Assembly: GCA_963706245.1 (NCBI GenBank) | Contig: OY970151.1 | Location: 238,994-302,993, forward strand | DNA length: 64,000 bases | Reading direction: 5' to 3' | DNA from: an uncultured Candidatus Saccharibacteria bacterium | GTDB lineage: Bacteria; Patescibacteriota; Saccharimonadia; Saccharimonadales; UBA4665 | Part shown: piece after piece, positions 1 through 64,000 of the stretch | Layout of the letters: each line of letters opens with the position of its first letter | Numbering within the stretch: the stretch's first letter is position 1 | Position numbers and translations under genes: made by a program | The notes under the pieces: model-generated | What the model was told of the DNA's origin: nothing | Databases searched by the model: none | The model's input: only the letters and a program-made list of their open reading frames with translations

Positions 1-531
1 TTTTTTGCGGTTAATGGTCCGGTTAGTGGCTACGCTAACTACCCGCCTCTGCCGCTACCGGCAGCGGCAGCAATACTTGTTGTCATAATTGGTCTAGTTT
101 GCATTATAAAATTCTGGCACAAGATCTTCGACGGAAATACTAAATTGATTTTCTTAGCCAGTGCCAGTCTGATCTATATTGTAGCCCTAATCCTGCAGGG
201 TTATTCCTCATATCGTTATACTGGAGTATTGGAGAACATGAATGGTAGATACTTACTACCAATAATACTCTTACTGGTAGCAATTTTTGATAAGGCAATC
301 CGTATCCAATTCCATAAGGCGTCGGTAACTAAAGCTCTGATGTCGCTACTGGTTTTAGTGCTATTTCTACAAGGGGGTGGCTTTATAACGTTTATTACTC
401 GGAGTGATGATAGTTGGTATTTTACAAATCACGATGTCACAAAAGTTAATAACGATGCCAGGAAGATTATCAATCCAGTAATCTTAAATGGTAAAAAACA
501 GTACTCTAGCAGTTATTGGTTCTTTAATTAG
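1..531 (+). CDS. polytopic membrane protein, C-terminal part (5' end outside window); possibly tail of a GT39/ArnT-type glycosyltransferase
   Basis: Frame of ORF 145..531 stays open back to nt 1 (FFAVNGPVSGYANYPPLPLPAAAAILVVIIGLV...). Several hydrophobic helices. Tail-to-tail with a GT2 gene. Confidence 0.5.
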   Translation, partial: FFAVNGPVSGYANYPPLPLPAAAAILVVIIGLVCIIKFWHKIFDGNTKLIFLASASLIYIVALILQGYSSYRYTGVLENMNGRYLLPIILLLVAIFDKAIRIQFHKASVTKALMSLLVLVLFLQGGGFITFITRSDDSWYFTNHDVTKVNNDARKIINPVILNGKKQYSSSYWFFN

Positions 532-541
532 ATCGGCCCGT

Positions 542-1489
542 CTACTTAAACTGATTACGTTTTATTGTTTCGAGAACATCTTCAATCAAGGAGCGGTTGA
601 TTCTAATTAAATTTGCGATTATACCAAGAGTAATGGAGAAGAACGAAGCAATCAGGAAAACGGCACCGGTTAGTAATGATTGGATATGGTGAGGGCCTCC
701 GGAATTTTTTATGGTCAGTACTAGCCAAAGATAGTGAATAAATGGGATTGCTCCGATAATAAACAGTATTCCGCCAATACTAAGGAAAACTGTATATGGC
801 TTATACATAGTAAAAGCGTTAAAGATCGCGGCCGCCGATTTTCTAACATGTTCCCAGTGGTTTTTAAATAACCTCGATTCACGAGTTTTGGGGTTAGTCT
901 TAATCGTTATTGTAGCTAGGCCGAGTCGCTTATTGGCAGCCTGGATAGTTGTCTCGGCGGCGAAATTAAAGCGTCCGACTAGGTTTAGTTTAATAGCCGC
1001 TTCTTTGGAGTAAGCCCGAAAACCGCTGGTGGCATCCGGAATATTAGTTCCGGCTGCTTGGTTCATAACCCAAGTGCCAAATTTTTGGAGAAGTTTTTTA
1101 GTGGGTGAAAAATGCTCTATGGTGTGGGTTTGTCGATCGGCTATAACAGTATCGGCTTTGCCTTCTAGGATTGGTCTAATTAGATCTGGGATTCGTTCTT
1201 GGGGATATTGGTTATCGCCGTCCGTTAGGACTAAGATGTCGGCTCCGAGTTCCAGAGCTCTTTGAATACCATCCCGCAAAGAGTGAGCCAGTCCGCGGTT
1301 ACCGGCATGACGGACAAACTGCGTAACTCCGAGTTTTTTAGCAACCGCGACGGTGTTATCAGTACAACCATCGTCGATTACCACAATCTCTATGCTTGAG
1401 ATCCCGGCTATAGTTTTTGGAATAGTCTTGAGCGTCAGCGGCAGGGTAGCTTCCTCGTTTAAACAAGGAATCATAATCACGAGTTTCAT
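542..1489 (-). CDS. family 2 glycosyltransferase (polyprenol-phosphate sugar transferase type) with C-terminal TM helices
   Basis: N-terminal IPCLNEE...VVIDDGCTDNT and DGDNQYP (DxD-type) motifs. Two C-terminal hydrophobic helices, as in GtrB/ArnC-like enzymes. Confidence 0.85.
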   Translation of the reverse strand: MKLVIMIPCLNEEATLPLTLKTIPKTIAGISSIEIVVIDDGCTDNTVAVAKKLGVTQFVRHAGNRGLAHSLRDGIQRALELGADILVLTDGDNQYPQERIPDLIRPILEGKADTVIADRQTHTIEHFSPTKKLLQKFGTWVMNQAAGTNIPDATSGFRAYSKEAAIKLNLVGRFNFAAETTIQAANKRLGLATITIKTNPKTRESRLFKNHWEHVRKSAAAIFNAFTMYKPYTVFLSIGGILFIIGAIPFIHYLWLVLTIKNSGGPHHIQSLLTGAVFLIASFFSITLGIIANLIRINRSLIEDVLETIKRNQFK

Positions 1490-1560
1490 AATTGTAGTTA
1501 TTATAACCTAATTTAACTGAATATTTGCCTTATGAACGGTTAGTGGAGGGCTAGTGATGC

Positions 1561-2418
1561 TTGTTAATCAATCCGTTAAAAAGTATGATAGTTAGATATA
1601 TGGGCAAAGAAAAAGCAGCAGAACCAATTATAGAAGTCAGTAATCTAACCAAAAAATATGGTGATTTTACAGCAGTAAATGATATAAGCTTTTCGGTAAT
1701 GCCCGGTGAAATTTTTGCTTTCCTTGGTCCCAACGGCGCCGGTAAAAGTACGACTATTAAAATGCTTACAACCTTAATCACGCCGACCGCAGGTAATGTT
1801 CGAATATCAGAACATAACGTTATTGCTGAAAAAAATAGTGCTCGCAGCGCTTTTGGAATAGTTTTTCAAGATCCGTCACTTGATGATGAATTGACGGCTT
1901 ATGAGAATATGGAGCTCCACGCTGTCTTGTACCATGTGCCTAAAAAAGGTCGGGATGAGAGAATAGATTTACTGCTTAATCTTGTCGAACTCGGCGACAG
2001 ACGAGATTCTTTAGTTAAAACATTTTCGGGTGGCATGAAGCGGCGGCTAGAAATTTCTCGCGGGCTTTTGCATCACCCTAAAGTATTATTCCTCGATGAA
2101 CCGACTGTTGGGCTTGATACCCAAACCCGCAATCTTCTGTGGGAATATGTCGAGAAACTTAATAAAGATGAAAATACCACCATCTTTTTAACTACCCACT
2201 ATCTTGAAGAAGCCGAAATGGTAGCTTCCAGAATTGCAATTATCGATCATGGGAAGATTATTGCTACTGGCACAACCGCGGAACTGATTAAGAAAACCGG
2301 TACTAAGAATTTAGAAGAAGCCTACCTTAGTTTAACTGGAAAAAGTCTACGTGATGAAGAAGTTGGTGCCGGTGAAGCTTTCAGAATGAGAGCAAGAAAT
2401 ATGAGGGCTAGGCGATAA
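1561..2418 (+). CDS. ABC transporter ATP-binding protein (ABC-2/DrrA-like exporter)
   Basis: Walker A GPNGAGKST, signature FSGGMKRRL, Walker B LFLDEPT. GGAGGG lies 10 nt before the TTG start. Stop overlaps the permease start. Confidence 0.9.
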   Translation: MLINPLKSMIVRYMGKEKAAEPIIEVSNLTKKYGDFTAVNDISFSVMPGEIFAFLGPNGAGKSTTIKMLTTLITPTAGNVRISEHNVIAEKNSARSAFGIVFQDPSLDDELTAYENMELHAVLYHVPKKGRDERIDLLLNLVELGDRRDSLVKTFSGGMKRRLEISRGLLHHPKVLFLDEPTVGLDTQTRNLLWEYVEKLNKDENTTIFLTTHYLEEAEMVASRIAIIDHGKIIATGTTAELIKKTGTKNLEEAYLSLTGKSLRDEEVGAGEAFRMRARNMRARR

Positions 2419-3161
2419 TGGAAATTTATTATTTATGGCTAAGGCAAATTAGACGCTATTCGCGTTCTCGTTCACGCATTATTGGAGCTGTTGGTCAACC
2501 ACTGCTATTTCTTTTAGCGCTTGGCTATGGCATTGGTTCGCTTTATAAACGAGCCGGCGGCGGCAACTATATCGACTTTTTGGTGCCGGGCATCATCGTT
2601 CAAACAATTTTGTTTGGAGCAATATTTTGGGGAATAAATGTTATTTGGGATAAACAGTTTGGCTTTTTAAAAGAGATGTTGGTAGCACCGGTATCGAGAC
2701 TACGGATTTTAACCGGCAGCGCCCTCGGTGGAACTACGACAACGGTTATTCAAGGAACCCTAGTTTTCTTCGTATCTTTTCTACTTGGCTTTAGACCATA
2801 TGATTGGTTAATGGTACCATTGGCATTTTTAGTTATTATTGTCTTTGCCTTTGCTCTAACTTGTTTTGGGGCAGGACTGGCCGCAATCGTTAATGACTTT
2901 CAAGGCTTTCAAGCAATTAACCAGTTCTTAATATTCCCGCTCTTCTTTTTATCGAGTGCTCTTTTCCCGATTCAGAACTTTCCGGCAGTCCTAAGATTTA
3001 TTGCATCTATTAACCCAGTTTCCTATGCGGTTGATGCTTTAAGAACACTGTTAACCAATCAGACGCACTTTGGACTGACAAAGGATCTTATAGTTATCGC
3101 TATAACGGTTATTGCCCTAACAGGTTTTGGGGTCTACTCCTATAACAAGATTCAGTCTTAA
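2418..3161 (+). CDS. ABC-2 type transporter permease
   Basis: Six predicted TM helices. ATGA-type coupling to the upstream ATPase. Typical ABC-2 length of 247 aa. Confidence 0.85.
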   Translation: MEIYYLWLRQIRRYSRSRSRIIGAVGQPLLFLLALGYGIGSLYKRAGGGNYIDFLVPGIIVQTILFGAIFWGINVIWDKQFGFLKEMLVAPVSRLRILTGSALGGTTTTVIQGTLVFFVSFLLGFRPYDWLMVPLAFLVIIVFAFALTCFGAGLAAIVNDFQGFQAINQFLIFPLFFLSSALFPIQNFPAVLRFIASINPVSYAVDALRTLLTNQTHFGLTKDLIVIAITVIALTGFGVYSYNKIQS

Positions 3162-4138
3162 CCCTGAAGTAAAAGCAATACTGCCAGACCCATTCTAAGT
3201 AATCTCCCGGGTCCCTTTTGATAGAAGATATAACGCGGTTCCCAGTTTGGTTTATATTTAGCTTTAAAGTGGTGTAAGCCGGTGAAACCGATAAAACTAT
3301 TACTAAGCTTATAAGCTTTATTAAGTAGTTTCTCAGCCGGTGATTTCATAAAGTTATTGGCGTCAAGTGGCGATATGCCAAGGTTAAAATGTTTATAGCC
3401 TTCGGTTTTTTTAACACTCAGTAGCTTTATAAATAGAAAATCAATACTGTTAGGCGGAGCGTCAGCCCTATGGCGCATTAGATCAACTGTTATAACCCCC
3501 GGTTTATAATCGGGCAGTCCATTGGCGAAAGCCTGGGCCTGACCATTTTTATCGCGGACTACATGTAGATCAACTTGATCCAGATAATCACGATCAAAAC
3601 GGCCAGTCAAAAATGACCATTCTTTGCGGTGTGGCAAAGTGCCCCAGCTAGTCGAGACTGCGTGAAGTTCAGCGATCAGCTCTTTGGCGTGCGGTGGCGA
3701 GTAGTTACTTAGACTAAAGCCTAGTTTATTGCTCCGATTAACTAGATTACGAAAGTACTTGTCATGAACAGTCTCTAGTGAAAACAGTTCTAGATCTATA
3801 ACTGCATCAGCACCTATAAGTAGACTACTTAGTTTTGCGGTTTGATATTCCTCCTGGTATTTATTGGTAGCTTGAATAAAGCACATCAAAAGGTGATTCT
3901 GGTTGCAAAAATTGCTAAATTCTAGGAGTAGCTTTTTTATTGAAGCTCTATTACCAACCGGATCCCCCAGACAAACAGCTACCTTTAGCTTTACGGCGTA
4001 GGCCACGAACGACTTATTATCACTAGCGAAAAAAAATGTTTTATCGGTTGGCCATAATTTGAAGAAATCATCGGCTTCACCGCCATAATTATCCAACAGC
4101 TGCCGGGCTCGCTCGGCATCAGTTAGTTGTTTATTCAT
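3158..4138 (-). CDS. stand-alone DUF2156 / MprF-LysX C-terminal-like (aminoacyl-phosphatidylglycerol synthase domain) protein
   Basis: N-terminus ...DDFFKLWPTDKTFFFASDNKSFVAYAVKLKVAVCLGDPVG... resembles the DUF2156 domain of MprF. No TM or flippase part. Confidence 0.6.
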   Translation of the reverse strand: MNKQLTDAERARQLLDNYGGEADDFFKLWPTDKTFFFASDNKSFVAYAVKLKVAVCLGDPVGNRASIKKLLLEFSNFCNQNHLLMCFIQATNKYQEEYQTAKLSSLLIGADAVIDLELFSLETVHDKYFRNLVNRSNKLGFSLSNYSPPHAKELIAELHAVSTSWGTLPHRKEWSFLTGRFDRDYLDQVDLHVVRDKNGQAQAFANGLPDYKPGVITVDLMRHRADAPPNSIDFLFIKLLSVKKTEGYKHFNLGISPLDANNFMKSPAEKLLNKAYKLSNSFIGFTGLHHFKAKYKPNWEPRYIFYQKGPGRLLRMGLAVLLLLQG

Positions 4139-4203
4139 AGAGATACTTTAGCAAGAATAGTAGTGATTGAAAAACGAGCAAGTTATGATATTGTTGGAGT
4201 GAA

Positions 4204-4536
4204 ATGTCTGATTATAATGCTGACATAGTCCCTCGCGATGCCGTAATGGTCTATTATGAGCACCACAGGCCACGGGCCTTATACAAAGAACTAGGGAAAC
4301 ATATTGTCGAGAAAGACAGGCGTAGACTTATAATCGAGGACGCCACTGAAGCAATAAACGGCTATTTTTTGAAATTTGGAGAGCCGGCTCCCAACCCGTT
4401 GCCAATACTGTTTACCCCCGATAAAGATTATACAGGGTCTGAGAATATTTCGTTACTCGATCGTTTACCGATCGAGAAAGTTGACCAGGTCATTCAAGCT
4501 GCCCGTACGGTTATCTATGCGGTACTTCATAGATAG
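4204..4536 (+). CDS. hypothetical protein
   Basis: 110-aa ORF in an otherwise free interval, just upstream of an ABC ATPase. No motif recognised. Confidence 0.5.
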   Translation: MSDYNADIVPRDAVMVYYEHHRPRALYKELGKHIVEKDRRRLIIEDATEAINGYFLKFGEPAPNPLPILFTPDKDYTGSENISLLDRLPIEKVDQVIQAARTVIYAVLHR

Positions 4537-4569
4537 TCTTTCGGCCGAATTTAGACTACAATAAGCTTA

Positions 4570-5517
4570 ATGACTATACCAAAAAATGGATCTTCCGATA
4601 CTCAAAGCGCTGATGTCGCAATTAGAGCTCGTGGCCTAACGAAAAGTTATGGATCAGTAGTCGCCCTTGATCACTTAGACCTGGATGTAATCAAAGGTGA
4701 GATTCTGGGCTACCTTGGCCCAAACGGTGCCGGTAAGACAACAACTATTCGCTCCATCTTAGGGCTCATAAAACCCACCTCAGGCAGTGCTGAGATTTTC
4801 GGCATTGACTCACAGCGCGACAAAGTTAAGGCTCATAAACGCCTAGCCTATGTCCCCGGAGAATCAATTTTTTGGCCGGCACTAACTGGTGGCGAAACTT
4901 TGCATCTACTGGCGAAAGTCCAAGGGCAGGTTGACCTAAAATATCAAAAAGAACTTATAAAGCGGTTTAAATTTGAGCCCAGTAAAAAAGTTCGAACATA
5001 TTCAAAAGGTAATCGTCAGAAAATTAATCTTATTGCTGCCTTATCAACTAGAGCTGAGCTACTGGTGATGGATGAACCGACTACTGGTCTAGACCCGATC
5101 ATGGAGCAAGCTTTTAAACAGAGTATTCTCGAAGCCAAAGCAAATAATCAAACAATCTTTTTATCCTCCCATATTTTAGAAGAAGTTGAAGCTCTCTGTG
5201 ACCGGGTGGCGATTTTGCGCGCTGGTAAGTTAGTTGAACTCGGTACGCTTGCAGAGATGCGACATCTATCAGCAGTTTCTATTCAGGCAACTTTCGATGG
5301 GGCTCCGCCAAGCGTTAGCCATATTAAGGGTGTAAGCGCTATTGAAGTCGTTGGGCACCAACTTTCTTGTCAGGTGCAAGGTCCAATTGGTCCTTTGCTG
5401 GCGGTTTTAAGCGCCGCTCATCCTAAGACTCTACTAAGCCGCGAACCCTCCTTAGAAGAATTATTTTTATCTATCTATGGTGACAGTGAGGTTAAGAAAC
5501 AGTCGAGTGGGGCATGA
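4570..5517 (+). CDS. ABC transporter ATP-binding protein
   Basis: Walker A GPNGAGKTT, signature YSKGNRQKI, Walker B LVMDEPT. 4-nt overlap with the downstream permease. Confidence 0.9.
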   Translation: MTIPKNGSSDTQSADVAIRARGLTKSYGSVVALDHLDLDVIKGEILGYLGPNGAGKTTTIRSILGLIKPTSGSAEIFGIDSQRDKVKAHKRLAYVPGESIFWPALTGGETLHLLAKVQGQVDLKYQKELIKRFKFEPSKKVRTYSKGNRQKINLIAALSTRAELLVMDEPTTGLDPIMEQAFKQSILEAKANNQTIFLSSHILEEVEALCDRVAILRAGKLVELGTLAEMRHLSAVSIQATFDGAPPSVSHIKGVSAIEVVGHQLSCQVQGPIGPLLAVLSAAHPKTLLSREPSLEELFLSIYGDSEVKKQSSGA

Positions 5518-7172
5518 ACCCGTCTACAAGCATCAGAAAGCCATTTGAAATAAAGCACTTCCTGTCTCCAAGAACAGTCATTGCTAGATTTGTAACCAGG
5601 CGTAGCATAAAAGCTGCAGCTGCGTGGTCTGTCGTATTTGGGTTTTTTGTTTCGGCTAAAGCTATTGGTTTCGTTGATGCTTTCCCAACTATTGCAGACA
5701 GGCAAAGGGTTGTTGAAAGCCTTGGCAATAACATTGGCATAGAAGTAATACTGGGCCGTGCCCCAACGATTAATAGTACCGGAGCGTATGTAGTTTGGAA
5801 TACGCTGGGTGTCATAGCAATTATTGGCTCAATCTGGACACTACTTCTAGCTACAAAATACTTCCGGGGCGAAGAAGACACTGGGCGCTGGGAGCTATTA
5901 CTCGCTGGTCAAACTAATGCTCGAGCTGCGGCTTTTAATAATCTAAGAGGGCTAGTTACTAGCTTAGGCGGTTTTTTCGTTATTATTTCGGTAATTTTCA
6001 TGCTTCTTGGTAGAACCAAAGGTCTTAATTTTACTTATAGCTCAGAGCTTTTCTTCGCTGCGTCGATTACTCTTGGAATAATGATGTTTCTATTCGTCGG
6101 AGCTCTTACTAGCCAACTAATGCCGACACGGTCCAGAGCGGCTTTAGTGGCTAGCATTGTTCTGGGATTAAGTTTCGTGCTTCGCGTGATTGGCGACATT
6201 ACTTCTTTCCATTGGTTATTGAATTTTACACCGCTTGGCTGGATGGAGAATCTAAACCCACTAGCCGGCTCGCACCCAATATGGTTAATCCCAATTATTC
6301 TAACAAGCATATTACTTGGATCACTGACAATATATTTTGCTGGTAAACGTGATATGGGGGCCAGCCTCTTTGCAGACAAGGATAGTTCAAAAGGGAATTA
6401 TCGTTTTCTTAATTCGGTTGTTGGTTTCAGCTCACGCCTAACTCGCTCGAGTAGCATTTCCTGGCTGCTTGCTATTGGTGCTGGGGCTTTCTTCTTTGGG
6501 CTACTTACTAAGTCTGCTGCCCAGGCTTTCAGTCAATCGTCCAGTGGTAAACATATACTTAGCCACCTGGTCCATCAGGCCCAAATGCCTACAGTTTTGA
6601 TTTTCTTGAGCGTGGCACTCCTGATTCTGATGACTATAATCATGGTATACGTTGCCGGATCGATTTCGGCGATCCGCCGTGAGGAATCGGACGGCCTGCT
6701 TGATAATATTTTGGTTAGACCATATTCTCGCTTGACCTGGCTAGGTGGTAGGATTGCCATCGTACTAGTAGTCCTAGTACTTATCGGCGGTTTAGTCTTC
6801 TGTGATCTCTGGCTTGGGATGGCATCTCAGCACACCAATGTCTCAGTTAATCTTCTTTTTAAAGCAGTTGCCAACGCGCTTGTACCAGCCGCTCTTACGC
6901 TGGGGGTAGGAGTCTGGGCCTATGGGTTCCTGCCTAGGCTAAGCGCCTTTTTTGCTTATGCCGTTGCCGGTTGGTCATTTCTTATAGCTATTTTAAGTTC
7001 CGGGCTTAATATTAATCACTGGATTTTGGACACATCAGTTCTCAGCCAAATTTCCCTAGCGCCAGCCACTAGCCCAAACTGGAGAATTGACTTAACTTTA
7101 CTTATTATTGCTCTAATTCTGGGGGCACTCGGCGCACTCCGTTTTAACCGTCGTGATCTTGCTTCAGAATAG
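5514..7172 (+). CDS. large ABC-2 family permease (about 12 TM)
   Basis: 552 aa with many hydrophobic helices in two halves. Translationally coupled to the ATPase at 4570..5517. Confidence 0.75.
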   Translation: MNPSTSIRKPFEIKHFLSPRTVIARFVTRRSIKAAAAWSVVFGFFVSAKAIGFVDAFPTIADRQRVVESLGNNIGIEVILGRAPTINSTGAYVVWNTLGVIAIIGSIWTLLLATKYFRGEEDTGRWELLLAGQTNARAAAFNNLRGLVTSLGGFFVIISVIFMLLGRTKGLNFTYSSELFFAASITLGIMMFLFVGALTSQLMPTRSRAALVASIVLGLSFVLRVIGDITSFHWLLNFTPLGWMENLNPLAGSHPIWLIPIILTSILLGSLTIYFAGKRDMGASLFADKDSSKGNYRFLNSVVGFSSRLTRSSSISWLLAIGAGAFFFGLLTKSAAQAFSQSSSGKHILSHLVHQAQMPTVLIFLSVALLILMTIIMVYVAGSISAIRREESDGLLDNILVRPYSRLTWLGGRIAIVLVVLVLIGGLVFCDLWLGMASQHTNVSVNLLFKAVANALVPAALTLGVGVWAYGFLPRLSAFFAYAVAGWSFLIAILSSGLNINHWILDTSVLSQISLAPATSPNWRIDLTLLIIALILGALGALRFNRRDLASE

Positions 7173-7233
7173 AATAGTTATAAGTTTTTTGGATATTTAT
7201 CAGCCCTACTAAAATGGTATTATATAAAATAAT

Positions 7234-7893
7234 ATGAAGGCTAAGCCTCACAATTATCGTCTAACAGCTGTTGTCTTAAGTATTAGTGCCGGAATTTTAT
7301 ATTGTCTATGGTTTTTAGGCTATATCCTAAACCGTAAAGCTCTCGATTCCCTCGATGTTAGCGCCCTTCAGACTAAAGGCCAACCCTACTACCGCTTCTT
7401 TGTTGTTGGTGATGTTGTTACCGGTCTCTTAGTTTTTCTACTAGTTATTTGTCTCATTAGGTTATTCCACCAGACTCATCTTCATCGCACAACTAGTTTT
7501 TGGCTATGTATGCTAGGGCTTTTTGTGTTTGGTCTAATGACAGGGATCGCTTGTTTCCTAAAATCTTGTGATACAAACTCATCTTACTGTATCCAAAACC
7601 TAAACGAGGTATTTGATTCGCATAATATTACTGGCACTATTGCTTCGCTTGGACAGTTTTTGTCGCTGGCTAGCGCTTTAACACTCTTTAGGAAACGAAT
7701 ATCCAGAAATCTCTACTGGTGGACTTGGGGAATCACTATACTTTGGGCTCTTAGCGGACTGTCTTTTATTGTAGCTTCAACCGACAGCTTAACTCTCTCA
7801 TTACTAAGTCAACACGTTTTTTTGGTATTATCTAGTCTTTGCTTGGTGGTGGTTGCCTGGGTGTTGACTCGGCCAAAATTTCATCATGATTAA
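7234..7893 (+). CDS. polytopic membrane protein (DUF998-like?); paralog of 33192..33836
   Basis: N-terminal LSISAGILYCLWFLGYILN matches LSVLSGIIYNSWPLGYWLN of the 33192 gene. Both are about 215 aa with about 6 helices. Confidence 0.55.
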   Translation: MKAKPHNYRLTAVVLSISAGILYCLWFLGYILNRKALDSLDVSALQTKGQPYYRFFVVGDVVTGLLVFLLVICLIRLFHQTHLHRTTSFWLCMLGLFVFGLMTGIACFLKSCDTNSSYCIQNLNEVFDSHNITGTIASLGQFLSLASALTLFRKRISRNLYWWTWGITILWALSGLSFIVASTDSLTLSLLSQHVFLVLSSLCLVVVAWVLTRPKFHHD

Positions 7894-8473
7894 TCTTGCT
7901 GTGGGTAAACCGCTTATCAAGTATCTTGTTATTAGTCAATTAGCTTTGGCTCTATCCCTCATTATTTGCTTAATTCTTATCCCACATTTTCTATTTTCGA
8001 AAAATGAAGGCGGTATGAGTAATTACGGAATCCACCTAAAGACGGTTATTCCCTATAGTCTTGGTTTTATTCTAGCTTCATTTTATTCCATAAGAGCCGC
8101 TCTAACTATCAAGACTAAACGAACATCAATGCGCCAATTAAAGGCGATGCTGTTAATTTATGCCGGTGTCCTGTTACTGATACTACTGACAACTTATGGG
8201 TATAAAACAAACATATATTTAAAAAATACTCATATCACCGTGACTATTATTACTTTCTGGTTTGAAATGTTAAGCGCGGTCTGGCTGATCAGGACATTTC
8301 TGGTAGACAGGTTAAATATAATTTTGGTGGGCTGCCAGTTTATAGCTCTTGTAATCGGCAGCCTAACTTTTCTTGGACAGCTGCATGTATTGTTTGTATC
8401 TCAGCTGATAACAATTACTGCTTTTGGTCTCATACTAATTCGCAGCTCTGGGGCCGCTGTATTATCTAATTAA
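7886..8473 (+). CDS. polytopic membrane protein
   Basis: 195 aa, 5-6 hydrophobic helices, 8-nt overlap with the upstream membrane-protein gene. Confidence 0.55.
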   Translation: MINLAVGKPLIKYLVISQLALALSLIICLILIPHFLFSKNEGGMSNYGIHLKTVIPYSLGFILASFYSIRAALTIKTKRTSMRQLKAMLLIYAGVLLLILLTTYGYKTNIYLKNTHITVTIITFWFEMLSAVWLIRTFLVDRLNIILVGCQFIALVIGSLTFLGQLHVLFVSQLITITAFGLILIRSSGAAVLSN

Positions 8474-9265
8474 CTAATGTTTTTTAAGTAGCAACGGAGC
8501 CAATAACTTACCGATTAAACGACTTGATGGCTGGTCTATAATGCACAAAGGTCCAGTCTCTGGTCTTGATGAATCAAGGGCTAGGACATTATGATTTTGA
8601 AGCCCCTGACCAAAATCCATGGCCATGGTCATTGTTTTACCAACTGCTGCAGTAATTCGTTTCTTAACAGCTTCGTTGACGTCTAACCTTTTTACCTTAT
8701 CAAAATTTCGCATGGTCGCTAGGTCGCCTAGTGTTTTCCAATCGGTGCTCATTAATTCTTCTAATTTTAAGTTACCGGTTGGGCCACTGAGAGCAAAGTA
8801 CTGATTAGGTGTCATGATTTCGTGATAAGATTGTATTTGGGCATGTTCATTCATATGGCTGTCCTCTCCAGTTCCTGCGACAAGCTCGATCTCTTCATCG
8901 ACTATTCTCTTGCCATATTCACTGAGCCTATCTGCAACCATGACACTGAACTCCAATTGCTGAAATAAGTCTTCTGATTTTTCTGGACGCCCGCTTCGGT
9001 TGGCACGTCGACCAGAAAACGGGCTAGCCACTTTAAGGGCCTTGCCATCCACAGCAAGTATAGTTGAGTTTGAGCCCATCTTGACGTAATCAATGCCCGG
9101 TTGGTTTCTGAGAAAGTGTACAGCTTCTAAGTTTGTTCTGGTGAACTCGGTCATTATTGCAACAAAAGACTGATGTTCTTCTAGCCATTTGCTACCATCA
9201 GGTGTTGCAAGAATTTCGCCCTCGCCGACTCTTGAAATTTCAAAGTCATTTTTTAGAGATGTCAT
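8474..9265 (-). CDS. hypothetical soluble protein
   Basis: Long ORF (263 aa) with no competing frame. No motif recognised. Confidence 0.6.
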   Translation of the reverse strand: MTSLKNDFEISRVGEGEILATPDGSKWLEEHQSFVAIMTEFTRTNLEAVHFLRNQPGIDYVKMGSNSTILAVDGKALKVASPFSGRRANRSGRPEKSEDLFQQLEFSVMVADRLSEYGKRIVDEEIELVAGTGEDSHMNEHAQIQSYHEIMTPNQYFALSGPTGNLKLEELMSTDWKTLGDLATMRNFDKVKRLDVNEAVKKRITAAVGKTMTMAMDFGQGLQNHNVLALDSSRPETGPLCIIDQPSSRLIGKLLAPLLLKKH

Positions 9266-9332
9266 TAATATAAATACTCTAACATGGAAACGTAATATCG
9301 TAAGTATAACAGATGTGCTGCGCTAGATATTT

Positions 9333-10754
9333 TTAGTGCTGGTCTTCGGACAGCGCCCATTTCGGTATATCGACCGGGTTTGCTGAGCCGTTTTCGTACA
9401 GTGGAAGATTAACAGTTCTTCTTCCCCAGTTCTCAATAATTGGCTGAACAATTCTCCAAGTCTGCAGAACTTCTTGGCTGGTGGCGAACAAGGTATGATC
9501 TCCACGCATAACATCGACAAGGACTCGCTCATAAGCATCTGGCTGTGACCTAGTATCAAAGTATTTTGCGTAACTGAAGTCCATATTTACCGGTTCGACT
9601 AGGTTATCAAGACCCGGCTTCTTGGCGTATAGTTCAAGGGCAATACCTTCATTGGGTTGGATACGAAAAGTTAGACTATTATGTGAAACTTTCCGTTTGG
9701 CTTCCTGACGAAAGATAATTCTAACTTCAGTATTTTTTTGATCGAGTGCTTTACCGGTCTTAATTACAATAGGCACTTTTCGCCAACGATAGGAGTTTAT
9801 TCTCAGATTAATAGCTGCAAAAGTTTCGGATGTCGACTTTGGGTTTTCGACTTCACGACGATAAGTCGCATATTGAGCCCGGAAGGCAACCTCATGAATT
9901 TTATTGGGTGTCGGCGCTTTAACCTGTTTAAGTAGCTTGAGCCTAGAGCGGTGAATGGCCTCAGAAGTCATGCTAAGTGGTTTTTCCATAGCCACAACTG
10001 ACAGCAGCTGCAGTAGATGACTTTGAATAAAATCCCGCAGTGCTCCGACCTGTTCGTAAAATATTGCCCGGTTTTCGATACCAATCTTCTCGATGGCGCT
10101 AATCTCTATTCGCTTAATATGTTTCGCGTCCCAGATTGATTCAAATATTGCATTAGAGAAACGGAAGTTTAAAATATTTTGCACAGTCTCTTTAGCGAGA
10201 TAGTGATCGATTCGAAATATTTGATCTTCGCTAAAATACTTCCCGGTATCTTTAATTAATTCTCTAGCCGACTTTAAATCAAAACCAAATGGTTTTTCAA
10301 TCAGTAACCTCGTTTGAGCTTGACCATGTGGACAGCTCTTATTAAGACCATGTTCGCCTAGAAACCTAACAATCGGACCAAAAACCTGAGGCGGGATTGA
10401 TAGATAATATAGTCGGTTCATGCAACTGCCATAGGCATCCTCAATTTTGTTCATAGTTTCCAGCAGCCTATCATAGTCGTTACCGCTAGTGACATCCATG
10501 CTTTGAACGACAAATTTATCCCTAAGCATAACAACTGCCTTTTGGTCGAGAGCCGGGTTATCTTTGGCCAATTTATTGAGCAGCTGGTCTGCATTAATAT
10601 TCTGGCGAGTGATGCCAACGACCATCGAATTATCGTCGATCAGCCCGTGTTTTATTAGGTAAATTAGAGCCGGAAAGAGCTTTCGCTGAACCAAGTCGCC
10701 AGTTACTCCGAAAATTACAATTATGGCTGGTTGGGGTTTTGTGCTGTTATTCAA
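9333..10754 (-). CDS. zwf: glucose-6-phosphate 1-dehydrogenase
   Basis: GVTGDLVQRKLFPAL NADP-binding N-terminus and the RIDHYLAKE active-site motif. 4-nt overlap with gnd. Confidence 0.95.
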   Translation of the reverse strand: MNNSTKPQPAIIVIFGVTGDLVQRKLFPALIYLIKHGLIDDNSMVVGITRQNINADQLLNKLAKDNPALDQKAVVMLRDKFVVQSMDVTSGNDYDRLLETMNKIEDAYGSCMNRLYYLSIPPQVFGPIVRFLGEHGLNKSCPHGQAQTRLLIEKPFGFDLKSARELIKDTGKYFSEDQIFRIDHYLAKETVQNILNFRFSNAIFESIWDAKHIKRIEISAIEKIGIENRAIFYEQVGALRDFIQSHLLQLLSVVAMEKPLSMTSEAIHRSRLKLLKQVKAPTPNKIHEVAFRAQYATYRREVENPKSTSETFAAINLRINSYRWRKVPIVIKTGKALDQKNTEVRIIFRQEAKRKVSHNSLTFRIQPNEGIALELYAKKPGLDNLVEPVNMDFSYAKYFDTRSQPDAYERVLVDVMRGDHTLFATSQEVLQTWRIVQPIIENWGRRTVNLPLYENGSANPVDIPKWALSEDQH

Positions 10755-11659
10755 GGCGATGGATTTATATTATGTCCACCAAATTTATTGCGTAGTGCGG
10801 CCAGCAACTTAGTTGCAAATGAAATCTGACCTTGTTCTGAACTAGCCCGAACGTCAAGGGCTGATTGGATAGCTGGCATTTTTATACCAAGTTCGTTAGC
10901 AACCTCTAGCGACCACTGGGCTTCGCCGGATTGGGCAACAACACCCTCAATTCCGTCGAGCGCCGGGGTTTCGCTAAAAATATCTTTAGCCAGAGAGTTC
11001 AAGCTGGACTGGACAATACTGCCGTGCTGCCAAACTTCTGCAATAGCCGCCAAATCTAGGTTAGGGTAGGGGCCATCCTTAATTAAGTTGTATCCTTCGG
11101 CTAAGCTCTCCATCAAACCATATTCGATAGCGTTATGTACCATTTTTACAAAGTGGCCACTACCGCTTGCCCCAATATACTCATAGGCACCAGCTGGTTT
11201 AGCTAGAGTAGTTAAAATCGGTTCAATTTTATTACTGGCTTCTTTGCTACCTCCGACCATAATTGAAAAGCCATTTTCCAACCCTAAGATACCGCCACTG
11301 ACACCAATGTCCAGGAAATCAATATTAGCTTCTCCAAGACTCTTGGCCCTTTCTTTGGATAATCGAAAATCAGAATTACCACCATCGATAAGAATACTCC
11401 CACCTGGTAATAGACTCTTCCAGGAGCTAATCTCCTCCTCGACAGCCCCAGCTGGGATCATTAGCCAAACTATCGCTGTCTCAGAGTTAAAACTACTAAT
11501 TATCTCCTCGCGGCTACTGGCCGCTTTGGCACCGGCATTGACGGCTGACTCAACTAGCCCAGGATCTCGATCAAGTACAACTACCTCGTGGTTATCATTT
11601 ACCAGACGTACTACAATTTGATGCCCCATTTTACCAAGTCCAACAACGGCAATTTTCAT
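10751..11659 (-). CDS. gnd: 6-phosphogluconate dehydrogenase, short (about 300 aa, YqeC/GntZ-like) form
   Basis: MKIAVVGLGKMGHQI Rossmann N-terminus and 6PGDH-like C-terminal half. Lies between pgl and zwf with ATGA overlaps on both sides. Confidence 0.9.
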   Translation of the reverse strand: MKIAVVGLGKMGHQIVVRLVNDNHEVVVLDRDPGLVESAVNAGAKAASSREEIISSFNSETAIVWLMIPAGAVEEEISSWKSLLPGGSILIDGGNSDFRLSKERAKSLGEANIDFLDIGVSGGILGLENGFSIMVGGSKEASNKIEPILTTLAKPAGAYEYIGASGSGHFVKMVHNAIEYGLMESLAEGYNLIKDGPYPNLDLAAIAEVWQHGSIVQSSLNSLAKDIFSETPALDGIEGVVAQSGEAQWSLEVANELGIKMPAIQSALDVRASSEQGQISFATKLLAALRNKFGGHNINPSP

Positions 11660-12336
11660 ATTCTGTCTCCAATCATATTATTAATAATAAAGCTTTTTGG
11701 AGGAGATTGCCTAAAGATTTGTGCCGGTTGGCTATTAAGTGGTTGATTTTTACCGCGTAGCAGACTAAGTGCCGGTAGTTTGTCTTCACCAAAAGCAAAA
11801 ATATAGGCCTCATCAACCATTCTAAGAGCCTTAAAACTAAGAGTTATCCTTTTAAAATCCGGGCCATGATAGCCAATCACTAGTCGCTCATCATCCTTAG
11901 AGGCCGGTGAGTGCGGTAATATCCCGGCGGTATGACTGTCGCTACCTATACCGAATTGACCGATGATCATATCAGACTCTTTGAATAAAGACTTAATCCG
12001 CCTTTCATAATCTTCGGCCGCTAACTCAAGACTCAAGTGATCACCGGTAATGACCGGAACAAATTTAATTCCTTTAAAATCAAAGCCGGCCTTCTTTAAC
12101 TGGGTATGATTAGAATCCGAGTGACCAAGAGGCCCGTAGCGTTCATCTATAAGCGCCAGCGTAAGATTTTTCAACTTATCACTTGGTAGAGCCTTACGCA
12201 CCTCTTTTGATATGGCAATATTTGAACCCCCGGAAACTAGCCAAACAAGTCTTTGGTCTTTATTTAGCTGTCTAAGGAGGGCCTGTGCTAAATAAACCTG
12301 TCCCTCTTGGGGGTTTTTTACTTTAATAAATTGCAT
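11656..12336 (-). CDS. pgl: 6-phosphogluconolactonase
   Basis: SGGSNIA, IDERYGPLGHSDSN and GIGSDSHTAGILP motifs typical of the Pgl/NagB fold. Confidence 0.85.
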   Translation of the reverse strand: MQFIKVKNPQEGQVYLAQALLRQLNKDQRLVWLVSGGSNIAISKEVRKALPSDKLKNLTLALIDERYGPLGHSDSNHTQLKKAGFDFKGIKFVPVITGDHLSLELAAEDYERRIKSLFKESDMIIGQFGIGSDSHTAGILPHSPASKDDERLVIGYHGPDFKRITLSFKALRMVDEAYIFAFGEDKLPALSLLRGKNQPLNSQPAQIFRQSPPKSFIINNMIGDRI

Positions 12337-12372
12337 AAGCTCTACTATATAGTATTGGTGCTTAAGCTTTAA

Positions 12373-13047
12373 TCAACTAAGAGCTAATTTTAGCTTTTTA
12401 TCATCGATGATTGTAAATAAATGCTCTTTTTGACCAACCAGGCCCTCTTTAAAAAGTAGTTCAAGAGCACGGCTAGCAGTTTCCCTGGACATATTGATTG
12501 AATCGGCGATATCTTGATGAGTTATTGGGGCGTTTATAACCACCAGATCGTCATGGTATTGACCAAATCGCTCAGCCAGAGTGAGCAGCTCAGCGATAAT
12601 TCTCCCTCTTGCGGAGCGGTACTCCAGAGTCTGGATACGCTGAGTATAGATGGCGATAATATTGACTGTCTGGTTTAGTATCTCTTGGGATAGCCACTGA
12701 TCGTGACCCATTGCTGCTCGCAGTTTGTCTTTTGAAGCCTTTATGACGGTCACCTCACTCATTGCCTCATAAGATAAACCGGTGATGTTCGAACCATCTA
12801 AAGCCCAGGGCAGCGGTATAAGTTCGTCGGCCGAATGGATCAGTAGTAAGTTGCCTAGTCCAGCTTGTGAAATTGAATAGGCCTTAACGAAGCCTTCAAC
12901 TATAAGATAGACACCGTCTGGCTCATTGAATCCGTGCATTATAGTTTCGTCTTTTAGGAAATGCATGATCGAACCGTCACTAAAGTGGGAAATAATACTC
13001 TTATCACGCGGTTTACGCCGCGGCATAGCCAGGGCAGTCGGGGTCAT
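12373..13047 (-). CDS. Crp/Fnr family transcriptional regulator
   Basis: N-terminal cNMP-binding beta-roll and C-terminal HTH (QDIADSINMSRETASRALELLFKEGLV). First gene of the PPP gene string. Confidence 0.85.
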   Translation of the reverse strand: MTPTALAMPRRKPRDKSIISHFSDGSIMHFLKDETIMHGFNEPDGVYLIVEGFVKAYSISQAGLGNLLLIHSADELIPLPWALDGSNITGLSYEAMSEVTVIKASKDKLRAAMGHDQWLSQEILNQTVNIIAIYTQRIQTLEYRSARGRIIAELLTLAERFGQYHDDLVVINAPITHQDIADSINMSRETASRALELLFKEGLVGQKEHLFTIIDDKKLKLALS

Positions 13048-13081
13048 AGTCCTCAGTATATACTCATAACTGTTATTAACT

Positions 13082-13097
13082 TGTGATACAACGCACA
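13082..13097. promoter_or_regulatory. CRP/FNR-type palindrome TGTGAtacaacGCACA upstream of the crp-pgl-gnd-zwf string
   Basis: Read on the minus strand it is TGTGCgttgtaTCACA, followed by 19 nt and then TATATA. That centres it near -41, a class II activator position. Confidence 0.4.
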
Positions 13098-13225
13098 GAC
13101 TAATTTCTACAATAGCTTTAAGCTTATGGATAGTGACTTAGTGTGAGTACGCGCATTACCGCTAGTTGGGGTGCTATCGGAAACGCTAAGTAGTTGTTTA
13201 AATATAACTAACGAAAGGAGTCAGT

Positions 13226-13420
13226 GTGCCACACAAAAACTTGTATAACAATAAATACCCAAAAGCATTCTTTCGTCGTTATCTAAAGAACATTGATGAG
13301 CCTAAATATATAAGTTCAACCGGTGCGGCAAAGCCCGTCAAAACCGAACTAATCGAAGACAGTTATGTAATGAGACGGCGTTTTAGGCTTATCGCCAAAA
13401 CGCTGAGAGATTATTTTTAG
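13226..13420 (+). CDS. small basic hypothetical protein
   Basis: GTG start preceded by AAGGAG at 5-nt spacing. Followed by a strong hairpin terminator. Confidence 0.45.
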   Translation: MPHKNLYNNKYPKAFFRRYLKNIDEPKYISSTGAAKPVKTELIEDSYVMRRRFRLIAKTLRDYF

Positions 13421-13430
13421 GTTAACTATA

Positions 13431-13455
13431 AAGACCTCCAAAACGGAGGTCTTTT
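13431..13455. terminator. intrinsic terminator hairpin between convergent genes
   Basis: aagacctcc-aaaac-ggaggtctt followed by tt. A 9-bp stem that can serve either strand. Confidence 0.7.
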
Positions 13456-13468
13456 AATAACGTCTTAA

Positions 13469-14695
13469 TTAAGCGGCCAGTGGATAGTGGCGGTCAGGGA
13501 TACGTAGACCGGCGAAGCGGTCTTTTTTGTCTTTGATCCAGCTCTGCGAATCTCCAACACCATAATAATGTATAACTTTGTCGTTCTTATCAGGTAGCCC
13601 AATTGCCGATCCAAAGACCACTTTCCATAAGCCCGGTCTCTTAGGATTCAGTCCTTCAAACTCGTGAGCTTCGGCCTCCACTTCGGGGTATTCAATCTTC
13701 CTCGTAGCTGGGTTATAAAAACCGGTTAGTGATATGTACTCTTTTGCCTCGGGATCACCTCCTGAATCTTCTGGGTCAAAGCGTCCAATATGAAAGAGCA
13801 AGCCAATTCTCCCGTCGTTTAAGGCTATGGCCTGGTTTACACCGCCCCATTCTTTACCGGGCTGGAAGCGAGTATTAATAATTGGAGCATTTTGCAAAAT
13901 ATCTGGGTCTTTTAATTGATCAATTGAATCAATCGTTACGACACCGATTTGTCCACGACCACCCCTTTCTTCATTATCAATGTCTTGGGGGCGAGTGAAA
14001 ACCGTAATTTTTCCGTCAGGCAACTCAACTAATCGAATATCTTTCATGCCCTTTGGCCCTTCGGCAAAACGCTCTAAGCTGGAAATATTAGAGCCTTTAT
14101 AGAAAACTGTTTTCCAACGTAGTCCCGGAGTTAGATTTGGATCATCGTTTGGTATAGTCTCAACTTCTACGACACTAAGCACCAACTCATCACCTATCCA
14201 GGCAATGGCCGGATCTTGACCCTTTGGGCGCAGCAAATTGGGATCTTCGATCTGATCCCAAATCACGGAATCTAGAGATTCGGCTCTAAAATAATCAACC
14301 GTGCTGTCAGTCTCGTCATCTCGTTTTTCTACCCTAACGGCAACAGTAAAGTACGGTTTACCGGATTTTTCATCATAATGGATATCGTAAACCGGTTGGG
14401 TCATATTATAACCATCCATATCTCGAATTTCTTCACCGCCTCGAGTGAATATCAGTTTGCTACATACGTAGGGCTCAGTCTCTTCGCTTCGCCTTTCGCG
14501 GTATTGGTCAACTAAGGCACTAAAGCTGACATATTCAATGTCATGTTCGAACTCACTATTTGTCTTTGGTGAGTCTGTTAGCTCTGTTAAAGCCACAATA
14601 TTTCTCCCTATTTCTCTAACGTCTACAGACTCATTAAGATCTAGTATATCTCCAGATTGCTCGTACGTAATCGGCGCTGCCTCGGCTATAGACAT
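13469..14695 (-). CDS. hypothetical protein (possibly DUF1861-like beta-propeller)
   Basis: 408-aa ORF. The family assignment is only a recollection of similar CPR annotations and is not verified. Confidence 0.55.
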   Translation of the reverse strand: MSIAEAAPITYEQSGDILDLNESVDVREIGRNIVALTELTDSPKTNSEFEHDIEYVSFSALVDQYRERRSEETEPYVCSKLIFTRGGEEIRDMDGYNMTQPVYDIHYDEKSGKPYFTVAVRVEKRDDETDSTVDYFRAESLDSVIWDQIEDPNLLRPKGQDPAIAWIGDELVLSVVEVETIPNDDPNLTPGLRWKTVFYKGSNISSLERFAEGPKGMKDIRLVELPDGKITVFTRPQDIDNEERGGRGQIGVVTIDSIDQLKDPDILQNAPIINTRFQPGKEWGGVNQAIALNDGRIGLLFHIGRFDPEDSGGDPEAKEYISLTGFYNPATRKIEYPEVEAEAHEFEGLNPKRPGLWKVVFGSAIGLPDKNDKVIHYYGVGDSQSWIKDKKDRFAGLRIPDRHYPLAA

Positions 14696-14810
14696 ATTAT
14701 CTAATCTAATCAGTTTTTTATGTTAACTTATACTGAATAAGCATAACTATAGTACTTTATCGGAAAGATACAAGAGCCATTTGTGGATATCTTTTCAGGA
14801 ACTATATTTA

Positions 14811-15593
14811 TTACTTTAGTCTAAGGCTTAGGCCGAGCCCGCCGAAGTTCTTACAGACAAAAACAGGTAATCCAGCTTTACTTAGTTTTTCATCGTATTT
14901 ATAGCCTAAATCATTAAAACCCTTCAGCCGCGTCGTGTCGCTGATTCTATTTTTAATCAGCCAATGAGCGAAGGCACCGCGCGCAATCTTAGCATGGACT
15001 ACAACAAAAGTGGGCTGATTAGTTGTTTGGTTAAGCGTTAAAAAAGAAGGTGTTATAATCCTAGCTTTATCGACGTAATCGGTAACCACCTTGCTATATT
15101 CCAGTGCCGCTAAATTAATGATTAAACCACTACTTGGCAAAGACTTAGCAACGCTGTCACCCCAGTAATTATATAAATTCGCAAATTTTTTACTGGGTAG
15201 TCTATAGCCCATCTCCAGCCGGTAGGGATGTATTCCGTCTAGGGGCTTTATGACACCATATAAGCCCGATAGTATCCTGAGGCAGCTATTGCCGTATTCC
15301 CGATCAGTATCTGACCAGTCGGGTACCTGCAGACCGCTATAGATGTCCCCCAGGAAACTGTCTATCGCTACGCGCTGAGCGCTTGGTTTATCTGTCCAGC
15401 CGGCAATTAAATCATGTGTTTTATCAGCTAACTTAGCAGAAACGTGCATAGTTTTTATGAGTTGCTCAGCTGAGAGGCTTTTCAAATAGTTACTTAAGAC
15501 TACGGCCTTATCAAGAAGCTCGGGGCGCGGTAGCGGCTGGGCGTCAACATTAGGCGGTCGCATAGTTTTAGAGGTGTGCAGTAAGATAATCAT
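14811..15593 (-). CDS. yaaA: YaaA/UPF0246 (DUF328) peroxide-stress family protein
   Basis: N-terminus MIILLHTSKTM and an overall length of about 260 aa resemble YaaA. Confidence 0.75.
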   Translation of the reverse strand: MIILLHTSKTMRPPNVDAQPLPRPELLDKAVVLSNYLKSLSAEQLIKTMHVSAKLADKTHDLIAGWTDKPSAQRVAIDSFLGDIYSGLQVPDWSDTDREYGNSCLRILSGLYGVIKPLDGIHPYRLEMGYRLPSKKFANLYNYWGDSVAKSLPSSGLIINLAALEYSKVVTDYVDKARIITPSFLTLNQTTNQPTFVVVHAKIARGAFAHWLIKNRISDTTRLKGFNDLGYKYDEKLSKAGLPVFVCKNFGGLGLSLRLK

Positions 15594-15663
15594 TAATTAA
15601 TATGATAACTGAACAAGAGGATATCTTGTATAATAACTACTAAGTAAACGCAATATTGAGTTA

Positions 15664-16479
15664 ATGACAAATAATTTCAACCGACACCCTAAAGTTAAAG
15701 CCTATGGGCTTAGCAAAGCCTTTGGTCTTAAGCCGATGAAAGACTATGAAACCCTCATGGCTAGTGGTGCGACTAGAATCATTTCTGCGCATAGTTCCGC
15801 CTGGGCCATACCGATAAAGCTGGATCAACCAGAACTTGGTTTTGTTCTAGTCGATGCCGGGATGAATGAAGATGCTAAGGAGATACGACGTTATTTGGCT
15901 ACACAGCGTTTAGGACTTGATGCCGTAAAAGCTGTTATTATCACTCATGCCCATGTTGATCACGTTGCCGGCCTGCACGCGATTGATAAAAACGTTCGTA
16001 CCCTAGTCGCTGAGGGGGAATTACCTAGTCTTATGGGTGAGCGCGGCGCTCAAGGGCCATTGCCCGGATGGTTAGATAGGAGTAGAGCTATGTTCGGTAA
16101 GGGCCCCGGTGCTCATATTCCCGGTGTTAACCCAGAGAAAATTGAGTTTGGTAAGATATACAGCTTTGGTGATGAGCTAAGCATACGACCAGTATTATTA
16201 GAGGGTCATACTGACGCTTCTACCGGGGTATTAGTAAATCGTAATAGCTGGGAAGGGGCCAGCAATTTCCTACAGGGCGACGCCTTTGACATTGATAAAC
16301 GAGGTAGGGTTGTTAACGCCCACCCTTGGTTTACTGACAATACAACAGCCAGTGGTCTGTCGATCGTAGGTTTATCGGAAATCGCTCAGGCTGAGGGTTG
16401 GGTTGTCGATGAGATTGCCGGCTCGCATTCTGGTATTGGCAAGATGGATGCAGTGCACAATTATAAAAGGGCTGCCTAG
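15664..16479 (+). CDS. MBL-fold metallo-hydrolase
   Basis: HAHVDHVAG (HxHxDH) motif plus a later GHT and a C-terminal GSH histidine. Confidence 0.8.
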   Translation: MTNNFNRHPKVKAYGLSKAFGLKPMKDYETLMASGATRIISAHSSAWAIPIKLDQPELGFVLVDAGMNEDAKEIRRYLATQRLGLDAVKAVIITHAHVDHVAGLHAIDKNVRTLVAEGELPSLMGERGAQGPLPGWLDRSRAMFGKGPGAHIPGVNPEKIEFGKIYSFGDELSIRPVLLEGHTDASTGVLVNRNSWEGASNFLQGDAFDIDKRGRVVNAHPWFTDNTTASGLSIVGLSEIAQAEGWVVDEIAGSHSGIGKMDAVHNYKRAA

Positions 16480-16489
16480 TACAGCTTGT

Positions 16490-17197
16490 CTATTTCTCTG
16501 ACTCTAAGCGCTTTATTCCGTCTGAGTTATGTATCTCGACGCCACCAACACCTCTGACTACAGATTTGTTTTGGCTATAAATAATCGCCGTATTTTCATC
16601 GATACCCATCCAAGAAGAGCTGACTTTAGCTGGGCTGTTGTCAATAATTCTCTTCACTAGACCTTGGTATCTTTTAAAATGATCAAAATGGGGCAGTATG
16701 GTGCAATCAACTAACCCGAAACCGTCTTTCCAAAGTGTGCCGTGGCCACTAAACATAGCTTTAAAAGAAGGCGCGGTTAACAAATACTTCCCAATAACCA
16801 TTGCTCCAGCCGAGCTACCAGCCAGGAGGGCGCCATTATCTATTCGGTCCATAACCATTTTCCAAAGTTTTGTTCCCTCTAAACTGTCAAGCAGATATCC
16901 AGGGTTACCACCCGAAAAGAAAATCCAATCAGCCTCTGCTATTGGCGCTATCATAGCCTCATCATTAGCATGATCCTTATTGTGTACCGGTAGAGCTATA
17001 ACAGGGAGGTTGAATTTGGCGTAATGACTCTTAGCCATTTCAATCCATTTATCAACGTCGCTTTCCATGCCGGCGGCGGTAGGCAGTACCGCCACATTGC
17101 CTGGCTTAAACCGCTCTATTAGATACTTATCAATATTATCTACGGCGTCAGTAAACTCGCCCGAGCCAAAAAGTGCTAAATTCATATTCATTATCAT
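16490..17197 (-). CDS. peptidase S51 / cyanophycinase-dipeptidase E-like (class I glutamine amidotransferase-like fold)
   Basis: FFSGGNPGYLL and GSSAGAMV (nucleophile Ser) motifs. Start moved to the internal ATG at 17197 (MIMNMNLALFGSGEF), which has GAGG 7 nt upstream. This removes the overlap with the 17268 gene. Confidence 0.7.
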   Translation of the reverse strand: MIMNMNLALFGSGEFTDAVDNIDKYLIERFKPGNVAVLPTAAGMESDVDKWIEMAKSHYAKFNLPVIALPVHNKDHANDEAMIAPIAEADWIFFSGGNPGYLLDSLEGTKLWKMVMDRIDNGALLAGSSAGAMVIGKYLLTAPSFKAMFSGHGTLWKDGFGLVDCTILPHFDHFKRYQGLVKRIIDNSPAKVSSSWMGIDENTAIIYSQNKSVVRGVGGVEIHNSDGIKRLESEK

Positions 17198-17267
17198 AAC
17201 AAAACCTCGGTATATGGCATAAAATCGCCATAACGGTTTCGCTACACGCTTAAGGTATAATGGCAAT

Positions 17268-17927
17268 ATGGAAATGGGGTCAGTTAAGAGTCTAAAAAAG
17301 CCAAAACGTTTTAGTAGAAAAATTACTATCCGCGGCATCCAAATTACGCTTGGTCTACTTTGGCTACTCGATGGTCTGCTGCAGTTCCAACCGCAAATGT
17401 TTAGCAGTAATTTTGTTAGCGGTGTGATAAACCCGGCCGCCGCTGGACAACCAGGCTTTGTTATTGGGCCAATGCATTTTCTAACCCATATATTCTTGTT
17501 TCACCCGGCAATATTTAATACTATGGCCGCCATTACTCAGCTGGCTATTGGTGGCTTAATACTTTTTAGAAGGACAACAAAGCTAGGTCTTATTGGCTCG
17601 ATACTCTGGGGGCTATTTGTTTGGTCGGTCGGTGAAGGTTATGGTGGCATATTCTCAGGCCACACTCTACTACTTATGGGCGCTCCGGGCGCGGCGCTGA
17701 TTTATGTAATATTATCGTTTGGTGTTATGCCTGGGCGTGATAAAACAGAGTCAACTCCACCGTACTGGCTGGCATTTATTTGGGCAGCTTTCTGGATAGG
17801 CGGAGCGATTTACCAGCTCTTGCCGGACAAAATTCAGTTTCAGATGTCAGTTCAATGGTTGCCGGTAACGGAGGTGGTCAACCCGGTTGGCTTGCCAGTT
17901 TTGATTACCACCTCGGTCAAGTTATAA
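17268..17927 (+). CDS. membrane protein, N-terminal half of a frame-disrupted gene
   Basis: Hydrophobic ORF. Reads ...WIGGAIYQLLP and then leaves the conserved frame near 17825. Contains the VGEGYGGIFSG motif. Confidence 0.6.
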   Translation: MEMGSVKSLKKPKRFSRKITIRGIQITLGLLWLLDGLLQFQPQMFSSNFVSGVINPAAAGQPGFVIGPMHFLTHIFLFHPAIFNTMAAITQLAIGGLILFRRTTKLGLIGSILWGLFVWSVGEGYGGIFSGHTLLLMGAPGAALIYVILSFGVMPGRDKTESTPPYWLAFIWAAFWIGGAIYQLLPDKIQFQMSVQWLPVTEVVNPVGLPVLITTSVKL

Positions 17928-18295
17928 ATGGCTATGGTACACCGATTGCTTCACAGGCAAATTTGCATATGACTACACATCAAATGGCCATGATGCAGAC
18001 TGAAGGGGCTTCGGGTTATTGGTTTATCCTGCTTGCGGCTCTAGTCGAGTTGGCTATTGGCATCGCCGTCTTTTTACCTAAGGTTTACCGGCTTAGTGGC
18101 CTAATTATAGGCATCCTTCTATCACTAGTTTTCTGGATAGTTGGCCAAAGTTTTGGCGGTATTTTTACTGGCCTTGCCACCGACCCTAATGCCGCACCTT
18201 TATTTATACTGCTGGCTACCGCGATCCTCGGATGTAACACCTTTAGTAGCGATCTATCGAAGTTTTTTAAACGTTTTGAACATATAATTACCTGA
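17780..18295 (+). CDS. membrane protein, C-terminal half of the same frame-disrupted gene
   Basis: Continues ...GQNSVSDVSSMVAGNGGGQPGWLASF... and repeats the motif as VGQSFGGIFTG. No RBS of its own. Confidence 0.6.
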   Translation: MGSFLDRRSDLPALAGQNSVSDVSSMVAGNGGGQPGWLASFDYHLGQVINGYGTPIASQANLHMTTHQMAMMQTEGASGYWFILLAALVELAIGIAVFLPKVYRLSGLIIGILLSLVFWIVGQSFGGIFTGLATDPNAAPLFILLATAILGCNTFSSDLSKFFKRFEHIIT

Positions 18296-18301
18296 AGAAT
18301 T

Positions 18302-19072
18302 ATGAATATAACGACGAATCGTATGCTACGCAAAGTACCAGAAATTACCCTGATGTTTTGGGTGGTTAAGCTGCTAACTACTGCCATGGGAGAGGCGACC
18401 TCAGATTTTTTGGTTTTCCGATATAACCCCTATCTAGCGGTCTTTGCTGGCGGCGTGGCTCTTCTGATTGTATTAATTATCCAATTTGCCTTCAAGCGCT
18501 ATAACGCCTGGGCTTATTGGGCTAGTGTTACTATGGTCGCTGTTTTTGGTACTATGGCGGCCGATAGTTTACATATCCAGCTACATGTACCCTATATTGT
18601 CTCGAGCATATTTTTTGCCATAATTCTTATTATTGTCTTTAAACTCTGGCATAAGAGCCAGCATACGCTATCAATTCATAGCATTAATAACTGGCAGCGA
18701 GAGATGTTCTATTGGGCTACAGTTCTGGCCACTTTCGCTCTTGGAACTGCTGCCGGTGATTTAACGGCTACCACTTTCGGTCTTGGTTACTTTTCCTCGG
18801 CCATACTTTTCGCTGGCCTTATTGCTTTAGTCGCAGCTGGCTACTACTTATTGAAACTTAACGAGATTCTTTGTTTTTGGTGCGCCTATATTCTAACCAG
18901 ACCGCTCGGAGCGTCCTTAGCTGATTGGATGAGTAAACGCACTGTAGTCGGTGGATTGGGATGGGGCGACGGTCGAGTAGCTATTGTTTTAACAATTATA
19001 ATTATCGGCTTCGTGGCATATCTAGCTATTAGCCACACAGACGATAAAACCTACCGCCAGCGGAGTTCGTAA
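18302..19072 (+). CDS. polytopic membrane protein (COG4705-like)
   Basis: N-terminus KVPEITLMFWVVKLLTTAMGEATSDFL resembles the COG4705 family signature. 7-8 helices. Confidence 0.55.
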   Translation: MNITTNRMLRKVPEITLMFWVVKLLTTAMGEATSDFLVFRYNPYLAVFAGGVALLIVLIIQFAFKRYNAWAYWASVTMVAVFGTMAADSLHIQLHVPYIVSSIFFAIILIIVFKLWHKSQHTLSIHSINNWQREMFYWATVLATFALGTAAGDLTATTFGLGYFSSAILFAGLIALVAAGYYLLKLNEILCFWCAYILTRPLGASLADWMSKRTVVGGLGWGDGRVAIVLTIIIIGFVAYLAISHTDDKTYRQRSS

Positions 19073-19088
19073 AAAATCTAATCTACAG

Positions 19089-19292
19089 CTACATTACTTC
19101 GTGAATTGAATCGAGCATACCCATCATCTGTTCTTCAGATGGCATTTGCTCGCCGGCGTGTTTCTCAGCCCAGTGGCCGGCAACAACCTCCGGAGTCATT
19201 TTCATTTTCATGGCTTCCATAGCCTCTTCTTTAGAATCGGCTTCAACATCAAAGTTGTCACCGCAGGTACAATTTACTTCCCATTTACCCAT
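19089..19292 (-). CDS. small acidic Met-rich protein (DUF1059-like?)
   Basis: 67-aa ORF with a CxC near the N-terminus, in its own interval. Family guess is weak. Confidence 0.5.
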   Translation of the reverse strand: MGKWEVNCTCGDNFDVEADSKEEAMEAMKMKMTPEVVAGHWAEKHAGEQMPSEEQMMGMLDSIHEVM

Positions 19293-19355
19293 GTTGTCTC
19301 CCTTAACTCAGCTTTACATTTACATAATACGCTTTTCTCAAGAAATATAAATTAA

Positions 19356-20690
19356 TTGACAGTGCTTATGGATAAGAGTATTTTGAAATGGAATATGCTT
19401 GTTAGTGAGGGGAAAACAAATAATTATCCTTTAAGGGGACTCATATCCTTAGTCTGTCTTTTATGTGCTATCGGATTTGTCTTTACCAGTCATAAAGCTC
19501 TAGCCGCTACTTATAGCGTCACAACTAGCTCGGCCTGTACGCTTTCTGATGCTATTACGGCGTCTGATACCGACGCCATTAGTGGATCTTGTGCAGCTGG
19601 TGGCTCGTCCAATACCATAAATATGGCAGCCGGGACCTATACTCTAAGCGCCAATCTACCAACCATCATTAACCACAGTTTAACGGTCAATGGTGCCGGT
19701 CCGGAGCAGACCATAATCGACGGCGGCAACACCTATCAGATGTTTAACATTACATCGAGCGGCTTGACTTCGGTTTTCGAAAATTTCACTACCATTGGTG
19801 CAGCTGGCACTAATTCTGCCTGGTACTCAGTAGAAGATTATTCTGGAGGTGGCACTCTAAATATTAGTAATGTGGTATTCAGAGATTCTACCGTAGCCGG
19901 CGGAGTATACGTCTCTGAGCCCGGTTCAATAACCAATTCTTCTATTGATAACGTAAGAGGTCCAAACGGCGGGGCTCTGTTCATTACTGGCTTCGGAGCG
20001 GGCGAATTTAATATTATAAATACTACGATTGAAGGAAGTTACGGCGGAACAGGGGTCTGGATAGAAGACGATGGCTCTGGTAGTACTTATAATTTAATCA
20101 ACGATACGATTGCCAATAATGCCTCGAGTTCTTTCCCGGCGGCAGCCGGAGTCGAGATATGGCAATTTGCTTCTCCGTCATTTACGGTTAATTTGGAAAA
20201 TACAATTCTCGATAATAACTATGATATTAATAGCCCCTTCACTGCGGATAACTGTAGCTCTACTACTTATGCTAATTTCCCCTCTGAATTACCAACTTCT
20301 CTTGGCCATAACATAAGCAGCGATTCAACTTGTAGTAGTGTTCTTACGCAGACCGGCGATCTAAACAGTACCGATCCCTTACTTGGTAGCTTAACACTTA
20401 GCGACAACACCTACGTGCTACCGATAACTAGCAGCTCTCCGGCTTACAATGCAGCTGATGCGGCAGCTGCACCGGCAACCGATCAAAGAGGCATAACTCG
20501 ACCGCAGTGTGGTGGAGTAGATATTGGTGCCTACGAACTCTACTGTGCCCCGATTACTCCTAGTACACCAAGCTCGCCAGACACTGGCTTTGGGACTCCC
20601 TCTCGACATAGCGCCTTAGTAACCGCGGTTGCTGTAACCAGTAGTTTATTAATCCTAGTCGGATTATCCCGCAGATTTTCATCTAGATAA
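19356..20690 (+). CDS. secreted right-handed beta-helix protein (choice-of-anchor-Q-like) with C-terminal PDTG sorting-type signal
   Basis: Signal/anchor helix. DQRGITRPQCGGVDIGAYE motif. C-terminus SPDTGFG + hydrophobic helix + RRFSSR. Confidence 0.7.
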   Translation: MTVLMDKSILKWNMLVSEGKTNNYPLRGLISLVCLLCAIGFVFTSHKALAATYSVTTSSACTLSDAITASDTDAISGSCAAGGSSNTINMAAGTYTLSANLPTIINHSLTVNGAGPEQTIIDGGNTYQMFNITSSGLTSVFENFTTIGAAGTNSAWYSVEDYSGGGTLNISNVVFRDSTVAGGVYVSEPGSITNSSIDNVRGPNGGALFITGFGAGEFNIINTTIEGSYGGTGVWIEDDGSGSTYNLINDTIANNASSSFPAAAGVEIWQFASPSFTVNLENTILDNNYDINSPFTADNCSSTTYANFPSELPTSLGHNISSDSTCSSVLTQTGDLNSTDPLLGSLTLSDNTYVLPITSSSPAYNAADAAAAPATDQRGITRPQCGGVDIGAYELYCAPITPSTPSSPDTGFGTPSRHSALVTAVAVTSSLLILVGLSRRFSSR

Positions 20691-20753
20691 CTATAGCTTA
20701 GAGTCTTCTTATGATTTACAACTAAGGGTTCTAATTATGTAGACGCTGGTTTC

Positions 20754-22766
20754 TTATGCTGCCACTACTATCCCGGTAGCAGCATTGACCTTAGCGACAG
20801 CTGGACTGCTAGAGCTGAGTTGTTCTTTAGTGGCGACGGGCAGGGTAAAGCTAAAGACACTGCCTTTATCTACTACCGAGCTTTCTAGAGCGATTTTGCC
20901 ACCCATGTTCTCAACAATCATCTTGGAAATATAGAGGCCCAGTCCAGTGCCCCTAGTAGTATCACGGGTCAGTAGGCTGCTACTAGCTTGTTGAAATTTA
21001 TGAAACAGCAGTTGTTGGGATTCAGCGGTCATACCTCGACCAGTGTCGGTTACTATAACTTTAACCTTAGCCTTGTCCTCGGATAGGGCAGTAGTTATAG
21101 AGATACCCCCCTGATCGGTAAACTTAGCGGCGTTGCCGATTAAGTTATATATTACTTGCTTAAGACGATTTTCATCGACCCAGACCATAGGCAAGGTATT
21201 AAGCGTCATTTTGTCGATTTTTAGGTAGATGTTTTTCTCATTTAGAACGACCTTCATCTCGTAATTGACGCCTTCAACGACTTTTTCTAGGGATGTCGGC
21301 TTGTAAGTAAAACTCATTTTACCTTGTTCCAAACGCGATATGTCCAAGAAATCATTAACAATTTCAATTAACCGTTCGGCGCTGGTATGGATGTCCGCAA
21401 CCATTTCGTTAAGCATTGGGTCTTTAAGCTGCTCTTTGTAAAAATCCATAATCATACTGGAATTTCCTTTAATACTGGTAAGCGGGGTTCGTAGCTCGTG
21501 AGAGGCTATCGAGAAAAACTCATCTTTGGAGCGGGCCAGAATTTTTTCTTCTGTAATATCTTCGAGAAGAACCACTACTCCAAGTTTGTTTATCTTAGTA
21601 CCTTGATCGGCATAATCGATAACCGGCGCCATGAACAAACTAAGAATTTTTCCGTTGTAACCGAGCTCTTTTTGCTGAATCGGTTTATTACTGGAAGTTA
21701 CTTTATCGAGACTCGCCTTAAAGTCGATGTTTTTTACAAGCTTCTCTTGAATTAATTCAGTTGTCCAAGTTGGAATATCATTCTTAACTGTAGTCTCACG
21801 ACTATCCGGGGATTGATAGGAAAGAATTGTCGAGGCCTCTTTATTTATTAGGAAGACATTATTGTTGGCATCGGTCATGATAAAGCCCACGCCTAAACTG
21901 TTAATCGAAGCCTCCAGGCGAATCCTCTCGTTGTTTAATTCACTCGTTCTCTCTAGAACTTTCCTCTCGACGCTATCTTTTTCATTGTTTATTTCCTTAA
22001 GTTTTAATTTTAGACTCAAAAACATAAGATTGAAGGCGTTTGCCAGCCGGCCGATCTCATCTTTATTCTCTAGAAGTGCCGGTTGAATAATTGCTGCCAT
22101 ATTCCCACCGGCGATTTGTTCGGCGGTAATTGTTAGCTTATCGATCGGCTCTACCACTCTACGCGAGAATCTTAGGGCGAAAATAATAGTTATTGCTACA
22201 ACCAATACAAAGATAATAATGCCGGCTATAATACTGTCTAGGTAGGTCTTGTCGACTTGAGCCCGAACGGTCGCAATATGAGACAGGGAATCATTAATAA
22301 ATATTCCACTATCAGTGGCCACAAAGCCATATAACTGATTAGCCTTGTCATAAGTCGAGGCACCGACAAAGTTCCCCTGAGCATACTGTGCGACCCCCGA
22401 GTTAATAACTGCAACTAAGCTGTTTATAGTATTCTTTAAACCGACGTAATTGGAATAGGAGCCTGTTATCGACAGTGTTTTTTCGAGCTGTATGTAGCTA
22501 GTGTTAATTTGTTTTTCACTTGATTCGATAGCGACTTTATAGCCGTTAACAGAGCTTGGAGTCGAGTCAAGAGCAAAGTTATTATATTCGCTTATAAGAC
22601 CGTATGCGGTAGACGTTAACTGGTATTCGTTAACCATATTAGCCGAAATATTCTTATATTGGTTAGTGGCATTAAGCTGTAGCAAGGATAAGAAGATACC
22701 GAAGCAGACAAACCCCAGGATCTCTATAAGGAATGCCCTAAGTAGTCTAATTCGAAGCTTATTCAT
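20754..22766 (-). CDS. sensor histidine kinase (two TM, HAMP, PAS-like, HisKA, HATPase_c)
   Basis: H-box FSIASHELRTPLTSIKG, N-box NLIGNAAKF, DTGRGM, GTGLGLYISK. Confidence 0.9.
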   Translation of the reverse strand: MNKLRIRLLRAFLIEILGFVCFGIFLSLLQLNATNQYKNISANMVNEYQLTSTAYGLISEYNNFALDSTPSSVNGYKVAIESSEKQINTSYIQLEKTLSITGSYSNYVGLKNTINSLVAVINSGVAQYAQGNFVGASTYDKANQLYGFVATDSGIFINDSLSHIATVRAQVDKTYLDSIIAGIIIFVLVVAITIIFALRFSRRVVEPIDKLTITAEQIAGGNMAAIIQPALLENKDEIGRLANAFNLMFLSLKLKLKEINNEKDSVERKVLERTSELNNERIRLEASINSLGVGFIMTDANNNVFLINKEASTILSYQSPDSRETTVKNDIPTWTTELIQEKLVKNIDFKASLDKVTSSNKPIQQKELGYNGKILSLFMAPVIDYADQGTKINKLGVVVLLEDITEEKILARSKDEFFSIASHELRTPLTSIKGNSSMIMDFYKEQLKDPMLNEMVADIHTSAERLIEIVNDFLDISRLEQGKMSFTYKPTSLEKVVEGVNYEMKVVLNEKNIYLKIDKMTLNTLPMVWVDENRLKQVIYNLIGNAAKFTDQGGISITTALSEDKAKVKVIVTDTGRGMTAESQQLLFHKFQQASSSLLTRDTTRGTGLGLYISKMIVENMGGKIALESSVVDKGSVFSFTLPVATKEQLSSSSPAVAKVNAATGIVVAA

Positions 22767-22771
22767 CTAGT

Positions 22772-23962
22772 CTAACTCTTAGACGTGCCGTAAACCGCTT
22801 GGGTCGTTAAAAACCCGTCTTTAATTACAGTTAACTTAATATTGCTACTGGTCACCGCTTCAGGGGTCAACAGATAAGTTGGTACATTGATAAGACCATT
22901 ATTAAATGTCGTGTTTGTTAGTGGTTTTTTGCCGTTGGCAAAAGCTATAGCTGCCTCAATGGCAATTTTTGCCTCGGTATTTAGCGGCTTATAGACTGAC
23001 ACAGTCTGAGTTCCGGCTACCAGGCGCTGAATAGCTGAGATAGCTGCATCTTGCCCAGAGAGCGGTATCTTACCAAGTAGCCCATCTGTCTGAAGGGCTG
23101 CAGCCACACCGTCGGCCATACCATCATTAGCACAGATAATGGCATTGACTTTAACCCCTGTAGCTAAAAAGCTGATGACGTCGGCATTAGCCGTATCGGG
23201 GTCCCAGTTGGGAGTGTACTGATCGTAAACAATTTTAATTTTGCCGGCACTGACCAAAGGCTGCAAGACTGACATTACACCGGTCTGGACCTGTAGAGCG
23301 TTGGGGTCAGTTGCCGCTCCGCCGACAACCATGACGTTTGGTACGCTGACGGTTTTTGGTACAGCAGCAATTACGTATTTTGCTTCTAGCATGCCAACCG
23401 TAACGCTATTGTATGAATCGTAAAAATCCACATTACTGTTGGGTATAATCCGGTCATAGGCGATAACTTTAATGCCGGCGGCATGGGCTAGAGCGATGGT
23501 CGGAGCGACAGCAGTTGGATCATGAGCGATAATAATCAGAACATTAACTTTTTGAGCTATAAGGTTCTCAATCTGGGATACCTGAGTCGCGTCAACACTG
23601 TTAGCAACATAATAAGTTAGTGAGGCGCCATCTTTAGCGGCGTAGGTTTGCATATCCTTTAGGTCTTGAGGCCAACGCGACTGCTCAAGAGTATCCATAG
23701 ATAGTCCAATCCGTATGATCGGCGCCGTCACAACCGGTACCTTCTTTTTGTCCAGCAACTTCCAGGTAATGAAACCGGCAATTAATAACAGTATGACTGC
23801 CGAGGCAAGCATCAGCAGACGACGATTGTTTTTTGGTTTATCAGGTTTAGTTGGTGGCAGTGTTGGACTATTGTTTTCTAAGCCAGTAGGGACTGACTGA
23901 GACGCAATTGGATTGGCGCTTGGCAAGTCTGGGTTAGCAGGTTGCACGGAGCCATCGTCCAT
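22772..23962 (-). CDS. membrane-anchored type I periplasmic-binding-protein (ribose/xylose-binding-like) protein
   Basis: Pro-rich N-terminus, one TM helix, then a PBP type I fold pattern (IGLSM..., VNVLIIIAHDP, GKIPLSGQDA). Stop is 5 nt from the kinase start. Confidence 0.8.
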   Translation of the reverse strand: MDDGSVQPANPDLPSANPIASQSVPTGLENNSPTLPPTKPDKPKNNRRLLMLASAVILLLIAGFITWKLLDKKKVPVVTAPIIRIGLSMDTLEQSRWPQDLKDMQTYAAKDGASLTYYVANSVDATQVSQIENLIAQKVNVLIIIAHDPTAVAPTIALAHAAGIKVIAYDRIIPNSNVDFYDSYNSVTVGMLEAKYVIAAVPKTVSVPNVMVVGGAATDPNALQVQTGVMSVLQPLVSAGKIKIVYDQYTPNWDPDTANADVISFLATGVKVNAIICANDGMADGVAAALQTDGLLGKIPLSGQDAAISAIQRLVAGTQTVSVYKPLNTEAKIAIEAAIAFANGKKPLTNTTFNNGLINVPTYLLTPEAVTSSNIKLTVIKDGFLTTQAVYGTSKS

Positions 23963-24076
23963 AAATACTACCCGTAGATTTAAGTTGCTGACCTAACTAT
24001 AGCACCCTTTAGTTAATAACCATTAGCATTCTATAATTATGATGCAAAATGCATACCAAAGATAGTTGACATAATA

Positions 24077-24105
24077 TTGACATAGAAGCTTATTTGTGGT
24101 AGTAT
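24077..24105 (+). promoter_or_regulatory. sigma70-like promoter TTGACA-17-TAGTAT, just outside the left inverted repeat
   Basis: TTGACA 24077..24082, 17-nt spacer, TAGTAT 24100..24105. A second TTGACA lies 11 nt upstream. Confidence 0.45.
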
Positions 24106-24150
24106 ATATGCCTTGTCGTGGGATTTCTATAAATCTTGCAACAAGCTCAT

Positions 24151-24183
24151 TAACAAGCTAGGTTATCACAATATATTTAATCT
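24151..24183. repeat. left arm of imperfect inverted repeat flanking the GC-rich cassette
   Basis: TAACAAGCTAGG-TTATCACAATATATTTAAT compared with the reverse complement of 26521..26554, TAACAAGCTAGGGCTATCACAAAACATTTAAT. That is a perfect 12-mer, then 8/9, then 8/10. Confidence 0.6.
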
Positions 24184-24548
24184 GTAAGCCCAGGGGTGAC
24201 CAGAGCAAGCTTATTGCTGTCTAATTAAGTTTAGATTGCCATTAGCTTGCCCTGGTTGCAGTATCTGTTGAGCATTTTTGCTCCAGTTATTCCCAAGGTG
24301 CAGAAAGAACATATTGCAACCAATTTCAATTTTAACTTTGTAACAATTTCATATTTTTATTTCTTCGAGTGGTAGGCGGTGACTTTTTGCACGCGTTTTA
24401 TCGTGTGCAGTAAGTCACTTCCAACCCGGAAATGGCTACTTTGTCCTAGATTCTTAGGTACTAAGTACAACTATTTCCCCCTGAAGGGAAATGCTTTACC
24501 AGGCAACACCAGCTGTTTAAATGCATTACCTAGGTAGAAGGAGTAAAA

Positions 24549-26132
24549 ATGAACACAACTAAACATAGACCAAGTCGGCTACGACAAAGATTTACTTTGT
24601 CCGTAGTTGGTGCGATGTGCGTGCTTTCAGTAGTAGGGGCTTCAGGAGCAATTCTGACGCCAGTTGCTGCAAGCGCAAGCACCGTGACGTCGGCGCCGGT
24701 GATTTACTACTCCACGGTAGGTGCAGATCCGGCAGTCCCAGCAGGTGTATGGACGGCTAAAGCTGCTGAAGTGGACATTCGTTCACAACAGTCGGCGGCC
24801 ACTATGCGCCTTGAGGGACTCACCGCACAGGAGATTGCCAAGCTTCGATCAGACGCAGCAAGTGTTCACACTTGTTGGCTGTATCACGGCATGCATCTTC
24901 CGTTTGTGAGTGAGGGTTATCCGGGATCAAAGGTCATGAAGAATGTGATCTATACCGGACCGACAAGGCAAGCGTGGTGTGAGTCTGCAACTGTCATCAC
25001 TGGCAGGAGTGTTGTGGTTGAACCCGGTAATGTGACTACGGTCAATAACCCCGATGGTTCGACGACAACTAACACCACCACCGACACAGTGGCCCGGACT
25101 CACTGGACCACCGCCAGCATCTTGATCATCGCTAAGTGCGGGAATTTGACCGGGCCTTGGACAAAGACCAGGACATCCCAGCACGTATCGGTAAGCAGGA
25201 CGCAGACCATGACGGCTCCGACCACCACGACTACGCAGCCGCCGCCGGCAACGACGACGTCTACGCAGCCACCGCCTCCACCACCACCGCCTCCACCACC
25301 ACCGCCGGTAGTGCCATCACTAGTCTGCAGCAGCCTTGCGCTGAGCAACCCTAGCGGCAATACCGTCGATGCATCGGGCGTTTTTACGGAGTCAAATGTG
25401 ACGACACCTATCACAGGAACGTTCACATGGGCATCGGACGTCACATCGTCGGCAACCATTGCAGGGAACAGTGCAAGTGGCAGTTACACTTACTCTGGTC
25501 CTGGGACTTATACGGTAACATTGGTCGTCCAGACAACTGGAATACCTGGAGCCGTTACGCCCCAATGCACTGGTACCATCACGATTCCACCTCCAACGCC
25601 GGCTCCCGCTTATGCTTGTTCAAGCCTTTCGGTGAACATCACAAGCGGGACGTCAGTCAATGCGACAGCCGATTTTGTCTCTAACGAGCCAGCGACTGTT
25701 TCATTCCTGATGAGTAGCAGTGGACCTGACAGCGTCACGGTACCGGGAACGATTACTGCCCCTGGTGTCGCAACGGCGTCATACACGTACAGCACAACTG
25801 GTACCTTCGTGGTAACAGCAACAGTCAATGCGGCTGGAACTGATTCCACGGGACCGACGACTTGCACGTTTACGGTGAACATTCCGTGCCCGGTTCAACC
25901 ACCGTGCCCGCCACCGACACCACCGTGCCCGCCGCCAGTTCAACCACCGTGCTCACCTCCAGCACCGCCGTGCCAACCAGCGCACAGCCCTGCCAAACCA
26001 ATTCAGGACCCCCGTGTCCTCCAAACCAACAGCAACCGCCTTGCTCCGGCGCAGGTAACTCGCCTTGTCCTCACCATTCCAATGGTGGCGACTCGAACAG
26101 TCCCTGCAACACTCAGCACGGCTAACGCCTGA
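24549..26132 (+). CDS. secreted Pro/Thr-rich protein with two PKD-like modules and a Cys-Pro-rich tail; atypically GC-rich
   Basis: AAGGAG RBS and a signal peptide. A 13-Pro run. Two repeats of the ...C(S)SL(A/S)...G(N)(T/S)V(D/N)A...YTYS..GT(Y/F)(T/V)VT... type. NCG-rich codon usage unlike the neighbours. Confidence 0.75.
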   Translation: MNTTKHRPSRLRQRFTLSVVGAMCVLSVVGASGAILTPVAASASTVTSAPVIYYSTVGADPAVPAGVWTAKAAEVDIRSQQSAATMRLEGLTAQEIAKLRSDAASVHTCWLYHGMHLPFVSEGYPGSKVMKNVIYTGPTRQAWCESATVITGRSVVVEPGNVTTVNNPDGSTTTNTTTDTVARTHWTTASILIIAKCGNLTGPWTKTRTSQHVSVSRTQTMTAPTTTTTQPPPATTTSTQPPPPPPPPPPPPPVVPSLVCSSLALSNPSGNTVDASGVFTESNVTTPITGTFTWASDVTSSATIAGNSASGSYTYSGPGTYTVTLVVQTTGIPGAVTPQCTGTITIPPPTPAPAYACSSLSVNITSGTSVNATADFVSNEPATVSFLMSSSGPDSVTVPGTITAPGVATASYTYSTTGTFVVTATVNAAGTDSTGPTTCTFTVNIPCPVQPPCPPPTPPCPPPVQPPCSPPAPPCQPAHSPAKPIQDPRVLQTNSNRLAPAQVTRLVLTIPMVATRTVPATLSTANA

Positions 26133-26520
26133 AGGTTTTTGGATACAAGATCAAACGGGCCAGAAAGGAGGTGTCTAGAGAGTTAAACTCAGTTAGATTC
26201 ACTTCTAACCTCTAAGGGATTCGACCTTGCAAGAACTTAGAGATTAGATTTCCGTACAAATATAGACAAGTGATTCCCCAGTAGTGTTGATATGCGCGAA
26301 CCAATTATCCTCTGCCTGCGAGAAATGTGTATTATCGCACTACTGGGGATATCACCCAACCGTTACAAAGTTATTACTCTTTAGAGTAAACAATGAAATT
26401 GAAAAGCAATATGCCAAATAAGCGAGGTGGTCATAAGGACTAAGGAAGATTTTTTGAGGCTATTTATAGCTAATACCAAAAAACCAACCCCAACCCATTA
26501 CACCACCTCGCCTCATCCAT

Positions 26521-26554
26521 AAATTAAATGTTTTGTGATAGCCCTAGCTTGTTA
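26521..26554. repeat. right arm of imperfect inverted repeat flanking the GC-rich cassette
   Basis: Reverse complement matches 24151..24183 (see that feature). Lies 12 nt from the 3' end of the MFS gene. Confidence 0.6.
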
Positions 26555-26565
26555 GATAGCTAACT

Positions 26566-27099
26566 TTATATCTCAGAGTAAGCGTCAGTCTTAAACTTAG
26601 CCGGTAGTAAGAAAGTTATAACACAGGTAATCGCCAGTATGCCGAGAGTATAGATAATTGACCATCTAAAAGCTTGAACAAAGTTACGGGCATTAGCTTT
26701 TGCTATACTGCCTGTAATCGAGTTACTAATAGCTTTGCCAGAAGCCGTTGTCTCACTCGGCATCTTACAACTGGCTGGAACAACTGAAGAATCTTTTTCG
26801 CGGGAGCGATCGACAAAACAGTTTTTAACACTGGCTATAATGGCCGAGTCGGTTGTGGCCGGGAGATGATCAGCTACTAAGCTGCTATGGAGAGACGGTT
26901 CAATATAGTTGAAGCTGGCCGGCGCGGCGTGCGATAACTGACCGAAGAAGATTACGCCAACGACCGCTACACCAATTACCCCACCAACTTGTTGGACAGC
27001 GTTTAATATACCGGAAGCTGAGCCGGCATGGCGCGGATCAACACCGTTTAAGACGGCGGCAAATAGGGCTCCAAAGACACAGCCCATGCCGATTCCCAT
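26566..27099 (-). CDS. MFS (DHA2/EmrB-like) transporter, C-terminal fragment of a frame-disrupted gene
   Basis: MGIGMGCVFGALFAAVLNGV... is a typical late MFS helix, followed by an extracytoplasmic loop and a last TM. Confidence 0.65.
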   Translation of the reverse strand: MGIGMGCVFGALFAAVLNGVDPRHAGSASGILNAVQQVGGVIGVAVVGVIFFGQLSHAAPASFNYIEPSLHSSLVADHLPATTDSAIIASVKNCFVDRSREKDSSVVPASCKMPSETTASGKAISNSITGSIAKANARNFVQAFRWSIIYTLGILAITCVITFLLPAKFKTDAYSEI

Positions 27100-28261
27100 T
27101 ACTAGTCAGTCCCGGGATTAGCTGCCAAGAGTGCAGATTTAGACCATAGTGATAAATAACAATAGTGACGATACTGGCTCCAATACCCATTAAAATTGTG
27201 CCCAGGGTTAGAGAGTATCGACCGAGGCTAGGGATAACTTTCTTGCCTAGAATGCCCATTGTTCCACCAATCCCAATAGCCAGCGGTATACCGGTTAGGG
27301 CAGCGTGAATTGGCGAAAAGCCCAGTCCAATCTGTAGTAGTAATCCAAAAGTTAGGAAATAGCCGATCATGGCCATTTCAAAAATCATGTTTATACTTAG
27401 TCCGACCCCAAAAGAATGATTCTTAAACATACTTAGCAGAACTAGCGGTGAGCCATCAACAGCCTCTTTATGTTTTTGCCACCAGGCGAAGATGGCAAAG
27501 ACCGGTAGTGAAGCGGCCATCATTATAAAGCTCCATATCGGCCAGTTTAGTTCTCGGCCTTGGATGAGTGGAAAAACTAGTAGTAAAAGTGCGAACATTA
27601 TAATAGCCGTGCCGACAAAATCTAACTTTAGGGGGTGAGATGACTTACCATTGGGTAGATACTTAATAGCCGCAAAGAGACCGAACAGGCCAATAGGGAC
27701 GTTAATTAAGAAAATTGGTCGCCAATCAAGGTTGAAGAAATTAGCCTTAATCAGTAAACCGCCAACGATCGGGCCAAGAGTTGCAGCTAGTCCACCCAGC
27801 CCACCAAATAGGCCGTTTATACCACCGCGCTCCGCAGGCTTATACATTACCTGCATCATGGACATTACCTGCGGAACCATCAGAGCGGCCATTGAGCCCT
27901 GAAGCACTCTGGCAGCAATTAGCATGGCCGGGTCTTGGGCGACACCGCTTAGTAGTGAAGCGACCGTAAAACCGCCAATACCGACTAGAAAAAGCTTCTT
28001 ATAGCCAAAAACATCGCCCATACGGCCGCCGGTAACTAGAAGTAGGGCAAAAGCTAGCGAGTAGCCGGCTACAATCCACTGGATAGCCGAGTAACTGGCT
28101 GCCAGATTAGCTTTAATTGACGGTATAGCAATATTAACGATCGTTGAATCAAGTAGATCCATGACAAAAGCCAGTGCCACAATAACTAGCGCTACGGTAC
28201 GCTGTTTATTGGTGAAAGTTGCCGCGTGTTCCTGTGCGGAAAGGGTCCCTGTATCTGCCAT
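27038..28261 (-). CDS. MFS (DHA2/EmrB-like) transporter, N-terminal fragment (12 TM) of a frame-disrupted gene
   Basis: LDSTIVNIAIPSI, GRMGDVFGYKK and similar DHA2 motifs. Goes out of frame after ...WQLIPGL near 27106. Confidence 0.8.
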   Translation of the reverse strand: MADTGTLSAQEHAATFTNKQRTVALVIVALAFVMDLLDSTIVNIAIPSIKANLAASYSAIQWIVAGYSLAFALLLVTGGRMGDVFGYKKLFLVGIGGFTVASLLSGVAQDPAMLIAARVLQGSMAALMVPQVMSMMQVMYKPAERGGINGLFGGLGGLAATLGPIVGGLLIKANFFNLDWRPIFLINVPIGLFGLFAAIKYLPNGKSSHPLKLDFVGTAIIMFALLLLVFPLIQGRELNWPIWSFIMMAASLPVFAIFAWWQKHKEAVDGSPLVLLSMFKNHSFGVGLSINMIFEMAMIGYFLTFGLLLQIGLGFSPIHAALTGIPLAIGIGGTMGILGKKVIPSLGRYSLTLGTILMGIGASIVTIVIYHYGLNLHSWQLIPGLTSNGNRHGLCLWSPICRRLKRC

Positions 28262-28304
28262 ATTTTAGATATAATACAGGAAAAGTCTCTCTAGCGCACC
28301 TATA

Positions 28305-28511
28305 GTGTATTTTGTACAGAAGGTAATACTGGGAGACTATATCATGACAGCAAGTAAAGTTAAGAGAGGTATAATTAAGTCATGGCAAACAAGAAAGACT
28401 GGAAGAGTAAGTGGAAAGATGTCAAAGGATTTTTTAAGTCTCTTGAAGCTCCTGAAGCCACACCTACTATTGACACTGGGATTAGCACGACTTGGGATCT
28501 TTCAACCATGA
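28305..28511 (+). CDS. small hypothetical protein (start more likely ATG 28344)
   Basis: GGGAG lies 8 nt before the ATG at 28344. No motif recognised. An alternative overlapping frame exists, so coding status is weak. Confidence 0.3.
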   Translation: MYFVQKVILGDYIMTASKVKRGIIKSWQTRKTGRVSGKMSKDFLSLLKLLKPHLLLTLGLARLGIFQP

Positions 28512-28536
28512 ACTATTCAATTGGTATAGATAGTCC

Positions 28537-28761
28537 TTGTTACTAATCCTGATGTTACTTTTCAAGAAGAACATGCAATCCATTGAATTGTCTCGGTTAA
28601 AGCAAGACCGAGAAGCTACTAATTTAAATCTGAAAGCTCAACACAGATTGATGATCGCTACCCTTATACTAGCCTTAGTAGCTGTCGTGGCTATCATAAC
28701 AAGTATAGTTATCGCAATTCACTCAAAACCAATAATTTTAAGAGTCTATCCAAAGAGCTAA
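28537..28761 (+). CDS. small single-TM protein
   Basis: 74 aa with one clear helix (LMIATLILALVAVVAIITSIVIAI). Confidence 0.4.
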   Translation: MLLILMLLFKKNMQSIELSRLKQDREATNLNLKAQHRLMIATLILALVAVVAIITSIVIAIHSKPIILRVYPKS

Positions 28762-28767
28762 AATCGC

Positions 28768-29001
28768 CTAATTTCCAGCGTCACTAACCCTATCTAACGC
28801 TTCTTTATAGTCCGTAAAATAAACTCGGTGTATTTTAATCGTCTCTAATGGGCTAATAACCTTAATCTCTTGCATCTTTTCTATTAGTTGGGCTGCTTTG
28901 CCATAGCCAATATTCAATTTTCTTTGTAGTAGTGAAGTACTAGCTTCTTTAGCCTCAACAACAACCTTAATTGCTTCTCTAAGTAGTTCCTCGTCCGTCA
29001 T
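28768..29001 (-). CDS. stand-alone FtsK-gamma (winged-helix, KOPS-reader type) domain protein
   Basis: ASTSLLQRKLNIGYGKAAQLIEKMQE matches the FtsK gamma consensus (S.SLLQR.L.IGY.RAA.LI...E). Confidence 0.7.
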   Translation of the reverse strand: MTDEELLREAIKVVVEAKEASTSLLQRKLNIGYGKAAQLIEKMQEIKVISPLETIKIHRVYFTDYKEALDRVSDAGN

Positions 29002-29093
29002 ATTTTGATTATACTCGTTTACTTGCTATGAAGGGATAGTCTCCTAATACTGTACTTGCTTATTATCAAATAAAGTGTCAAAATAGCACTTAA

Positions 29094-29765
29094 ATGGACA
29101 GTCAAGAATTTATTCCGAGTTTACGAATTCGACGGCGTGTTATTGGTTTACCAGACGATTTTGGTTGGCGTATGGCGCGGGAAGTTTCTCTTACTCCTGA
29201 AATTGCTCGCAGTGATGTCCATCTTCAGCTTAGACAAGGCACTATATTGGATCTAGTGCGGCCTAGTGAATTCCAAACCCTGTTTGAGTATACTGGCCAG
29301 GAGCCATCGCCCGAAGCCATAGGGGATCTAGCTAAACGCGTAGAGTCACACTTTCCACCCAAATTCAGGAAGCCGCTTAGGATTGATCTAAAACCTCTCG
29401 ACTCTACAGAGCATATATATGACGGCAATAAGTTTAATAGGCCTGGAGAGAAAGTAGATTTCTTTGGTTTCCAATCGCCTCATAGCGAGACTTTAAACAA
29501 ACAGATATACCTTGCCCGGCAAATAGTTGCTAGGTGTCTTGAGCTTGATCCAAACGATCCTGAAACTAAAGCTCTCTGGAATAACCGTTTTAAGGGCAGG
29601 CTATTGGTTGCTGGTGTTCTCGGGGTCGATAATTATATCGGGATGAAGAGACTGTATGCTCGTAGTAAAGTTTTCCCTACTACGGTGCTGCTTGGCGCGG
29701 TAGAGTGCCGACCAAAACTACAAAAAAATAACTTACCGGTCGTCGCTACGCGAGAGAAACGCTAG
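29094..29765 (+). CDS. hypothetical protein
   Basis: 223-aa ORF with no competing frame and no recognised motif. Confidence 0.55.
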   Translation: MDSQEFIPSLRIRRRVIGLPDDFGWRMAREVSLTPEIARSDVHLQLRQGTILDLVRPSEFQTLFEYTGQEPSPEAIGDLAKRVESHFPPKFRKPLRIDLKPLDSTEHIYDGNKFNRPGEKVDFFGFQSPHSETLNKQIYLARQIVARCLELDPNDPETKALWNNRFKGRLLVAGVLGVDNYIGMKRLYARSKVFPTTVLLGAVECRPKLQKNNLPVVATREKR

Positions 29766-29801
29766 TATAGTCCGAGTCATGCTGTATACTTCTAAATAAG
29801 T

Positions 29802-30203
29802 ATGAACGAAGATACCTCAACGCCAGCTTCGGGAGTTAACAGCGTCGTTATGCATGATGATTATATTCAAGCTATCTGGGACGGGGCCCAAGATGTCACG
29901 AAGGTGCGTCAGACGAACATAGAGACCCTCAAATGGGCGGAAGTGATAAGAGCCCAGGGAAAACCCATACTTCTATCGCTAGAGGTTATAAACCATCCTC
30001 TGATGCCTAATATGGCGGCGTTCAAAGAAGTCATGAAAGTGTTTAGGGCTATAAGCTTCGACAAAGTGGTAATTTGTGGAACAGTATCTCCAATGCTAAT
30101 GAGCCTCATAACTACTGTCATGAGTTCCTTCAAGAAAGAGATACAGATTAACTATATAGCCGATCCTGAGGCGGCCCTAGCCTGGCTGAGAAGTACCCCT
30201 TAG
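29802..30203 (+). CDS. hypothetical protein (STAS/SpoIIAA-like pattern?)
   Basis: 133 aa. The pattern ...GKPILLSLEV...FDKVVICG...DPEAALAWL resembles SpoIIAA-like STAS domains. Weak. Confidence 0.5.
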   Translation: MNEDTSTPASGVNSVVMHDDYIQAIWDGAQDVTKVRQTNIETLKWAEVIRAQGKPILLSLEVINHPLMPNMAAFKEVMKVFRAISFDKVVICGTVSPMLMSLITTVMSSFKKEIQINYIADPEAALAWLRSTP

Positions 30204-30611
30204 CTTGATTTATACAGCGAATTGTCCACTTTTTAGGTGATAATCTTGCTATTTTATTAAGCCATATAAATATAAGAAATTTAAGTGTCTAATCATCACA
30301 GATCGTCTCTGTTAATTAACTAGAAACATACCCTAAAAACTATACTATAACATATATTTTTTTGGCATTTATAGGCTAATATTTGACAAACATGAAGGCT
30401 AAATATGGTGTAATAAATACACTTGTTTTAAACCCATGCGTGATATATATTGATGATAACGTTAAAAACTAAGAGGTAGACAAAAATAGAAAGCTTCCTA
30501 GGTTTTGCGTTCGAGAAACTTATGTGTGAGGTGAAGATATCGATAAGTGAACACTGTGCTCGCTGTATCGGTATTTTTATTTTGTAGACTGTTTATTTAT
30601 ACATTTATTAA

Positions 30612-30836
30612 TCAGATTCTTACGAAAATATCACCTTGATTACTTGTTACAGTGTCTAGATTCTGCCAGCCTAGCCTGGCTAGCGTGCCTATTTGACCGG
30701 CTAATTTTGCAATATCTAATCTGACCTGTTCATGCGCGGCAATCGTTTCGACCCCATTTAGCTCCAGAGGTTCCGTGTCCAGGCCTGCGATAATAAAATT
30801 ATCTGAACTTCGTGCTGTAGGAGAAACTATTCCCAT
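30612..30836 (-). CDS. hypothetical protein, possibly the C-terminal half of a frame-disrupted gene
   Basis: No RBS. Overlaps the upstream ORF by 38 nt in another frame. Confidence 0.4.
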   Translation of the reverse strand: MGIVSPTARSSDNFIIAGLDTEPLELNGVETIAAHEQVRLDIAKLAGQIGTLARLGWQNLDTVTSNQGDIFVRI

Positions 30837-31089
30837 CAGTTGGCACGATTATTAAACTATGCGATCTTTCCTCGACAGTTGCTTCAGTTCTCCAGAAGAT
30901 TGCAGTTCCATCAACGAAACGACCGATGTATGTAACCAGTCCACTGTCTGGACGGTAGTCTATCTCGTTAACCGATGATTTATTGACTAGTTTCTTGGGA
31001 TAGTTATCCAGGGCTTTTTGGGTAGCTTTCAGATCCCAGACACACATTCTTTTAGGCTCCAAGCTAAGAATCCTCTCATATGACGTCAT
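30799..31089 (-). CDS. hypothetical protein, possibly the N-terminal half of a frame-disrupted gene
   Basis: 96-aa ORF ending inside the start of ORF 30612..30836. Confidence 0.45.
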   Translation of the reverse strand: MTSYERILSLEPKRMCVWDLKATQKALDNYPKKLVNKSSVNEIDYRPDSGLVTYIGRFVDGTAIFWRTEATVEERSHSLIIVPTDGNSFSYSTKFR

Positions 31090-31159
31090 AATAGGATTGT
31101 ACTCTAAGTAGAAGCCTCAACCATGAGCTGAATCGAGGATGTAATGATAAACAGGTAAC

Positions 31160-31187
31160 TTGACAATAATTATAATATAGTTATAAT
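31160..31187 (+). promoter_or_regulatory. consensus promoter TTGACA-16-TATAAT of the TA operon, with operator-like palindrome
   Basis: TTGACA 31160..31165 and TATAAT 31182..31187. The ATG lies 6 nt after the -10 box, so the transcript is leaderless. ATTATAA-tatag-TTATAAT inverted repeat spans the -10. Confidence 0.6.
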
Positions 31188-31193
31188 AAAATT

Positions 31194-31412
31194 ATGATCG
31201 AAACAACTCAAAAAATTATTCAAATAGGTTCTAGCCAGGGCGTCACTTTATCCAAGAAGGATTTAGCACGACTTGGCGCAAAACGCGGTGATATTCTTAG
31301 CCTGAAAGTTGAGTTAGTCTCAGGAGATGAGAAACAAGAAAAACTAATGAGTGAATATGGCTCGTTCTTAAGTAAGTACGGGCAAACCCTTAAAAATCTC
31401 GCCGGCAAATGA
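31194..31412 (+). CDS. AbrB/MazE/SpoVT-type antitoxin
   Basis: IQIGSSQGVTLSKKDLARLGAKRGDIL swapped-hairpin motif. ATGA overlap with the Doc gene. Confidence 0.8.
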   Translation: MIETTQKIIQIGSSQGVTLSKKDLARLGAKRGDILSLKVELVSGDEKQEKLMSEYGSFLSKYGQTLKNLAGK

Positions 31413-31807
31413 GAGTCCGATATCTATCTTTAGAAGAGATATTACGTATTCATTTCCAGGTTATCGAGGATTTCGGGGGATCACACGGTGTGCGCGATGA
31501 AGGTCGTTTGAAATCTGTTGTAGAAGCGCCTAAGCTAGTCGCTTTTGGGGTATCACAGTACAATACAGTCTTCGACAAAGCCGCGGTCTATATGAGAAAC
31601 ATAATTGGCGATCATCCATTTACTGATGGCAATAAACGAACAGCTGTCACTGTTGCAGCAATATTTTTGATGCGGAATGGATACGTTTTTGGAACAAGCC
31701 CTCTCGAGCTTGAAGATTTTACTGTAAACGTTGTAACTAAAAAGTACACAGTGGCTGAAATCAGCGAGTGGATTGCGGCTAATACGAAAAAAGCCCGTAG
31801 TTACTGA
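31409..31807 (+). CDS. doc: Fic/Doc family toxin (death-on-curing)
   Basis: Doc signature HPFTDGNKRTA (HxFx[DN][AG]NKR). Confidence 0.9.
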   Translation: MRVRYLSLEEILRIHFQVIEDFGGSHGVRDEGRLKSVVEAPKLVAFGVSQYNTVFDKAAVYMRNIIGDHPFTDGNKRTAVTVAAIFLMRNGYVFGTSPLELEDFTVNVVTKKYTVAEISEWIAANTKKARSY

Positions 31808-31826
31808 GTCGCTTCTTCCCCCGCAC

Positions 31827-32333
31827 TTACCAGCCACCTTTTTGACAGCCATTTTGATCTGGTGGATCTTTCTGAATCTTTTCAGCCTCTATTATTTGCT
31901 CATCAGGGGTCGCCTCGTAGCCTTTTGGCGCATACTGCTGGCCACCGTTAGCTATCCAGTTCTTGGCCGTTTCACCCAGGCCATCGAAACCGGGAGCTCC
32001 GCCATGCCAAGTACCTTCCTCACAGGGGATTACTTTTGACCATTCTTCAAATTCTTTTGGTGTGACTTCCTTAGCGGCAATCTCGGCCAAGCTGGGGCGA
32101 TGGGCTAACTCCTCGTGGGTATTTTGCGATAGGATAGTAATATTAATACTATTTAGTGGAACTATCGGCTTTGAGGAGTAATTCAATTGTTCGGCGTCCA
32201 GGGACATGTGGATTTCATGGGCGGGCATGGCGTTTGCCGGGATATTCACCTCAGATTTAATCGCCAAAGAAGATATGGCAAAGAATGCCAGGGTAATCTT
32301 GGGTACCTTGTATGATTCAGGTGATTTAGACAT
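31827..32333 (-). CDS. membrane-anchored/secreted protein with C-terminal Rpf-like transglycosylase domain
   Basis: W..V.PCEEGTW...GFDG....W.A.GG..YAP....TPDEQIIEAEKIQ aligns by eye with the Rpf core (CESNGTW, GF.GG.QF, W...GG, EQI..AE). Confidence 0.6.
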   Translation of the reverse strand: MSKSPESYKVPKITLAFFAISSLAIKSEVNIPANAMPAHEIHMSLDAEQLNYSSKPIVPLNSINITILSQNTHEELAHRPSLAEIAAKEVTPKEFEEWSKVIPCEEGTWHGGAPGFDGLGETAKNWIANGGQQYAPKGYEATPDEQIIEAEKIQKDPPDQNGCQKGGW

Positions 32334-32581
32334 ACTACCCTCCTAAATACGTAGGTATAGTTATGTGTTGATATCACATGAATGTGTGTTTAAGTGATTG
32401 CTATCTCGATTGTATAAAGTGGCTTAATGCGCCACATCGTTAATCAGGTTAGTAAGCACTAATGATTACATTCACGCCCCTATAGTTTAACAGATAGATT
32501 CTGTTATTGAGGTGATATTACGCACAGTCTTAGCCAACCGGAAAACGATGCGCTGTCGCTAATATAGTAGAATTTATAATA

Positions 32582-33115
32582 ATGACAGCTAACCAGATCC
32601 CAATTTTTAACTCCAAACCCCCGGGAATAATAAAAACTACTGATGATAGCCTATTCTTAAGATTAATTTCCTTAGAAGATGAGAGAGACTTCTATAATCT
32701 AGGTCTAGACCCTGATGTCGCCAGGTTTAATAACTACAACATTCATACACTTAAAGACGCTAGAGACAAAATAAATTCATTCCTGAGAGAAATAGGTAAT
32801 CTAGAGCGCTTTAGCTACTCAATCATTAAGAACAATAAGTTCGCTGGCTATTATGGAATCTGGGTAGAAAATAATAATCCTGGATATTTTCGGGAAGGCG
32901 TAGCGATATTCCCAAAGTATCGTCGGCAGGGGATTTATAGCCGTTGTTCTGAGGCCATGGTTAGAGTGCTCAAGCTGCAGTATAGACACATCAATTTAGT
33001 CGATAACGTTGATGCTTCAAATATTCCAAGCATTGAGGCATCAAAATCACGCGGTTTTAAACAAGACGGGCTTAACGAGATAGGTGAGTTAAGATTCGTG
33101 AAGAAAATATTGTAA
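32582..33115 (+). CDS. GNAT family N-acetyltransferase
   Basis: RRQGIYSRCSEAMV (Q/RxxGxG/A-like acetyl-CoA loop) and ...NIPSIEASKSRGFK, typical of RimJ/L-like GNATs. Confidence 0.75.
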   Translation: MTANQIPIFNSKPPGIIKTTDDSLFLRLISLEDERDFYNLGLDPDVARFNNYNIHTLKDARDKINSFLREIGNLERFSYSIIKNNKFAGYYGIWVENNNPGYFREGVAIFPKYRRQGIYSRCSEAMVRVLKLQYRHINLVDNVDASNIPSIEASKSRGFKQDGLNEIGELRFVKKIL

Positions 33116-33191
33116 CCAACTTTTCTCGCGTACAATATAATAATACCAAGAGATTTATCACTAGTGGTTTATCGGAGACAGAATAATAGCT

Positions 33192-33836
33192 ATGCCGGGC
33201 AATATTAGGATTAATTGGAGAGGTCTGACTATACTCAGCGTCCTATCGGGTATAATCTATAACTCCTGGCCACTTGGCTATTGGTTAAACCCCTACGTTG
33301 CTCAACATGATCTGGCCAGCGATCTTGAAAGTCTCAATGAACCCTTTAGGTGGGTATTTGTTGATGGCGATATAGTTAGTAGCGTTCTACTGATCATTGT
33401 AGCCGTCGCCCTGGTCGTAGTAATACGAAAGTCGTTTAAGCCGACCTTAGTTATTGTCGCCCTTTCTAATGCAATTGCTTTTGCTGTTGGCACGATAGTC
33501 GATGCATTAATCCCTTTACACTGTGACCCTTCCGTTCAGAGATGTCAGCCCTATATTCATAACCCCGTATTATTAATTCACGGCGTGTTTAGTATCATGG
33601 CCTCAGTCTGCTTATTCGTAGCTATGGCCATTTTTTGGTGGTTAGACAAGCGGAGTCATCTTATGCGGGGGATTGTCCTTGGCTATATTTTGTTCGGTAT
33701 CTTTTCGATTATTTCGATACTTATACCCGGGCAAGATAATTGGGCGCAGCACTATAGCTTGGCTCTTGATGGTGTCTGCATCGCGGTAATACCTTTTATT
33801 ACGATGCAGCTTATCAATCTGAGAAAAACTACTTAG
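33192..33836 (+). CDS. polytopic membrane protein (DUF998-like?); paralog of 7234..7893
   Basis: Shared N-terminal motif and topology with the 7234 gene. Confidence 0.55.
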   Translation: MPGNIRINWRGLTILSVLSGIIYNSWPLGYWLNPYVAQHDLASDLESLNEPFRWVFVDGDIVSSVLLIIVAVALVVVIRKSFKPTLVIVALSNAIAFAVGTIVDALIPLHCDPSVQRCQPYIHNPVLLIHGVFSIMASVCLFVAMAIFWWLDKRSHLMRGIVLGYILFGIFSIISILIPGQDNWAQHYSLALDGVCIAVIPFITMQLINLRKTT

Positions 33837-33838
33837 TT

Positions 33839-34180
33839 TTAAACACCTGCTTGCTTCATTCTTTCGCGAATCACTTTTTCAATAAGAGCATCTGGCAGAG
33901 GCTGACCAAACTTCTCGTGGATAGCACTTTTAGTCCCGCCATAATTTTCAAGTCCTTTTATTTTTGAAACGACACTACCGCTGAATGGATAGATACCGAT
34001 GTGATTTTTGTGGACATAAAAACCGATTATAGATTTACCTTTGTATTTTAGTGTTGGCATCCTGTAAGAAATTATCTCTTCGCAGCCGGGTAAAAGTCTT
34101 TTGGCGATTGAACGAATTCGCTCTAGCTCTTTACGTAGCCCCGGGTCAAATTGTTTTATGTAGTCATCGATAACACTCAT
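33839..34180 (-). CDS. DUF1801 (YdhG-like) domain protein
   Basis: MSVIDDYIKQF...EIISYRMPTLKYKGKSIIGFYVHKNHIGIYPF pattern. Start moved to the internal ATG at 34180. Confidence 0.7.
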   Translation of the reverse strand: MSVIDDYIKQFDPGLRKELERIRSIAKRLLPGCEEIISYRMPTLKYKGKSIIGFYVHKNHIGIYPFSGSVVSKIKGLENYGGTKSAIHEKFGQPLPDALIEKVIRERMKQAGV

Positions 34181-34266
34181 AAAAAAATAATGCCACAAAA
34201 GTAGCAATATTCATATAGTCTATGCCGGCTGGCTATCTAATACGAAGCTACAGCAAAATCAGTGAA

Positions 34267-35973
34267 TCAATCTTTACGAAAAACACGTTTAATAATTAGA
34301 CCTGTAGCTAGACTTAGGAATGACAGGGGAGCCATAATAGCCAGTCTATTATTACTTGGCAGCCCATAACCCGTATCCGGCGCAGCGGTCTTGAGAGCTA
34401 GTCCGACGGGATCTGATATAGCATCAAAGTTGGGGTTGGTGTCTAATAAATTAGTTTCGGAAAGGTTGTATGTAACTTGAAGAGCCGGCTGGCCGTTATA
34501 GGTTGTCTCAGTAATCGTAGCCCCGTTCACGGTCGCATACTGCCTGGTAGTGGAGTTGTAACTACGAAGAACAACCTGATTCGGTGTTAAGTTTGTTACA
34601 AATGTTAAAGTGATTGGATCCGATGGGCTAACGGCATTAAAGTCAAAGTCCAAAAGCCCAAGAGGATAACTGTAGCCACTGTCAGCAGTTGGCAGACTAG
34701 ATTCTGAGACTGTCGAATTATAAGTAACATTAGTGCCGCTTGGAGTGAGGATGACTACAGGACTGCTATTTACGGCGTTACTAAAGGTTGCAGTATTACT
34801 CTCATCACTGGCGTCAAAGCCGGTGTAGGCGTATGCTTCGCTGGCCACAATGCTGTGAGAGCCGTTGTTGTTGATAGCAACAGCATCCCATGAGTTTGTA
34901 TCGGCATCGCTATATGATAGGTCAGGATCTTCCTGTGTCCAGGTCGTTCCGTCATTGCCCGATAAATACATGGTGTCATTAGAGTCATCGAGAACAGATA
35001 ATTCTTGGCCGTTACCCGAAAGAGCGATGGCGTTCGGTTCGTTAGTTGAGGTATTAGGTGGCGTGACGTCTGTCCAATCAGCGCCATCGTCATTTGATAC
35101 GTTAACGTCGTTATACCATCCATCATTATATCCGTAGGTCGAAACCGCCAGCTCATCGCCGTTTGCCGATAAAGCAGCTCTGGTGTTTAATACGACTTGA
35201 TCATCGCCAGTTGGGTCTGGGGTAACGTCAGTCCAGCTATTACCGCCATTAGTTGAGATGTCAATCATAGAATTGAGATCATATGAATTCTCACCCCCAA
35301 CTAATATTTTACTGCCGTTGCTGGAGATACTGACAGAACTCCACCAATTTACATTAGAAGTGGTTGCGCTGGTGTTCCAGGTTGCGCCTCCGTCATTCGA
35401 TATATAAACGTTGCTTAAGTCGTCGTTTGCGAGAGCGGCTATTTCACTTCCATCACCTGATATGGCCACGTAGTCCCACTGGGTTGGTCCGCTAGTCGGG
35501 GAGATCTTTGTCCAACTGCTGCCACCGTCATGAGATATAAAAATGTTGCCACCAACATCATTGGTCGTACTGATATTTACAGCGTCATTACTAGCAGCAA
35601 CCAGAGTATTGCCATCGGCTGACGCGGCAACCGACTGCCAATCATCTTGTATACCGTTGTCGGCATTGCTGGCAACGTTTTCCCAGGTAGCTCCGTAATT
35701 AGACGAAACGTATAATGGGCTTGGATCAGTACCATTGCCACCTTCAGTTACTCCGACAATCAAGTGACTGCCATCTGCCGAGCTGGCTACTGAGGTGTAA
35801 GATCCGCCCAGAAGATTTAAGGGATCTTGTCTTGTCCATTGGTACTCATTACCGACAGCGTAAGCATCGAAGGGAACAGTCAAACGAGCTGCCGTTAGCA
35901 GTAGACACAAAGTAACCGCTGTTATTATAAACTTGCGAGTATGTCCGCTTATGGCTAGCTGTTTGTTTGTCAC
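34267..35973 (-). CDS. secreted BNR/Asp-box repeat beta-propeller protein with C-terminal PDTG sorting-type signal
   Basis: Six SxDxGxTW-type boxes (SSNYGATW, SHDGGSSW, SNDGGATW, STNGGNSW, SNDDGADW, SGNDGTTW). C-terminus APDTGYG + helix + KRVFRKD. Confidence 0.8.
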   Translation of the reverse strand: MTNKQLAISGHTRKFIITAVTLCLLLTAARLTVPFDAYAVGNEYQWTRQDPLNLLGGSYTSVASSADGSHLIVGVTEGGNGTDPSPLYVSSNYGATWENVASNADNGIQDDWQSVAASADGNTLVAASNDAVNISTTNDVGGNIFISHDGGSSWTKISPTSGPTQWDYVAISGDGSEIAALANDDLSNVYISNDGGATWNTSATTSNVNWWSSVSISSNGSKILVGGENSYDLNSMIDISTNGGNSWTDVTPDPTGDDQVVLNTRAALSANGDELAVSTYGYNDGWYNDVNVSNDDGADWTDVTPPNTSTNEPNAIALSGNGQELSVLDDSNDTMYLSGNDGTTWTQEDPDLSYSDADTNSWDAVAINNNGSHSIVASEAYAYTGFDASDESNTATFSNAVNSSPVVILTPSGTNVTYNSTVSESSLPTADSGYSYPLGLLDFDFNAVSPSDPITLTFVTNLTPNQVVLRSYNSTTRQYATVNGATITETTYNGQPALQVTYNLSETNLLDTNPNFDAISDPVGLALKTAAPDTGYGLPSNNRLAIMAPLSFLSLATGLIIKRVFRKD

Positions 35974-36195
35974 TTGGTTGCCCTAAACTTCCTTTAAGCG
36001 TAAGTATATCCTGACTATTAGACAAGCACAAGTATTATTTTTCACTAGGTTTTATTGAACTACCGTTGCCAACTAAAACTACCGAGGATGTAGGAGCTAA
36101 AGCGCAAGTGTTGTCCCGAGAAGAATTGTTTCTTGTAAACATCAATTAGTGACCTGGGTTCTTGTTGTATCAGCTGAGAATGGATGATTAGAGTC

Positions 36196-37377
36196 CTAAT
36201 CAAATAATTTTAGTTTACTTATTTCTTCGGGTAAGAAGCCGAATTTGGGTTTAAAATCAGCCTGCCATTTATAGCCTTTATTGTAGCCAAGATCTTTCAT
36301 TAGCTGAGTTGGGGCGTTGCGAACTTCCAGGGGGACCGGCAAGTCAGGGTATTGATCGGCTGCCGCTTCAGCTTTTGACATAGCACTGGCAATAAGCCTG
36401 GACTTTTTAGTCTTAGCGAGAACTGTTGCGCAGTGGAACAGGGCGTATTTACATTCCGGCATACCGATGCGCTCAACAGCCTGAAAAGTCGCTACTGCTA
36501 GGTTTAGAGCCGCTGAGGCCTCCAGGCCAACATCTTCCGAAGCAAAAATCACCATCCGTCGAGCGATAAACTTGGGATCTTCTCCAGCATTCAGCATCCG
36601 GGCTAGATAGTACAGCGTTGCGTTCGGATCGCTACCACGCATCGATTTTATGAAGGCACTAATGACGTTGTAGTGGTTCTCGCCTTTTTTGTCATAGCCA
36701 GGTAAACGCTTTTGAGCAGCCGTAGTAACAATTTCTGTGGTAATTTGGCCTTTGGTTAGTTGTTCAGCCAGTTCTAAGTTACCAAGGGCTACTCTAGCGT
36801 CACCACCGGATAGCTCAGCTAGCAGGTCAATACTGGCTTTTGGTAAACGTTTGAGTGTTAATTTCTCGGCCTTAGCTGCCGCTTTAAGAATCTTTATAAT
36901 ATCGTCTTTGGTAAGCGATTCAAGTACTAGAACTCTGGAGCGACTCAGGAGCGGGTTAATCACCTCAAAACTGGGGTTCTCAGTTGTTGCACCGATCAGA
37001 ACAATCGTGCCGTGCTCAACGTGGGGCAAAAATGCGTCTTGTTGGCTCTTACTAAAACGGTGGATTTCATCAACGAACAAAATAGTCTGTAGGCCTAGTC
37101 GCCTATTAGCTTCAGCCTGAGCCACAACTTTTGTAATATCGGCTTTGCCAGAAGTTACGGCACTCAGTTCAATAAACTCTGCCTTAGTCTGCTCGGCAAT
37201 AATTCTCGCCAGTGTAGTTTTACCGCTGCCGGGCGGGCCCCAGAGTATCAGGCTGGTGGGTTGTCCTTTTGCGATGATCTCATGAATTATTTTCCCGTTA
37301 TCGACTAAATGATGCTGCCCAACAATATCATCCAACTTATCTGGGCGCATTCGATCGGCTAACGGCCTAAAACTCAT
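36196..37377 (-). CDS. rarA: replication-associated recombination protein A (AAA+ ATPase)
   Basis: MSFRPLADRMRPDKLDDIVGQ, Walker A GPPGSGKTT, VDEIHRF, C-terminal MgsA domain. Start set at ATG 37377. Confidence 0.9.
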   Translation of the reverse strand: MSFRPLADRMRPDKLDDIVGQHHLVDNGKIIHEIIAKGQPTSLILWGPPGSGKTTLARIIAEQTKAEFIELSAVTSGKADITKVVAQAEANRRLGLQTILFVDEIHRFSKSQQDAFLPHVEHGTIVLIGATTENPSFEVINPLLSRSRVLVLESLTKDDIIKILKAAAKAEKLTLKRLPKASIDLLAELSGGDARVALGNLELAEQLTKGQITTEIVTTAAQKRLPGYDKKGENHYNVISAFIKSMRGSDPNATLYYLARMLNAGEDPKFIARRMVIFASEDVGLEASAALNLAVATFQAVERIGMPECKYALFHCATVLAKTKKSRLIASAMSKAEAAADQYPDLPVPLEVRNAPTQLMKDLGYNKGYKWQADFKPKFGFLPEEISKLKLFD

Positions 37378-37451
37378 ATCTATAGTATAATTGATCTTTA
37401 GAAGTAAATGACTAATTTCTCCGTGGGGGCCTACTGATAGTAGTAATTTAG

Positions 37452-39986
37452 ATGGATAAAGAAACAGTTGCAAATATAAAATCCCAAACTAAAAAAACGC
37501 TAGTTGATATTGTCGTCCCGGTTCATAACGATGCACATGTAATCCCCGCTTCGATTGCTAAGCTAAGTGATTTTCTAGCTGCCCACTTTCCCTATAGCTA
37601 CGTGATTACAATTGTTGAAAACGGCTCAAGCGATAATAGCTGGGAAGTTACTCAAAGTATGGTCAAAAAGTACCCTAAGGTCAGAGCCCTAAAAGTCGAA
37701 CAGGGCGGTCGGGGACGAGCGCTAAAGTATGCCTGGGAACGTAGCCACGGCGATATTTTAGCTTATATGGACGTCGATTTATCGACCGATTTATCGGCTC
37801 TCGAGCCAATGATTACGCCTCTAGTGGAGGGTAAATATGAACTAGCTACCGGTACGCGTTTGAGCCGCGGTTCCAAAATAGACAGAAGTCTAAATAGGGA
37901 GTTTATTTCCCGTGTCTATAACTATATTGTTCGGCTGGTCTTAGATTTAAAGACGTCCGATGCCCAGTGCGGTTTTAAGGCAATTAGGGCAACTACCGCT
38001 AAAAAACTTTTACCTGAGGTTAGTGATAATAACTGGTTTTTTGATAGTGAACTACTGGTAAAAGCTGAGCATCAGAAGCTAAAAGTTCATGAAGTAGCCG
38101 TCATCTGGCATGAAGACCCCGACTCACGGGTCAAAATTGTTAAAACCGCAATTGATAATTTAAAGGGGATTAAGCGGGTACGATCGGAGTTCTCGGGGCG
38201 CGCTAAGTGGGAAATCCCAGCTTTAAGTGGCGTATTAGTTCTAGCTGCAGTTATTTATTTAGTCAGTATGAGCAATAATGCCTATGGCAACGGTTTTTAC
38301 GCGGCCGCTGTACAAGCCGGTACCCATAGTTGGAAAGCCTTCTTTTTCGGCAGTCTTGATGGTGGCAATTTTATAAGCGTTGATAAGCCGCCACTTTTTC
38401 TTTGGGTTATGGAAATTTTCACTAGAGTCCTCGGCTTTCACCCCTGGAGCATGATACTTCCCGATGTTCTTGAAGGCGTCGCCAGTATTGGCCTACTCTA
38501 TGCGACAGTTCGCCGCTGGTTTAGTGCCAAAAGTGCTCTGATTGCGGCCATAGTTATGATGTTAACACCGGTTGGAGCCATGATGTTTGGCTACAACAAC
38601 CCAGAAGCACTTTTAACGCTACTGCTGGTTGCTAGTGTTTATGCTTTTTTTCGCTCAATCGAAGGCCACCACTCACTACTTTGGCTGAGCATTAGCGGTA
38701 TCTTAATTGGCCTTGGTTTTAATACTAAGATGTTACAGGCTTTGTTAATTTTGCCAATTCTAGTTGCTGTTTATTTATACGCTGCACCATTTGCGCTAAA
38801 GCGAAGACTAAAGAACCTAGCTATTGTAGCTATCCCCACGGCGGTTGTCGGTCTTTGGTGGAGTGTTATCGTTTGGCTAACACCGGCTGCCAGTCGTCCA
38901 TATATTGGCAGTAGTGGCAATAACTCAATTTGGAGTTTAATATTTGGCTACAACGGCTTTGGACGTTTACTGGGTGGCCCCGGCCAGACCGGCGATGATG
39001 GTGCCCTTAATGCCGGAGTTGGCACCGGTGGCAGTAAAGGCGTTTTTAGAATGTTTAATTCTAGCTTTGGGCCGGGGATTGCCTGGTTAATAATCTTGGC
39101 TCTAATTGGCCTTATCTTAGTTCTTTATCTAAAGCGCAGTACTAAACCTAGTAACAAAACTAAGGTTGCGGCCTTAGTTTTTGGCGGTTGGCTCATTATT
39201 CACATGATTATCTTTAGCATGGTTGGTGGCATTATCCACTCCTACTATGCAGCCGTTATGGCGCCGGCTATTGGCGGCTTAATTGGCATCAGCCTGCCGC
39301 TTCTTATTAAGGAGTACAGACAAAAGACCCACTTAGCTTTTTTATTGCCCCTGAGTGTTGTCGCAACCGGTATTTTGGCCTGCATTTTGCTTGGCTATGA
39401 CAGTGCTTGGCTAGGTTGGTTGCGCTGGGTAGTTCTTGATTTATCGGTTTTATCTGCCGCTGGGCTGGTTCTAGACTTAGTTGAACCAAAGGCCAAGCTA
39501 TCACTGATTTCTCTTTGCTTAGCGGCCATTGCCTCTATGGCAGGCCCGATTAGTTACTCACTAGCTACAGTTATGGCCGGCCATAGTGGCGCACTGCCTC
39601 AGGCTGGCCCAACAGGCGTGCAGGCTCAGACTATAAGTGATCAGATAAGTCCCTCAGACAGGGCTGTGGCAAAGTATCTTCTTGCTCACCGCGGTAACGC
39701 TAAGTGGCTAGTGGCAGTTAACTCATCGATAGATTCCGCCCCGCTCCAGATCGCAGCAAATGAACCAGTCATGGCAATTGGTGGCTTTGACGGCAGCGAT
39801 AATGCTCTTAGTCTAAATGCCTTTAAGAAACTAATTGTTTCCGGACAACTAAAGTATTACGCCGCTAGTCCAGCTAACGGGGTTTTCGGTTTATCCGAGG
39901 ATAATGCCGAGATTTACGACTACGTCCAAACTCACGCCAGACGCGTCAATTACCAGGGTAGTAATTATCTTTTGTATCAGCTTTAA
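37452..39986 (+). CDS. fusion protein: N-terminal GT2 (dolichyl/polyprenyl-phosphate glycosyltransferase-like) + C-terminal GT39/ArnT-like polytopic glycosyltransferase
   Basis: VVPVHND...VENGSSDNS...MDVDLSTD (GT2), then about 12 TM including the VDKPPLFLW loop typical of PMT_2/ArnT. Confidence 0.8.
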   Translation: MDKETVANIKSQTKKTLVDIVVPVHNDAHVIPASIAKLSDFLAAHFPYSYVITIVENGSSDNSWEVTQSMVKKYPKVRALKVEQGGRGRALKYAWERSHGDILAYMDVDLSTDLSALEPMITPLVEGKYELATGTRLSRGSKIDRSLNREFISRVYNYIVRLVLDLKTSDAQCGFKAIRATTAKKLLPEVSDNNWFFDSELLVKAEHQKLKVHEVAVIWHEDPDSRVKIVKTAIDNLKGIKRVRSEFSGRAKWEIPALSGVLVLAAVIYLVSMSNNAYGNGFYAAAVQAGTHSWKAFFFGSLDGGNFISVDKPPLFLWVMEIFTRVLGFHPWSMILPDVLEGVASIGLLYATVRRWFSAKSALIAAIVMMLTPVGAMMFGYNNPEALLTLLLVASVYAFFRSIEGHHSLLWLSISGILIGLGFNTKMLQALLILPILVAVYLYAAPFALKRRLKNLAIVAIPTAVVGLWWSVIVWLTPAASRPYIGSSGNNSIWSLIFGYNGFGRLLGGPGQTGDDGALNAGVGTGGSKGVFRMFNSSFGPGIAWLIILALIGLILVLYLKRSTKPSNKTKVAALVFGGWLIIHMIIFSMVGGIIHSYYAAVMAPAIGGLIGISLPLLIKEYRQKTHLAFLLPLSVVATGILACILLGYDSAWLGWLRWVVLDLSVLSAAGLVLDLVEPKAKLSLISLCLAAIASMAGPISYSLATVMAGHSGALPQAGPTGVQAQTISDQISPSDRAVAKYLLAHRGNAKWLVAVNSSIDSAPLQIAANEPVMAIGGFDGSDNALSLNAFKKLIVSGQLKYYAASPANGVFGLSEDNAEIYDYVQTHARRVNYQGSNYLLYQL

Positions 39987-42811
39987 AGCTGAGGAGTGAC
40001 TTCGGCAATAGCCTTAGCCATGGTCTCAACTGTTATGCCTGAGGCCTTGACAGCCGCCATTTGAGCAGTTAGCTGAGTTGGTGTCACACAGTATTCATCG
40101 CCATCAACTGGATCGTTCAAATTAGTGTCAACACCGTGGTAGACGAAAATCAACCAAGTATTTGTGGCTTTAGCCTGAGCTAACCAATCAGTTATTTGAG
40201 CGGTTGTAGTAGTTGTATAGACGTCCTCAACCTTTAGGTCATAGGCGTTATAGTTATCTTTAGAGTTCAGGCCACTTTCAACTCCGCGGGCTGCGCCGTA
40301 AACTGCTTTAGTAGCTGATACGACAGCGGCGTTATATAGACCGTAAGGGTAGGCCATATCGGTTGTAGTAACACCGGTATCTGTTTTTAGGGTAGCCTGG
40401 GACTCGGTCATTTCGGTCTTTAATTGGCTGGCGGTCTCCAGAGTCAGGTTATCGTGAGTCACCGTGTGGGAAGCCATCTCGTCACCGTAGCCAGTAAGGG
40501 TTTTAAGTTCAGCGGCTGTCATATACCCGGTCTGACCGATCTCATCGGTAATAATAAAGTCAGTAGAAGTCAGTCCATCAGCCTTTAAAATCGGTGAAGC
40601 GTTGGTGTAGGCAGTCACATAGCCGTCATCAAAAGTTATAGTAACCAGCGGTCGACTAAAGCCGGTTGGTACATAGGTAGTTAGGCTGGTGTTATCAATT
40701 GATAGAGTACCGACACTTTGGATCAAGTGGTAGATAGTAACAGTCTGAGCACCGGCAGGGACAGAGAACTTAGAACTAAACTCCGTCCAAGTGCTGGCAG
40801 CGTAAGGGATGCCGATAATCTCGTATTCAGTGCTGCCATCACTCATAGTGAAAACGGCATCAACCTGGGTCTGAACGTTAGACTCATAGTAATCGCTAAA
40901 GTCGTACTGGGTATCTTGGGATACGGCTTGAGGTGTAAATGTCCACTTAGCATCACCGGAAGTATATTTAGTCATGTTAATTTCGACGCTACGGCTATCG
41001 CCGGTTGAGCCGGTATTGTTATAAGACTGAGTGAAAGTGTTGGTTCCCCAGGTAGCGACTGACCAATCTTCAGGCTCGGCTGAGTTACTTGGGTTGACGG
41101 TAGTCAGCAGGGGGTTAGGAATTAGGTTGCCACTGGCTGGGTTGGTGTTACTAACTTGGATTGTAACAGCGCTGGCGGTAGCCGTCTTGCCGTCGTTAGC
41201 CGTAACAGTCGCACTAATATTGTGGGCACCGTTAGCTACACTGGCGGAGTTCCAGACATATGAATAAGGAGCAGTGGTATCAGCTGCACCGACGTTTACG
41301 CCGTCAACCATAAACTGAACACTAGTTATTCCAGAGTTATCACTGGCCGAAGCGCTTAGCGTAACGTTACCGCTATATGATGTCGAGCTGGCAGTTGGAG
41401 CGGTAATTGTGACACTAGGCAGTGTGCTAGCCGATAGTGTGTAATTATCGGTAGTTAGGCTACCAACAGCATTTAAGTATTGGTAAACAGTTGCTGAGGC
41501 TGTCCCGGCTGGGACTGTAAAGCTACCAGTAAACTGTTTCCAGCTGCTGGAGGCTGCAGGTGAACCGAGTGATAGGTAGGAATATGTACCACCGGTGCTA
41601 ATAAACTCAACTTCAACATTTGTAGCAATAGTCGACTCATAGTAGTCTGAGAAGTTATAGGTTTGTCCAGCGTTAACAGCCTGGGCATTAAACATCCACT
41701 CTGATGAACCGCTGGTGTAGCTGCTAATCTTGACGTTTACTGAATTATTGTCACCCGTTGAACCAGTTTTTAGATAACTAAAAGTCGTCGAGTTGGTGCC
41801 ATAAGTTCCGTCTATCCAGTCAAGTGGATTATTAGCGTTAGATGGGTTAGCGGTTTCAAGTAGCGGGTTAGGGATTATGTTAGTTCCAGCTGACACAACG
41901 TTATTAACAACTACCGCTACGGCAGCTGAGGTGGTAGTAATGCCTAGGTTGTTAGTAGCAATGGCAGTTATTTGGTGGGTGCCGTTAGCCACAGTTGTAG
42001 AATCCCAGGTATAGTCATAAGGCGAAGTAGTCAGCGCACTGCCAACGTTTACGCCGTCAATCTGGAACTGAACCGATTTAATGCCACTGGTATCAGCCGC
42101 ATTGGCGAGTAACTGGACACTGGTACCACTAACGCTCGAATTAGCGGCTGGGGAAGCGACTACAACTTCCGGAGTTGAAGTAGGGGCTAGTGAAAAATTA
42201 TCAGTTGTTAGGCTGCCGACGCCCCCGATTAAGTCATAAACGGTGGCTGAAATTGCGCCCGAGGGAGCGGTGAAGCTGGCAGTAAAGTTTTGCCAAGATG
42301 GGCTAGCAGCTGGATCGCCTAGATCGACATATTCGGTTGTGCCGCCACTCATACTGTAGGCAACGTCAATTTCACTAGCAATGGTCGACTCATAATAATC
42401 GCTAAAGGTATATTGCGCTCCGGCGGTTATGCTAACCGGGTTAAAGTACCATTTAGCATCACCACTGGTGTAGCTAGTAGTATTGACATTAAGACTGTTG
42501 GTGTCACCAGTTGAACCGGATTTTAAATAACTAAAGCTAGTAGTATTTGTGCCCCAATTACCAGTTTGCCAATCAAGTGGGGTAGCCGAATTACTGGGGT
42601 TGGCCGTTTCAACAAGCGGGTTTGGTACGAGATTAGTACCAAGCGCTATAACGTTATCGACAGTTACTTCCTCGGACGCTGAAGTTGTGGTGACACCCTC
42701 AGAATTTGTTGCCTGAGCGGTAATGCTGTGAGCGCCGTTCCCGACAGTTGTCGAGTCCCAATTGTACCTGGTAGGGTGCAGCTGTAACCGGCGCACCGAC
42801 GTTGTTGCCAT
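39983..42811 (-). CDS. modular surface protein, distal part: 3 x (CBM-like + Ig-like) modules and a C-terminal polysaccharide deacetylase (CE4/NodB)
   Basis: Repeated NLIPNPL.ETANPSN..PLDW...SDYYES...VGSLTTDN modules. VQFQIDGVNVG...PY.Y.WDS Ig-like modules. CE4 motifs TITFDDGY and ASHTVTHDNL. Confidence 0.8.
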   Translation of the reverse strand: MATTSVRRLQLHPTRYNWDSTTVGNGAHSITAQATNSEGVTTTSASEEVTVDNVIALGTNLVPNPLVETANPSNSATPLDWQTGNWGTNTTSFSYLKSGSTGDTNSLNVNTTSYTSGDAKWYFNPVSITAGAQYTFSDYYESTIASEIDVAYSMSGGTTEYVDLGDPAASPSWQNFTASFTAPSGAISATVYDLIGGVGSLTTDNFSLAPTSTPEVVVASPAANSSVSGTSVQLLANAADTSGIKSVQFQIDGVNVGSALTTSPYDYTWDSTTVANGTHQITAIATNNLGITTTSAAVAVVVNNVVSAGTNIIPNPLLETANPSNANNPLDWIDGTYGTNSTTFSYLKTGSTGDNNSVNVKISSYTSGSSEWMFNAQAVNAGQTYNFSDYYESTIATNVEVEFISTGGTYSYLSLGSPAASSSWKQFTGSFTVPAGTASATVYQYLNAVGSLTTDNYTLSASTLPSVTITAPTASSTSYSGNVTLSASASDNSGITSVQFMVDGVNVGAADTTAPYSYVWNSASVANGAHNISATVTANDGKTATASAVTIQVSNTNPASGNLIPNPLLTTVNPSNSAEPEDWSVATWGTNTFTQSYNNTGSTGDSRSVEINMTKYTSGDAKWTFTPQAVSQDTQYDFSDYYESNVQTQVDAVFTMSDGSTEYEIIGIPYAASTWTEFSSKFSVPAGAQTVTIYHLIQSVGTLSIDNTSLTTYVPTGFSRPLVTITFDDGYVTAYTNASPILKADGLTSTDFIITDEIGQTGYMTAAELKTLTGYGDEMASHTVTHDNLTLETASQLKTEMTESQATLKTDTGVTTTDMAYPYGLYNAAVVSATKAVYGAARGVESGLNSKDNYNAYDLKVEDVYTTTTTAQITDWLAQAKATNTWLIFVYHGVDTNLNDPVDGDEYCVTPTQLTAQMAAVKASGITVETMAKAIAEVTPQL

Positions 42812-43508
42812 CTACTTGAAACTGGACGCTAGTTATAGCATTTAGGTCACTGGCGTTAGCGCTTAGAAGAACGCTGGTGCCACTAACGGCCGTATTAGCT
42901 GTTGGAGCAGTAAGGGTTACAGTTGGCGTTGAAGTAGCGCTTAAATCAAAGTTGTCACTAGTCAAACTGCCGACACTATTAATAAGATGATATACAGTAG
43001 CGTTAACGACGCCCGAGGGAGCTACAAAATTAGCTGAGAATAGCTGCCAGCTAGGGCTAGCGCCGGGGTCGCCTAAATCAACATATTGCATCGAGTTGTC
43101 GCTCATGGTGTAGGCTACAACAACTTCACTAGCTGTCGTTGAAGTGTAGTAATCGCTATAGGTGTATTCACTGCCGGCTGAGATAGCTACCGGGTTAAAG
43201 TACCATTTAGCATCACCGCTGGTGTAGCTGGTTGTATTAACGCTGACACTATTAGTGTCGCCAGTTGAGCCGGAGTTTAAATAACTAAATGAAGTAGTGT
43301 TGGTTCCCCAATTGCCTGTTTGCCAATCAAGCGGAGTAGAGGAATTGCTAGGATTGGCGGTTTCTACTAGTGGGTTAGCTATAAGATTAGTTGGGCTGGC
43401 GCTTACCATTGTTGCTTTTAAAACTGGCAATACCATGGTCAAAACAAACAGCGAGCTGGTTATAAAATTAGCAATCCTTTTCACGAACCCAAACTCCTTA
43501 ATTAACAT
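42699..43508 (-). CDS. modular surface protein, N-terminal part (signal anchor + first CBM-like module + start of first Ig-like module)
   Basis: Signal/anchor helix, then a module near-identical to the first one of ORF 39983..42811. The frame breaks inside ...APYQ|YNWDS near 42767. Confidence 0.75.
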   Translation of the reverse strand: MLIKEFGFVKRIANFITSSLFVLTMVLPVLKATMVSASPTNLIANPLVETANPSNSSTPLDWQTGNWGTNTTSFSYLNSGSTGDTNSVSVNTTSYTSGDAKWYFNPVAISAGSEYTYSDYYTSTTASEVVVAYTMSDNSMQYVDLGDPGASPSWQLFSANFVAPSGVVNATVYHLINSVGSLTSDNFDLSATSTPTVTLTAPTANTAVSGTSVLLSANASDLNAITSVQFQVDGNNVGAPVTAAPYQVQLGLDNCRERRSQHYRSGNKF

Positions 43509-43592
43509 TGAATTAATGATATTTTACGCTTTTAATGCGGTTATGTCAAATATATTTTGTTCAAGTTAAAAACACTAGCTCTTTTATATCAA

Positions 43593-44225
43593 CTAATTGG
43601 TGCTTTTAGTTTCGATAATTTGTCCCAACAAGTAAAAAGAGGGCATTGTCGTTCCATTTTGAAGACGAGAATCGCCGCGTTCCTCAGCTTTCGCCTGATA
43701 ATCATCTAATGCGGCTTTGAAGGTTTTAAGTATCTCGGTCGATTCATCGATGATTGCCCGAGTTGACATTCGATCTGAGAGCGGCCCAAGACTCTGAGAG
43801 TTGGGATCTCTATACTGGCGACTACCAGTAATCATACTCTCAGACAGTACAAGGATACTGGTTCGTAGTCTGGGGATCCAAGGTAATTCCTCGTCTGGGT
43901 TGTCATGAGCGGGAAGATCACCGTTGCGGAATGAAACAAGCGCGATATCAAGGGTTAAATTCAGGAAACTGATCTCGGCAGTACTTTTGCCGTCTTTGGT
44001 AATAAACATAGTGCGACTTTCGGGGCTCTTCCATCTGTGCAGGCCATCGGCTATCGGCTCTTGGCTAGGATCCCAGGGCTGGGCTTCCAGGTCACGTTCC
44101 TCCAGACCGATCTGATCGGCATAGCTATCTAGTCTTGTGGTCGAATGCCTAAGCCAGCTAACGTTTTCACCTCCAGAGTTTAAGAACTCTGACGTTAGGG
44201 ATGGTGCTTTTGGAAACTCTGACAT
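43593..44225 (-). CDS. hypothetical acidic protein, family-A paralog 1
   Basis: Shares IGLE..DLEAQPWD...EP..DGLHRWK....ITKDGK..EIS and a C-terminal ...ILKTFKAALDDYQAK with the 44310 gene. Confidence 0.65.
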   Translation of the reverse strand: MSEFPKAPSLTSEFLNSGGENVSWLRHSTTRLDSYADQIGLEERDLEAQPWDPSQEPIADGLHRWKSPESRTMFITKDGKSTAEISFLNLTLDIALVSFRNGDLPAHDNPDEELPWIPRLRTSILVLSESMITGSRQYRDPNSQSLGPLSDRMSTRAIIDESTEILKTFKAALDDYQAKAEERGDSRLQNGTTMPSFYLLGQIIETKSTN

Positions 44226-44309
44226 ATTTATTACAGTAACACGAATCGTAGCTTAGTCAATTTATAGGACAGTTTGATAAAACAATGTTTTGCTCAAGCG
44301 AGATATGAT

Positions 44310-45236
44310 TCAAGAAGGTTCTGTAGTCTTTGCTTGGTAAGCAAGTAGGGCGTCATGGAAGGCTTCTAGTATCCGGGTGGTCTCGGCAACTACATCAACC
44401 AGGTTCATTGGTTTCTGTTCGGGCGCAAGACCCCCAGGGCTTTTGCCAATCTTTCGGCGATCAACAGTAATCTTATGGTCTGACATTATGTGAAACTTGG
44501 TTGCTAGTTGGATAGCTGTCGGTTCGTTGTTGTCCAGATCATCAATTATTTGCTCAAGTATTTGCTCAAGAACTTTACCATAGGAACCGAGTATTACCTC
44601 GCCGCTAGACTGCAAAATACTAATTTCATGAGTAATTGCTCCAGCGTTAGTAATAAGGATGATATTGCGCTCAGAATCCTTATACCTGTGCAAGCCGTCT
44701 TCAAAAGGTTCATTCTCATCCCACGGCTGGGTGTCTAAGTCCTGTACTTCGATACCAAGGACAGTCGCAATTCTGCTAATACTGTCGGCACCCTCGCTTA
44801 CAGACTGGTAGATATCGCCTAGATTTTTCTTGTAGTCTGGGGCTGGCGATTTGTCTGCGAAAGTTTCTAATATTGAGCCTAGAGCTAAGTTAACCTTGGA
44901 ATAGTCATGAGCGGCGAGCTGCCTAGAATCACCCGGCTGACTTCTAGAATCATAGTCAATTTGTTCCGCTAAATCATTGTTGCCGAGCACCCGCAGTCTT
45001 TCTCGTCCGCGGGGGTAATCGTCGACATTATCATCTTGCAGTCGCTCTACTAAGATACTACCGGTAAATCCAGGTACGTTAAGCGATATAGTCCTTTGTA
45101 GGTCACGGCCAAGTGGCTGCTCACTATGCTCAGCTAGCCCTAGCTGGACGATCTGCTTGGCTTTCTCTTCTATTTCGTGCCTAGCCTGGTCTTGCTCGGC
45201 GGTACTTGTGTGATACTGAGTTATAAGTTCGCCCAT
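44310..45236 (-). CDS. hypothetical acidic protein, family-A paralog 2 (with extra N-terminal region)
   Basis: LGIEVQDLDTQPWDENEPFEDGLHRYK...ITNAGAITHEIS...ILEAFHDALLAYQAK. Confidence 0.65.
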   Translation of the reverse strand: MGELITQYHTSTAEQDQARHEIEEKAKQIVQLGLAEHSEQPLGRDLQRTISLNVPGFTGSILVERLQDDNVDDYPRGRERLRVLGNNDLAEQIDYDSRSQPGDSRQLAAHDYSKVNLALGSILETFADKSPAPDYKKNLGDIYQSVSEGADSISRIATVLGIEVQDLDTQPWDENEPFEDGLHRYKDSERNIILITNAGAITHEISILQSSGEVILGSYGKVLEQILEQIIDDLDNNEPTAIQLATKFHIMSDHKITVDRRKIGKSPGGLAPEQKPMNLVDVVAETTRILEAFHDALLAYQAKTTEPS

Positions 45237-45238
45237 AA

Positions 45239-45856
45239 TTAAAATTCCCGCTCAGGGCCACCATCCATCCAGTCTTGGACTTGTTCGGATAGTCGAAGTT
45301 GCCCTAGGGCAGTATCAAAAGCTACAAATACCTGGGCAGCTCCGTCAATAATCTCTTCTTTCGATAAGTCGTTACGGCTTCGCCAGTTTGTCCAAAGACC
45401 ATCTTTGGTTTTAGAATGACGAGCGGACTGCAGTGTTCCGTCCGGGTTTGCAATAATCTTGAGATCGATATTGGCACTTCGAAACGGAGTAAACTCTCTG
45501 TCTTCTATGGCTTGGTCTTCGGCGTCGAAGTTCCTGGGCGGAAAATATAGTTCTAAGGTTATCTCGCCAGTTGCGTCATTATGACTAATCTCTTCAGTTT
45601 TTCTGCCGTCCCGCATGATCGATAAACGCCAGCCGCCTTCTTCTCTAATCTTGCTTAAACCTTCAGGGATAGTATCTGATGATCGTTGGAACCGAGTGTC
45701 TCTAAGTATCACGCCACTAGTCCAGGTTATAAGGTGGTTTAGGTCATTAGACTTACGGCTAATCCAGTCAGCGATAGTTTGATCGTCGCTTTCGCGATTT
45801 GGAACTGCGTATAAATCTCCTGAACCTGAAAATGTTTCTGTCATTAATATCATCAT
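45239..45856 (-). CDS. hypothetical acidic protein, family-A paralog 3 (more distant)
   Basis: IPEGLSKIREEGGWRLSIMRDGRKTEEIS...VFVAFDTALGQL follows the same order of motifs. 2-nt gap to the next gene. Confidence 0.6.
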   Translation of the reverse strand: MMILMTETFSGSGDLYAVPNRESDDQTIADWISRKSNDLNHLITWTSGVILRDTRFQRSSDTIPEGLSKIREEGGWRLSIMRDGRKTEEISHNDATGEITLELYFPPRNFDAEDQAIEDREFTPFRSANIDLKIIANPDGTLQSARHSKTKDGLWTNWRSRNDLSKEEIIDGAAQVFVAFDTALGQLRLSEQVQDWMDGGPEREF

Positions 45857-46017
45857 AACATAAGTAGCGTCTAAATCAATTTGATGTTATGAATATTATA
45901 GTAAAAAGACTATATAATAATCTTGACATAAATAACATATTAGAGTAAAGTAGCTTTCCAAAGGGTAGTTCGACCATAAATGAGAGTTTATGGCAATACT
46001 ATTAATTTAAAGGAGAG

Positions 46018-46761
46018 ATGTTTACAATGAACCAATCTTTTAGTAACTATAAGTTCCCACTTAAACTACAACTTTATGTAATAACTGGAACTATTGTCGT
46101 AGTGTCATTACTTGGCTGGGGCTTACTAAACTTAGCTCATGATAATCTTTCTCCTTCTACACGATTAGTCTCTTCAACCATTACCGGTACCTCAAACGGT
46201 GTTGTTGGCCCAACCGGCTTAACTGGTCCGCAGGGTCCACAGGGTGCAACCGGTCTAACTGGTGCTACTGGCCCACAGGGTCCGCAGGGCGCTACCGGCT
46301 TAACTGGTCCGCAGGGTCCACAAGGTGCGACCGGTCTAACAGGTGCCACTGGTCCCCAGGGTCCAATTGGCCTTACCGGTGCAACAGGTCCCCAGGGCCC
46401 AATTGGCTTAACCGGCCCTCAGGGCCCACAAGGTGACATTGGTGTTACTGGGGCTACCGGCGCGACTGGAGCAACCGGTGCTACTGGCCCGCAGGGTCCT
46501 ATTGGGATTACAGGTGATACAGGTCCTCAAGGCCCTGTTGGTATAACTGGTGCCACGGGCGCAACTGGAGCTACTGGCCCCCAGGGTCCTCAGGGCGATA
46601 TTGGTTTAACCGGTCCACAAGGCCCTCAAGGTGGGACCGGACTTACCGGAGACACCGGAGCTACAGGTCCTATCGGTCCTCAGGGTCTAACTGGTGACAC
46701 CGGCGCAACCGGTCCTCAGGGTCCCGGTGGGCGATACTGGTCCACAAGGTCCTCAAGGTGA
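46018..46761 (+). CDS. collagen-like (GXY)n surface protein, N-terminal part (TM anchor + triple-helix repeats); frame-disrupted
   Basis: N-terminal helix, then [16 protein letters not shown]... Leaves the GXY register at 46726. The likely true start is ATG 46027, 9 nt after GGAGAG. Confidence 0.75.
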
Positions 46762-47266
46762 TATTGGCCTTACTGGTCCTCAGGGTCCACAGGGTGATAC
46801 TGGTTTGACAGGTGATACTGGTCCACAAGGCCCTATTGGTGAAACAGGTGCGACTGGTCCTCAGGGTCCAATTGGAATTACTGGAGATACCGGTGCAACC
46901 GGTCCTCGAGGTCCCACTGGCCCTCAGGGTCCTATCGGGATAACTGGTGCGACTGGCCCACAGGGTGCAGTTGGTATTACTGGCGCAACCGGTGCTACTG
47001 GTCCAGCTGGTCCCCAAGGGGCTACTGGCTTAACTGGTGCTACAGGTCCTCAGGGCACGACTGGTCTTACCGGTCCTGCTGGCCCAACCGGCGCAACTGG
47101 TTTAACGGGTGCCACAGGTGCGCAGGGTCCTATCGGTCTTACTGGCCCAGCTGGAGCCCAGGGTCCAATCGGTTTAACCGGTGCGACTGGCGCAACGGGT
47201 GCTACTGGAGCCACTGGCCCTCAAGGTCCTGCCGGTCCTACTGGTCCACAAGGTGCAGCTGGTCTA
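46207..47266 (+). repeat. coding Gly-X-Y triplet repeat tract (roughly 115-120 triplets)
   Basis: Continuous GGN-NNN-NNN periodicity with recurring GGTCCNCARGGN units. Confidence 0.9.
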
Positions 47267-47539
47267 CTTAGCGGCTCTACTATTGTTACTGGTACCCCCG
47301 TTGTTTCCTCAAGTTCCACGAACGCAGGAACGACAACAACTGGAACAGCTACTTGTGCTACCGGTAAGATCCTACTCGGTGGTGGTGCCTTTCTATCAAC
47401 AACCGGCTATGCTGATTTTGCACTAACGGCCTCATATCCTAGTAGCAGTACTACCTGGACGGCAACCGCTACGACTACAGTTAGTCAGTTTAACGGCAAG
47501 ACAGTGACTATTACGGCCTACGCAGTTTGTAGCGAATAA
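46694..47539 (+). CDS. collagen-like (GXY)n surface protein, C-terminal part with about 90-aa globular Thr/Ser-rich tail
   Basis: [16 protein letters not shown]... continues the repeat. Tail is ...[17 protein letters not shown]...[10 protein letters not shown]. Confidence 0.75.
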
Positions 47540-47566
47540 TAAAAATATTTGTAGAACCTATATAAA

Positions 47567-47591
47567 GGCCCGCAGAAATAGCGGGTCTTTT
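47567..47591 (+). terminator. intrinsic terminator after the collagen-like gene
   Basis: ggcccgc-agaaata-gcgggtc (one G-U pair) followed by tttt. Confidence 0.65.
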
Positions 47592-47847
47592 AAATTTATG
47601 ACTTCTTTAAGAGTTATCACTTATAAACAAGAATATGACATGATGTACGTATTACGTCGGCAGAGATACACTTCTTCGGGATGCCTGTTTTACGCCAACA
47701 TTTCGTGAGGTTGACGCAGTTGACTTTACACTAGAACAGATGGCCGAGGTGATTGCCAGGATTCATGTGATTGGTAGCTCTAGCCAAGATTTGACAGTAA
47801 CCAGGACTACTCCTCATACTAAGTAGTTGTAATGAGGGGAGTGATAT

Positions 47848-48585
47848 ATGGGGAAAATGATTGAAGTACAGGCCGATAAGCCAGTAGATGCCTATTTGGC
47901 TGAACCGTTAGGCCCAGTAAAAGGCAGTATTATAGTGATCCACGAAGTTTGGGGACTGGATAATCACATTAAATCGGTAGCTGATCGTTATGCCGCTGAA
48001 GGCTACATTGCTCTGGCCCCAAGTCTCTTTGAGCTGAAAGATCTCACTTCAGATGAAATTGCCAAGCTAAAAACTGACTTGTTTGACGAGGTAAAGCGAG
48101 TAGAAATTCAACCGCAGCTTAGAAAGCTTATGGCGCCGATGCAGGCTCCCGAATTTGGTGCACTGACAGATGGTCGAGTAAGGGCTTGTTTTAATTATCT
48201 ATACGATTTGCCGACAAGTAGTCAAAAAGTTGCTGTTACCGGCTTCTGTTTTGGCGGTACCCATAGTTATAGTCTGGCGGTGGCAGAGCCCAGACTGAAG
48301 CTAGCTCTGCCATTTTATGGGCACAGTGACCAGTCAGTTGAAGAACTAAAGAATATCACTTGCCCAATTAGAGCTTTCTACGGTCAAAATGATGAGCGTC
48401 TAATATCAGGACTTGACGATCTAAAAAGCCGAATGGCTGAGGCTGGTGTTGATTATTCGGCTAAAGTTTATCCAGACTGTGCCCATGCCTTCTTTAATGA
48501 TTCCAACCCGATTGTCTATAACCAAGCGGCCGCAGAGGATGCTTGGGAAGTAGCCAAAAGTGAACTAGCTAAAGTTATGAGCTAA
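47848..48585 (+). CDS. dienelactone hydrolase family protein
   Basis: GGGGAG RBS. VIHEVWGLDNHIKSVADRYAAEGYIALAPSLF and GFCFGG nucleophile-elbow motifs. Confidence 0.85.
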   Translation: MGKMIEVQADKPVDAYLAEPLGPVKGSIIVIHEVWGLDNHIKSVADRYAAEGYIALAPSLFELKDLTSDEIAKLKTDLFDEVKRVEIQPQLRKLMAPMQAPEFGALTDGRVRACFNYLYDLPTSSQKVAVTGFCFGGTHSYSLAVAEPRLKLALPFYGHSDQSVEELKNITCPIRAFYGQNDERLISGLDDLKSRMAEAGVDYSAKVYPDCAHAFFNDSNPIVYNQAAAEDAWEVAKSELAKVMS

Positions 48586-48592
48586 GGGAATT

Positions 48593-49060
48593 ATGCCCGA
48601 AGCACTTAGACAAGTGTCAATCGTGTTCTTACTTCGGGATAAGGCTATCTTACTGGCTATGAAAAAGCGCGGCTTTGGAGCTGGGCAGTGGAATGGCGCC
48701 GGCGGAAAGCCGGAACCGGGTGAAGCAATTGATCAGACTGCCAGGCGTGAATGTTTTGAAGAGATAGGTGTTAAACCGAAAGACCTCGATAAAGTAGCTG
48801 TCATTAACTTTTATTCCCAGGGCAAAGCGGGCGATAATCAGCAGGCTCATGTCTATTTCTGTGAAGACTGGGAAGGCGAACCTAAAGAGACCGAGGAAAT
48901 GCGGCCTCAGTGGTTTGAACTCGCTGATATTCCTTACGACTCTATGTGGGCTGGTGATAAATATTGGTTACCGCTAGTTTTAGATGGCAAAAAGATTGAA
49001 GCCGACTTTTACTTTGACGAGCAAAACAAAGTGGCTGATAAGCGAATAAAGATACTTTAA
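48593..49060 (+). CDS. NUDIX hydrolase (MutT-like)
   Basis: Nudix box GGKPEPGEAIDQTARRECFEEIGV. Confidence 0.85.
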   Translation: MPEALRQVSIVFLLRDKAILLAMKKRGFGAGQWNGAGGKPEPGEAIDQTARRECFEEIGVKPKDLDKVAVINFYSQGKAGDNQQAHVYFCEDWEGEPKETEEMRPQWFELADIPYDSMWAGDKYWLPLVLDGKKIEADFYFDEQNKVADKRIKIL

Positions 49061-49072
49061 TAGCTCTTAAAG

Positions 49073-50164
49073 CTATTTTGTTTTTAAGGTATCGTTATGA
49101 AGGGCATAGCCAGACAGCTTAACGCCCATATTTTCCATTCGATTGGAAAAACTGGCTAGGATTTCCTCGTCACCAGAGTGGAAGCTAAAGTCTCGTCCTT
49201 CCTTATTGGCACTACGGTCACGGCCATTTAGCTTATTTTCTGCAAAAATATTAACGTAAGCGACTTTAAGATTAGAAGCCTTTAATTCTCCGATAACATC
49301 GGCCGTAGCATCGGCGATGGCTAGGCGCTCGTTCAGGCTATAACTGACTCCGAGATTAGCATCTTGACGAATAAAACCGGTGTTTAACCAGACTGGCTTA
49401 CGGCCAAGTCTGGCCATAACTTCTTCGATCTCTTGAGGGTTCAGATAACCGGAAATGTCCGCTTTACCGTGTTTATCAAAAGTTATCCGCTGACTATTAG
49501 CGAAAGCCTGAAAGCCGACATTGTCTAGTCGGTTAGTGTCAACTTCACCTAACTGCGGCAATAGAGCGCCAACTTCACTGGTGTCGATCATATTGCTGGT
49601 GGTAACCGAGGCTACGCCGTCAATTTCCCTAAGAAACATATTTAGATTAGCTGCATAATCGCTAGGGTTTCCATTAAAGCCAGCTATGAATTCTGGGGCT
49701 AGGACGAACGTGCCTGGTCTATTTACACCTTTAATATCTAGTTCTCCAAAAAGAGTTTCAAAATATTCATGAACCAATTTTTGCTCGCTCGCTGGATCGG
49801 TTAAATTAAGCCCGTCCAGCTCCACTACATTTAGAGAAAATAATTTGGCTTTGGTGGTCTCAGCTATCTCGGTAGCTTGCCAGCTTGAGGCGCCCTCGAT
49901 AGAAACATCTAAAAACTGCATAGCGCCACTGAAGATGGTTTCATCGCCAACTCTTGCCTCCAGGTCGCCCAGTCCGGCCACAACCTCGTCGGGGCTTTCT
50001 ATTAAATCCCTGATCTGTTCGACATCAGCATATTGCTCGTCTACCCAATGTTTACCGAAACCAAGTGCTACGGCTACTGTCGCTGAAATGCCAACAAAAC
50101 CAAGAATTTCTCGCCGACTATATTTTCTAGCGGTTGGCTGAGGCTCTTTATCCATAACGTTCAA
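49073..50164 (-). CDS. hypothetical exported protein
   Basis: N-terminal SRREILGFVGISATVAVALG signal-like segment. Remainder unrecognised. Confidence 0.6.
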   Translation of the reverse strand: MNVMDKEPQPTARKYSRREILGFVGISATVAVALGFGKHWVDEQYADVEQIRDLIESPDEVVAGLGDLEARVGDETIFSGAMQFLDVSIEGASSWQATEIAETTKAKLFSLNVVELDGLNLTDPASEQKLVHEYFETLFGELDIKGVNRPGTFVLAPEFIAGFNGNPSDYAANLNMFLREIDGVASVTTSNMIDTSEVGALLPQLGEVDTNRLDNVGFQAFANSQRITFDKHGKADISGYLNPQEIEEVMARLGRKPVWLNTGFIRQDANLGVSYSLNERLAIADATADVIGELKASNLKVAYVNIFAENKLNGRDRSANKEGRDFSFHSGDEEILASFSNRMENMGVKLSGYALHNDTLKTK

Positions 50165-50301
50165 TTATGTCATGATCAGGGGTAATATGCAACCCTGGGA
50201 GCCTTTTTTGATTATTTTGTCAGTGAGTACCATGTTGACAAGTATGACAGTTAGACTACTATTAAAAATAAGATATTAAGCGATATTAGAGGGGAGAAAT
50301 T

Positions 50302-51048
50302 ATGCGTAAGTTATCAGCTAATCAGAGAGGGATAGCACAGCTTTATATAATTATTGCTGTTATTGTCGTCTTAGCCGGCGGTGGCATTATTGCCTATCAG
50401 GCAACTAAGAAATCAACACCCAATAGCCCTACCTCAAACTCGGCTAAGACTACTACTGCAACCGTCTCGAGTGCTTGCCTGAAGAGCTTTAATGATAGCG
50501 CACTCTGTGCTTTTGCCGAGCACACCAACATTGCCTCTCAGCAATATGTAGCTATCGGCACAGCCACGACCGGTTCGGGAACGAGTTCGACTTTTACGGT
50601 CTCTAACGATGGCAAGGGCAACAGCGAAGTAACTTATGGCAGTAACGGACAAGAGATTTCTTCAATTACTCTTAACGGTGTTACCTATGTCCAGGATGGT
50701 ACCGGCACAACTTGGCTGGAGTATTCATCTTCAACACTTGGCACTACGACCACCGTGCCTAACCCAACCAGTGGCTTTAATCTTAATTTCAATACTTCTA
50801 CGCCGGCCGGTGTGACTGTTACCAAAGTTGGCACTTCAGCTTGTGGTAGTTTGACTTGTTATGGTTATAAAGTGGTTGACGCTTCGACGCCAACAACTAC
50901 CGCCTACGTCTATTTTGATACACATAACTATTTGCTCCGTCACTGGACATCGTCAGACACCACTACCGGCGTAAACGTTAACCTAACCTTTAGCTATAAA
51001 TCAGTGACGATAACTAAACCTTCACCTGTCCAGCAAGTCACTACTTAA
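50302..51048 (+). CDS. membrane-anchored Thr/Ser-rich hypothetical protein
   Basis: GGGGAG RBS, one N-terminal helix, extracytoplasmic T/S-rich domain. Confidence 0.6.
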   Translation: MRKLSANQRGIAQLYIIIAVIVVLAGGGIIAYQATKKSTPNSPTSNSAKTTTATVSSACLKSFNDSALCAFAEHTNIASQQYVAIGTATTGSGTSSTFTVSNDGKGNSEVTYGSNGQEISSITLNGVTYVQDGTGTTWLEYSSSTLGTTTTVPNPTSGFNLNFNTSTPAGVTVTKVGTSACGSLTCYGYKVVDASTPTTTAYVYFDTHNYLLRHWTSSDTTTGVNVNLTFSYKSVTITKPSPVQQVTT

Positions 51049-51816
51049 ATCTAGATCTTCTGGGCCGCCATCTATAATTCTCAGCGCTCGGGCAACCGTT
51101 GAGGTTACTTGTTCTTTAACAGCGCCACTTATGTAGCCATCTTGTGAGTTGGGGCTAGTTTCGCCGGGTGTCATCTCTAGGTATTCAGTAACATTGAAAT
51201 AGTTTTTATCAACCGGATCGCCTTGTATTCTCCAGCCCGATAATCTCTGCTCGGGTTTGAACTGTTCTAGTGCCATACTAAGACCTCGTAGGATAATGCC
51301 GCTGACAACTGCTGTGTCATCGCTAACATCTAAAGCCTCCTGGGCGTTAGGGTCTAAGTAAAAATCGCGGATATTAGCCCAAGGGCCGGGCGGAACAATC
51401 ATTTTAAGCCCGGCCTCTGATTTCCATAGCGGCTTTGGTACCTTACGGTCGTGAAGCTCGGCGTGGCCGTTAGTATTATTAGCCACAATAACCCCACCAA
51501 CAACTTTGAGTTCCTTGTTAAAACTAATAGCAATTATTGATTTTCCAAATAGGTTGCCATCTCTTAAGCCACCTTTTTTGCCAACCCTAGAGTTAGGGTT
51601 GCGGATACCTTCCTGCCAGGCATCGAAATTTTTTATTCCAGTAATGCTAGCTAGTCGTTCGGGATTATCGGCAAGTGCTGCTTCTCGATCAGCTACATAG
51701 ACTGCGTGGAAGTCTCGCCAAACATATTCCGGCATAGCTTTAGCATTAAACGGTACAACGCTTCTTATGCTTGTGCGATTATTAAAGTTTACAATTGGTT
51801 TTGGTTTAGAAGACAT
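51022..51816 (-). CDS. hypothetical protein
   Basis: 264-aa ORF with no recognised motif. 27-nt convergent overlap with the 50302 gene. Confidence 0.55.
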   Translation of the reverse strand: MSSKPKPIVNFNNRTSIRSVVPFNAKAMPEYVWRDFHAVYVADREAALADNPERLASITGIKNFDAWQEGIRNPNSRVGKKGGLRDGNLFGKSIIAISFNKELKVVGGVIVANNTNGHAELHDRKVPKPLWKSEAGLKMIVPPGPWANIRDFYLDPNAQEALDVSDDTAVVSGIILRGLSMALEQFKPEQRLSGWRIQGDPVDKNYFNVTEYLEMTPGETSPNSQDGYISGAVKEQVTSTVARALRIIDGGPEDLDLSSDLLDR

Positions 51817-51927
51817 GGCTCTTATAGACTCCTTTTATTGAAAATATTGTACCATATTTTGCTAAATATTGCTAGTCTTGAACAACATTAATTGATTATT
51901 ACCTAGTATTATGTTATAATCATATAA

Positions 51928-52599
51928 ATGCAAGAATCTGTCTCTCTGCCTGAAATAAGGCAAACCAATCGTTTAAGAGCCGCTTTAGGTCAAATTTATA
52001 ACTCCGGGGCGCTCCTGATCGCCGGGGTCATGGTATCGGCTGAGACTATTGATAGAGGTGCCTTTGTTGTCCGTGCCGATAACCCAGTACCACTGGAAGC
52101 AGAGAGGGCAATTCCCTCAGCTTTCATTACCCCCGAGGGCGACTATAGCAGAGCGCTTGGAGTCAGCGCCCAGGTTGGCCTAACGGCTCTTGGTGTTGGC
52201 TTGGCTCGTAAAACCTCGTCATTGCCTGAGGTGGCTGGCGTCTCCCTGACTGCTCAGCTAGTTGGCTGTGCGGCCGATGCTGCGGTTGAAAGAACTAACT
52301 TGCTGACTCATGCTGAAAAAGCTCAAGAAGACGTTGGCTCGTCGTCTATTTACGTGGCATTGATTGGAAAATATTTGCTTGATAAACACGCCGAGGCAGA
52401 GAATAAGCTACCCTGGCGTGTTGGGATTGGGGCTTTTGTGACAGGAGCAGTAGTATTGATACCTCTAGCAGAGGGTAGTGGCGGTGGTGGCAAACTGGAC
52501 GTTGTCTCTCACACTGCTAGTTTAGTTGTTGCCTACGGTGCCCACAAATTCTCAGAGTTCAAGAAATCGCGCCGACCCAACCATGAATCAGCTAAATGA
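51928..52599 (+). CDS. hypothetical membrane protein
   Basis: 223 aa with several Ala/Gly-rich hydrophobic segments. Confidence 0.5.
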   Translation: MQESVSLPEIRQTNRLRAALGQIYNSGALLIAGVMVSAETIDRGAFVVRADNPVPLEAERAIPSAFITPEGDYSRALGVSAQVGLTALGVGLARKTSSLPEVAGVSLTAQLVGCAADAAVERTNLLTHAEKAQEDVGSSSIYVALIGKYLLDKHAEAENKLPWRVGIGAFVTGAVVLIPLAEGSGGGGKLDVVSHTASLVVAYGAHKFSEFKKSRRPNHESAK

Positions 52600-54163
52600 C
52601 AATTGGATCGTCGGTAAAGTCAGCTTTCTTAGAAAAATAGATTATGCCGCAAACTAAACCGGTAGCGATTAACATTGTACCGGCAATATTTAGAGCAATC
52701 GTTAGACCGCTGCCGAAGGCTGCATAGGCAGCATTAGTTACCTGAGTTACCAGCTGAGCGTGCTTAATAAGTATTGACGGTGATATTGCAACTCCGGGTG
52801 GGGTGTTGCCACCGTGCGTGATAGCGTAGACTGCAAATGACTGAAAGTTAGCCGGTAAGCCCAGGGCTTTTAGTTGCAAGGCTAATTTAGAAGTTAACTG
52901 AGCGTTTACAATTGAACCAAGGACAGCTACGCCAAAGACACCACCAAGTTCCCTGAATGTATTAACGGTTGAGGCGGCCATGCCGGATCGCTCCTGGGGC
53001 ACAATGTTCAAAACTGAGGAGGTCATGGTTACCAGGCTTACTCCAAAGCCGATTCCCGATATAACCAGTGCCCAGGCCAGCGTCCCGGCGCTGACGTTCG
53101 GTTGAATAACGCTATTAACAATAAATATACCGCCGCCGGAGATTAAGCAACCGGCAATTGTTAATTGGGTGGTATGATGCGCGGCGTTCCAGCGACCGGC
53201 CAGTAGAGCACCGGTAACAATAGCCGCCGTCATAGCTAAAAAGGCTAGGGCTATGTCATATCCGGAAAAGCTGGCAATTAACTGCAGGTAAAGCGCAACA
53301 AAGAAAAAGACCGCGAAGATTCCAAAGTTAGTGGCAAAGGCCACAATATTGGCTATAGAAAACTGTAGCCTTTTAAAGTATTTGAGCGGCAAGACCGGAT
53401 CTTTTTTCTTTGATTCAATTATTACAAAAGCGATAGCCGAGATAATTGAGCCAACAAACAGAAATACAATCCAACCACCACTATATCCACTTTCCTCGCC
53501 ACTTATTAAAGCTCCAACCACCCCACTGATAGCCAGTCCACCGGCGATTAATCCGGCTAAATCCAGTTTTCGGCCTTTGGGATCAGAGCTTTCCGGCAGG
53601 TATAGCCAGCCGGCAATAAACGCGACAAGACCTAAGATCGCTGAGAAGGCAAAGACGCCACGCCAAGAATAAAAACCGATTATAACGCCGCCAATTATTG
53701 GGCCGAAGGCTAGAGCAATGCCGCTAACCGCTGCCCATATACCAAGTGCCTTAGAGCGGGCTGCTCGTTCCGGATATAGATGGCGAATCATTGATAATGT
53801 GCCCGGTTCGCTGGCTGCGGCACCGACACCCATAATTATTCGTCCGGCGACTAACATCCCGACCGTATCGGAAAAGGCGGCAAGGACTGAACCGGCTATA
53901 AACAGGGCTACACCACCCAGCAGGACTTTCTTGCGCCCCCAGATGTCGCCTAGGGTGCCACCGGTTAACATAAAGACTGCAAAGACTAACATGTAGGCGT
54001 CAACAATCCACTGCAGATCCTGGACGCCAGCACTCAGTGAAGACTGAATACTTGATAGAACTACACTAACAATGGTGTTATCGAGGAAGGTTAAGAAGAG
54101 AATTACACAGATAATGACTAAAGAGCGTCGATTGGATGTTAATCGCTTAACTGCTGCCAGCAC
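52592..54163 (-). CDS. MFS transporter, DHA2 (EmrB/QacA-like, 14 TM), intact
   Basis: FLDNTIVSVVL, GTLGDIWGRKK and 14 hydrophobic helices. Confidence 0.9.
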   Translation of the reverse strand: MLAAVKRLTSNRRSLVIICVILFLTFLDNTIVSVVLSSIQSSLSAGVQDLQWIVDAYMLVFAVFMLTGGTLGDIWGRKKVLLGGVALFIAGSVLAAFSDTVGMLVAGRIIMGVGAAASEPGTLSMIRHLYPERAARSKALGIWAAVSGIALAFGPIIGGVIIGFYSWRGVFAFSAILGLVAFIAGWLYLPESSDPKGRKLDLAGLIAGGLAISGVVGALISGEESGYSGGWIVFLFVGSIISAIAFVIIESKKKDPVLPLKYFKRLQFSIANIVAFATNFGIFAVFFFVALYLQLIASFSGYDIALAFLAMTAAIVTGALLAGRWNAAHHTTQLTIAGCLISGGGIFIVNSVIQPNVSAGTLAWALVISGIGFGVSLVTMTSSVLNIVPQERSGMAASTVNTFRELGGVFGVAVLGSIVNAQLTSKLALQLKALGLPANFQSFAVYAITHGGNTPPGVAISPSILIKHAQLVTQVTNAAYAAFGSGLTIALNIAGTMLIATGLVCGIIYFSKKADFTDDPIVI

Positions 54164-54193
54164 GGGCGGGCTCCCTTGTCTTTATATGTTTAT

Positions 54194-54682
54194 CTAGGTT
54201 GTCTTGCAAACTGCTGGTTTGCTACCATCAAGAGCTAGCAGTTGACAGAGAGTGGCATCAGACACTTTCCAGACGCCGCCTACTTTAACGGCACTGCCGG
54301 CTTCGTTCTTCAATACAACTTGACCCCCAAGCGTACCGGTGTAGACAACATTAGCTGCTGTTGTAGAGGTTAGATTGGTAGAGTTAATTGTCGAACTAAA
54401 AGATTCTTGGCCTAATGCCGCAAATTCGCTAGAGATAATTTGAGCAAACTCGGAGCCGTTTTGGAGTAGGTTCTCCCGAGTTTGAAGCGAGGCTGTTGGG
54501 CCAAAGAAAGTTCCCCAGTTAGTATCAATTTGTGCCTTAGCGCTGCTAACTTGAGCTGGTGTCAAGGAAGCTAGGGTGTTCTTATCTTTATGTCTGACAA
54601 CTAGAACTAGTACGATTACAATTACTGCAACCACTAGAACCGATATAACGCCCATCACTTTTTTATTAGCTTGATTCGCCAT
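54194..54682 (-). CDS. membrane-anchored hypothetical protein
   Basis: GGAGGAG RBS, one N-terminal helix, about 120-aa external domain. Confidence 0.6.
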   Translation of the reverse strand: MANQANKKVMGVISVLVVAVIVIVLVLVVRHKDKNTLASLTPAQVSSAKAQIDTNWGTFFGPTASLQTRENLLQNGSEFAQIISSEFAALGQESFSSTINSTNLTSTTAANVVYTGTLGGQVVLKNEAGSAVKVGGVWKVSDATLCQLLALDGSKPAVCKTT

Positions 54683-54746
54683 TACTAACTCCTCCTACTA
54701 AGTATTATTACTTTTCAGTATACACCCTGGTGCAAGTCTCCAGCGA

Positions 54747-54971
54747 TTAACCAATATCTTCGATATCTTCAAGCCTTATTGGGATACCTGTATTACCGAA
54801 ATATTCACTATCTTGCATTTGTTCAATATTGGTAAGCGCACGCTGTCTTCTGGCTATTTGAAGCGAACCAATAAAGCGGCCTACCGGCGTTCTAGCTGTA
54901 TCCCGTCTCAGCGAAACTTCGTGAAGCTCGTCTATAATTCTAGCTTTTCGCTGAGGATTAGTCTCGTCCAT
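54747..54971 (-). CDS. small hypothetical protein
   Basis: 74-aa ORF in a free interval. Confidence 0.45.
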   Translation of the reverse strand: MDETNPQRKARIIDELHEVSLRRDTARTPVGRFIGSLQIARRQRALTNIEQMQDSEYFGNTGIPIRLEDIEDIG

Positions 54972-55035
54972 AGTGATTATTAGACTCTAAGCTCTAAGTT
55001 ATGTCAACATTAGAGATCGAAGTACTACTGCAAAG

Positions 55036-55590
55036 CTACAATCTTGGGTCGTCGTTTGGTAAACCAGGTTGTTCGAACCATTTTTGGTCAATGTCAGCAT
55101 CTGAATAGCCTTCTACCATCAGCCCTATTACTACCGCCAACCCTTGAGTATTGCCTTGAGCCAGGATGAAGTTGCGACCATATTGATCGGCTATGGTGTT
55201 AGGCAGTAGGTTATCGGCTAGGCTTAAATCAATTTGAGCATTTCGATCTCCTCCGTAGACTCGTCGCAGTCTACGACCATTTAGCGTGGCAATGTAGCTA
55301 TGAGAATCGTTGCGGTTGCTGGCGGGCGTAAGCCAGACGGTGCCTATAGGCGTATCGTTTTTTGAGACAACTATTGATTCGTACTTGGACTGCGCCGAGT
55401 AGCCGGGATCAACTTCCGGTGGATTTTTATGGACAGTCACTAGTCTTCCGTCGGGTAATGCTATCTCTGTTCTCATAGCCAGGTCGTAACTGAATAAACT
55501 GTAACGACGTACTCTCCTGTCTGCAAAGGTTTCAGTAACCTCTAGTAATTCATGACTTTTTGCACTCCTGGGTGGGGGGAATAGATTCAC
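55036..55590 (-). CDS. hypothetical protein
   Basis: 184-aa ORF with no signal peptide and no motif recognised. Confidence 0.55.
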   Translation of the reverse strand: MNLFPPPRSAKSHELLEVTETFADRRVRRYSLFSYDLAMRTEIALPDGRLVTVHKNPPEVDPGYSAQSKYESIVVSKNDTPIGTVWLTPASNRNDSHSYIATLNGRRLRRVYGGDRNAQIDLSLADNLLPNTIADQYGRNFILAQGNTQGLAVVIGLMVEGYSDADIDQKWFEQPGLPNDDPRL

Positions 55591-55656
55591 TCATATTTCG
55601 AAATAATAATATAAAACATCAATTATGTCAATATCGCTATATCTGTAATGACTGGA

Positions 55657-56424
55657 TTATTTCTGAACTTCTTTAGCCATAAACTGCTTAACTGATGCTA
55701 CTGTATCCATGAACTGGGCTGGGAATACAATCGTCGAGTTTTTGTCTGAAGCGATTTCAGACAACACCTGTAGGTTTCTGAGCTGCAGCGCGATCGGGTG
55801 CTTAGAGATTACATCAGCTGCTTTAGCGAGGGCTGCAGCCGATAGTTGCTCTCCCTCGGCGGCTATAATCTTAGCCCGCTTTTCTCGTTCGGCCTGAGCG
55901 CCGGCGCTCATAGCACTTTGCATTTCCTGAGGTAACTTAATGTCCTTGAGCTCCACCATCGAGACATAGACTCCCCACTTTTCAGTAGTTTTGTCTAAGA
56001 TGGCTTTTACGGCGTCGTTAATTTTAACCGTTTGGCTTAGGACATCATCAAGTAAGTTTTGTCCGACAACATTACGAACGGTCGTTTGAGCAATTTGGTA
56101 GATAGCCGATAGGACATTCTCGATTGCTACAACTGATTTAACGGCATCGGAGACTTGGTAATATGCAACGGCGGCGACATCAATTGAGACATTGTCTTTG
56201 GTTATAACGTTCTGGGAGTCGACTGGTAGGGTAATGGTTCTTAGATCAACCTTGCGGAGCTTATCAATAATGGGCACAATAAAACAAATACCGGGCTTTT
56301 TAACGTCCTTACGCAGCCTACCAAGTCGCAAGACCACACCCTCTTCATACTGTTTTATAATCTTTAGGCTACTGCCAAAAAATAATACAATCACTATAAT
56401 CACAAAAGTAATAAAGCCTGCCAT
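55657..56424 (-). CDS. SPFH/band-7 (stomatin-like) protein
   Basis: N-terminal TM, then the IIKQYEEGVVLRLGR...PVDSQNVITKDNV...AEREKRAKIIAAEGE pattern. Start set at ATG 56424, with AAGGAG 7 nt upstream. Confidence 0.85.
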   Translation of the reverse strand: MAGFITFVIIVIVLFFGSSLKIIKQYEEGVVLRLGRLRKDVKKPGICFIVPIIDKLRKVDLRTITLPVDSQNVITKDNVSIDVAAVAYYQVSDAVKSVVAIENVLSAIYQIAQTTVRNVVGQNLLDDVLSQTVKINDAVKAILDKTTEKWGVYVSMVELKDIKLPQEMQSAMSAGAQAEREKRAKIIAAEGEQLSAAALAKAADVISKHPIALQLRNLQVLSEIASDKNSTIVFPAQFMDTVASVKQFMAKEVQK

Positions 56425-56499
56425 ATAATATCTCCTTCTTTTATTAATAGTCCTCCTGATGTTATTTTTTAGCAAGTCCGGCTCGCCAACTTTGCTATA

Positions 56500-56919
56500 A
56501 TGCGGAATATGGATAAATTAAAATCACACCCGTTTGTTCAAAAACCTGAAGACTTCATGAAGAGAGAAGAAGGTAGTTTTAATAAATTTAATCAGAAATT
56601 TGCCGTCTGGATTGGAACCCACGTCGGCTCAATGTACTGCTTCTATCTATTTAATGTTTTGGCATTGTTATCGGCGAAAGCGGCCTTTCAGACCCATAAC
56701 CTAGTGCCCATAATTAACTGGGTAAGCTCTAACTGGATTCAGTTGATTCTTCTGCCAGCCATTATGGTGGCTCAAAATATTGCCCAAGATGCCCAGGAGG
56801 CTAAGTCCCAAGCTGACCACTTGACGCTGACTTACCTGGCAAACCTGCAAGACGAGCAAATGACTGAGCTCAAAAACCAAACTACTATCCTCGAGCAATT
56901 AAAGAAGATCGCTAAGTAG
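56500..56919 (+). CDS. two-TM protein, DUF1003-like
   Basis: ...GTHVGSMYCFYLFNVLALL...LILLPAIMVAQNIAQDAQEAKSQADH... resembles the DUF1003 layout. Confidence 0.5.
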   Translation: MRNMDKLKSHPFVQKPEDFMKREEGSFNKFNQKFAVWIGTHVGSMYCFYLFNVLALLSAKAAFQTHNLVPIINWVSSNWIQLILLPAIMVAQNIAQDAQEAKSQADHLTLTYLANLQDEQMTELKNQTTILEQLKKIAK

Positions 56920-56938
56920 CCCGAATTCCCCTATAGTA

Positions 56939-56967
56939 TTGCAAAAAAAGCATAAATAATGTATAAT
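56939..56967 (+). promoter_or_regulatory. promoter TTGCAA-17-TATAAT for array gene 1
   Basis: The -10 box ends 11 nt before the ATG at 56979. No Shine-Dalgarno sequence in between. Confidence 0.55.
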
Positions 56968-56978
56968 AGCTTTTAATT

Positions 56979-57446
56979 ATGAGTTTATCAGGTGAAACAT
57001 CACAGTCTACACCAGAAGCAGTTTTGGTATTTCACCAAGATGTGAAGGATACTCTCCGGCTAAACGCCGTCTCAGCCTGTGTTCTTAGGGACGAGGACGA
57101 AATAATAGCTCCTACCTTTCTAGCCGGTAAATTGGAAGCCGAAGCCAATGTCTTCGAGGACATTGCTATTTTTGGTCATGGCAGCGGGGATAACAAAGTA
57201 TATTTTGTTTCAATCGGGAAAGATCAGAAGTATGAAGTCACCCGTAGTGGTGCATATAGCCCAGAGCCGACTATCGATGATCTCTTTGTCAACGAGCTTA
57301 GTATTGAGGACATGTGCTACATAGGTGGCTTATTAAGAAGTCCGCGTATTGAGTGGTCTAGGAAGCTGACGAATGACATGATCGGGAATCTTCTACAAGG
57401 GACACAAGAAGCTCTGGGTGACGCGGGAACCACTGGGGATAGTTAA
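56979..57446 (+). CDS. family-B small acidic protein 1 (MSLSGE...)
   Basis: Member of the six-gene paralog array. Motifs FLAGK...EDIAIF...KYEVT. Confidence 0.7.
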   Translation: MSLSGETSQSTPEAVLVFHQDVKDTLRLNAVSACVLRDEDEIIAPTFLAGKLEAEANVFEDIAIFGHGSGDNKVYFVSIGKDQKYEVTRSGAYSPEPTIDDLFVNELSIEDMCYIGGLLRSPRIEWSRKLTNDMIGNLLQGTQEALGDAGTTGDS

Positions 57447-57476
57447 ATCCAAAATACGGTCTCGAACAGCATAAAA

Positions 57477-57505
57477 TTGCAAGAACATTTAAATTAGGAT
57501 ATAAT
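57477..57505 (+). promoter_or_regulatory. promoter TTGCAA-17-TATAAT for array gene 2
   Basis: The -10 box ends 10 nt before the ATG at 57516. No Shine-Dalgarno sequence. Confidence 0.55.
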
Positions 57506-57515
57506 ACTGTTAAAT

Positions 57516-58034
57516 ATGGAGAATATTGACTTTCTTGATTCTATGGGCTCTGGAGACTCACGAGTTGAGGACTATACTAATGCCCAGAAAACCGAAGCTC
57601 AGCGTCGAGCCGACAGGGAGGCTATAAGCCTACTAAACGATACTATAAATGACAGCGTAAATGGTCTATTTAGGGATTACGGTGACATAGCGAACTTAAC
57701 CTTTTTCGACAACTTTGAAATGATACTTGGTGGTAAAATACCTGCAAGTCAGGAACGCCCCGATGATTATATTGATATCACCTTAATTCGGACGCAAGCT
57801 GATACCTGGCGAACAACGAAGATAATAGTTGGTGAGGATACCTACACAGTATCGGCACTTGATGGGGTAAGGTTAATTGATGGTACTCGGAACCTAGAGC
57901 CGAATAGGGGACAGCTTGAGAGCCTGGATTTTATGCTCGGAGAATGGAATCAAACAGCCCTCTATACCCTAGAGGACAGTGCTCGTCTAGCAGGGCAGTG
58001 GCGAGAGTCACAGAAAAAAAGTCTTGAAAAATAA
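57516..58034 (+). CDS. family-B small acidic protein 2
   Basis: ILGGKIPASQERPDDYIDITLI...DTYTVS. The N-terminus differs (MENIDFLDSMGSGD). Confidence 0.65.
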   Translation: MENIDFLDSMGSGDSRVEDYTNAQKTEAQRRADREAISLLNDTINDSVNGLFRDYGDIANLTFFDNFEMILGGKIPASQERPDDYIDITLIRTQADTWRTTKIIVGEDTYTVSALDGVRLIDGTRNLEPNRGQLESLDFMLGEWNQTALYTLEDSARLAGQWRESQKKSLEK

Positions 58035-58051
58035 TACTTTAATATAAATAT

Positions 58052-58525
58052 ATGAGTTTTGCGGGTGAGGAGAATTTCCCAGGTACTGAACCGGAAAAAG
58101 TCGAAGAGCTTATTTTAAGAGATAACCTTGGAGATTTGTTTGAACATCATTTCTACGACTGCGCAATTATAAATAACGATTATGATTCAAACCAGCCTCT
58201 AAGAACATTACTGGGCGGTATCATGAGGTTCGAAGACGGGCGGTTCGAGGATATTAGTATTTCTCGGTCAGGCCCGAACCCAAGGGCTGTCTATGAAGTC
58301 GCCTATCTAAATAAGAAGTATCTAATAACCACAGAGGCGACTGTAGCCAGCCACGACCATGATCGGCGAGCGTTTTTGAGTGAATTAAGGGAAATCAAAG
58401 GCTATGTTACAGGTGGTATTACTACCTATAGCCTAGCAGCCTCAGAACGGCTTGTTGAGCGGCAGCGGCAGATAGAGCGTATGGCCCGTAAAAGATGGCC
58501 CTTTGGTCGAGGGAAGAAGTCCTAA
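58052..58525 (+). CDS. family-B small acidic protein 3 (MSFAGE...)
   Basis: LLGGIMRFEDGRFEDISIS...KKYLIT. 17 nt after gene 2. Confidence 0.7.
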   Translation: MSFAGEENFPGTEPEKVEELILRDNLGDLFEHHFYDCAIINNDYDSNQPLRTLLGGIMRFEDGRFEDISISRSGPNPRAVYEVAYLNKKYLITTEATVASHDHDRRAFLSELREIKGYVTGGITTYSLAASERLVERQRQIERMARKRWPFGRGKKS

Positions 58526-58528
58526 GTC

Positions 58529-58558
58529 TTGCAGATAGTCTCAAATAGTGCTTTGATA
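58529..58558 (+). promoter_or_regulatory. promoter TTGCAG-18-TTGATA for array gene 4
   Basis: The same cTTGCAG...gcTTTGATA architecture recurs at 59629..59658. The ATG lies 7 nt after the -10 box. Confidence 0.45.
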
Positions 58559-58565
58559 TATCGAT

Positions 58566-59111
58566 ATGAGCTTTAAGGGTGAGAGCCAAAATCCTAATCG
58601 AGAGTTTGATTCGACTAGAGAGTGGTTATTAAGAGATGATCTGGGAGAGGTTATTTCTATATATGCCGATCATTTTGTGCCGGTAAATGAAGGCAACAGC
58701 GAACTTGGTATACCAGCCGAAATATTACTAGGCGGACAGACTGATGGTGATAAGATCGACTCTTTGATCGACATAAGCCTTACGCTGCGAGTTGTCGACG
58801 GACAGCGGATTGCCACTATTTCAGCCGGCGGGGAAAGCTACGCAATATCCGATGATGCCGTGTGGCATGCTAATGATCCCTCGCAAGAAGTTATCGGCGA
58901 TGATATTGATGAGATAAGGCTGTGGCTGTCTCCAGCTACAACCTGGGATAAAAACCATTCGGCGCGAATAGTTTCTTACCTCCATGCTCCTGCTGACATG
59001 GACGAGGAACTTCAGGACTTACTAGACTTTGAGGGTGCAGGGGCTGAAGCTCCCACAATTGCTTCTCGTATTGTGTCTGCCATAAAATCATGCTTTGATA
59101 GACGAAGATGA
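58566..59111 (+). CDS. family-B small acidic protein 4 (MSFKGE...)
   Basis: LLGGQTDGDKIDSLIDISLT...ESYAIS. Confidence 0.7.
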   Translation: MSFKGESQNPNREFDSTREWLLRDDLGEVISIYADHFVPVNEGNSELGIPAEILLGGQTDGDKIDSLIDISLTLRVVDGQRIATISAGGESYAISDDAVWHANDPSQEVIGDDIDEIRLWLSPATTWDKNHSARIVSYLHAPADMDEELQDLLDFEGAGAEAPTIASRIVSAIKSCFDRRR

Positions 59112-59593
59112 GCTTTGCTAATGAAGAACCGCATGTCGACCTGGAGTGGAATGAGAACGAAACTTTCATGATGCGACAAGATTTGGAACTTCTACGGGTA
59201 CGCGAGTACCATAATTTTATAGTTCTGCAAACAGGGGACGGTCTTCAAAAACCATTTGAAACATTTTTAGGTGGCGTTTTGCGTCCGGAAACATCCAGCC
59301 CGAGAGATGTCTGGATTTCTATTTATAGACTCGGTAAGAGTGAGGTAAGCACTGTTAGCGAGGGCTCTAAAAAATATCTCATATTACCAAGCTTCGTAGA
59401 AGTCCAGGAACGGCAAAATCCTTCTAGGAAAGCTACTCTTCAGGATATTGATCATCTTCGTTTTCTGCTTAATGAGAATGTTGGGCATTGGAGCGAAGAG
59501 GATTCCTGGCGAATAGCTGAGAAATTGCACGAGACCGATAAGCGTCGGCCAACCTACAGATTCCTTGGTCGCTTATTCGGGCCCCCGGCGTAA
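59108..59593 (+). CDS. family-B small acidic protein 5 (MSFANE...)
   Basis: FLGGVLRPETSSPRDVWISIY...KKYLIL. ATGA overlap with gene 4. Confidence 0.7.
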   Translation: MSFANEEPHVDLEWNENETFMMRQDLELLRVREYHNFIVLQTGDGLQKPFETFLGGVLRPETSSPRDVWISIYRLGKSEVSTVSEGSKKYLILPSFVEVQERQNPSRKATLQDIDHLRFLLNENVGHWSEEDSWRIAEKLHETDKRRPTYRFLGRLFGPPA

Positions 59594-59628
59594 GGGCTAA
59601 TATTAGTTGGTAGCAGTTTTGCTTAAGC

Positions 59629-59658
59629 TTGCAGTTTAGACAAATATACGCTTTGATA
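59629..59658 (+). promoter_or_regulatory. promoter TTGCAG-18-TTGATA for array gene 6
   Basis: The ATG lies 8 nt after the -10 box. No Shine-Dalgarno sequence. Confidence 0.45.
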
Positions 59659-59666
59659 AAGCTACT

Positions 59667-60134
59667 ATGAGTATACCGGGAGAGGGTTTGGGTTTTGATT
59701 CTTCAGCTGAGACTGAACCTGTGTTGACTTTAACTGAGCAAATTGATCAGTTGTTTATTAAATACGCCGATAAACTCGGAGTTGTCTACAATGAAGCTGA
59801 TCCAGACTGGCCTGTTATACGGGTTCTGAGCCGGGGGGTGCCATCTGAATCTCATGGGAAGATGGTGCTAGCGCACATAATTAGTTTATGCTATCCCAAT
59901 GAGCAAGCGAGTACCACTGTTATCCTTGATAAGATGCAGTTTGAAATTGACAGTTTTGGTGCTCGACGAGTCGATAATCACGCTGAGGATCCAAACGAGG
60001 AAGCGGTTGTCACAGATAAGGTCTTGGAGATTATTGGCCCCGGTAATGCTATGTGGAGTCAATCACTCGCTAGGGTTAAGGCTAGGGAAATACGAGATGC
60101 TCACAAGATGTTCGGCCGTGATATTTCTAGTTAG
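59667..60134 (+). CDS. family-B small acidic protein 6 (MSIPGE...)
   Basis: The most diverged member (VLSRGV...MQFEID). Confidence 0.6.
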   Translation: MSIPGEGLGFDSSAETEPVLTLTEQIDQLFIKYADKLGVVYNEADPDWPVIRVLSRGVPSESHGKMVLAHIISLCYPNEQASTTVILDKMQFEIDSFGARRVDNHAEDPNEEAVVTDKVLEIIGPGNAMWSQSLARVKAREIRDAHKMFGRDISS

Positions 60135-60320
60135 TGGATGTAAGAATTGACAAGACCTACAATATTAGAAATATATAGTAAAATTATCAACAAGGAATGT
60201 TGTAGAATTACCCACTTTATTGTATGAGTTAATTGTCGCACCAAACCACTTACGCTATAAAATATACTTGCATGTAACTATATCGTATGTAATAACTTTG
60301 CGGGTAAACGGGAGCTTGAT

Positions 60321-60668
60321 ATGGCAAGATCTAAGCGAACGAAACTTATCGCAATGACCATAGCTATCGGACTCCCAATCTTTCTCCCCAGAACAGTACT
60401 TGCAGCATCAACCGCGGACGTAAGTTCGATAAGTTCGTTCCTGCAAAACATAATTGAAGCGGCAGCTGGATTAGCTGGTCTGGTTGCGACAGGCTTTTTT
60501 GTATTAGGTGGCTTTTCTTACATTACGAGCTCGGGAAATCCAGAACATCTAGAGAAAGCTAAACGCACCTTGCTCTACAGCAGCGTAGGGCTCGCGATAA
60601 CCATTGCGGCCTTTGCGTTATCGACAATCGTAACGCAATTAGCCACTAGCGCATTCGGCGGAAATTAA
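60321..60668 (+). CDS. T4SS pilin-like protein (VirB2/TrbC-type, Gram-positive/CPR T4SS_pilin form)
   Basis: GGGAG RBS and a signal peptide. Two helices around GGFSYITSSGNPEHLEKAKR. Confidence 0.75.
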   Translation: MARSKRTKLIAMTIAIGLPIFLPRTVLAASTADVSSISSFLQNIIEAAAGLAGLVATGFFVLGGFSYITSSGNPEHLEKAKRTLLYSSVGLAITIAAFALSTIVTQLATSAFGGN

Positions 60669-60669
60669 A

Positions 60670-61914
60670 ATGAAGCCGAGCATCCTCCACCTACTTAACC
60701 AGGTGGGGGATGCCTCTGCAGTTACCTCTACACTGAATGGTTATATAACCCCAACAGTTGAAGCCATAGTGGGATTGGCAACTCTAGCTGCAACCGGTTT
60801 TTTGATAGTTGGTGGCATCGGCTATATGACTAGTTCAGGGCGACCAGACAAATTAGAGCATGCAAAGAAAGTAATACGTAATGCGCTGATCGGATTAGTT
60901 GTAGTTCTCGGAGCTGGAGTATTAACTACTATTCTACTCCATGCCTATCAAGGGTCTACTGGTAATGGGGTTAGTAAGGTTCCGGCACTTGTGAACATAC
61001 AACCAACTCCTGTGTCTAGTGGTTTAGTAGCGATTTTAGTCGATGCGATAGTAGGATTACTACGAAACATTATCGATACTGCTGCTCAGCCATTTATCAA
61101 CGCTCTAACTTACTTCACTCACGCTACACCACTAATGGCCACCAACGGTTCAGTCCTAGCTCTTTGGGGTGTGATGGTAGCTATGGCTGACGCTTTGTTC
61201 GTGTTGGTTGTGGTACTTTTAGGTTTCCACATAATGAGCGCATCAGCACTTGGTTTGGATGAAATCGAATTTAAACATCTACTACCTCAATTAGCTATAG
61301 TTTTTCTTCTGATCAATACATCAATCTTTGCTATAGACAGCATTATTAGTTTGTCTAATGTCATGATTAGCGCGCTTTATGCTGCTTTTCCGGCTACGAC
61401 TGTTTGGAATGTACTAGACTCAATCGTAAATCAATCAGCTGGTCTCGGTCTGGTAGCCCTGTTTATCTTAATAGTTTTTATAATTCTATCAGTCGTCCTG
61501 TTAGTTTACTACGTTATGAGGTTAGTCGTTCTTTATCTTGGAGCAATTCTAGCGCCACTCGTATTTCTTCTTTGGCTAATACCAAGCTTTAAAGATTTTG
61601 TCTCCGCGGCCGTTAAGACTTATCTAACGACTATATTTGTTCTATTCGTGCATGTAACTATATTACTTCTAGCTGCATCAATCTTTGCAGGTATGTTGAA
61701 CGGTGGCCCAGTGACTGGGTTAAATCCTTTAATGGGGGCTATTGTTGGTATAGCAACTCTCATAACCCTACTTAAGACCCAGAAAATAATGATGGAGCTT
61801 AGTTATGTTAGTGTAGGGCCTAAAGCTCTTAGAAAGCTAGGTGGTCAATTTGTTACAGGAATTAGTTATATATCAACTAAGGCTAAGGCAGTAAATGCAG
61901 GGGCAGAAGAATGA
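60670..61914 (+). CDS. VirB6/TrbL-like polytopic T4SS channel protein with an N-terminal second pilin-like module
   Basis: Residues 30-95 repeat the pilin motif (GGIGYMTSSGRPDKLEHAKK). These are followed by about 7 further TM helices. Confidence 0.7.
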   Translation: MKPSILHLLNQVGDASAVTSTLNGYITPTVEAIVGLATLAATGFLIVGGIGYMTSSGRPDKLEHAKKVIRNALIGLVVVLGAGVLTTILLHAYQGSTGNGVSKVPALVNIQPTPVSSGLVAILVDAIVGLLRNIIDTAAQPFINALTYFTHATPLMATNGSVLALWGVMVAMADALFVLVVVLLGFHIMSASALGLDEIEFKHLLPQLAIVFLLINTSIFAIDSIISLSNVMISALYAAFPATTVWNVLDSIVNQSAGLGLVALFILIVFIILSVVLLVYYVMRLVVLYLGAILAPLVFLLWLIPSFKDFVSAAVKTYLTTIFVLFVHVTILLLAASIFAGMLNGGPVTGLNPLMGAIVGIATLITLLKTQKIMMELSYVSVGPKALRKLGGQFVTGISYISTKAKAVNAGAEE

Positions 61915-62300
61915 AAACTACGACCGTTCCTGCTCAAATTACGACAGTTGAAGATCGACTAGCTGGCAATCTAAGTCTTACCCAATTACTTCTCTTAGTC
62001 TCTCCAGTGTTTATATCCTGTTTAATCTACGTTGTCTTACCGCCATTTATTAAAATATCTCTCTTTAAGGTTTCCATATCAGTACTGATTTTCCTATTAT
62101 TCTCTGTTATGTCGATTCGTATCAAAGGAAAGATAATAATTTTGTGGTTATTTCTAGTAATGAAGTACAGAAACCGACCAAGATATTATCTCTACGATAA
62201 GAATGACGCAATCTTCAGGAAGATTAATACCGAACCCCTCAAAGAAGTTGAGTACCTAAAAGCTCAAGAACCTCAGAAAAGAAAAATATTCCCTAACTGA
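61911..62300 (+). CDS. PrgI/VirB3-like small membrane protein
   Basis: VPAQITTVEDRLAGNLSLTQLLLL followed by two helices. ATGA overlap with the upstream gene. Confidence 0.65.
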   Translation: MKTTTVPAQITTVEDRLAGNLSLTQLLLLVSPVFISCLIYVVLPPFIKISLFKVSISVLIFLLFSVMSIRIKGKIIILWLFLVMKYRNRPRYYLYDKNDAIFRKINTEPLKEVEYLKAQEPQKRKIFPN

Positions 62301-62392
62301 TTTAAATACTACCGACATCGCTAGACTAGAGATTGCTATTGCTGATCCTCGGTCCAGCTTTAATTTTAAACAAACTAAGAAAGGAGTTTTAA

Positions 62393-63004
62393 GTGTCCAT
62401 ATTACAGAAATCCTCTAGGCGTATATCCTCAAGGAGTCAGATTGACATTGAAGGAATTAGTGATGGAATTTTGCAACTAACAGGTAAGCAATATCGCGTT
62501 GCTCTGGAGATATCCTCCGTTAACTTCGAACTCAAAAGTGAGGCCGAACAAGACGCGCTAATCGAGACTTATCAGAGCTTCTTGAACTCACTTAGCTACC
62601 CAATGCAGATAATAATACGGATTAGAGAACTCGATCTAGCTAAATATCTAAAAGAATTTTTAGATAGCGTGTCCAATGAGTCTGAAGATATCTACAAGGA
62701 CCAAGTCAATAACTACTGTGAGTTTGTCTCAAGTTTAGTTGTAACCAATAAAATACTGGCCAGATCTTTTTATTTAGTTATCCCATTTGTCGGTGAAGAC
62801 ACTGATCCTGTGGTAGTTAAAGAACAGCTCGGGCTACAGAGCGAGCTGGCAGCTAAAGGACTCGCCAGACTTGGGATTCAAAGCAAGAAGTTAGACAGCC
62901 TGGGACTAATTGATCTTTTCTATAGTTTCTACTCACCAACTAAAGCAAAAATTCAACCTCTCTCTAAGCAAACCTTAAACCTTCTAAACCGAAGTTATTT
63001 ATGA
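62393..63004 (+). CDS. virB4: VirB4-like ATPase, N-terminal domain ORF
   Basis: AAAGGAG RBS + GTG start. IEGISDGILQLTGKQYRVALEISSVNFELKSEAEQDALIETYQSFLNSLSYPMQIIIR is the typical VirB4/PrgJ N-domain pattern. Confidence 0.7.
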   Translation: MSILQKSSRRISSRSQIDIEGISDGILQLTGKQYRVALEISSVNFELKSEAEQDALIETYQSFLNSLSYPMQIIIRIRELDLAKYLKEFLDSVSNESEDIYKDQVNNYCEFVSSLVVTNKILARSFYLVIPFVGEDTDPVVVKEQLGLQSELAAKGLARLGIQSKKLDSLGLIDLFYSFYSPTKAKIQPLSKQTLNLLNRSYL

Positions 63005-63939
63005 ATATGCAGCTAATGATAAAACGAGATAAGACTGGTCCCAAACAATATGCCATGAGTTTTGGCGAACAAGATCATTTAGACCTGCTTAGTTACTCTG
63101 GGCTCGAAGAAGAAAGTAGCTACCTCGTGATTGATGGACAATACGTTAGAGTCTTGTTTATCTCAGGATATCCCTACATTGCCTCTAGCGGTTGGCTAAA
63201 TTCGTTAATTAACTTTAATCATGATGCTGATATTAGCTACCACATAACAACTGTCGAATCGACCCAGGCGTTGCCTAAACTACATCGTAAAATTACTGAA
63301 CTAGAATCTACTAAGAGGGCTATGATCCGAAACGGTAAGATCGTTGGACCGGAAGTAACCGACCCGTTAGAATCAGCCATGGCTCTTAGAGATAAGATTC
63401 TTCGCGGCCAAGAAAAACTTTTCCAAGTATCAATTTACGTGTCTTTATTTGCCGGTAGCTTGAGTGATCTAGATAAGATAACCCAACTACTAGAAACTGT
63501 ATTTGCATCAAGAATGTTTTATTCAAAAATCGCTAGGTATCAGCAGCTTGAAGGCTTGCAGTCAATATTGCCTCGTGGACAGGATCAACTAAGTCAAAAA
63601 CGCAATCTAGATAGTAGTTCAGCAGCTCTTACTTTTCCGTTTATGAGTTCGGAACTAGTCCAAGAATCTGGCATACTCTACGGGGTAAACAAGTCTAACA
63701 ACTCACTAGTCATCCTAGATAGGTTTAGCCTTAACAATGCTAATAGTATCGTCTTTGCTCAATCAGGAAGCGGTAAGAGCTATGCCACTAAAGTTGAGAT
63801 TTTAAGACAGCTTATGCAGGGCGTTAAAGTAATTGTTATTGATCCGGAACGAGAATATAAAAGGCTAGCTGAATCAGTTAATGGAACTTATATAAAACTA
63901 TCTGCCAAGTCACGTAAAAGATTAATCCCTTTGACCTAA
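63001..63939 (+). CDS. virB4: VirB4-like ATPase, middle part with Walker A; truncated by a frame shift
   Basis: Walker A AQSGSGKSY. The ORF ends SAKSRKRLIPLT*, while the +2 frame reads KINPFDL.... Confidence 0.8.
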   Translation: MNMQLMIKRDKTGPKQYAMSFGEQDHLDLLSYSGLEEESSYLVIDGQYVRVLFISGYPYIASSGWLNSLINFNHDADISYHITTVESTQALPKLHRKITELESTKRAMIRNGKIVGPEVTDPLESAMALRDKILRGQEKLFQVSIYVSLFAGSLSDLDKITQLLETVFASRMFYSKIARYQQLEGLQSILPRGQDQLSQKRNLDSSSAALTFPFMSSELVQESGILYGVNKSNNSLVILDRFSLNNANSIVFAQSGSGKSYATKVEILRQLMQGVKVIVIDPEREYKRLAESVNGTYIKLSAKSRKRLIPLT

Positions 63940-64000
63940 ACACGACCAATCATAAGCAAACCGATCTAGCTGAACATGCCCAAGACTTAACTGAAGTCAT
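63918..64000 (+). CDS. virB4: VirB4-like ATPase, continuation in shifted frame (runs off the window)
   Basis: KINPFDLNTTNHKQTDLAEHAQDLTEV. INPFDL is the conserved VirB4 motif after Walker A. Confidence 0.7.

Follow-up and report, generated by a model that had tools for sequence, protein, structure and literature searches.

Why should six small, diverged genes stand in tandem in front of a type IV secretion system (T4SS)-like operon in an uncultured Saccharibacteria genome, and does that position say what they do? To our knowledge, little is understood of the interaction between Patescibacteria epibionts and their hosts, and neither effectors nor counter-defence proteins of these epibionts have been defined. 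A preliminary description of the window (the whole stretch of 64,000 nucleotides analysed here) had read the genes as an individually promoted, rapidly diverging local expansion coupled to the secretion machine. As set out below, the expansion and its divergence are borne out by related loci, and the coupling is not.

Six paralogs of an undescribed family

The array comprises six genes (g1 to g6) on one strand, spanning 56979-60134 (Table 1), and all six open reading frames originally described are present on the plus strand with the lengths then given. The array start of 56939 has to be moved, as this position corresponds to the -35-like hexamer in the promoter element of g1 and is non-coding. 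The genes are tightly packed: g4 and g5 overlap in the sequence ATGA, g3 starts 17 nt past the end of g2, and the previously reported gap of 186 bp separates the end of the array from the pilin ATG at 60321. No Rfam family or tRNA was detected in the window.

Table 1. Positions of the array genes, their promoter-like elements and the adjoining genes within the window.
Feature	Position	Strand	Remarks
SPFH/Band_7 protein	55657-56475	-	conserved flank; ~89% identical in relatives
139-aa two-helix membrane protein	56500-56919	+	upstream boundary gene; weak DUF1003-like match
g1 promoter-like element	56939-56967	+	TTGCAA-N17-TATAAT, 11 nt before ATG
g1	56979-57446	+	155 aa; family member, subfamily A
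g2 promoter-like element	57477-57505	+	TTGCAA-N17-TATAAT, 10 nt before ATG
g2	57516-58034	+	172 aa; family member with subfamily-specific N-terminal extension
g3 -10-like TTTAAT	58038-58043	+	8 nt before ATG; no -35 match; read from sequence
g3	58052-58525	+	157 aa; family member
g4 promoter-like element	58529-58557	+	TTGCAG-N17-TTTGAT, 8 nt before ATG
g4	58566-59111	+	181 aa; family member
g5 promoter-like element	59071-59099	+	within g4 3' end; TTGTGT-N17-TTTGAT, 8 nt before ATG
g5	59108-59593	+	161 aa; family member
g6 promoter-like element	59629-59657	+	TTGCAG-N17-TTTGAT, 9 nt before ATG
g6	59667-60134	+	155 aa; family member
Pilin	60321-60668	+	PF18895; adjacent T4SS gene
Pilin-VirB6 fusion	60670-61914	+	PF18895; adjacent T4SS gene
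PrgI/VirB3-like	61911-62300	+	adjacent T4SS gene
VirB4 in two pieces	62393-63004, 63001-63939	+	fragmented

The N-terminal starts and ordered anchors first noticed by eye are indeed there. The proteins begin MSLSGE, MSFAGE, MSFKGE or MSIPGE, with MSFANE in g5 and MENIDF in g2, whose extension (M-x-N-I-[DE]-F) is also seen in the relative P0029; the anchors LLGG, D-I-x-I-[ST] and Y-x-I follow. Homology was examined with leave-group-out profiles, in which the HMM used to search for a gene had been trained with that gene and its close relatives left out. Every array gene was recovered (for example g1 at E = 3.9e-12, g2 at 4.8e-9 and g3 at 2.5e-24), and the six are thus true paralogs, at pairwise identities of 12-26%, forming a local expansion of one family.

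The family is rare. A profile search of 1.84 billion representative proteins gave 53 matches; 47 were non-self, and almost all of these covered the full length (136-164 aa). Pfam matched none of the 48 family members scanned, NCBIfam, PHROG and PADLOC gave no match for the six window genes, and a PDB sequence search gave none for the family, in keeping with the earlier failure to recognise a domain. Searches of PLSDB and of a phage collection, and pattern scans of IMG/VR, likewise gave no relatives. Judged by these searches, the array genes define a previously undescribed, unannotated protein family.

A promoter-like element accompanies most units

The repeat unit of the array is a promoter-like element followed by a gene. 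On most units the element takes the form TTGCAR-N17-TWTRAT and lies 7-12 nt before the ATG, and it is conserved at this fixed distance before g1, g2, g4, g5 and g6, consistent with the proposal that the genes are individually promoted; g3 is probably co-transcribed with g2. Since the element lies so close to the start codon, its position would imply that the array mRNAs are leaderless or near-leaderless. The architecture seen at g1 also precedes family genes in related loci, and this recognisable cis-regulatory module could be used to find further members.

A fixed site with a variable occupant

Related loci were gathered by anchoring on the conserved 139-aa membrane protein, which is 85-91% identical among the array-bearing relatives compared. 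Arrays always lie directly downstream of its gene, which marks a fixed insertion site. Of the loci whose 139-aa gene is 84.5% identical or more, all 13 carry an array, as does one of the 52 with lower identity. Arrays are confined to a narrow Saccharimonadales clade, a single genus-level group of uncultured bacteria from peat and soil metagenomes. Copy number, predicted at the outset to vary, ranges from two to seven domains per array and is zero in the next-closest relatives; the site is a variable hotspot at which other relatives carry different cargo.

Within the clade, individual genes can be followed between genomes. Orthologue-like genes were found for g1 (L005:523 and L032:10702, about 30-32% identity) and g5 (L005:1683, 41%; L037:1859, 39%), g6 has an orthologue at 62% identity (L005:2228), and the closest relatives of g4 are P0010 (62%) and P0008 (about 45%); no 1:1 orthologue of g3 was found in related arrays. 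The expansion is old rather than recent: orthologue-like subfamilies and gene order are common to several genomes. Adjacent paralogs are fused, as A-B and E-F, in four contigs. The array is made up of ancient paralog subfamilies that have been gained, lost and fused while their order was retained across genomes.

What follows the array is not constant. In the seven related loci that are readable past it, representing six distinct arrays (L005, L007/L035, L032, L034, L036 and L039), the next gene is Mannosyl_trans2-like, and BLASTP (1e-5) found no homologue of pilin, VirB6, PrgI or VirB4 in any of the flanks fetched for related loci, which cover several kb to 10 kb for five distinct arrays. T4SS adjacency occurs only in the source genome (the window and L001). 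It is therefore specific to one genome, and the T4SS genes are neighbours of the array, not a conserved part of it. Of the two properties on which the preliminary description had staked its reading, linkage to T4SS genes is absent from the related loci, whereas variability is present. The inference of T4SS coupling was attractive but misleading, since the adjacency is an accident of one genome, corrected here by the related loci; the locus is accordingly unfit as evidence for T4SS effectors.

Array genes diverge far faster than their neighbours

Amino acid identity between genomes is 87-94% for the flanking genes, whereas for array orthologues it is 30-63%. Since pairwise dS between array genes is saturated or undefined, dN relative to the flanks was used: it is 0.26-0.75 in the array against 0.04-0.11 in the flanks, 5-15 times higher, in agreement with the rapid divergence suspected originally. 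Omega is 0.03-0.10 for the flanks, and a proxy for the array calculated against flank dS is below 1; with dS near saturation, this value does not establish positive selection and would also fit relaxed constraint. Conserved flanks around a hypervariable core form a clear evolutionary signature of conflict. Together, these results identify the locus as a clade-restricted hypervariable island of a single protein family.

An acidic alpha/beta domain without a recognisable active site

The six proteins have no signal peptide and no transmembrane helix, their maximum Kyte-Doolittle value over 19 residues being at most 0.92, and they are acidic (pI 4.3-6.1), both as first described. Across the family the median pI is 4.65 and the median net charge -11, compared with a median pI of 8.5 in the window. 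AlphaFold2 gave confident models for g4 (pLDDT >92 over core residues ~20-140, with a low-confidence C-terminal tail) and g6 (pLDDT 87.5, pTM 0.80), and the two share one topology: in the predicted models a disordered N-terminus leads into a long helix, which is followed by an antiparallel meander of six strands and by two helices at the C-terminus. The family is thus an acidic cytoplasmic alpha/beta domain of about 150 aa. Its disordered N-terminal motif is M-S-x-[PSA]-[GAE]-E, the glutamate at position 6 being present in 81% of members.

Foldseek gave no significant match in PDB (g4 and g6 models) or BFVD (g4 model). The best matches had E = 0.16 and 0.26 in PDB and 0.017 in BFVD, with TM at most 0.34, and the top matches differed between the two paralog models. 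Likenesses to MAM33/CapZ, to an MHC platform and to the immunity protein TriX (E = 0.67, TM 0.24 only) were set aside as non-significant and inconsistent across the two models. The family thus has neither an annotation nor a structural match in the libraries searched. Conserved positions are mostly structural (Gly, Trp, Leu, Tyr), and no catalytic constellation was found among them. Since Glu6, Arg23 and Ser/Thr132 are the only widely conserved polar residues, and do not resemble an active site, we read the proteins as non-enzymatic binders.

What the array might do

Our best guess, put forward tentatively, is that the array encodes a fast-evolving set of cytoplasmic, non-enzymatic proteins that bind or neutralise partners in conflicts between organisms. 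Such binders would work within the epibiont as a polymorphic repertoire with a neutralising, immunity-like or anti-defence role, each paralog being tuned to a different fast-evolving partner, for example toxins or effectors from hosts or competitors. The recurrent fusions of neighbouring paralogs suggest that these may operate pairwise. Small, acidic cytoplasmic paralogs that have diverged and stand in tandem typify orphan immunity repertoires such as SUKH/Imm arrays. An arms race exists, since actinobacterial hosts attack Saccharibacteria via Esx-secreted effectors (PMC13622651). No toxin or other cognate partner gene adjoins the family, either in the arrays (about 11, mostly on short contigs) or at the distant singletons, Pfam scans of the singletons' neighbours gave no informative domains, and no similarity to known immunity families was found by sequence or structure. 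The N-terminal motif, which is atypical of immunity proteins, could equally be an export or a recognition signal.

If it were an export signal, the array might instead be a secreted effector or host-specificity repertoire, which the Patescibacteria T4SS or some other route would deliver onto the host bacterium or into it, with no need for T4SS linkage; we consider this less probable, though a serious rival. It would account for the proximity to the pilin gene in the source genome, for fast divergence and copy-number variation, and for an N-terminal motif that is kept at the protein level though synonymous codons vary. The T4SS is reported to be essential for epibiotic growth in Saccharimonadia, its substrates being unknown (PMC12102498). 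Relatively basic C-terminal tails could also serve as the signal: the median charge is +1 over the final 20 residues and -11 over the full length, and the tails of g3, g4 and g5 are Arg/Lys-rich. However, that of g1 is acidic, and only 54% of members have a positively charged tail. The T4SS adjoins the array in one genome only, its place being taken by the mannosyltransferase-like gene elsewhere; VirB4 is fragmented in the source genome; and a coupling-protein gene is rarely near virB4 in Patescibacteria. Moreover, the array is missing in the next-closest relatives, yet reports describe T4SS genes as widespread in Patescibacteria.

Retention of paralog subfamilies and their order, a promoter element common to the units (suggesting co-regulation), fusions suggestive of physical partnership and an omega proxy below 1 would all suit a clade-specific cellular component without a role in conflict, such as subunits of a hetero-oligomeric cytoplasmic assembly, regulators or adaptors, with weakly constrained, quickly evolving paralogs. 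This seems improbable, since the array is missing from relatives that retain 82% identity in their flanks, copy number varies from two to seven and dN greatly exceeds that of the neighbours; 47 representatives in the whole search set are too patchy and rare for a core function.

Less probable still is that mobile elements left anti-defence proteins, for instance acidic DNA mimics or anti-restriction proteins, at a hotspot of the chromosome. The proteins are small and strongly acidic, the site's cargo differs among relatives, and defence-type genes (SLFN-g3 helicase, AbiH, MazG-like) lie a few kb away in L007 and in L005 and directly adjoin the singleton in L092. On the other hand, integrase, transposase and phage genes do not adjoin the arrays, the virus and plasmid searches gave no relatives, site and paralog order are stable between genomes, and none of the known mimics, ArdA and Ocr among them, resembles the family (Pfam, PHROG, PDB, Foldseek). 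Secretion chaperones or adaptors for T4SS substrates (like CesT/SycE or IcmS/IcmW/VirE1) are very improbable: small acidic alpha/beta proteins adjoining a T4SS in the source genome would fit, but no PDB chaperone matches the fold, no non-family gene, and so no candidate substrate, is interleaved in the arrays, T4SS linkage is not conserved, and hypervariability in two to seven copies is unexpected of adaptors.

Returning to a repertoire of binding proteins for conflict, one could go further and propose a polymorphic host-interaction repertoire with a new fold, in which each leaderless, separately promoted paralog counters a different effector, of the host's Esx type or from a competitor, or else is itself exported via the conserved N-terminal M-S-x-P-G-E, which would then be a novel type of secretion or recognition signal; the repertoire would then set which hosts a strain can exploit. 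We regard this fuller version as unlikely as it stands. The locus is a concrete candidate for a part in epibiont-host interaction in Patescibacteria.

Comparison with known systems

Proteins of the MAM33/p32 and CapZ type combine an N-terminal helix, consecutive antiparallel strands and C-terminal helices with an acidic surface. The topology of our family can be described similarly, and CapZ chains and T. brucei p22 were among the weak Foldseek matches of g4. This is a resemblance only: the E values are at least 0.16 with TM at most 0.19, g6 shows no such match, and there is no sequence signal.

Tandem arrays of VirB2 pilins in Saccharimonadia, with 2-11 highly diverged paralogs at about 25% identity, have been proposed to track host diversity (PMC12102498). 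Those pilins carry PF18895 and are membrane proteins or secreted, whereas the six proteins have no signal peptide, transmembrane helix or pilin domain; in the window PF18895 occurs only in the two genes downstream of the array. The T4SS effector families of Bartonella (Beps) and Legionella/Coxiella are alike in being locally amplified, fast-diverging repertoires of host-dependent bacteria, and in the source genome the array abuts a T4SS operon and some members have basic C-terminal tails. They differ in that T4SS linkage is not conserved here and no effector domain is recognisable or signal validated. The T4SS itself is of the Patescibacteria monoderm-conjugation-like type, with unknown substrates (PMC12102498).

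Close parallels exist with orphan immunity arrays (SUKH/Imm and acquired interbacterial defence clusters), which likewise consist of small, mostly acidic cytoplasmic proteins encoded by tandem, same-strand, deeply diverged paralogs, with rapid turnover, variable copy number, occasional tandem fusions and no catalytic residues. Unlike these, our family is related neither in sequence nor in fold to SUKH or any Imm family, and has no adjacent toxin gene in the genomes examined and no recombinase or mobility genes; instead it occupies a fixed chromosomal site and carries a disordered N-terminal motif and its own, apparently leaderless, promoter module.

Results

The array genes encode small acidic proteins of an undescribed family

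The six genes, g1 to g6, are plus-strand ORFs and match the preliminary description exactly. Gene by gene, the spacing is 69, 17, 40, -4 and 73 nt, and 186 nt separate the g6 stop from the T4SS_pilin gene. The six proteins have an acidic pI (4.3-6.1) and a net charge between -2 and -20; the median pI of the family is 4.65, versus 8.5 for the large ORFs of the window. None of the six contains a hydrophobic segment.

Coordinates of the array genes and neighbouring features, in window positions
Feature	Position	Strand	Type
two unannotated genes (74 aa, 184 aa)	54747-55590	-	second variable spot
Band_7	55657-56475	-	SPFH/Band_7 gene
139-aa gene	56500-56919	+	two-helix membrane-protein gene
g1	56979-57446	+	ORF
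g2	57516-58034	+	ORF
g3	58052-58525	+	ORF
g4	58566-59111	+	ORF
g5	59108-59593	+	ORF
g6	59667-60134	+	ORF
pilin-VirB6/TrbL fusion	60670-61914		VirB6/TrbL-like membrane protein with N-terminal T4SS_pilin (PF18895) domain
VirB4	62393-64000		fragmented ORFs

None of the six proteins had a match in Pfam, NCBIfam, PHROGs or PADLOC. When a profile of g1 to g6 was compared with 1.84 billion representative proteins (E <= 1e-3), 53 were retrieved, six of them the window genes themselves and two repeat-protein artefacts; nearly all the others were 136-164 aa long and aligned end to end. No Pfam match was found among 48 aligned members, nor did the family profile match any PDB sequence. The only source name recovered was 'hypothetical protein', with one member labelled Ca. 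Nomurabacteria.

Confident AlphaFold2 models of g4 (pLDDT 83.7 for the whole chain and above 92 in the core) and g6 (pLDDT 87.5, pTM 0.80) share one topology, in which the first 10-15 or so residues are disordered and are followed by a long helix, a sheet (a short strand, then a five-strand antiparallel meander) and two C-terminal helices. Foldseek returned nothing significant for either model (best E = 0.16 and 0.26 in the PDB and, for g4, 0.017 in BFVD; TM <= 0.34), and its top matches were not the same for the two paralogs. On these models, the fold is probably new relative to the two libraries compared. Positions conserved in the family are Gly57 (98%), Trp127 (90%), Leu55, Gly56, Tyr92 and Leu22, with no catalysis-like constellation of Cys, His, Asp or Lys among them. 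Additionally, Glu6 is kept in 81% of members; it belongs to the motif M-S-x-[PSA]-[GAE]-E of the disordered N-terminus. Since this motif is retained although its codons differ synonymously, selection acts on it at the protein level.

A hypervariable island at a fixed chromosomal site

Exact look-ups of family members led to two related arrays, L005/L006 (six genes) and L007/L008 (three genes). Both start directly after the 139-aa gene, as in the window, and the divergent Band_7 gene is likewise present (shown for L007); identity to the window copies is 85-91% for the 139-aa protein and 89% for Band_7. Downstream of both arrays lies an opposite-strand Mannosyl_trans2-like gene, then NUDIX and other genes. 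With the 139-aa protein as anchor, one scan of GTDB representative genomes and one of JGI metagenomes gave 75 loci, the closest named genomes being Ca. Saccharibacteria / Saccharimonadales MAGs such as a bog MAG. The family HMM was run over all loci. Where the 139-aa gene was at least 84.5% identical to that of the window and at least 600 bp lay downstream of it, family genes followed immediately in 13 of 13 loci (~10 independent arrays). Among 52 loci with a less similar gene, a single one had them. In L009/L038, where identity is 82%, the synteny MFS - 162-aa - Band_7 - 139-aa is kept and an MBL-like hydrolase replaces the array.

Copy number varies, the HMM finding 2-7 domains per array. 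Adjacent paralogs are fused into two-domain proteins in four contigs, as A-B type (L002, L037) and E-F type (L032, L036). The distant members P0026, P0034, P0033 and P0041 each occur singly, in unrelated contexts and beside genes that are uninformative. The array forms a hypervariable island that is restricted to one clade and occupies a fixed chromosomal site.

Several further features of these loci were noted. The 139-aa protein (the window copy and loci L013-L025), which has only a weak DUF1003-like match, is a widely conserved, uncharacterised family of its own: among the MAGs fetched, identity is 72-82% in the closer Saccharibacteria/Patescibacteria, 37-50% in more distant Saccharibacteria and 37-41% in Verrucomicrobiota and Acidobacteriaceae. 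In L003 it is 66% identical, versus 86-87% in L004/L033, yet all carry a (near-)identical g4-like protein (P0008) downstream; the low value probably reflects a low-quality scaffold stretch, not a separate lineage. A second small variable spot flanks Band_7 on the side away from the array, where two unannotated genes lie between Band_7 and the conserved gene for a 162-aa membrane-anchored protein. L009 lacks both at the equivalent position, and in L032 identity is only 50% for the 184-aa protein, versus 87-94% for its neighbours. Finally, Schlafen-group-3-like helicase genes occur a few kb downstream of arrays (L007 14699-18080, with MazG-like and AbiH genes in L007; L005 11176-12162) and directly adjoin a distant singleton family gene in L092 (10674-13131). 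This neighbourhood may be a defence island or a coincidence.

The array diverges faster than its flanks

We compared the window with L032, L034 or L005. Flank genes show 87-94% identity, with dN 0.04-0.11, dS ~1.0-1.9 (near saturation) and omega 0.03-0.10, whereas orthologue-like array pairs show 30-63% identity and dN 0.26-0.75. This contrast in dN bears out the proposed fast divergence. Taking flank dS as yardstick, the omega proxy for the array is ~0.2-0.6, which is strongly elevated but short of proof of positive selection. The orthologue-like pairs between the window and L005 (g1, g2, g5 and g6 with genes a, b, c and d) are colinear, indicating that the paralogs are older than the split between these genomes. 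L005 has two extra genes and lacks a 1:1 partner for g3 and for g4. Array evolution combines fast substitution with gain, loss and fusion.

Most array genes carry a promoter-like module

Four matches to the strict pattern TTGCAR-N17-TWTRAT-N(7-12)-ATG are present in the 64 kb window, always at the start of an array gene (g1, g2, g4 and g6), and none in shuffled sequence, a test that is not independent since the pattern was derived from the same genes. The other 94 loci support the pattern independently: almost all of the 22 positions reported there end at a family-gene start, the one clear exception lying in L011, which has no array. The g5 element (TTGTGT-N17-TTTGAT) lies within the 3' end of g4, and g3 retains the -10-like box alone; a relaxed pattern was found at five of six array genes, versus 3 of 54 other large ORFs. 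These family-specific elements support the suggestion that the genes are individually promoted, and they show that promoter and gene were duplicated together as one unit. Because the -10-like box ends 7-12 nt upstream of the ATG and no Shine-Dalgarno sequence is present, we predict that array transcripts have no leader, or almost none.

Shine-Dalgarno-like motifs are rare across the window (8 of 60 large ORFs). A promoter-like box also lies 7-12 nt before the ATG of three non-array ORFs (stop-to-stop ends near 1558 +, 45886 - and 51928 +), so other genes of this genome may also have leaderless starts. The 64 kb contain no tRNA, rRNA or Rfam family. G+C is raised in three 2-kb bins (24001-26000, 46001-48000 and 52001-54000; 0.50-0.52 versus ~0.43 elsewhere), the last coinciding with an MFS transporter gene.

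The neighbouring T4SS is not a conserved partner

Downstream of the array lie genes for T4SS_pilin, a pilin-VirB6/TrbL fusion directly after the stand-alone pilin, a PrgI/VirB3-like protein and VirB4. The preliminary description had taken the nearness of array and operon as a mark of an effector, immunity or chaperone repertoire. No pilin, VirB6, PrgI or VirB4 homologue was found in the fetched flanks of related array loci, and the gene after the array is instead mannosyltransferase-like in L005, L007/L035, L032, L034, L036 and L039, which argues against a module coupled to the T4SS.

VirB4 itself is split at 63001-63004, where a 203-aa TraC-like N-terminal ORF overlaps (ATGA) a 312-aa Walker-A ORF. 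This second ORF ends at 63939, and a VirB4-like INPFDL motif is carried on in a different frame up to the end of the window. An independent short-read contig from the same genome (L001) confirms the first split only. Decay into a pseudogene, a programmed split or an assembly error at a homopolymer would account for the fragmentation.

Discussion

The preliminary observation is confirmed and its interpretation supported in part: the array is real, fast-evolving, copy-variable and separately promoted, but its reading as a T4SS-coupled module did not hold. The family is rare, unannotated and structurally unmatched. We infer that its members are binders rather than enzymes, engaged in conflict or host interaction.

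We tentatively favour a cytoplasmic repertoire of proteins that would neutralise, confer immunity or counter defence, because the proteins are small, acidic and signal-less, because they form arrays of deeply diverged paralogs with tandem fusions, and because hosts are now known to attack Saccharibacteria with Esx effectors (PMC13622651). Against this, no toxin or partner gene adjoins the arrays, and the conserved N-terminal motif is left unexplained. The motif would suit an export signal and so keeps alive a model in which the proteins are exported effectors, although we regard this as rather unlikely. It is more doubtful that they constitute a clade-specific cellular assembly or regulator, and less probable again that they are anti-defence proteins of mobile-element origin; a role as secretion chaperones is very improbable.

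The array is a good and clearly bounded candidate for Saccharibacteria conflict biology, in an uncultured clade as yet without a functional handle. A survey of Patescibacteria T4SSs describes chromosomal clusters without relaxases, with a coupling-protein gene rarely nearby; diverged pilin arrays are among its findings, whereas a family resembling g1 to g6 is not (PMC12102498). What is new here is the protein family, which is undescribed; its evolutionary behaviour is known, being that of a polymorphic paralog array in a symbiont.
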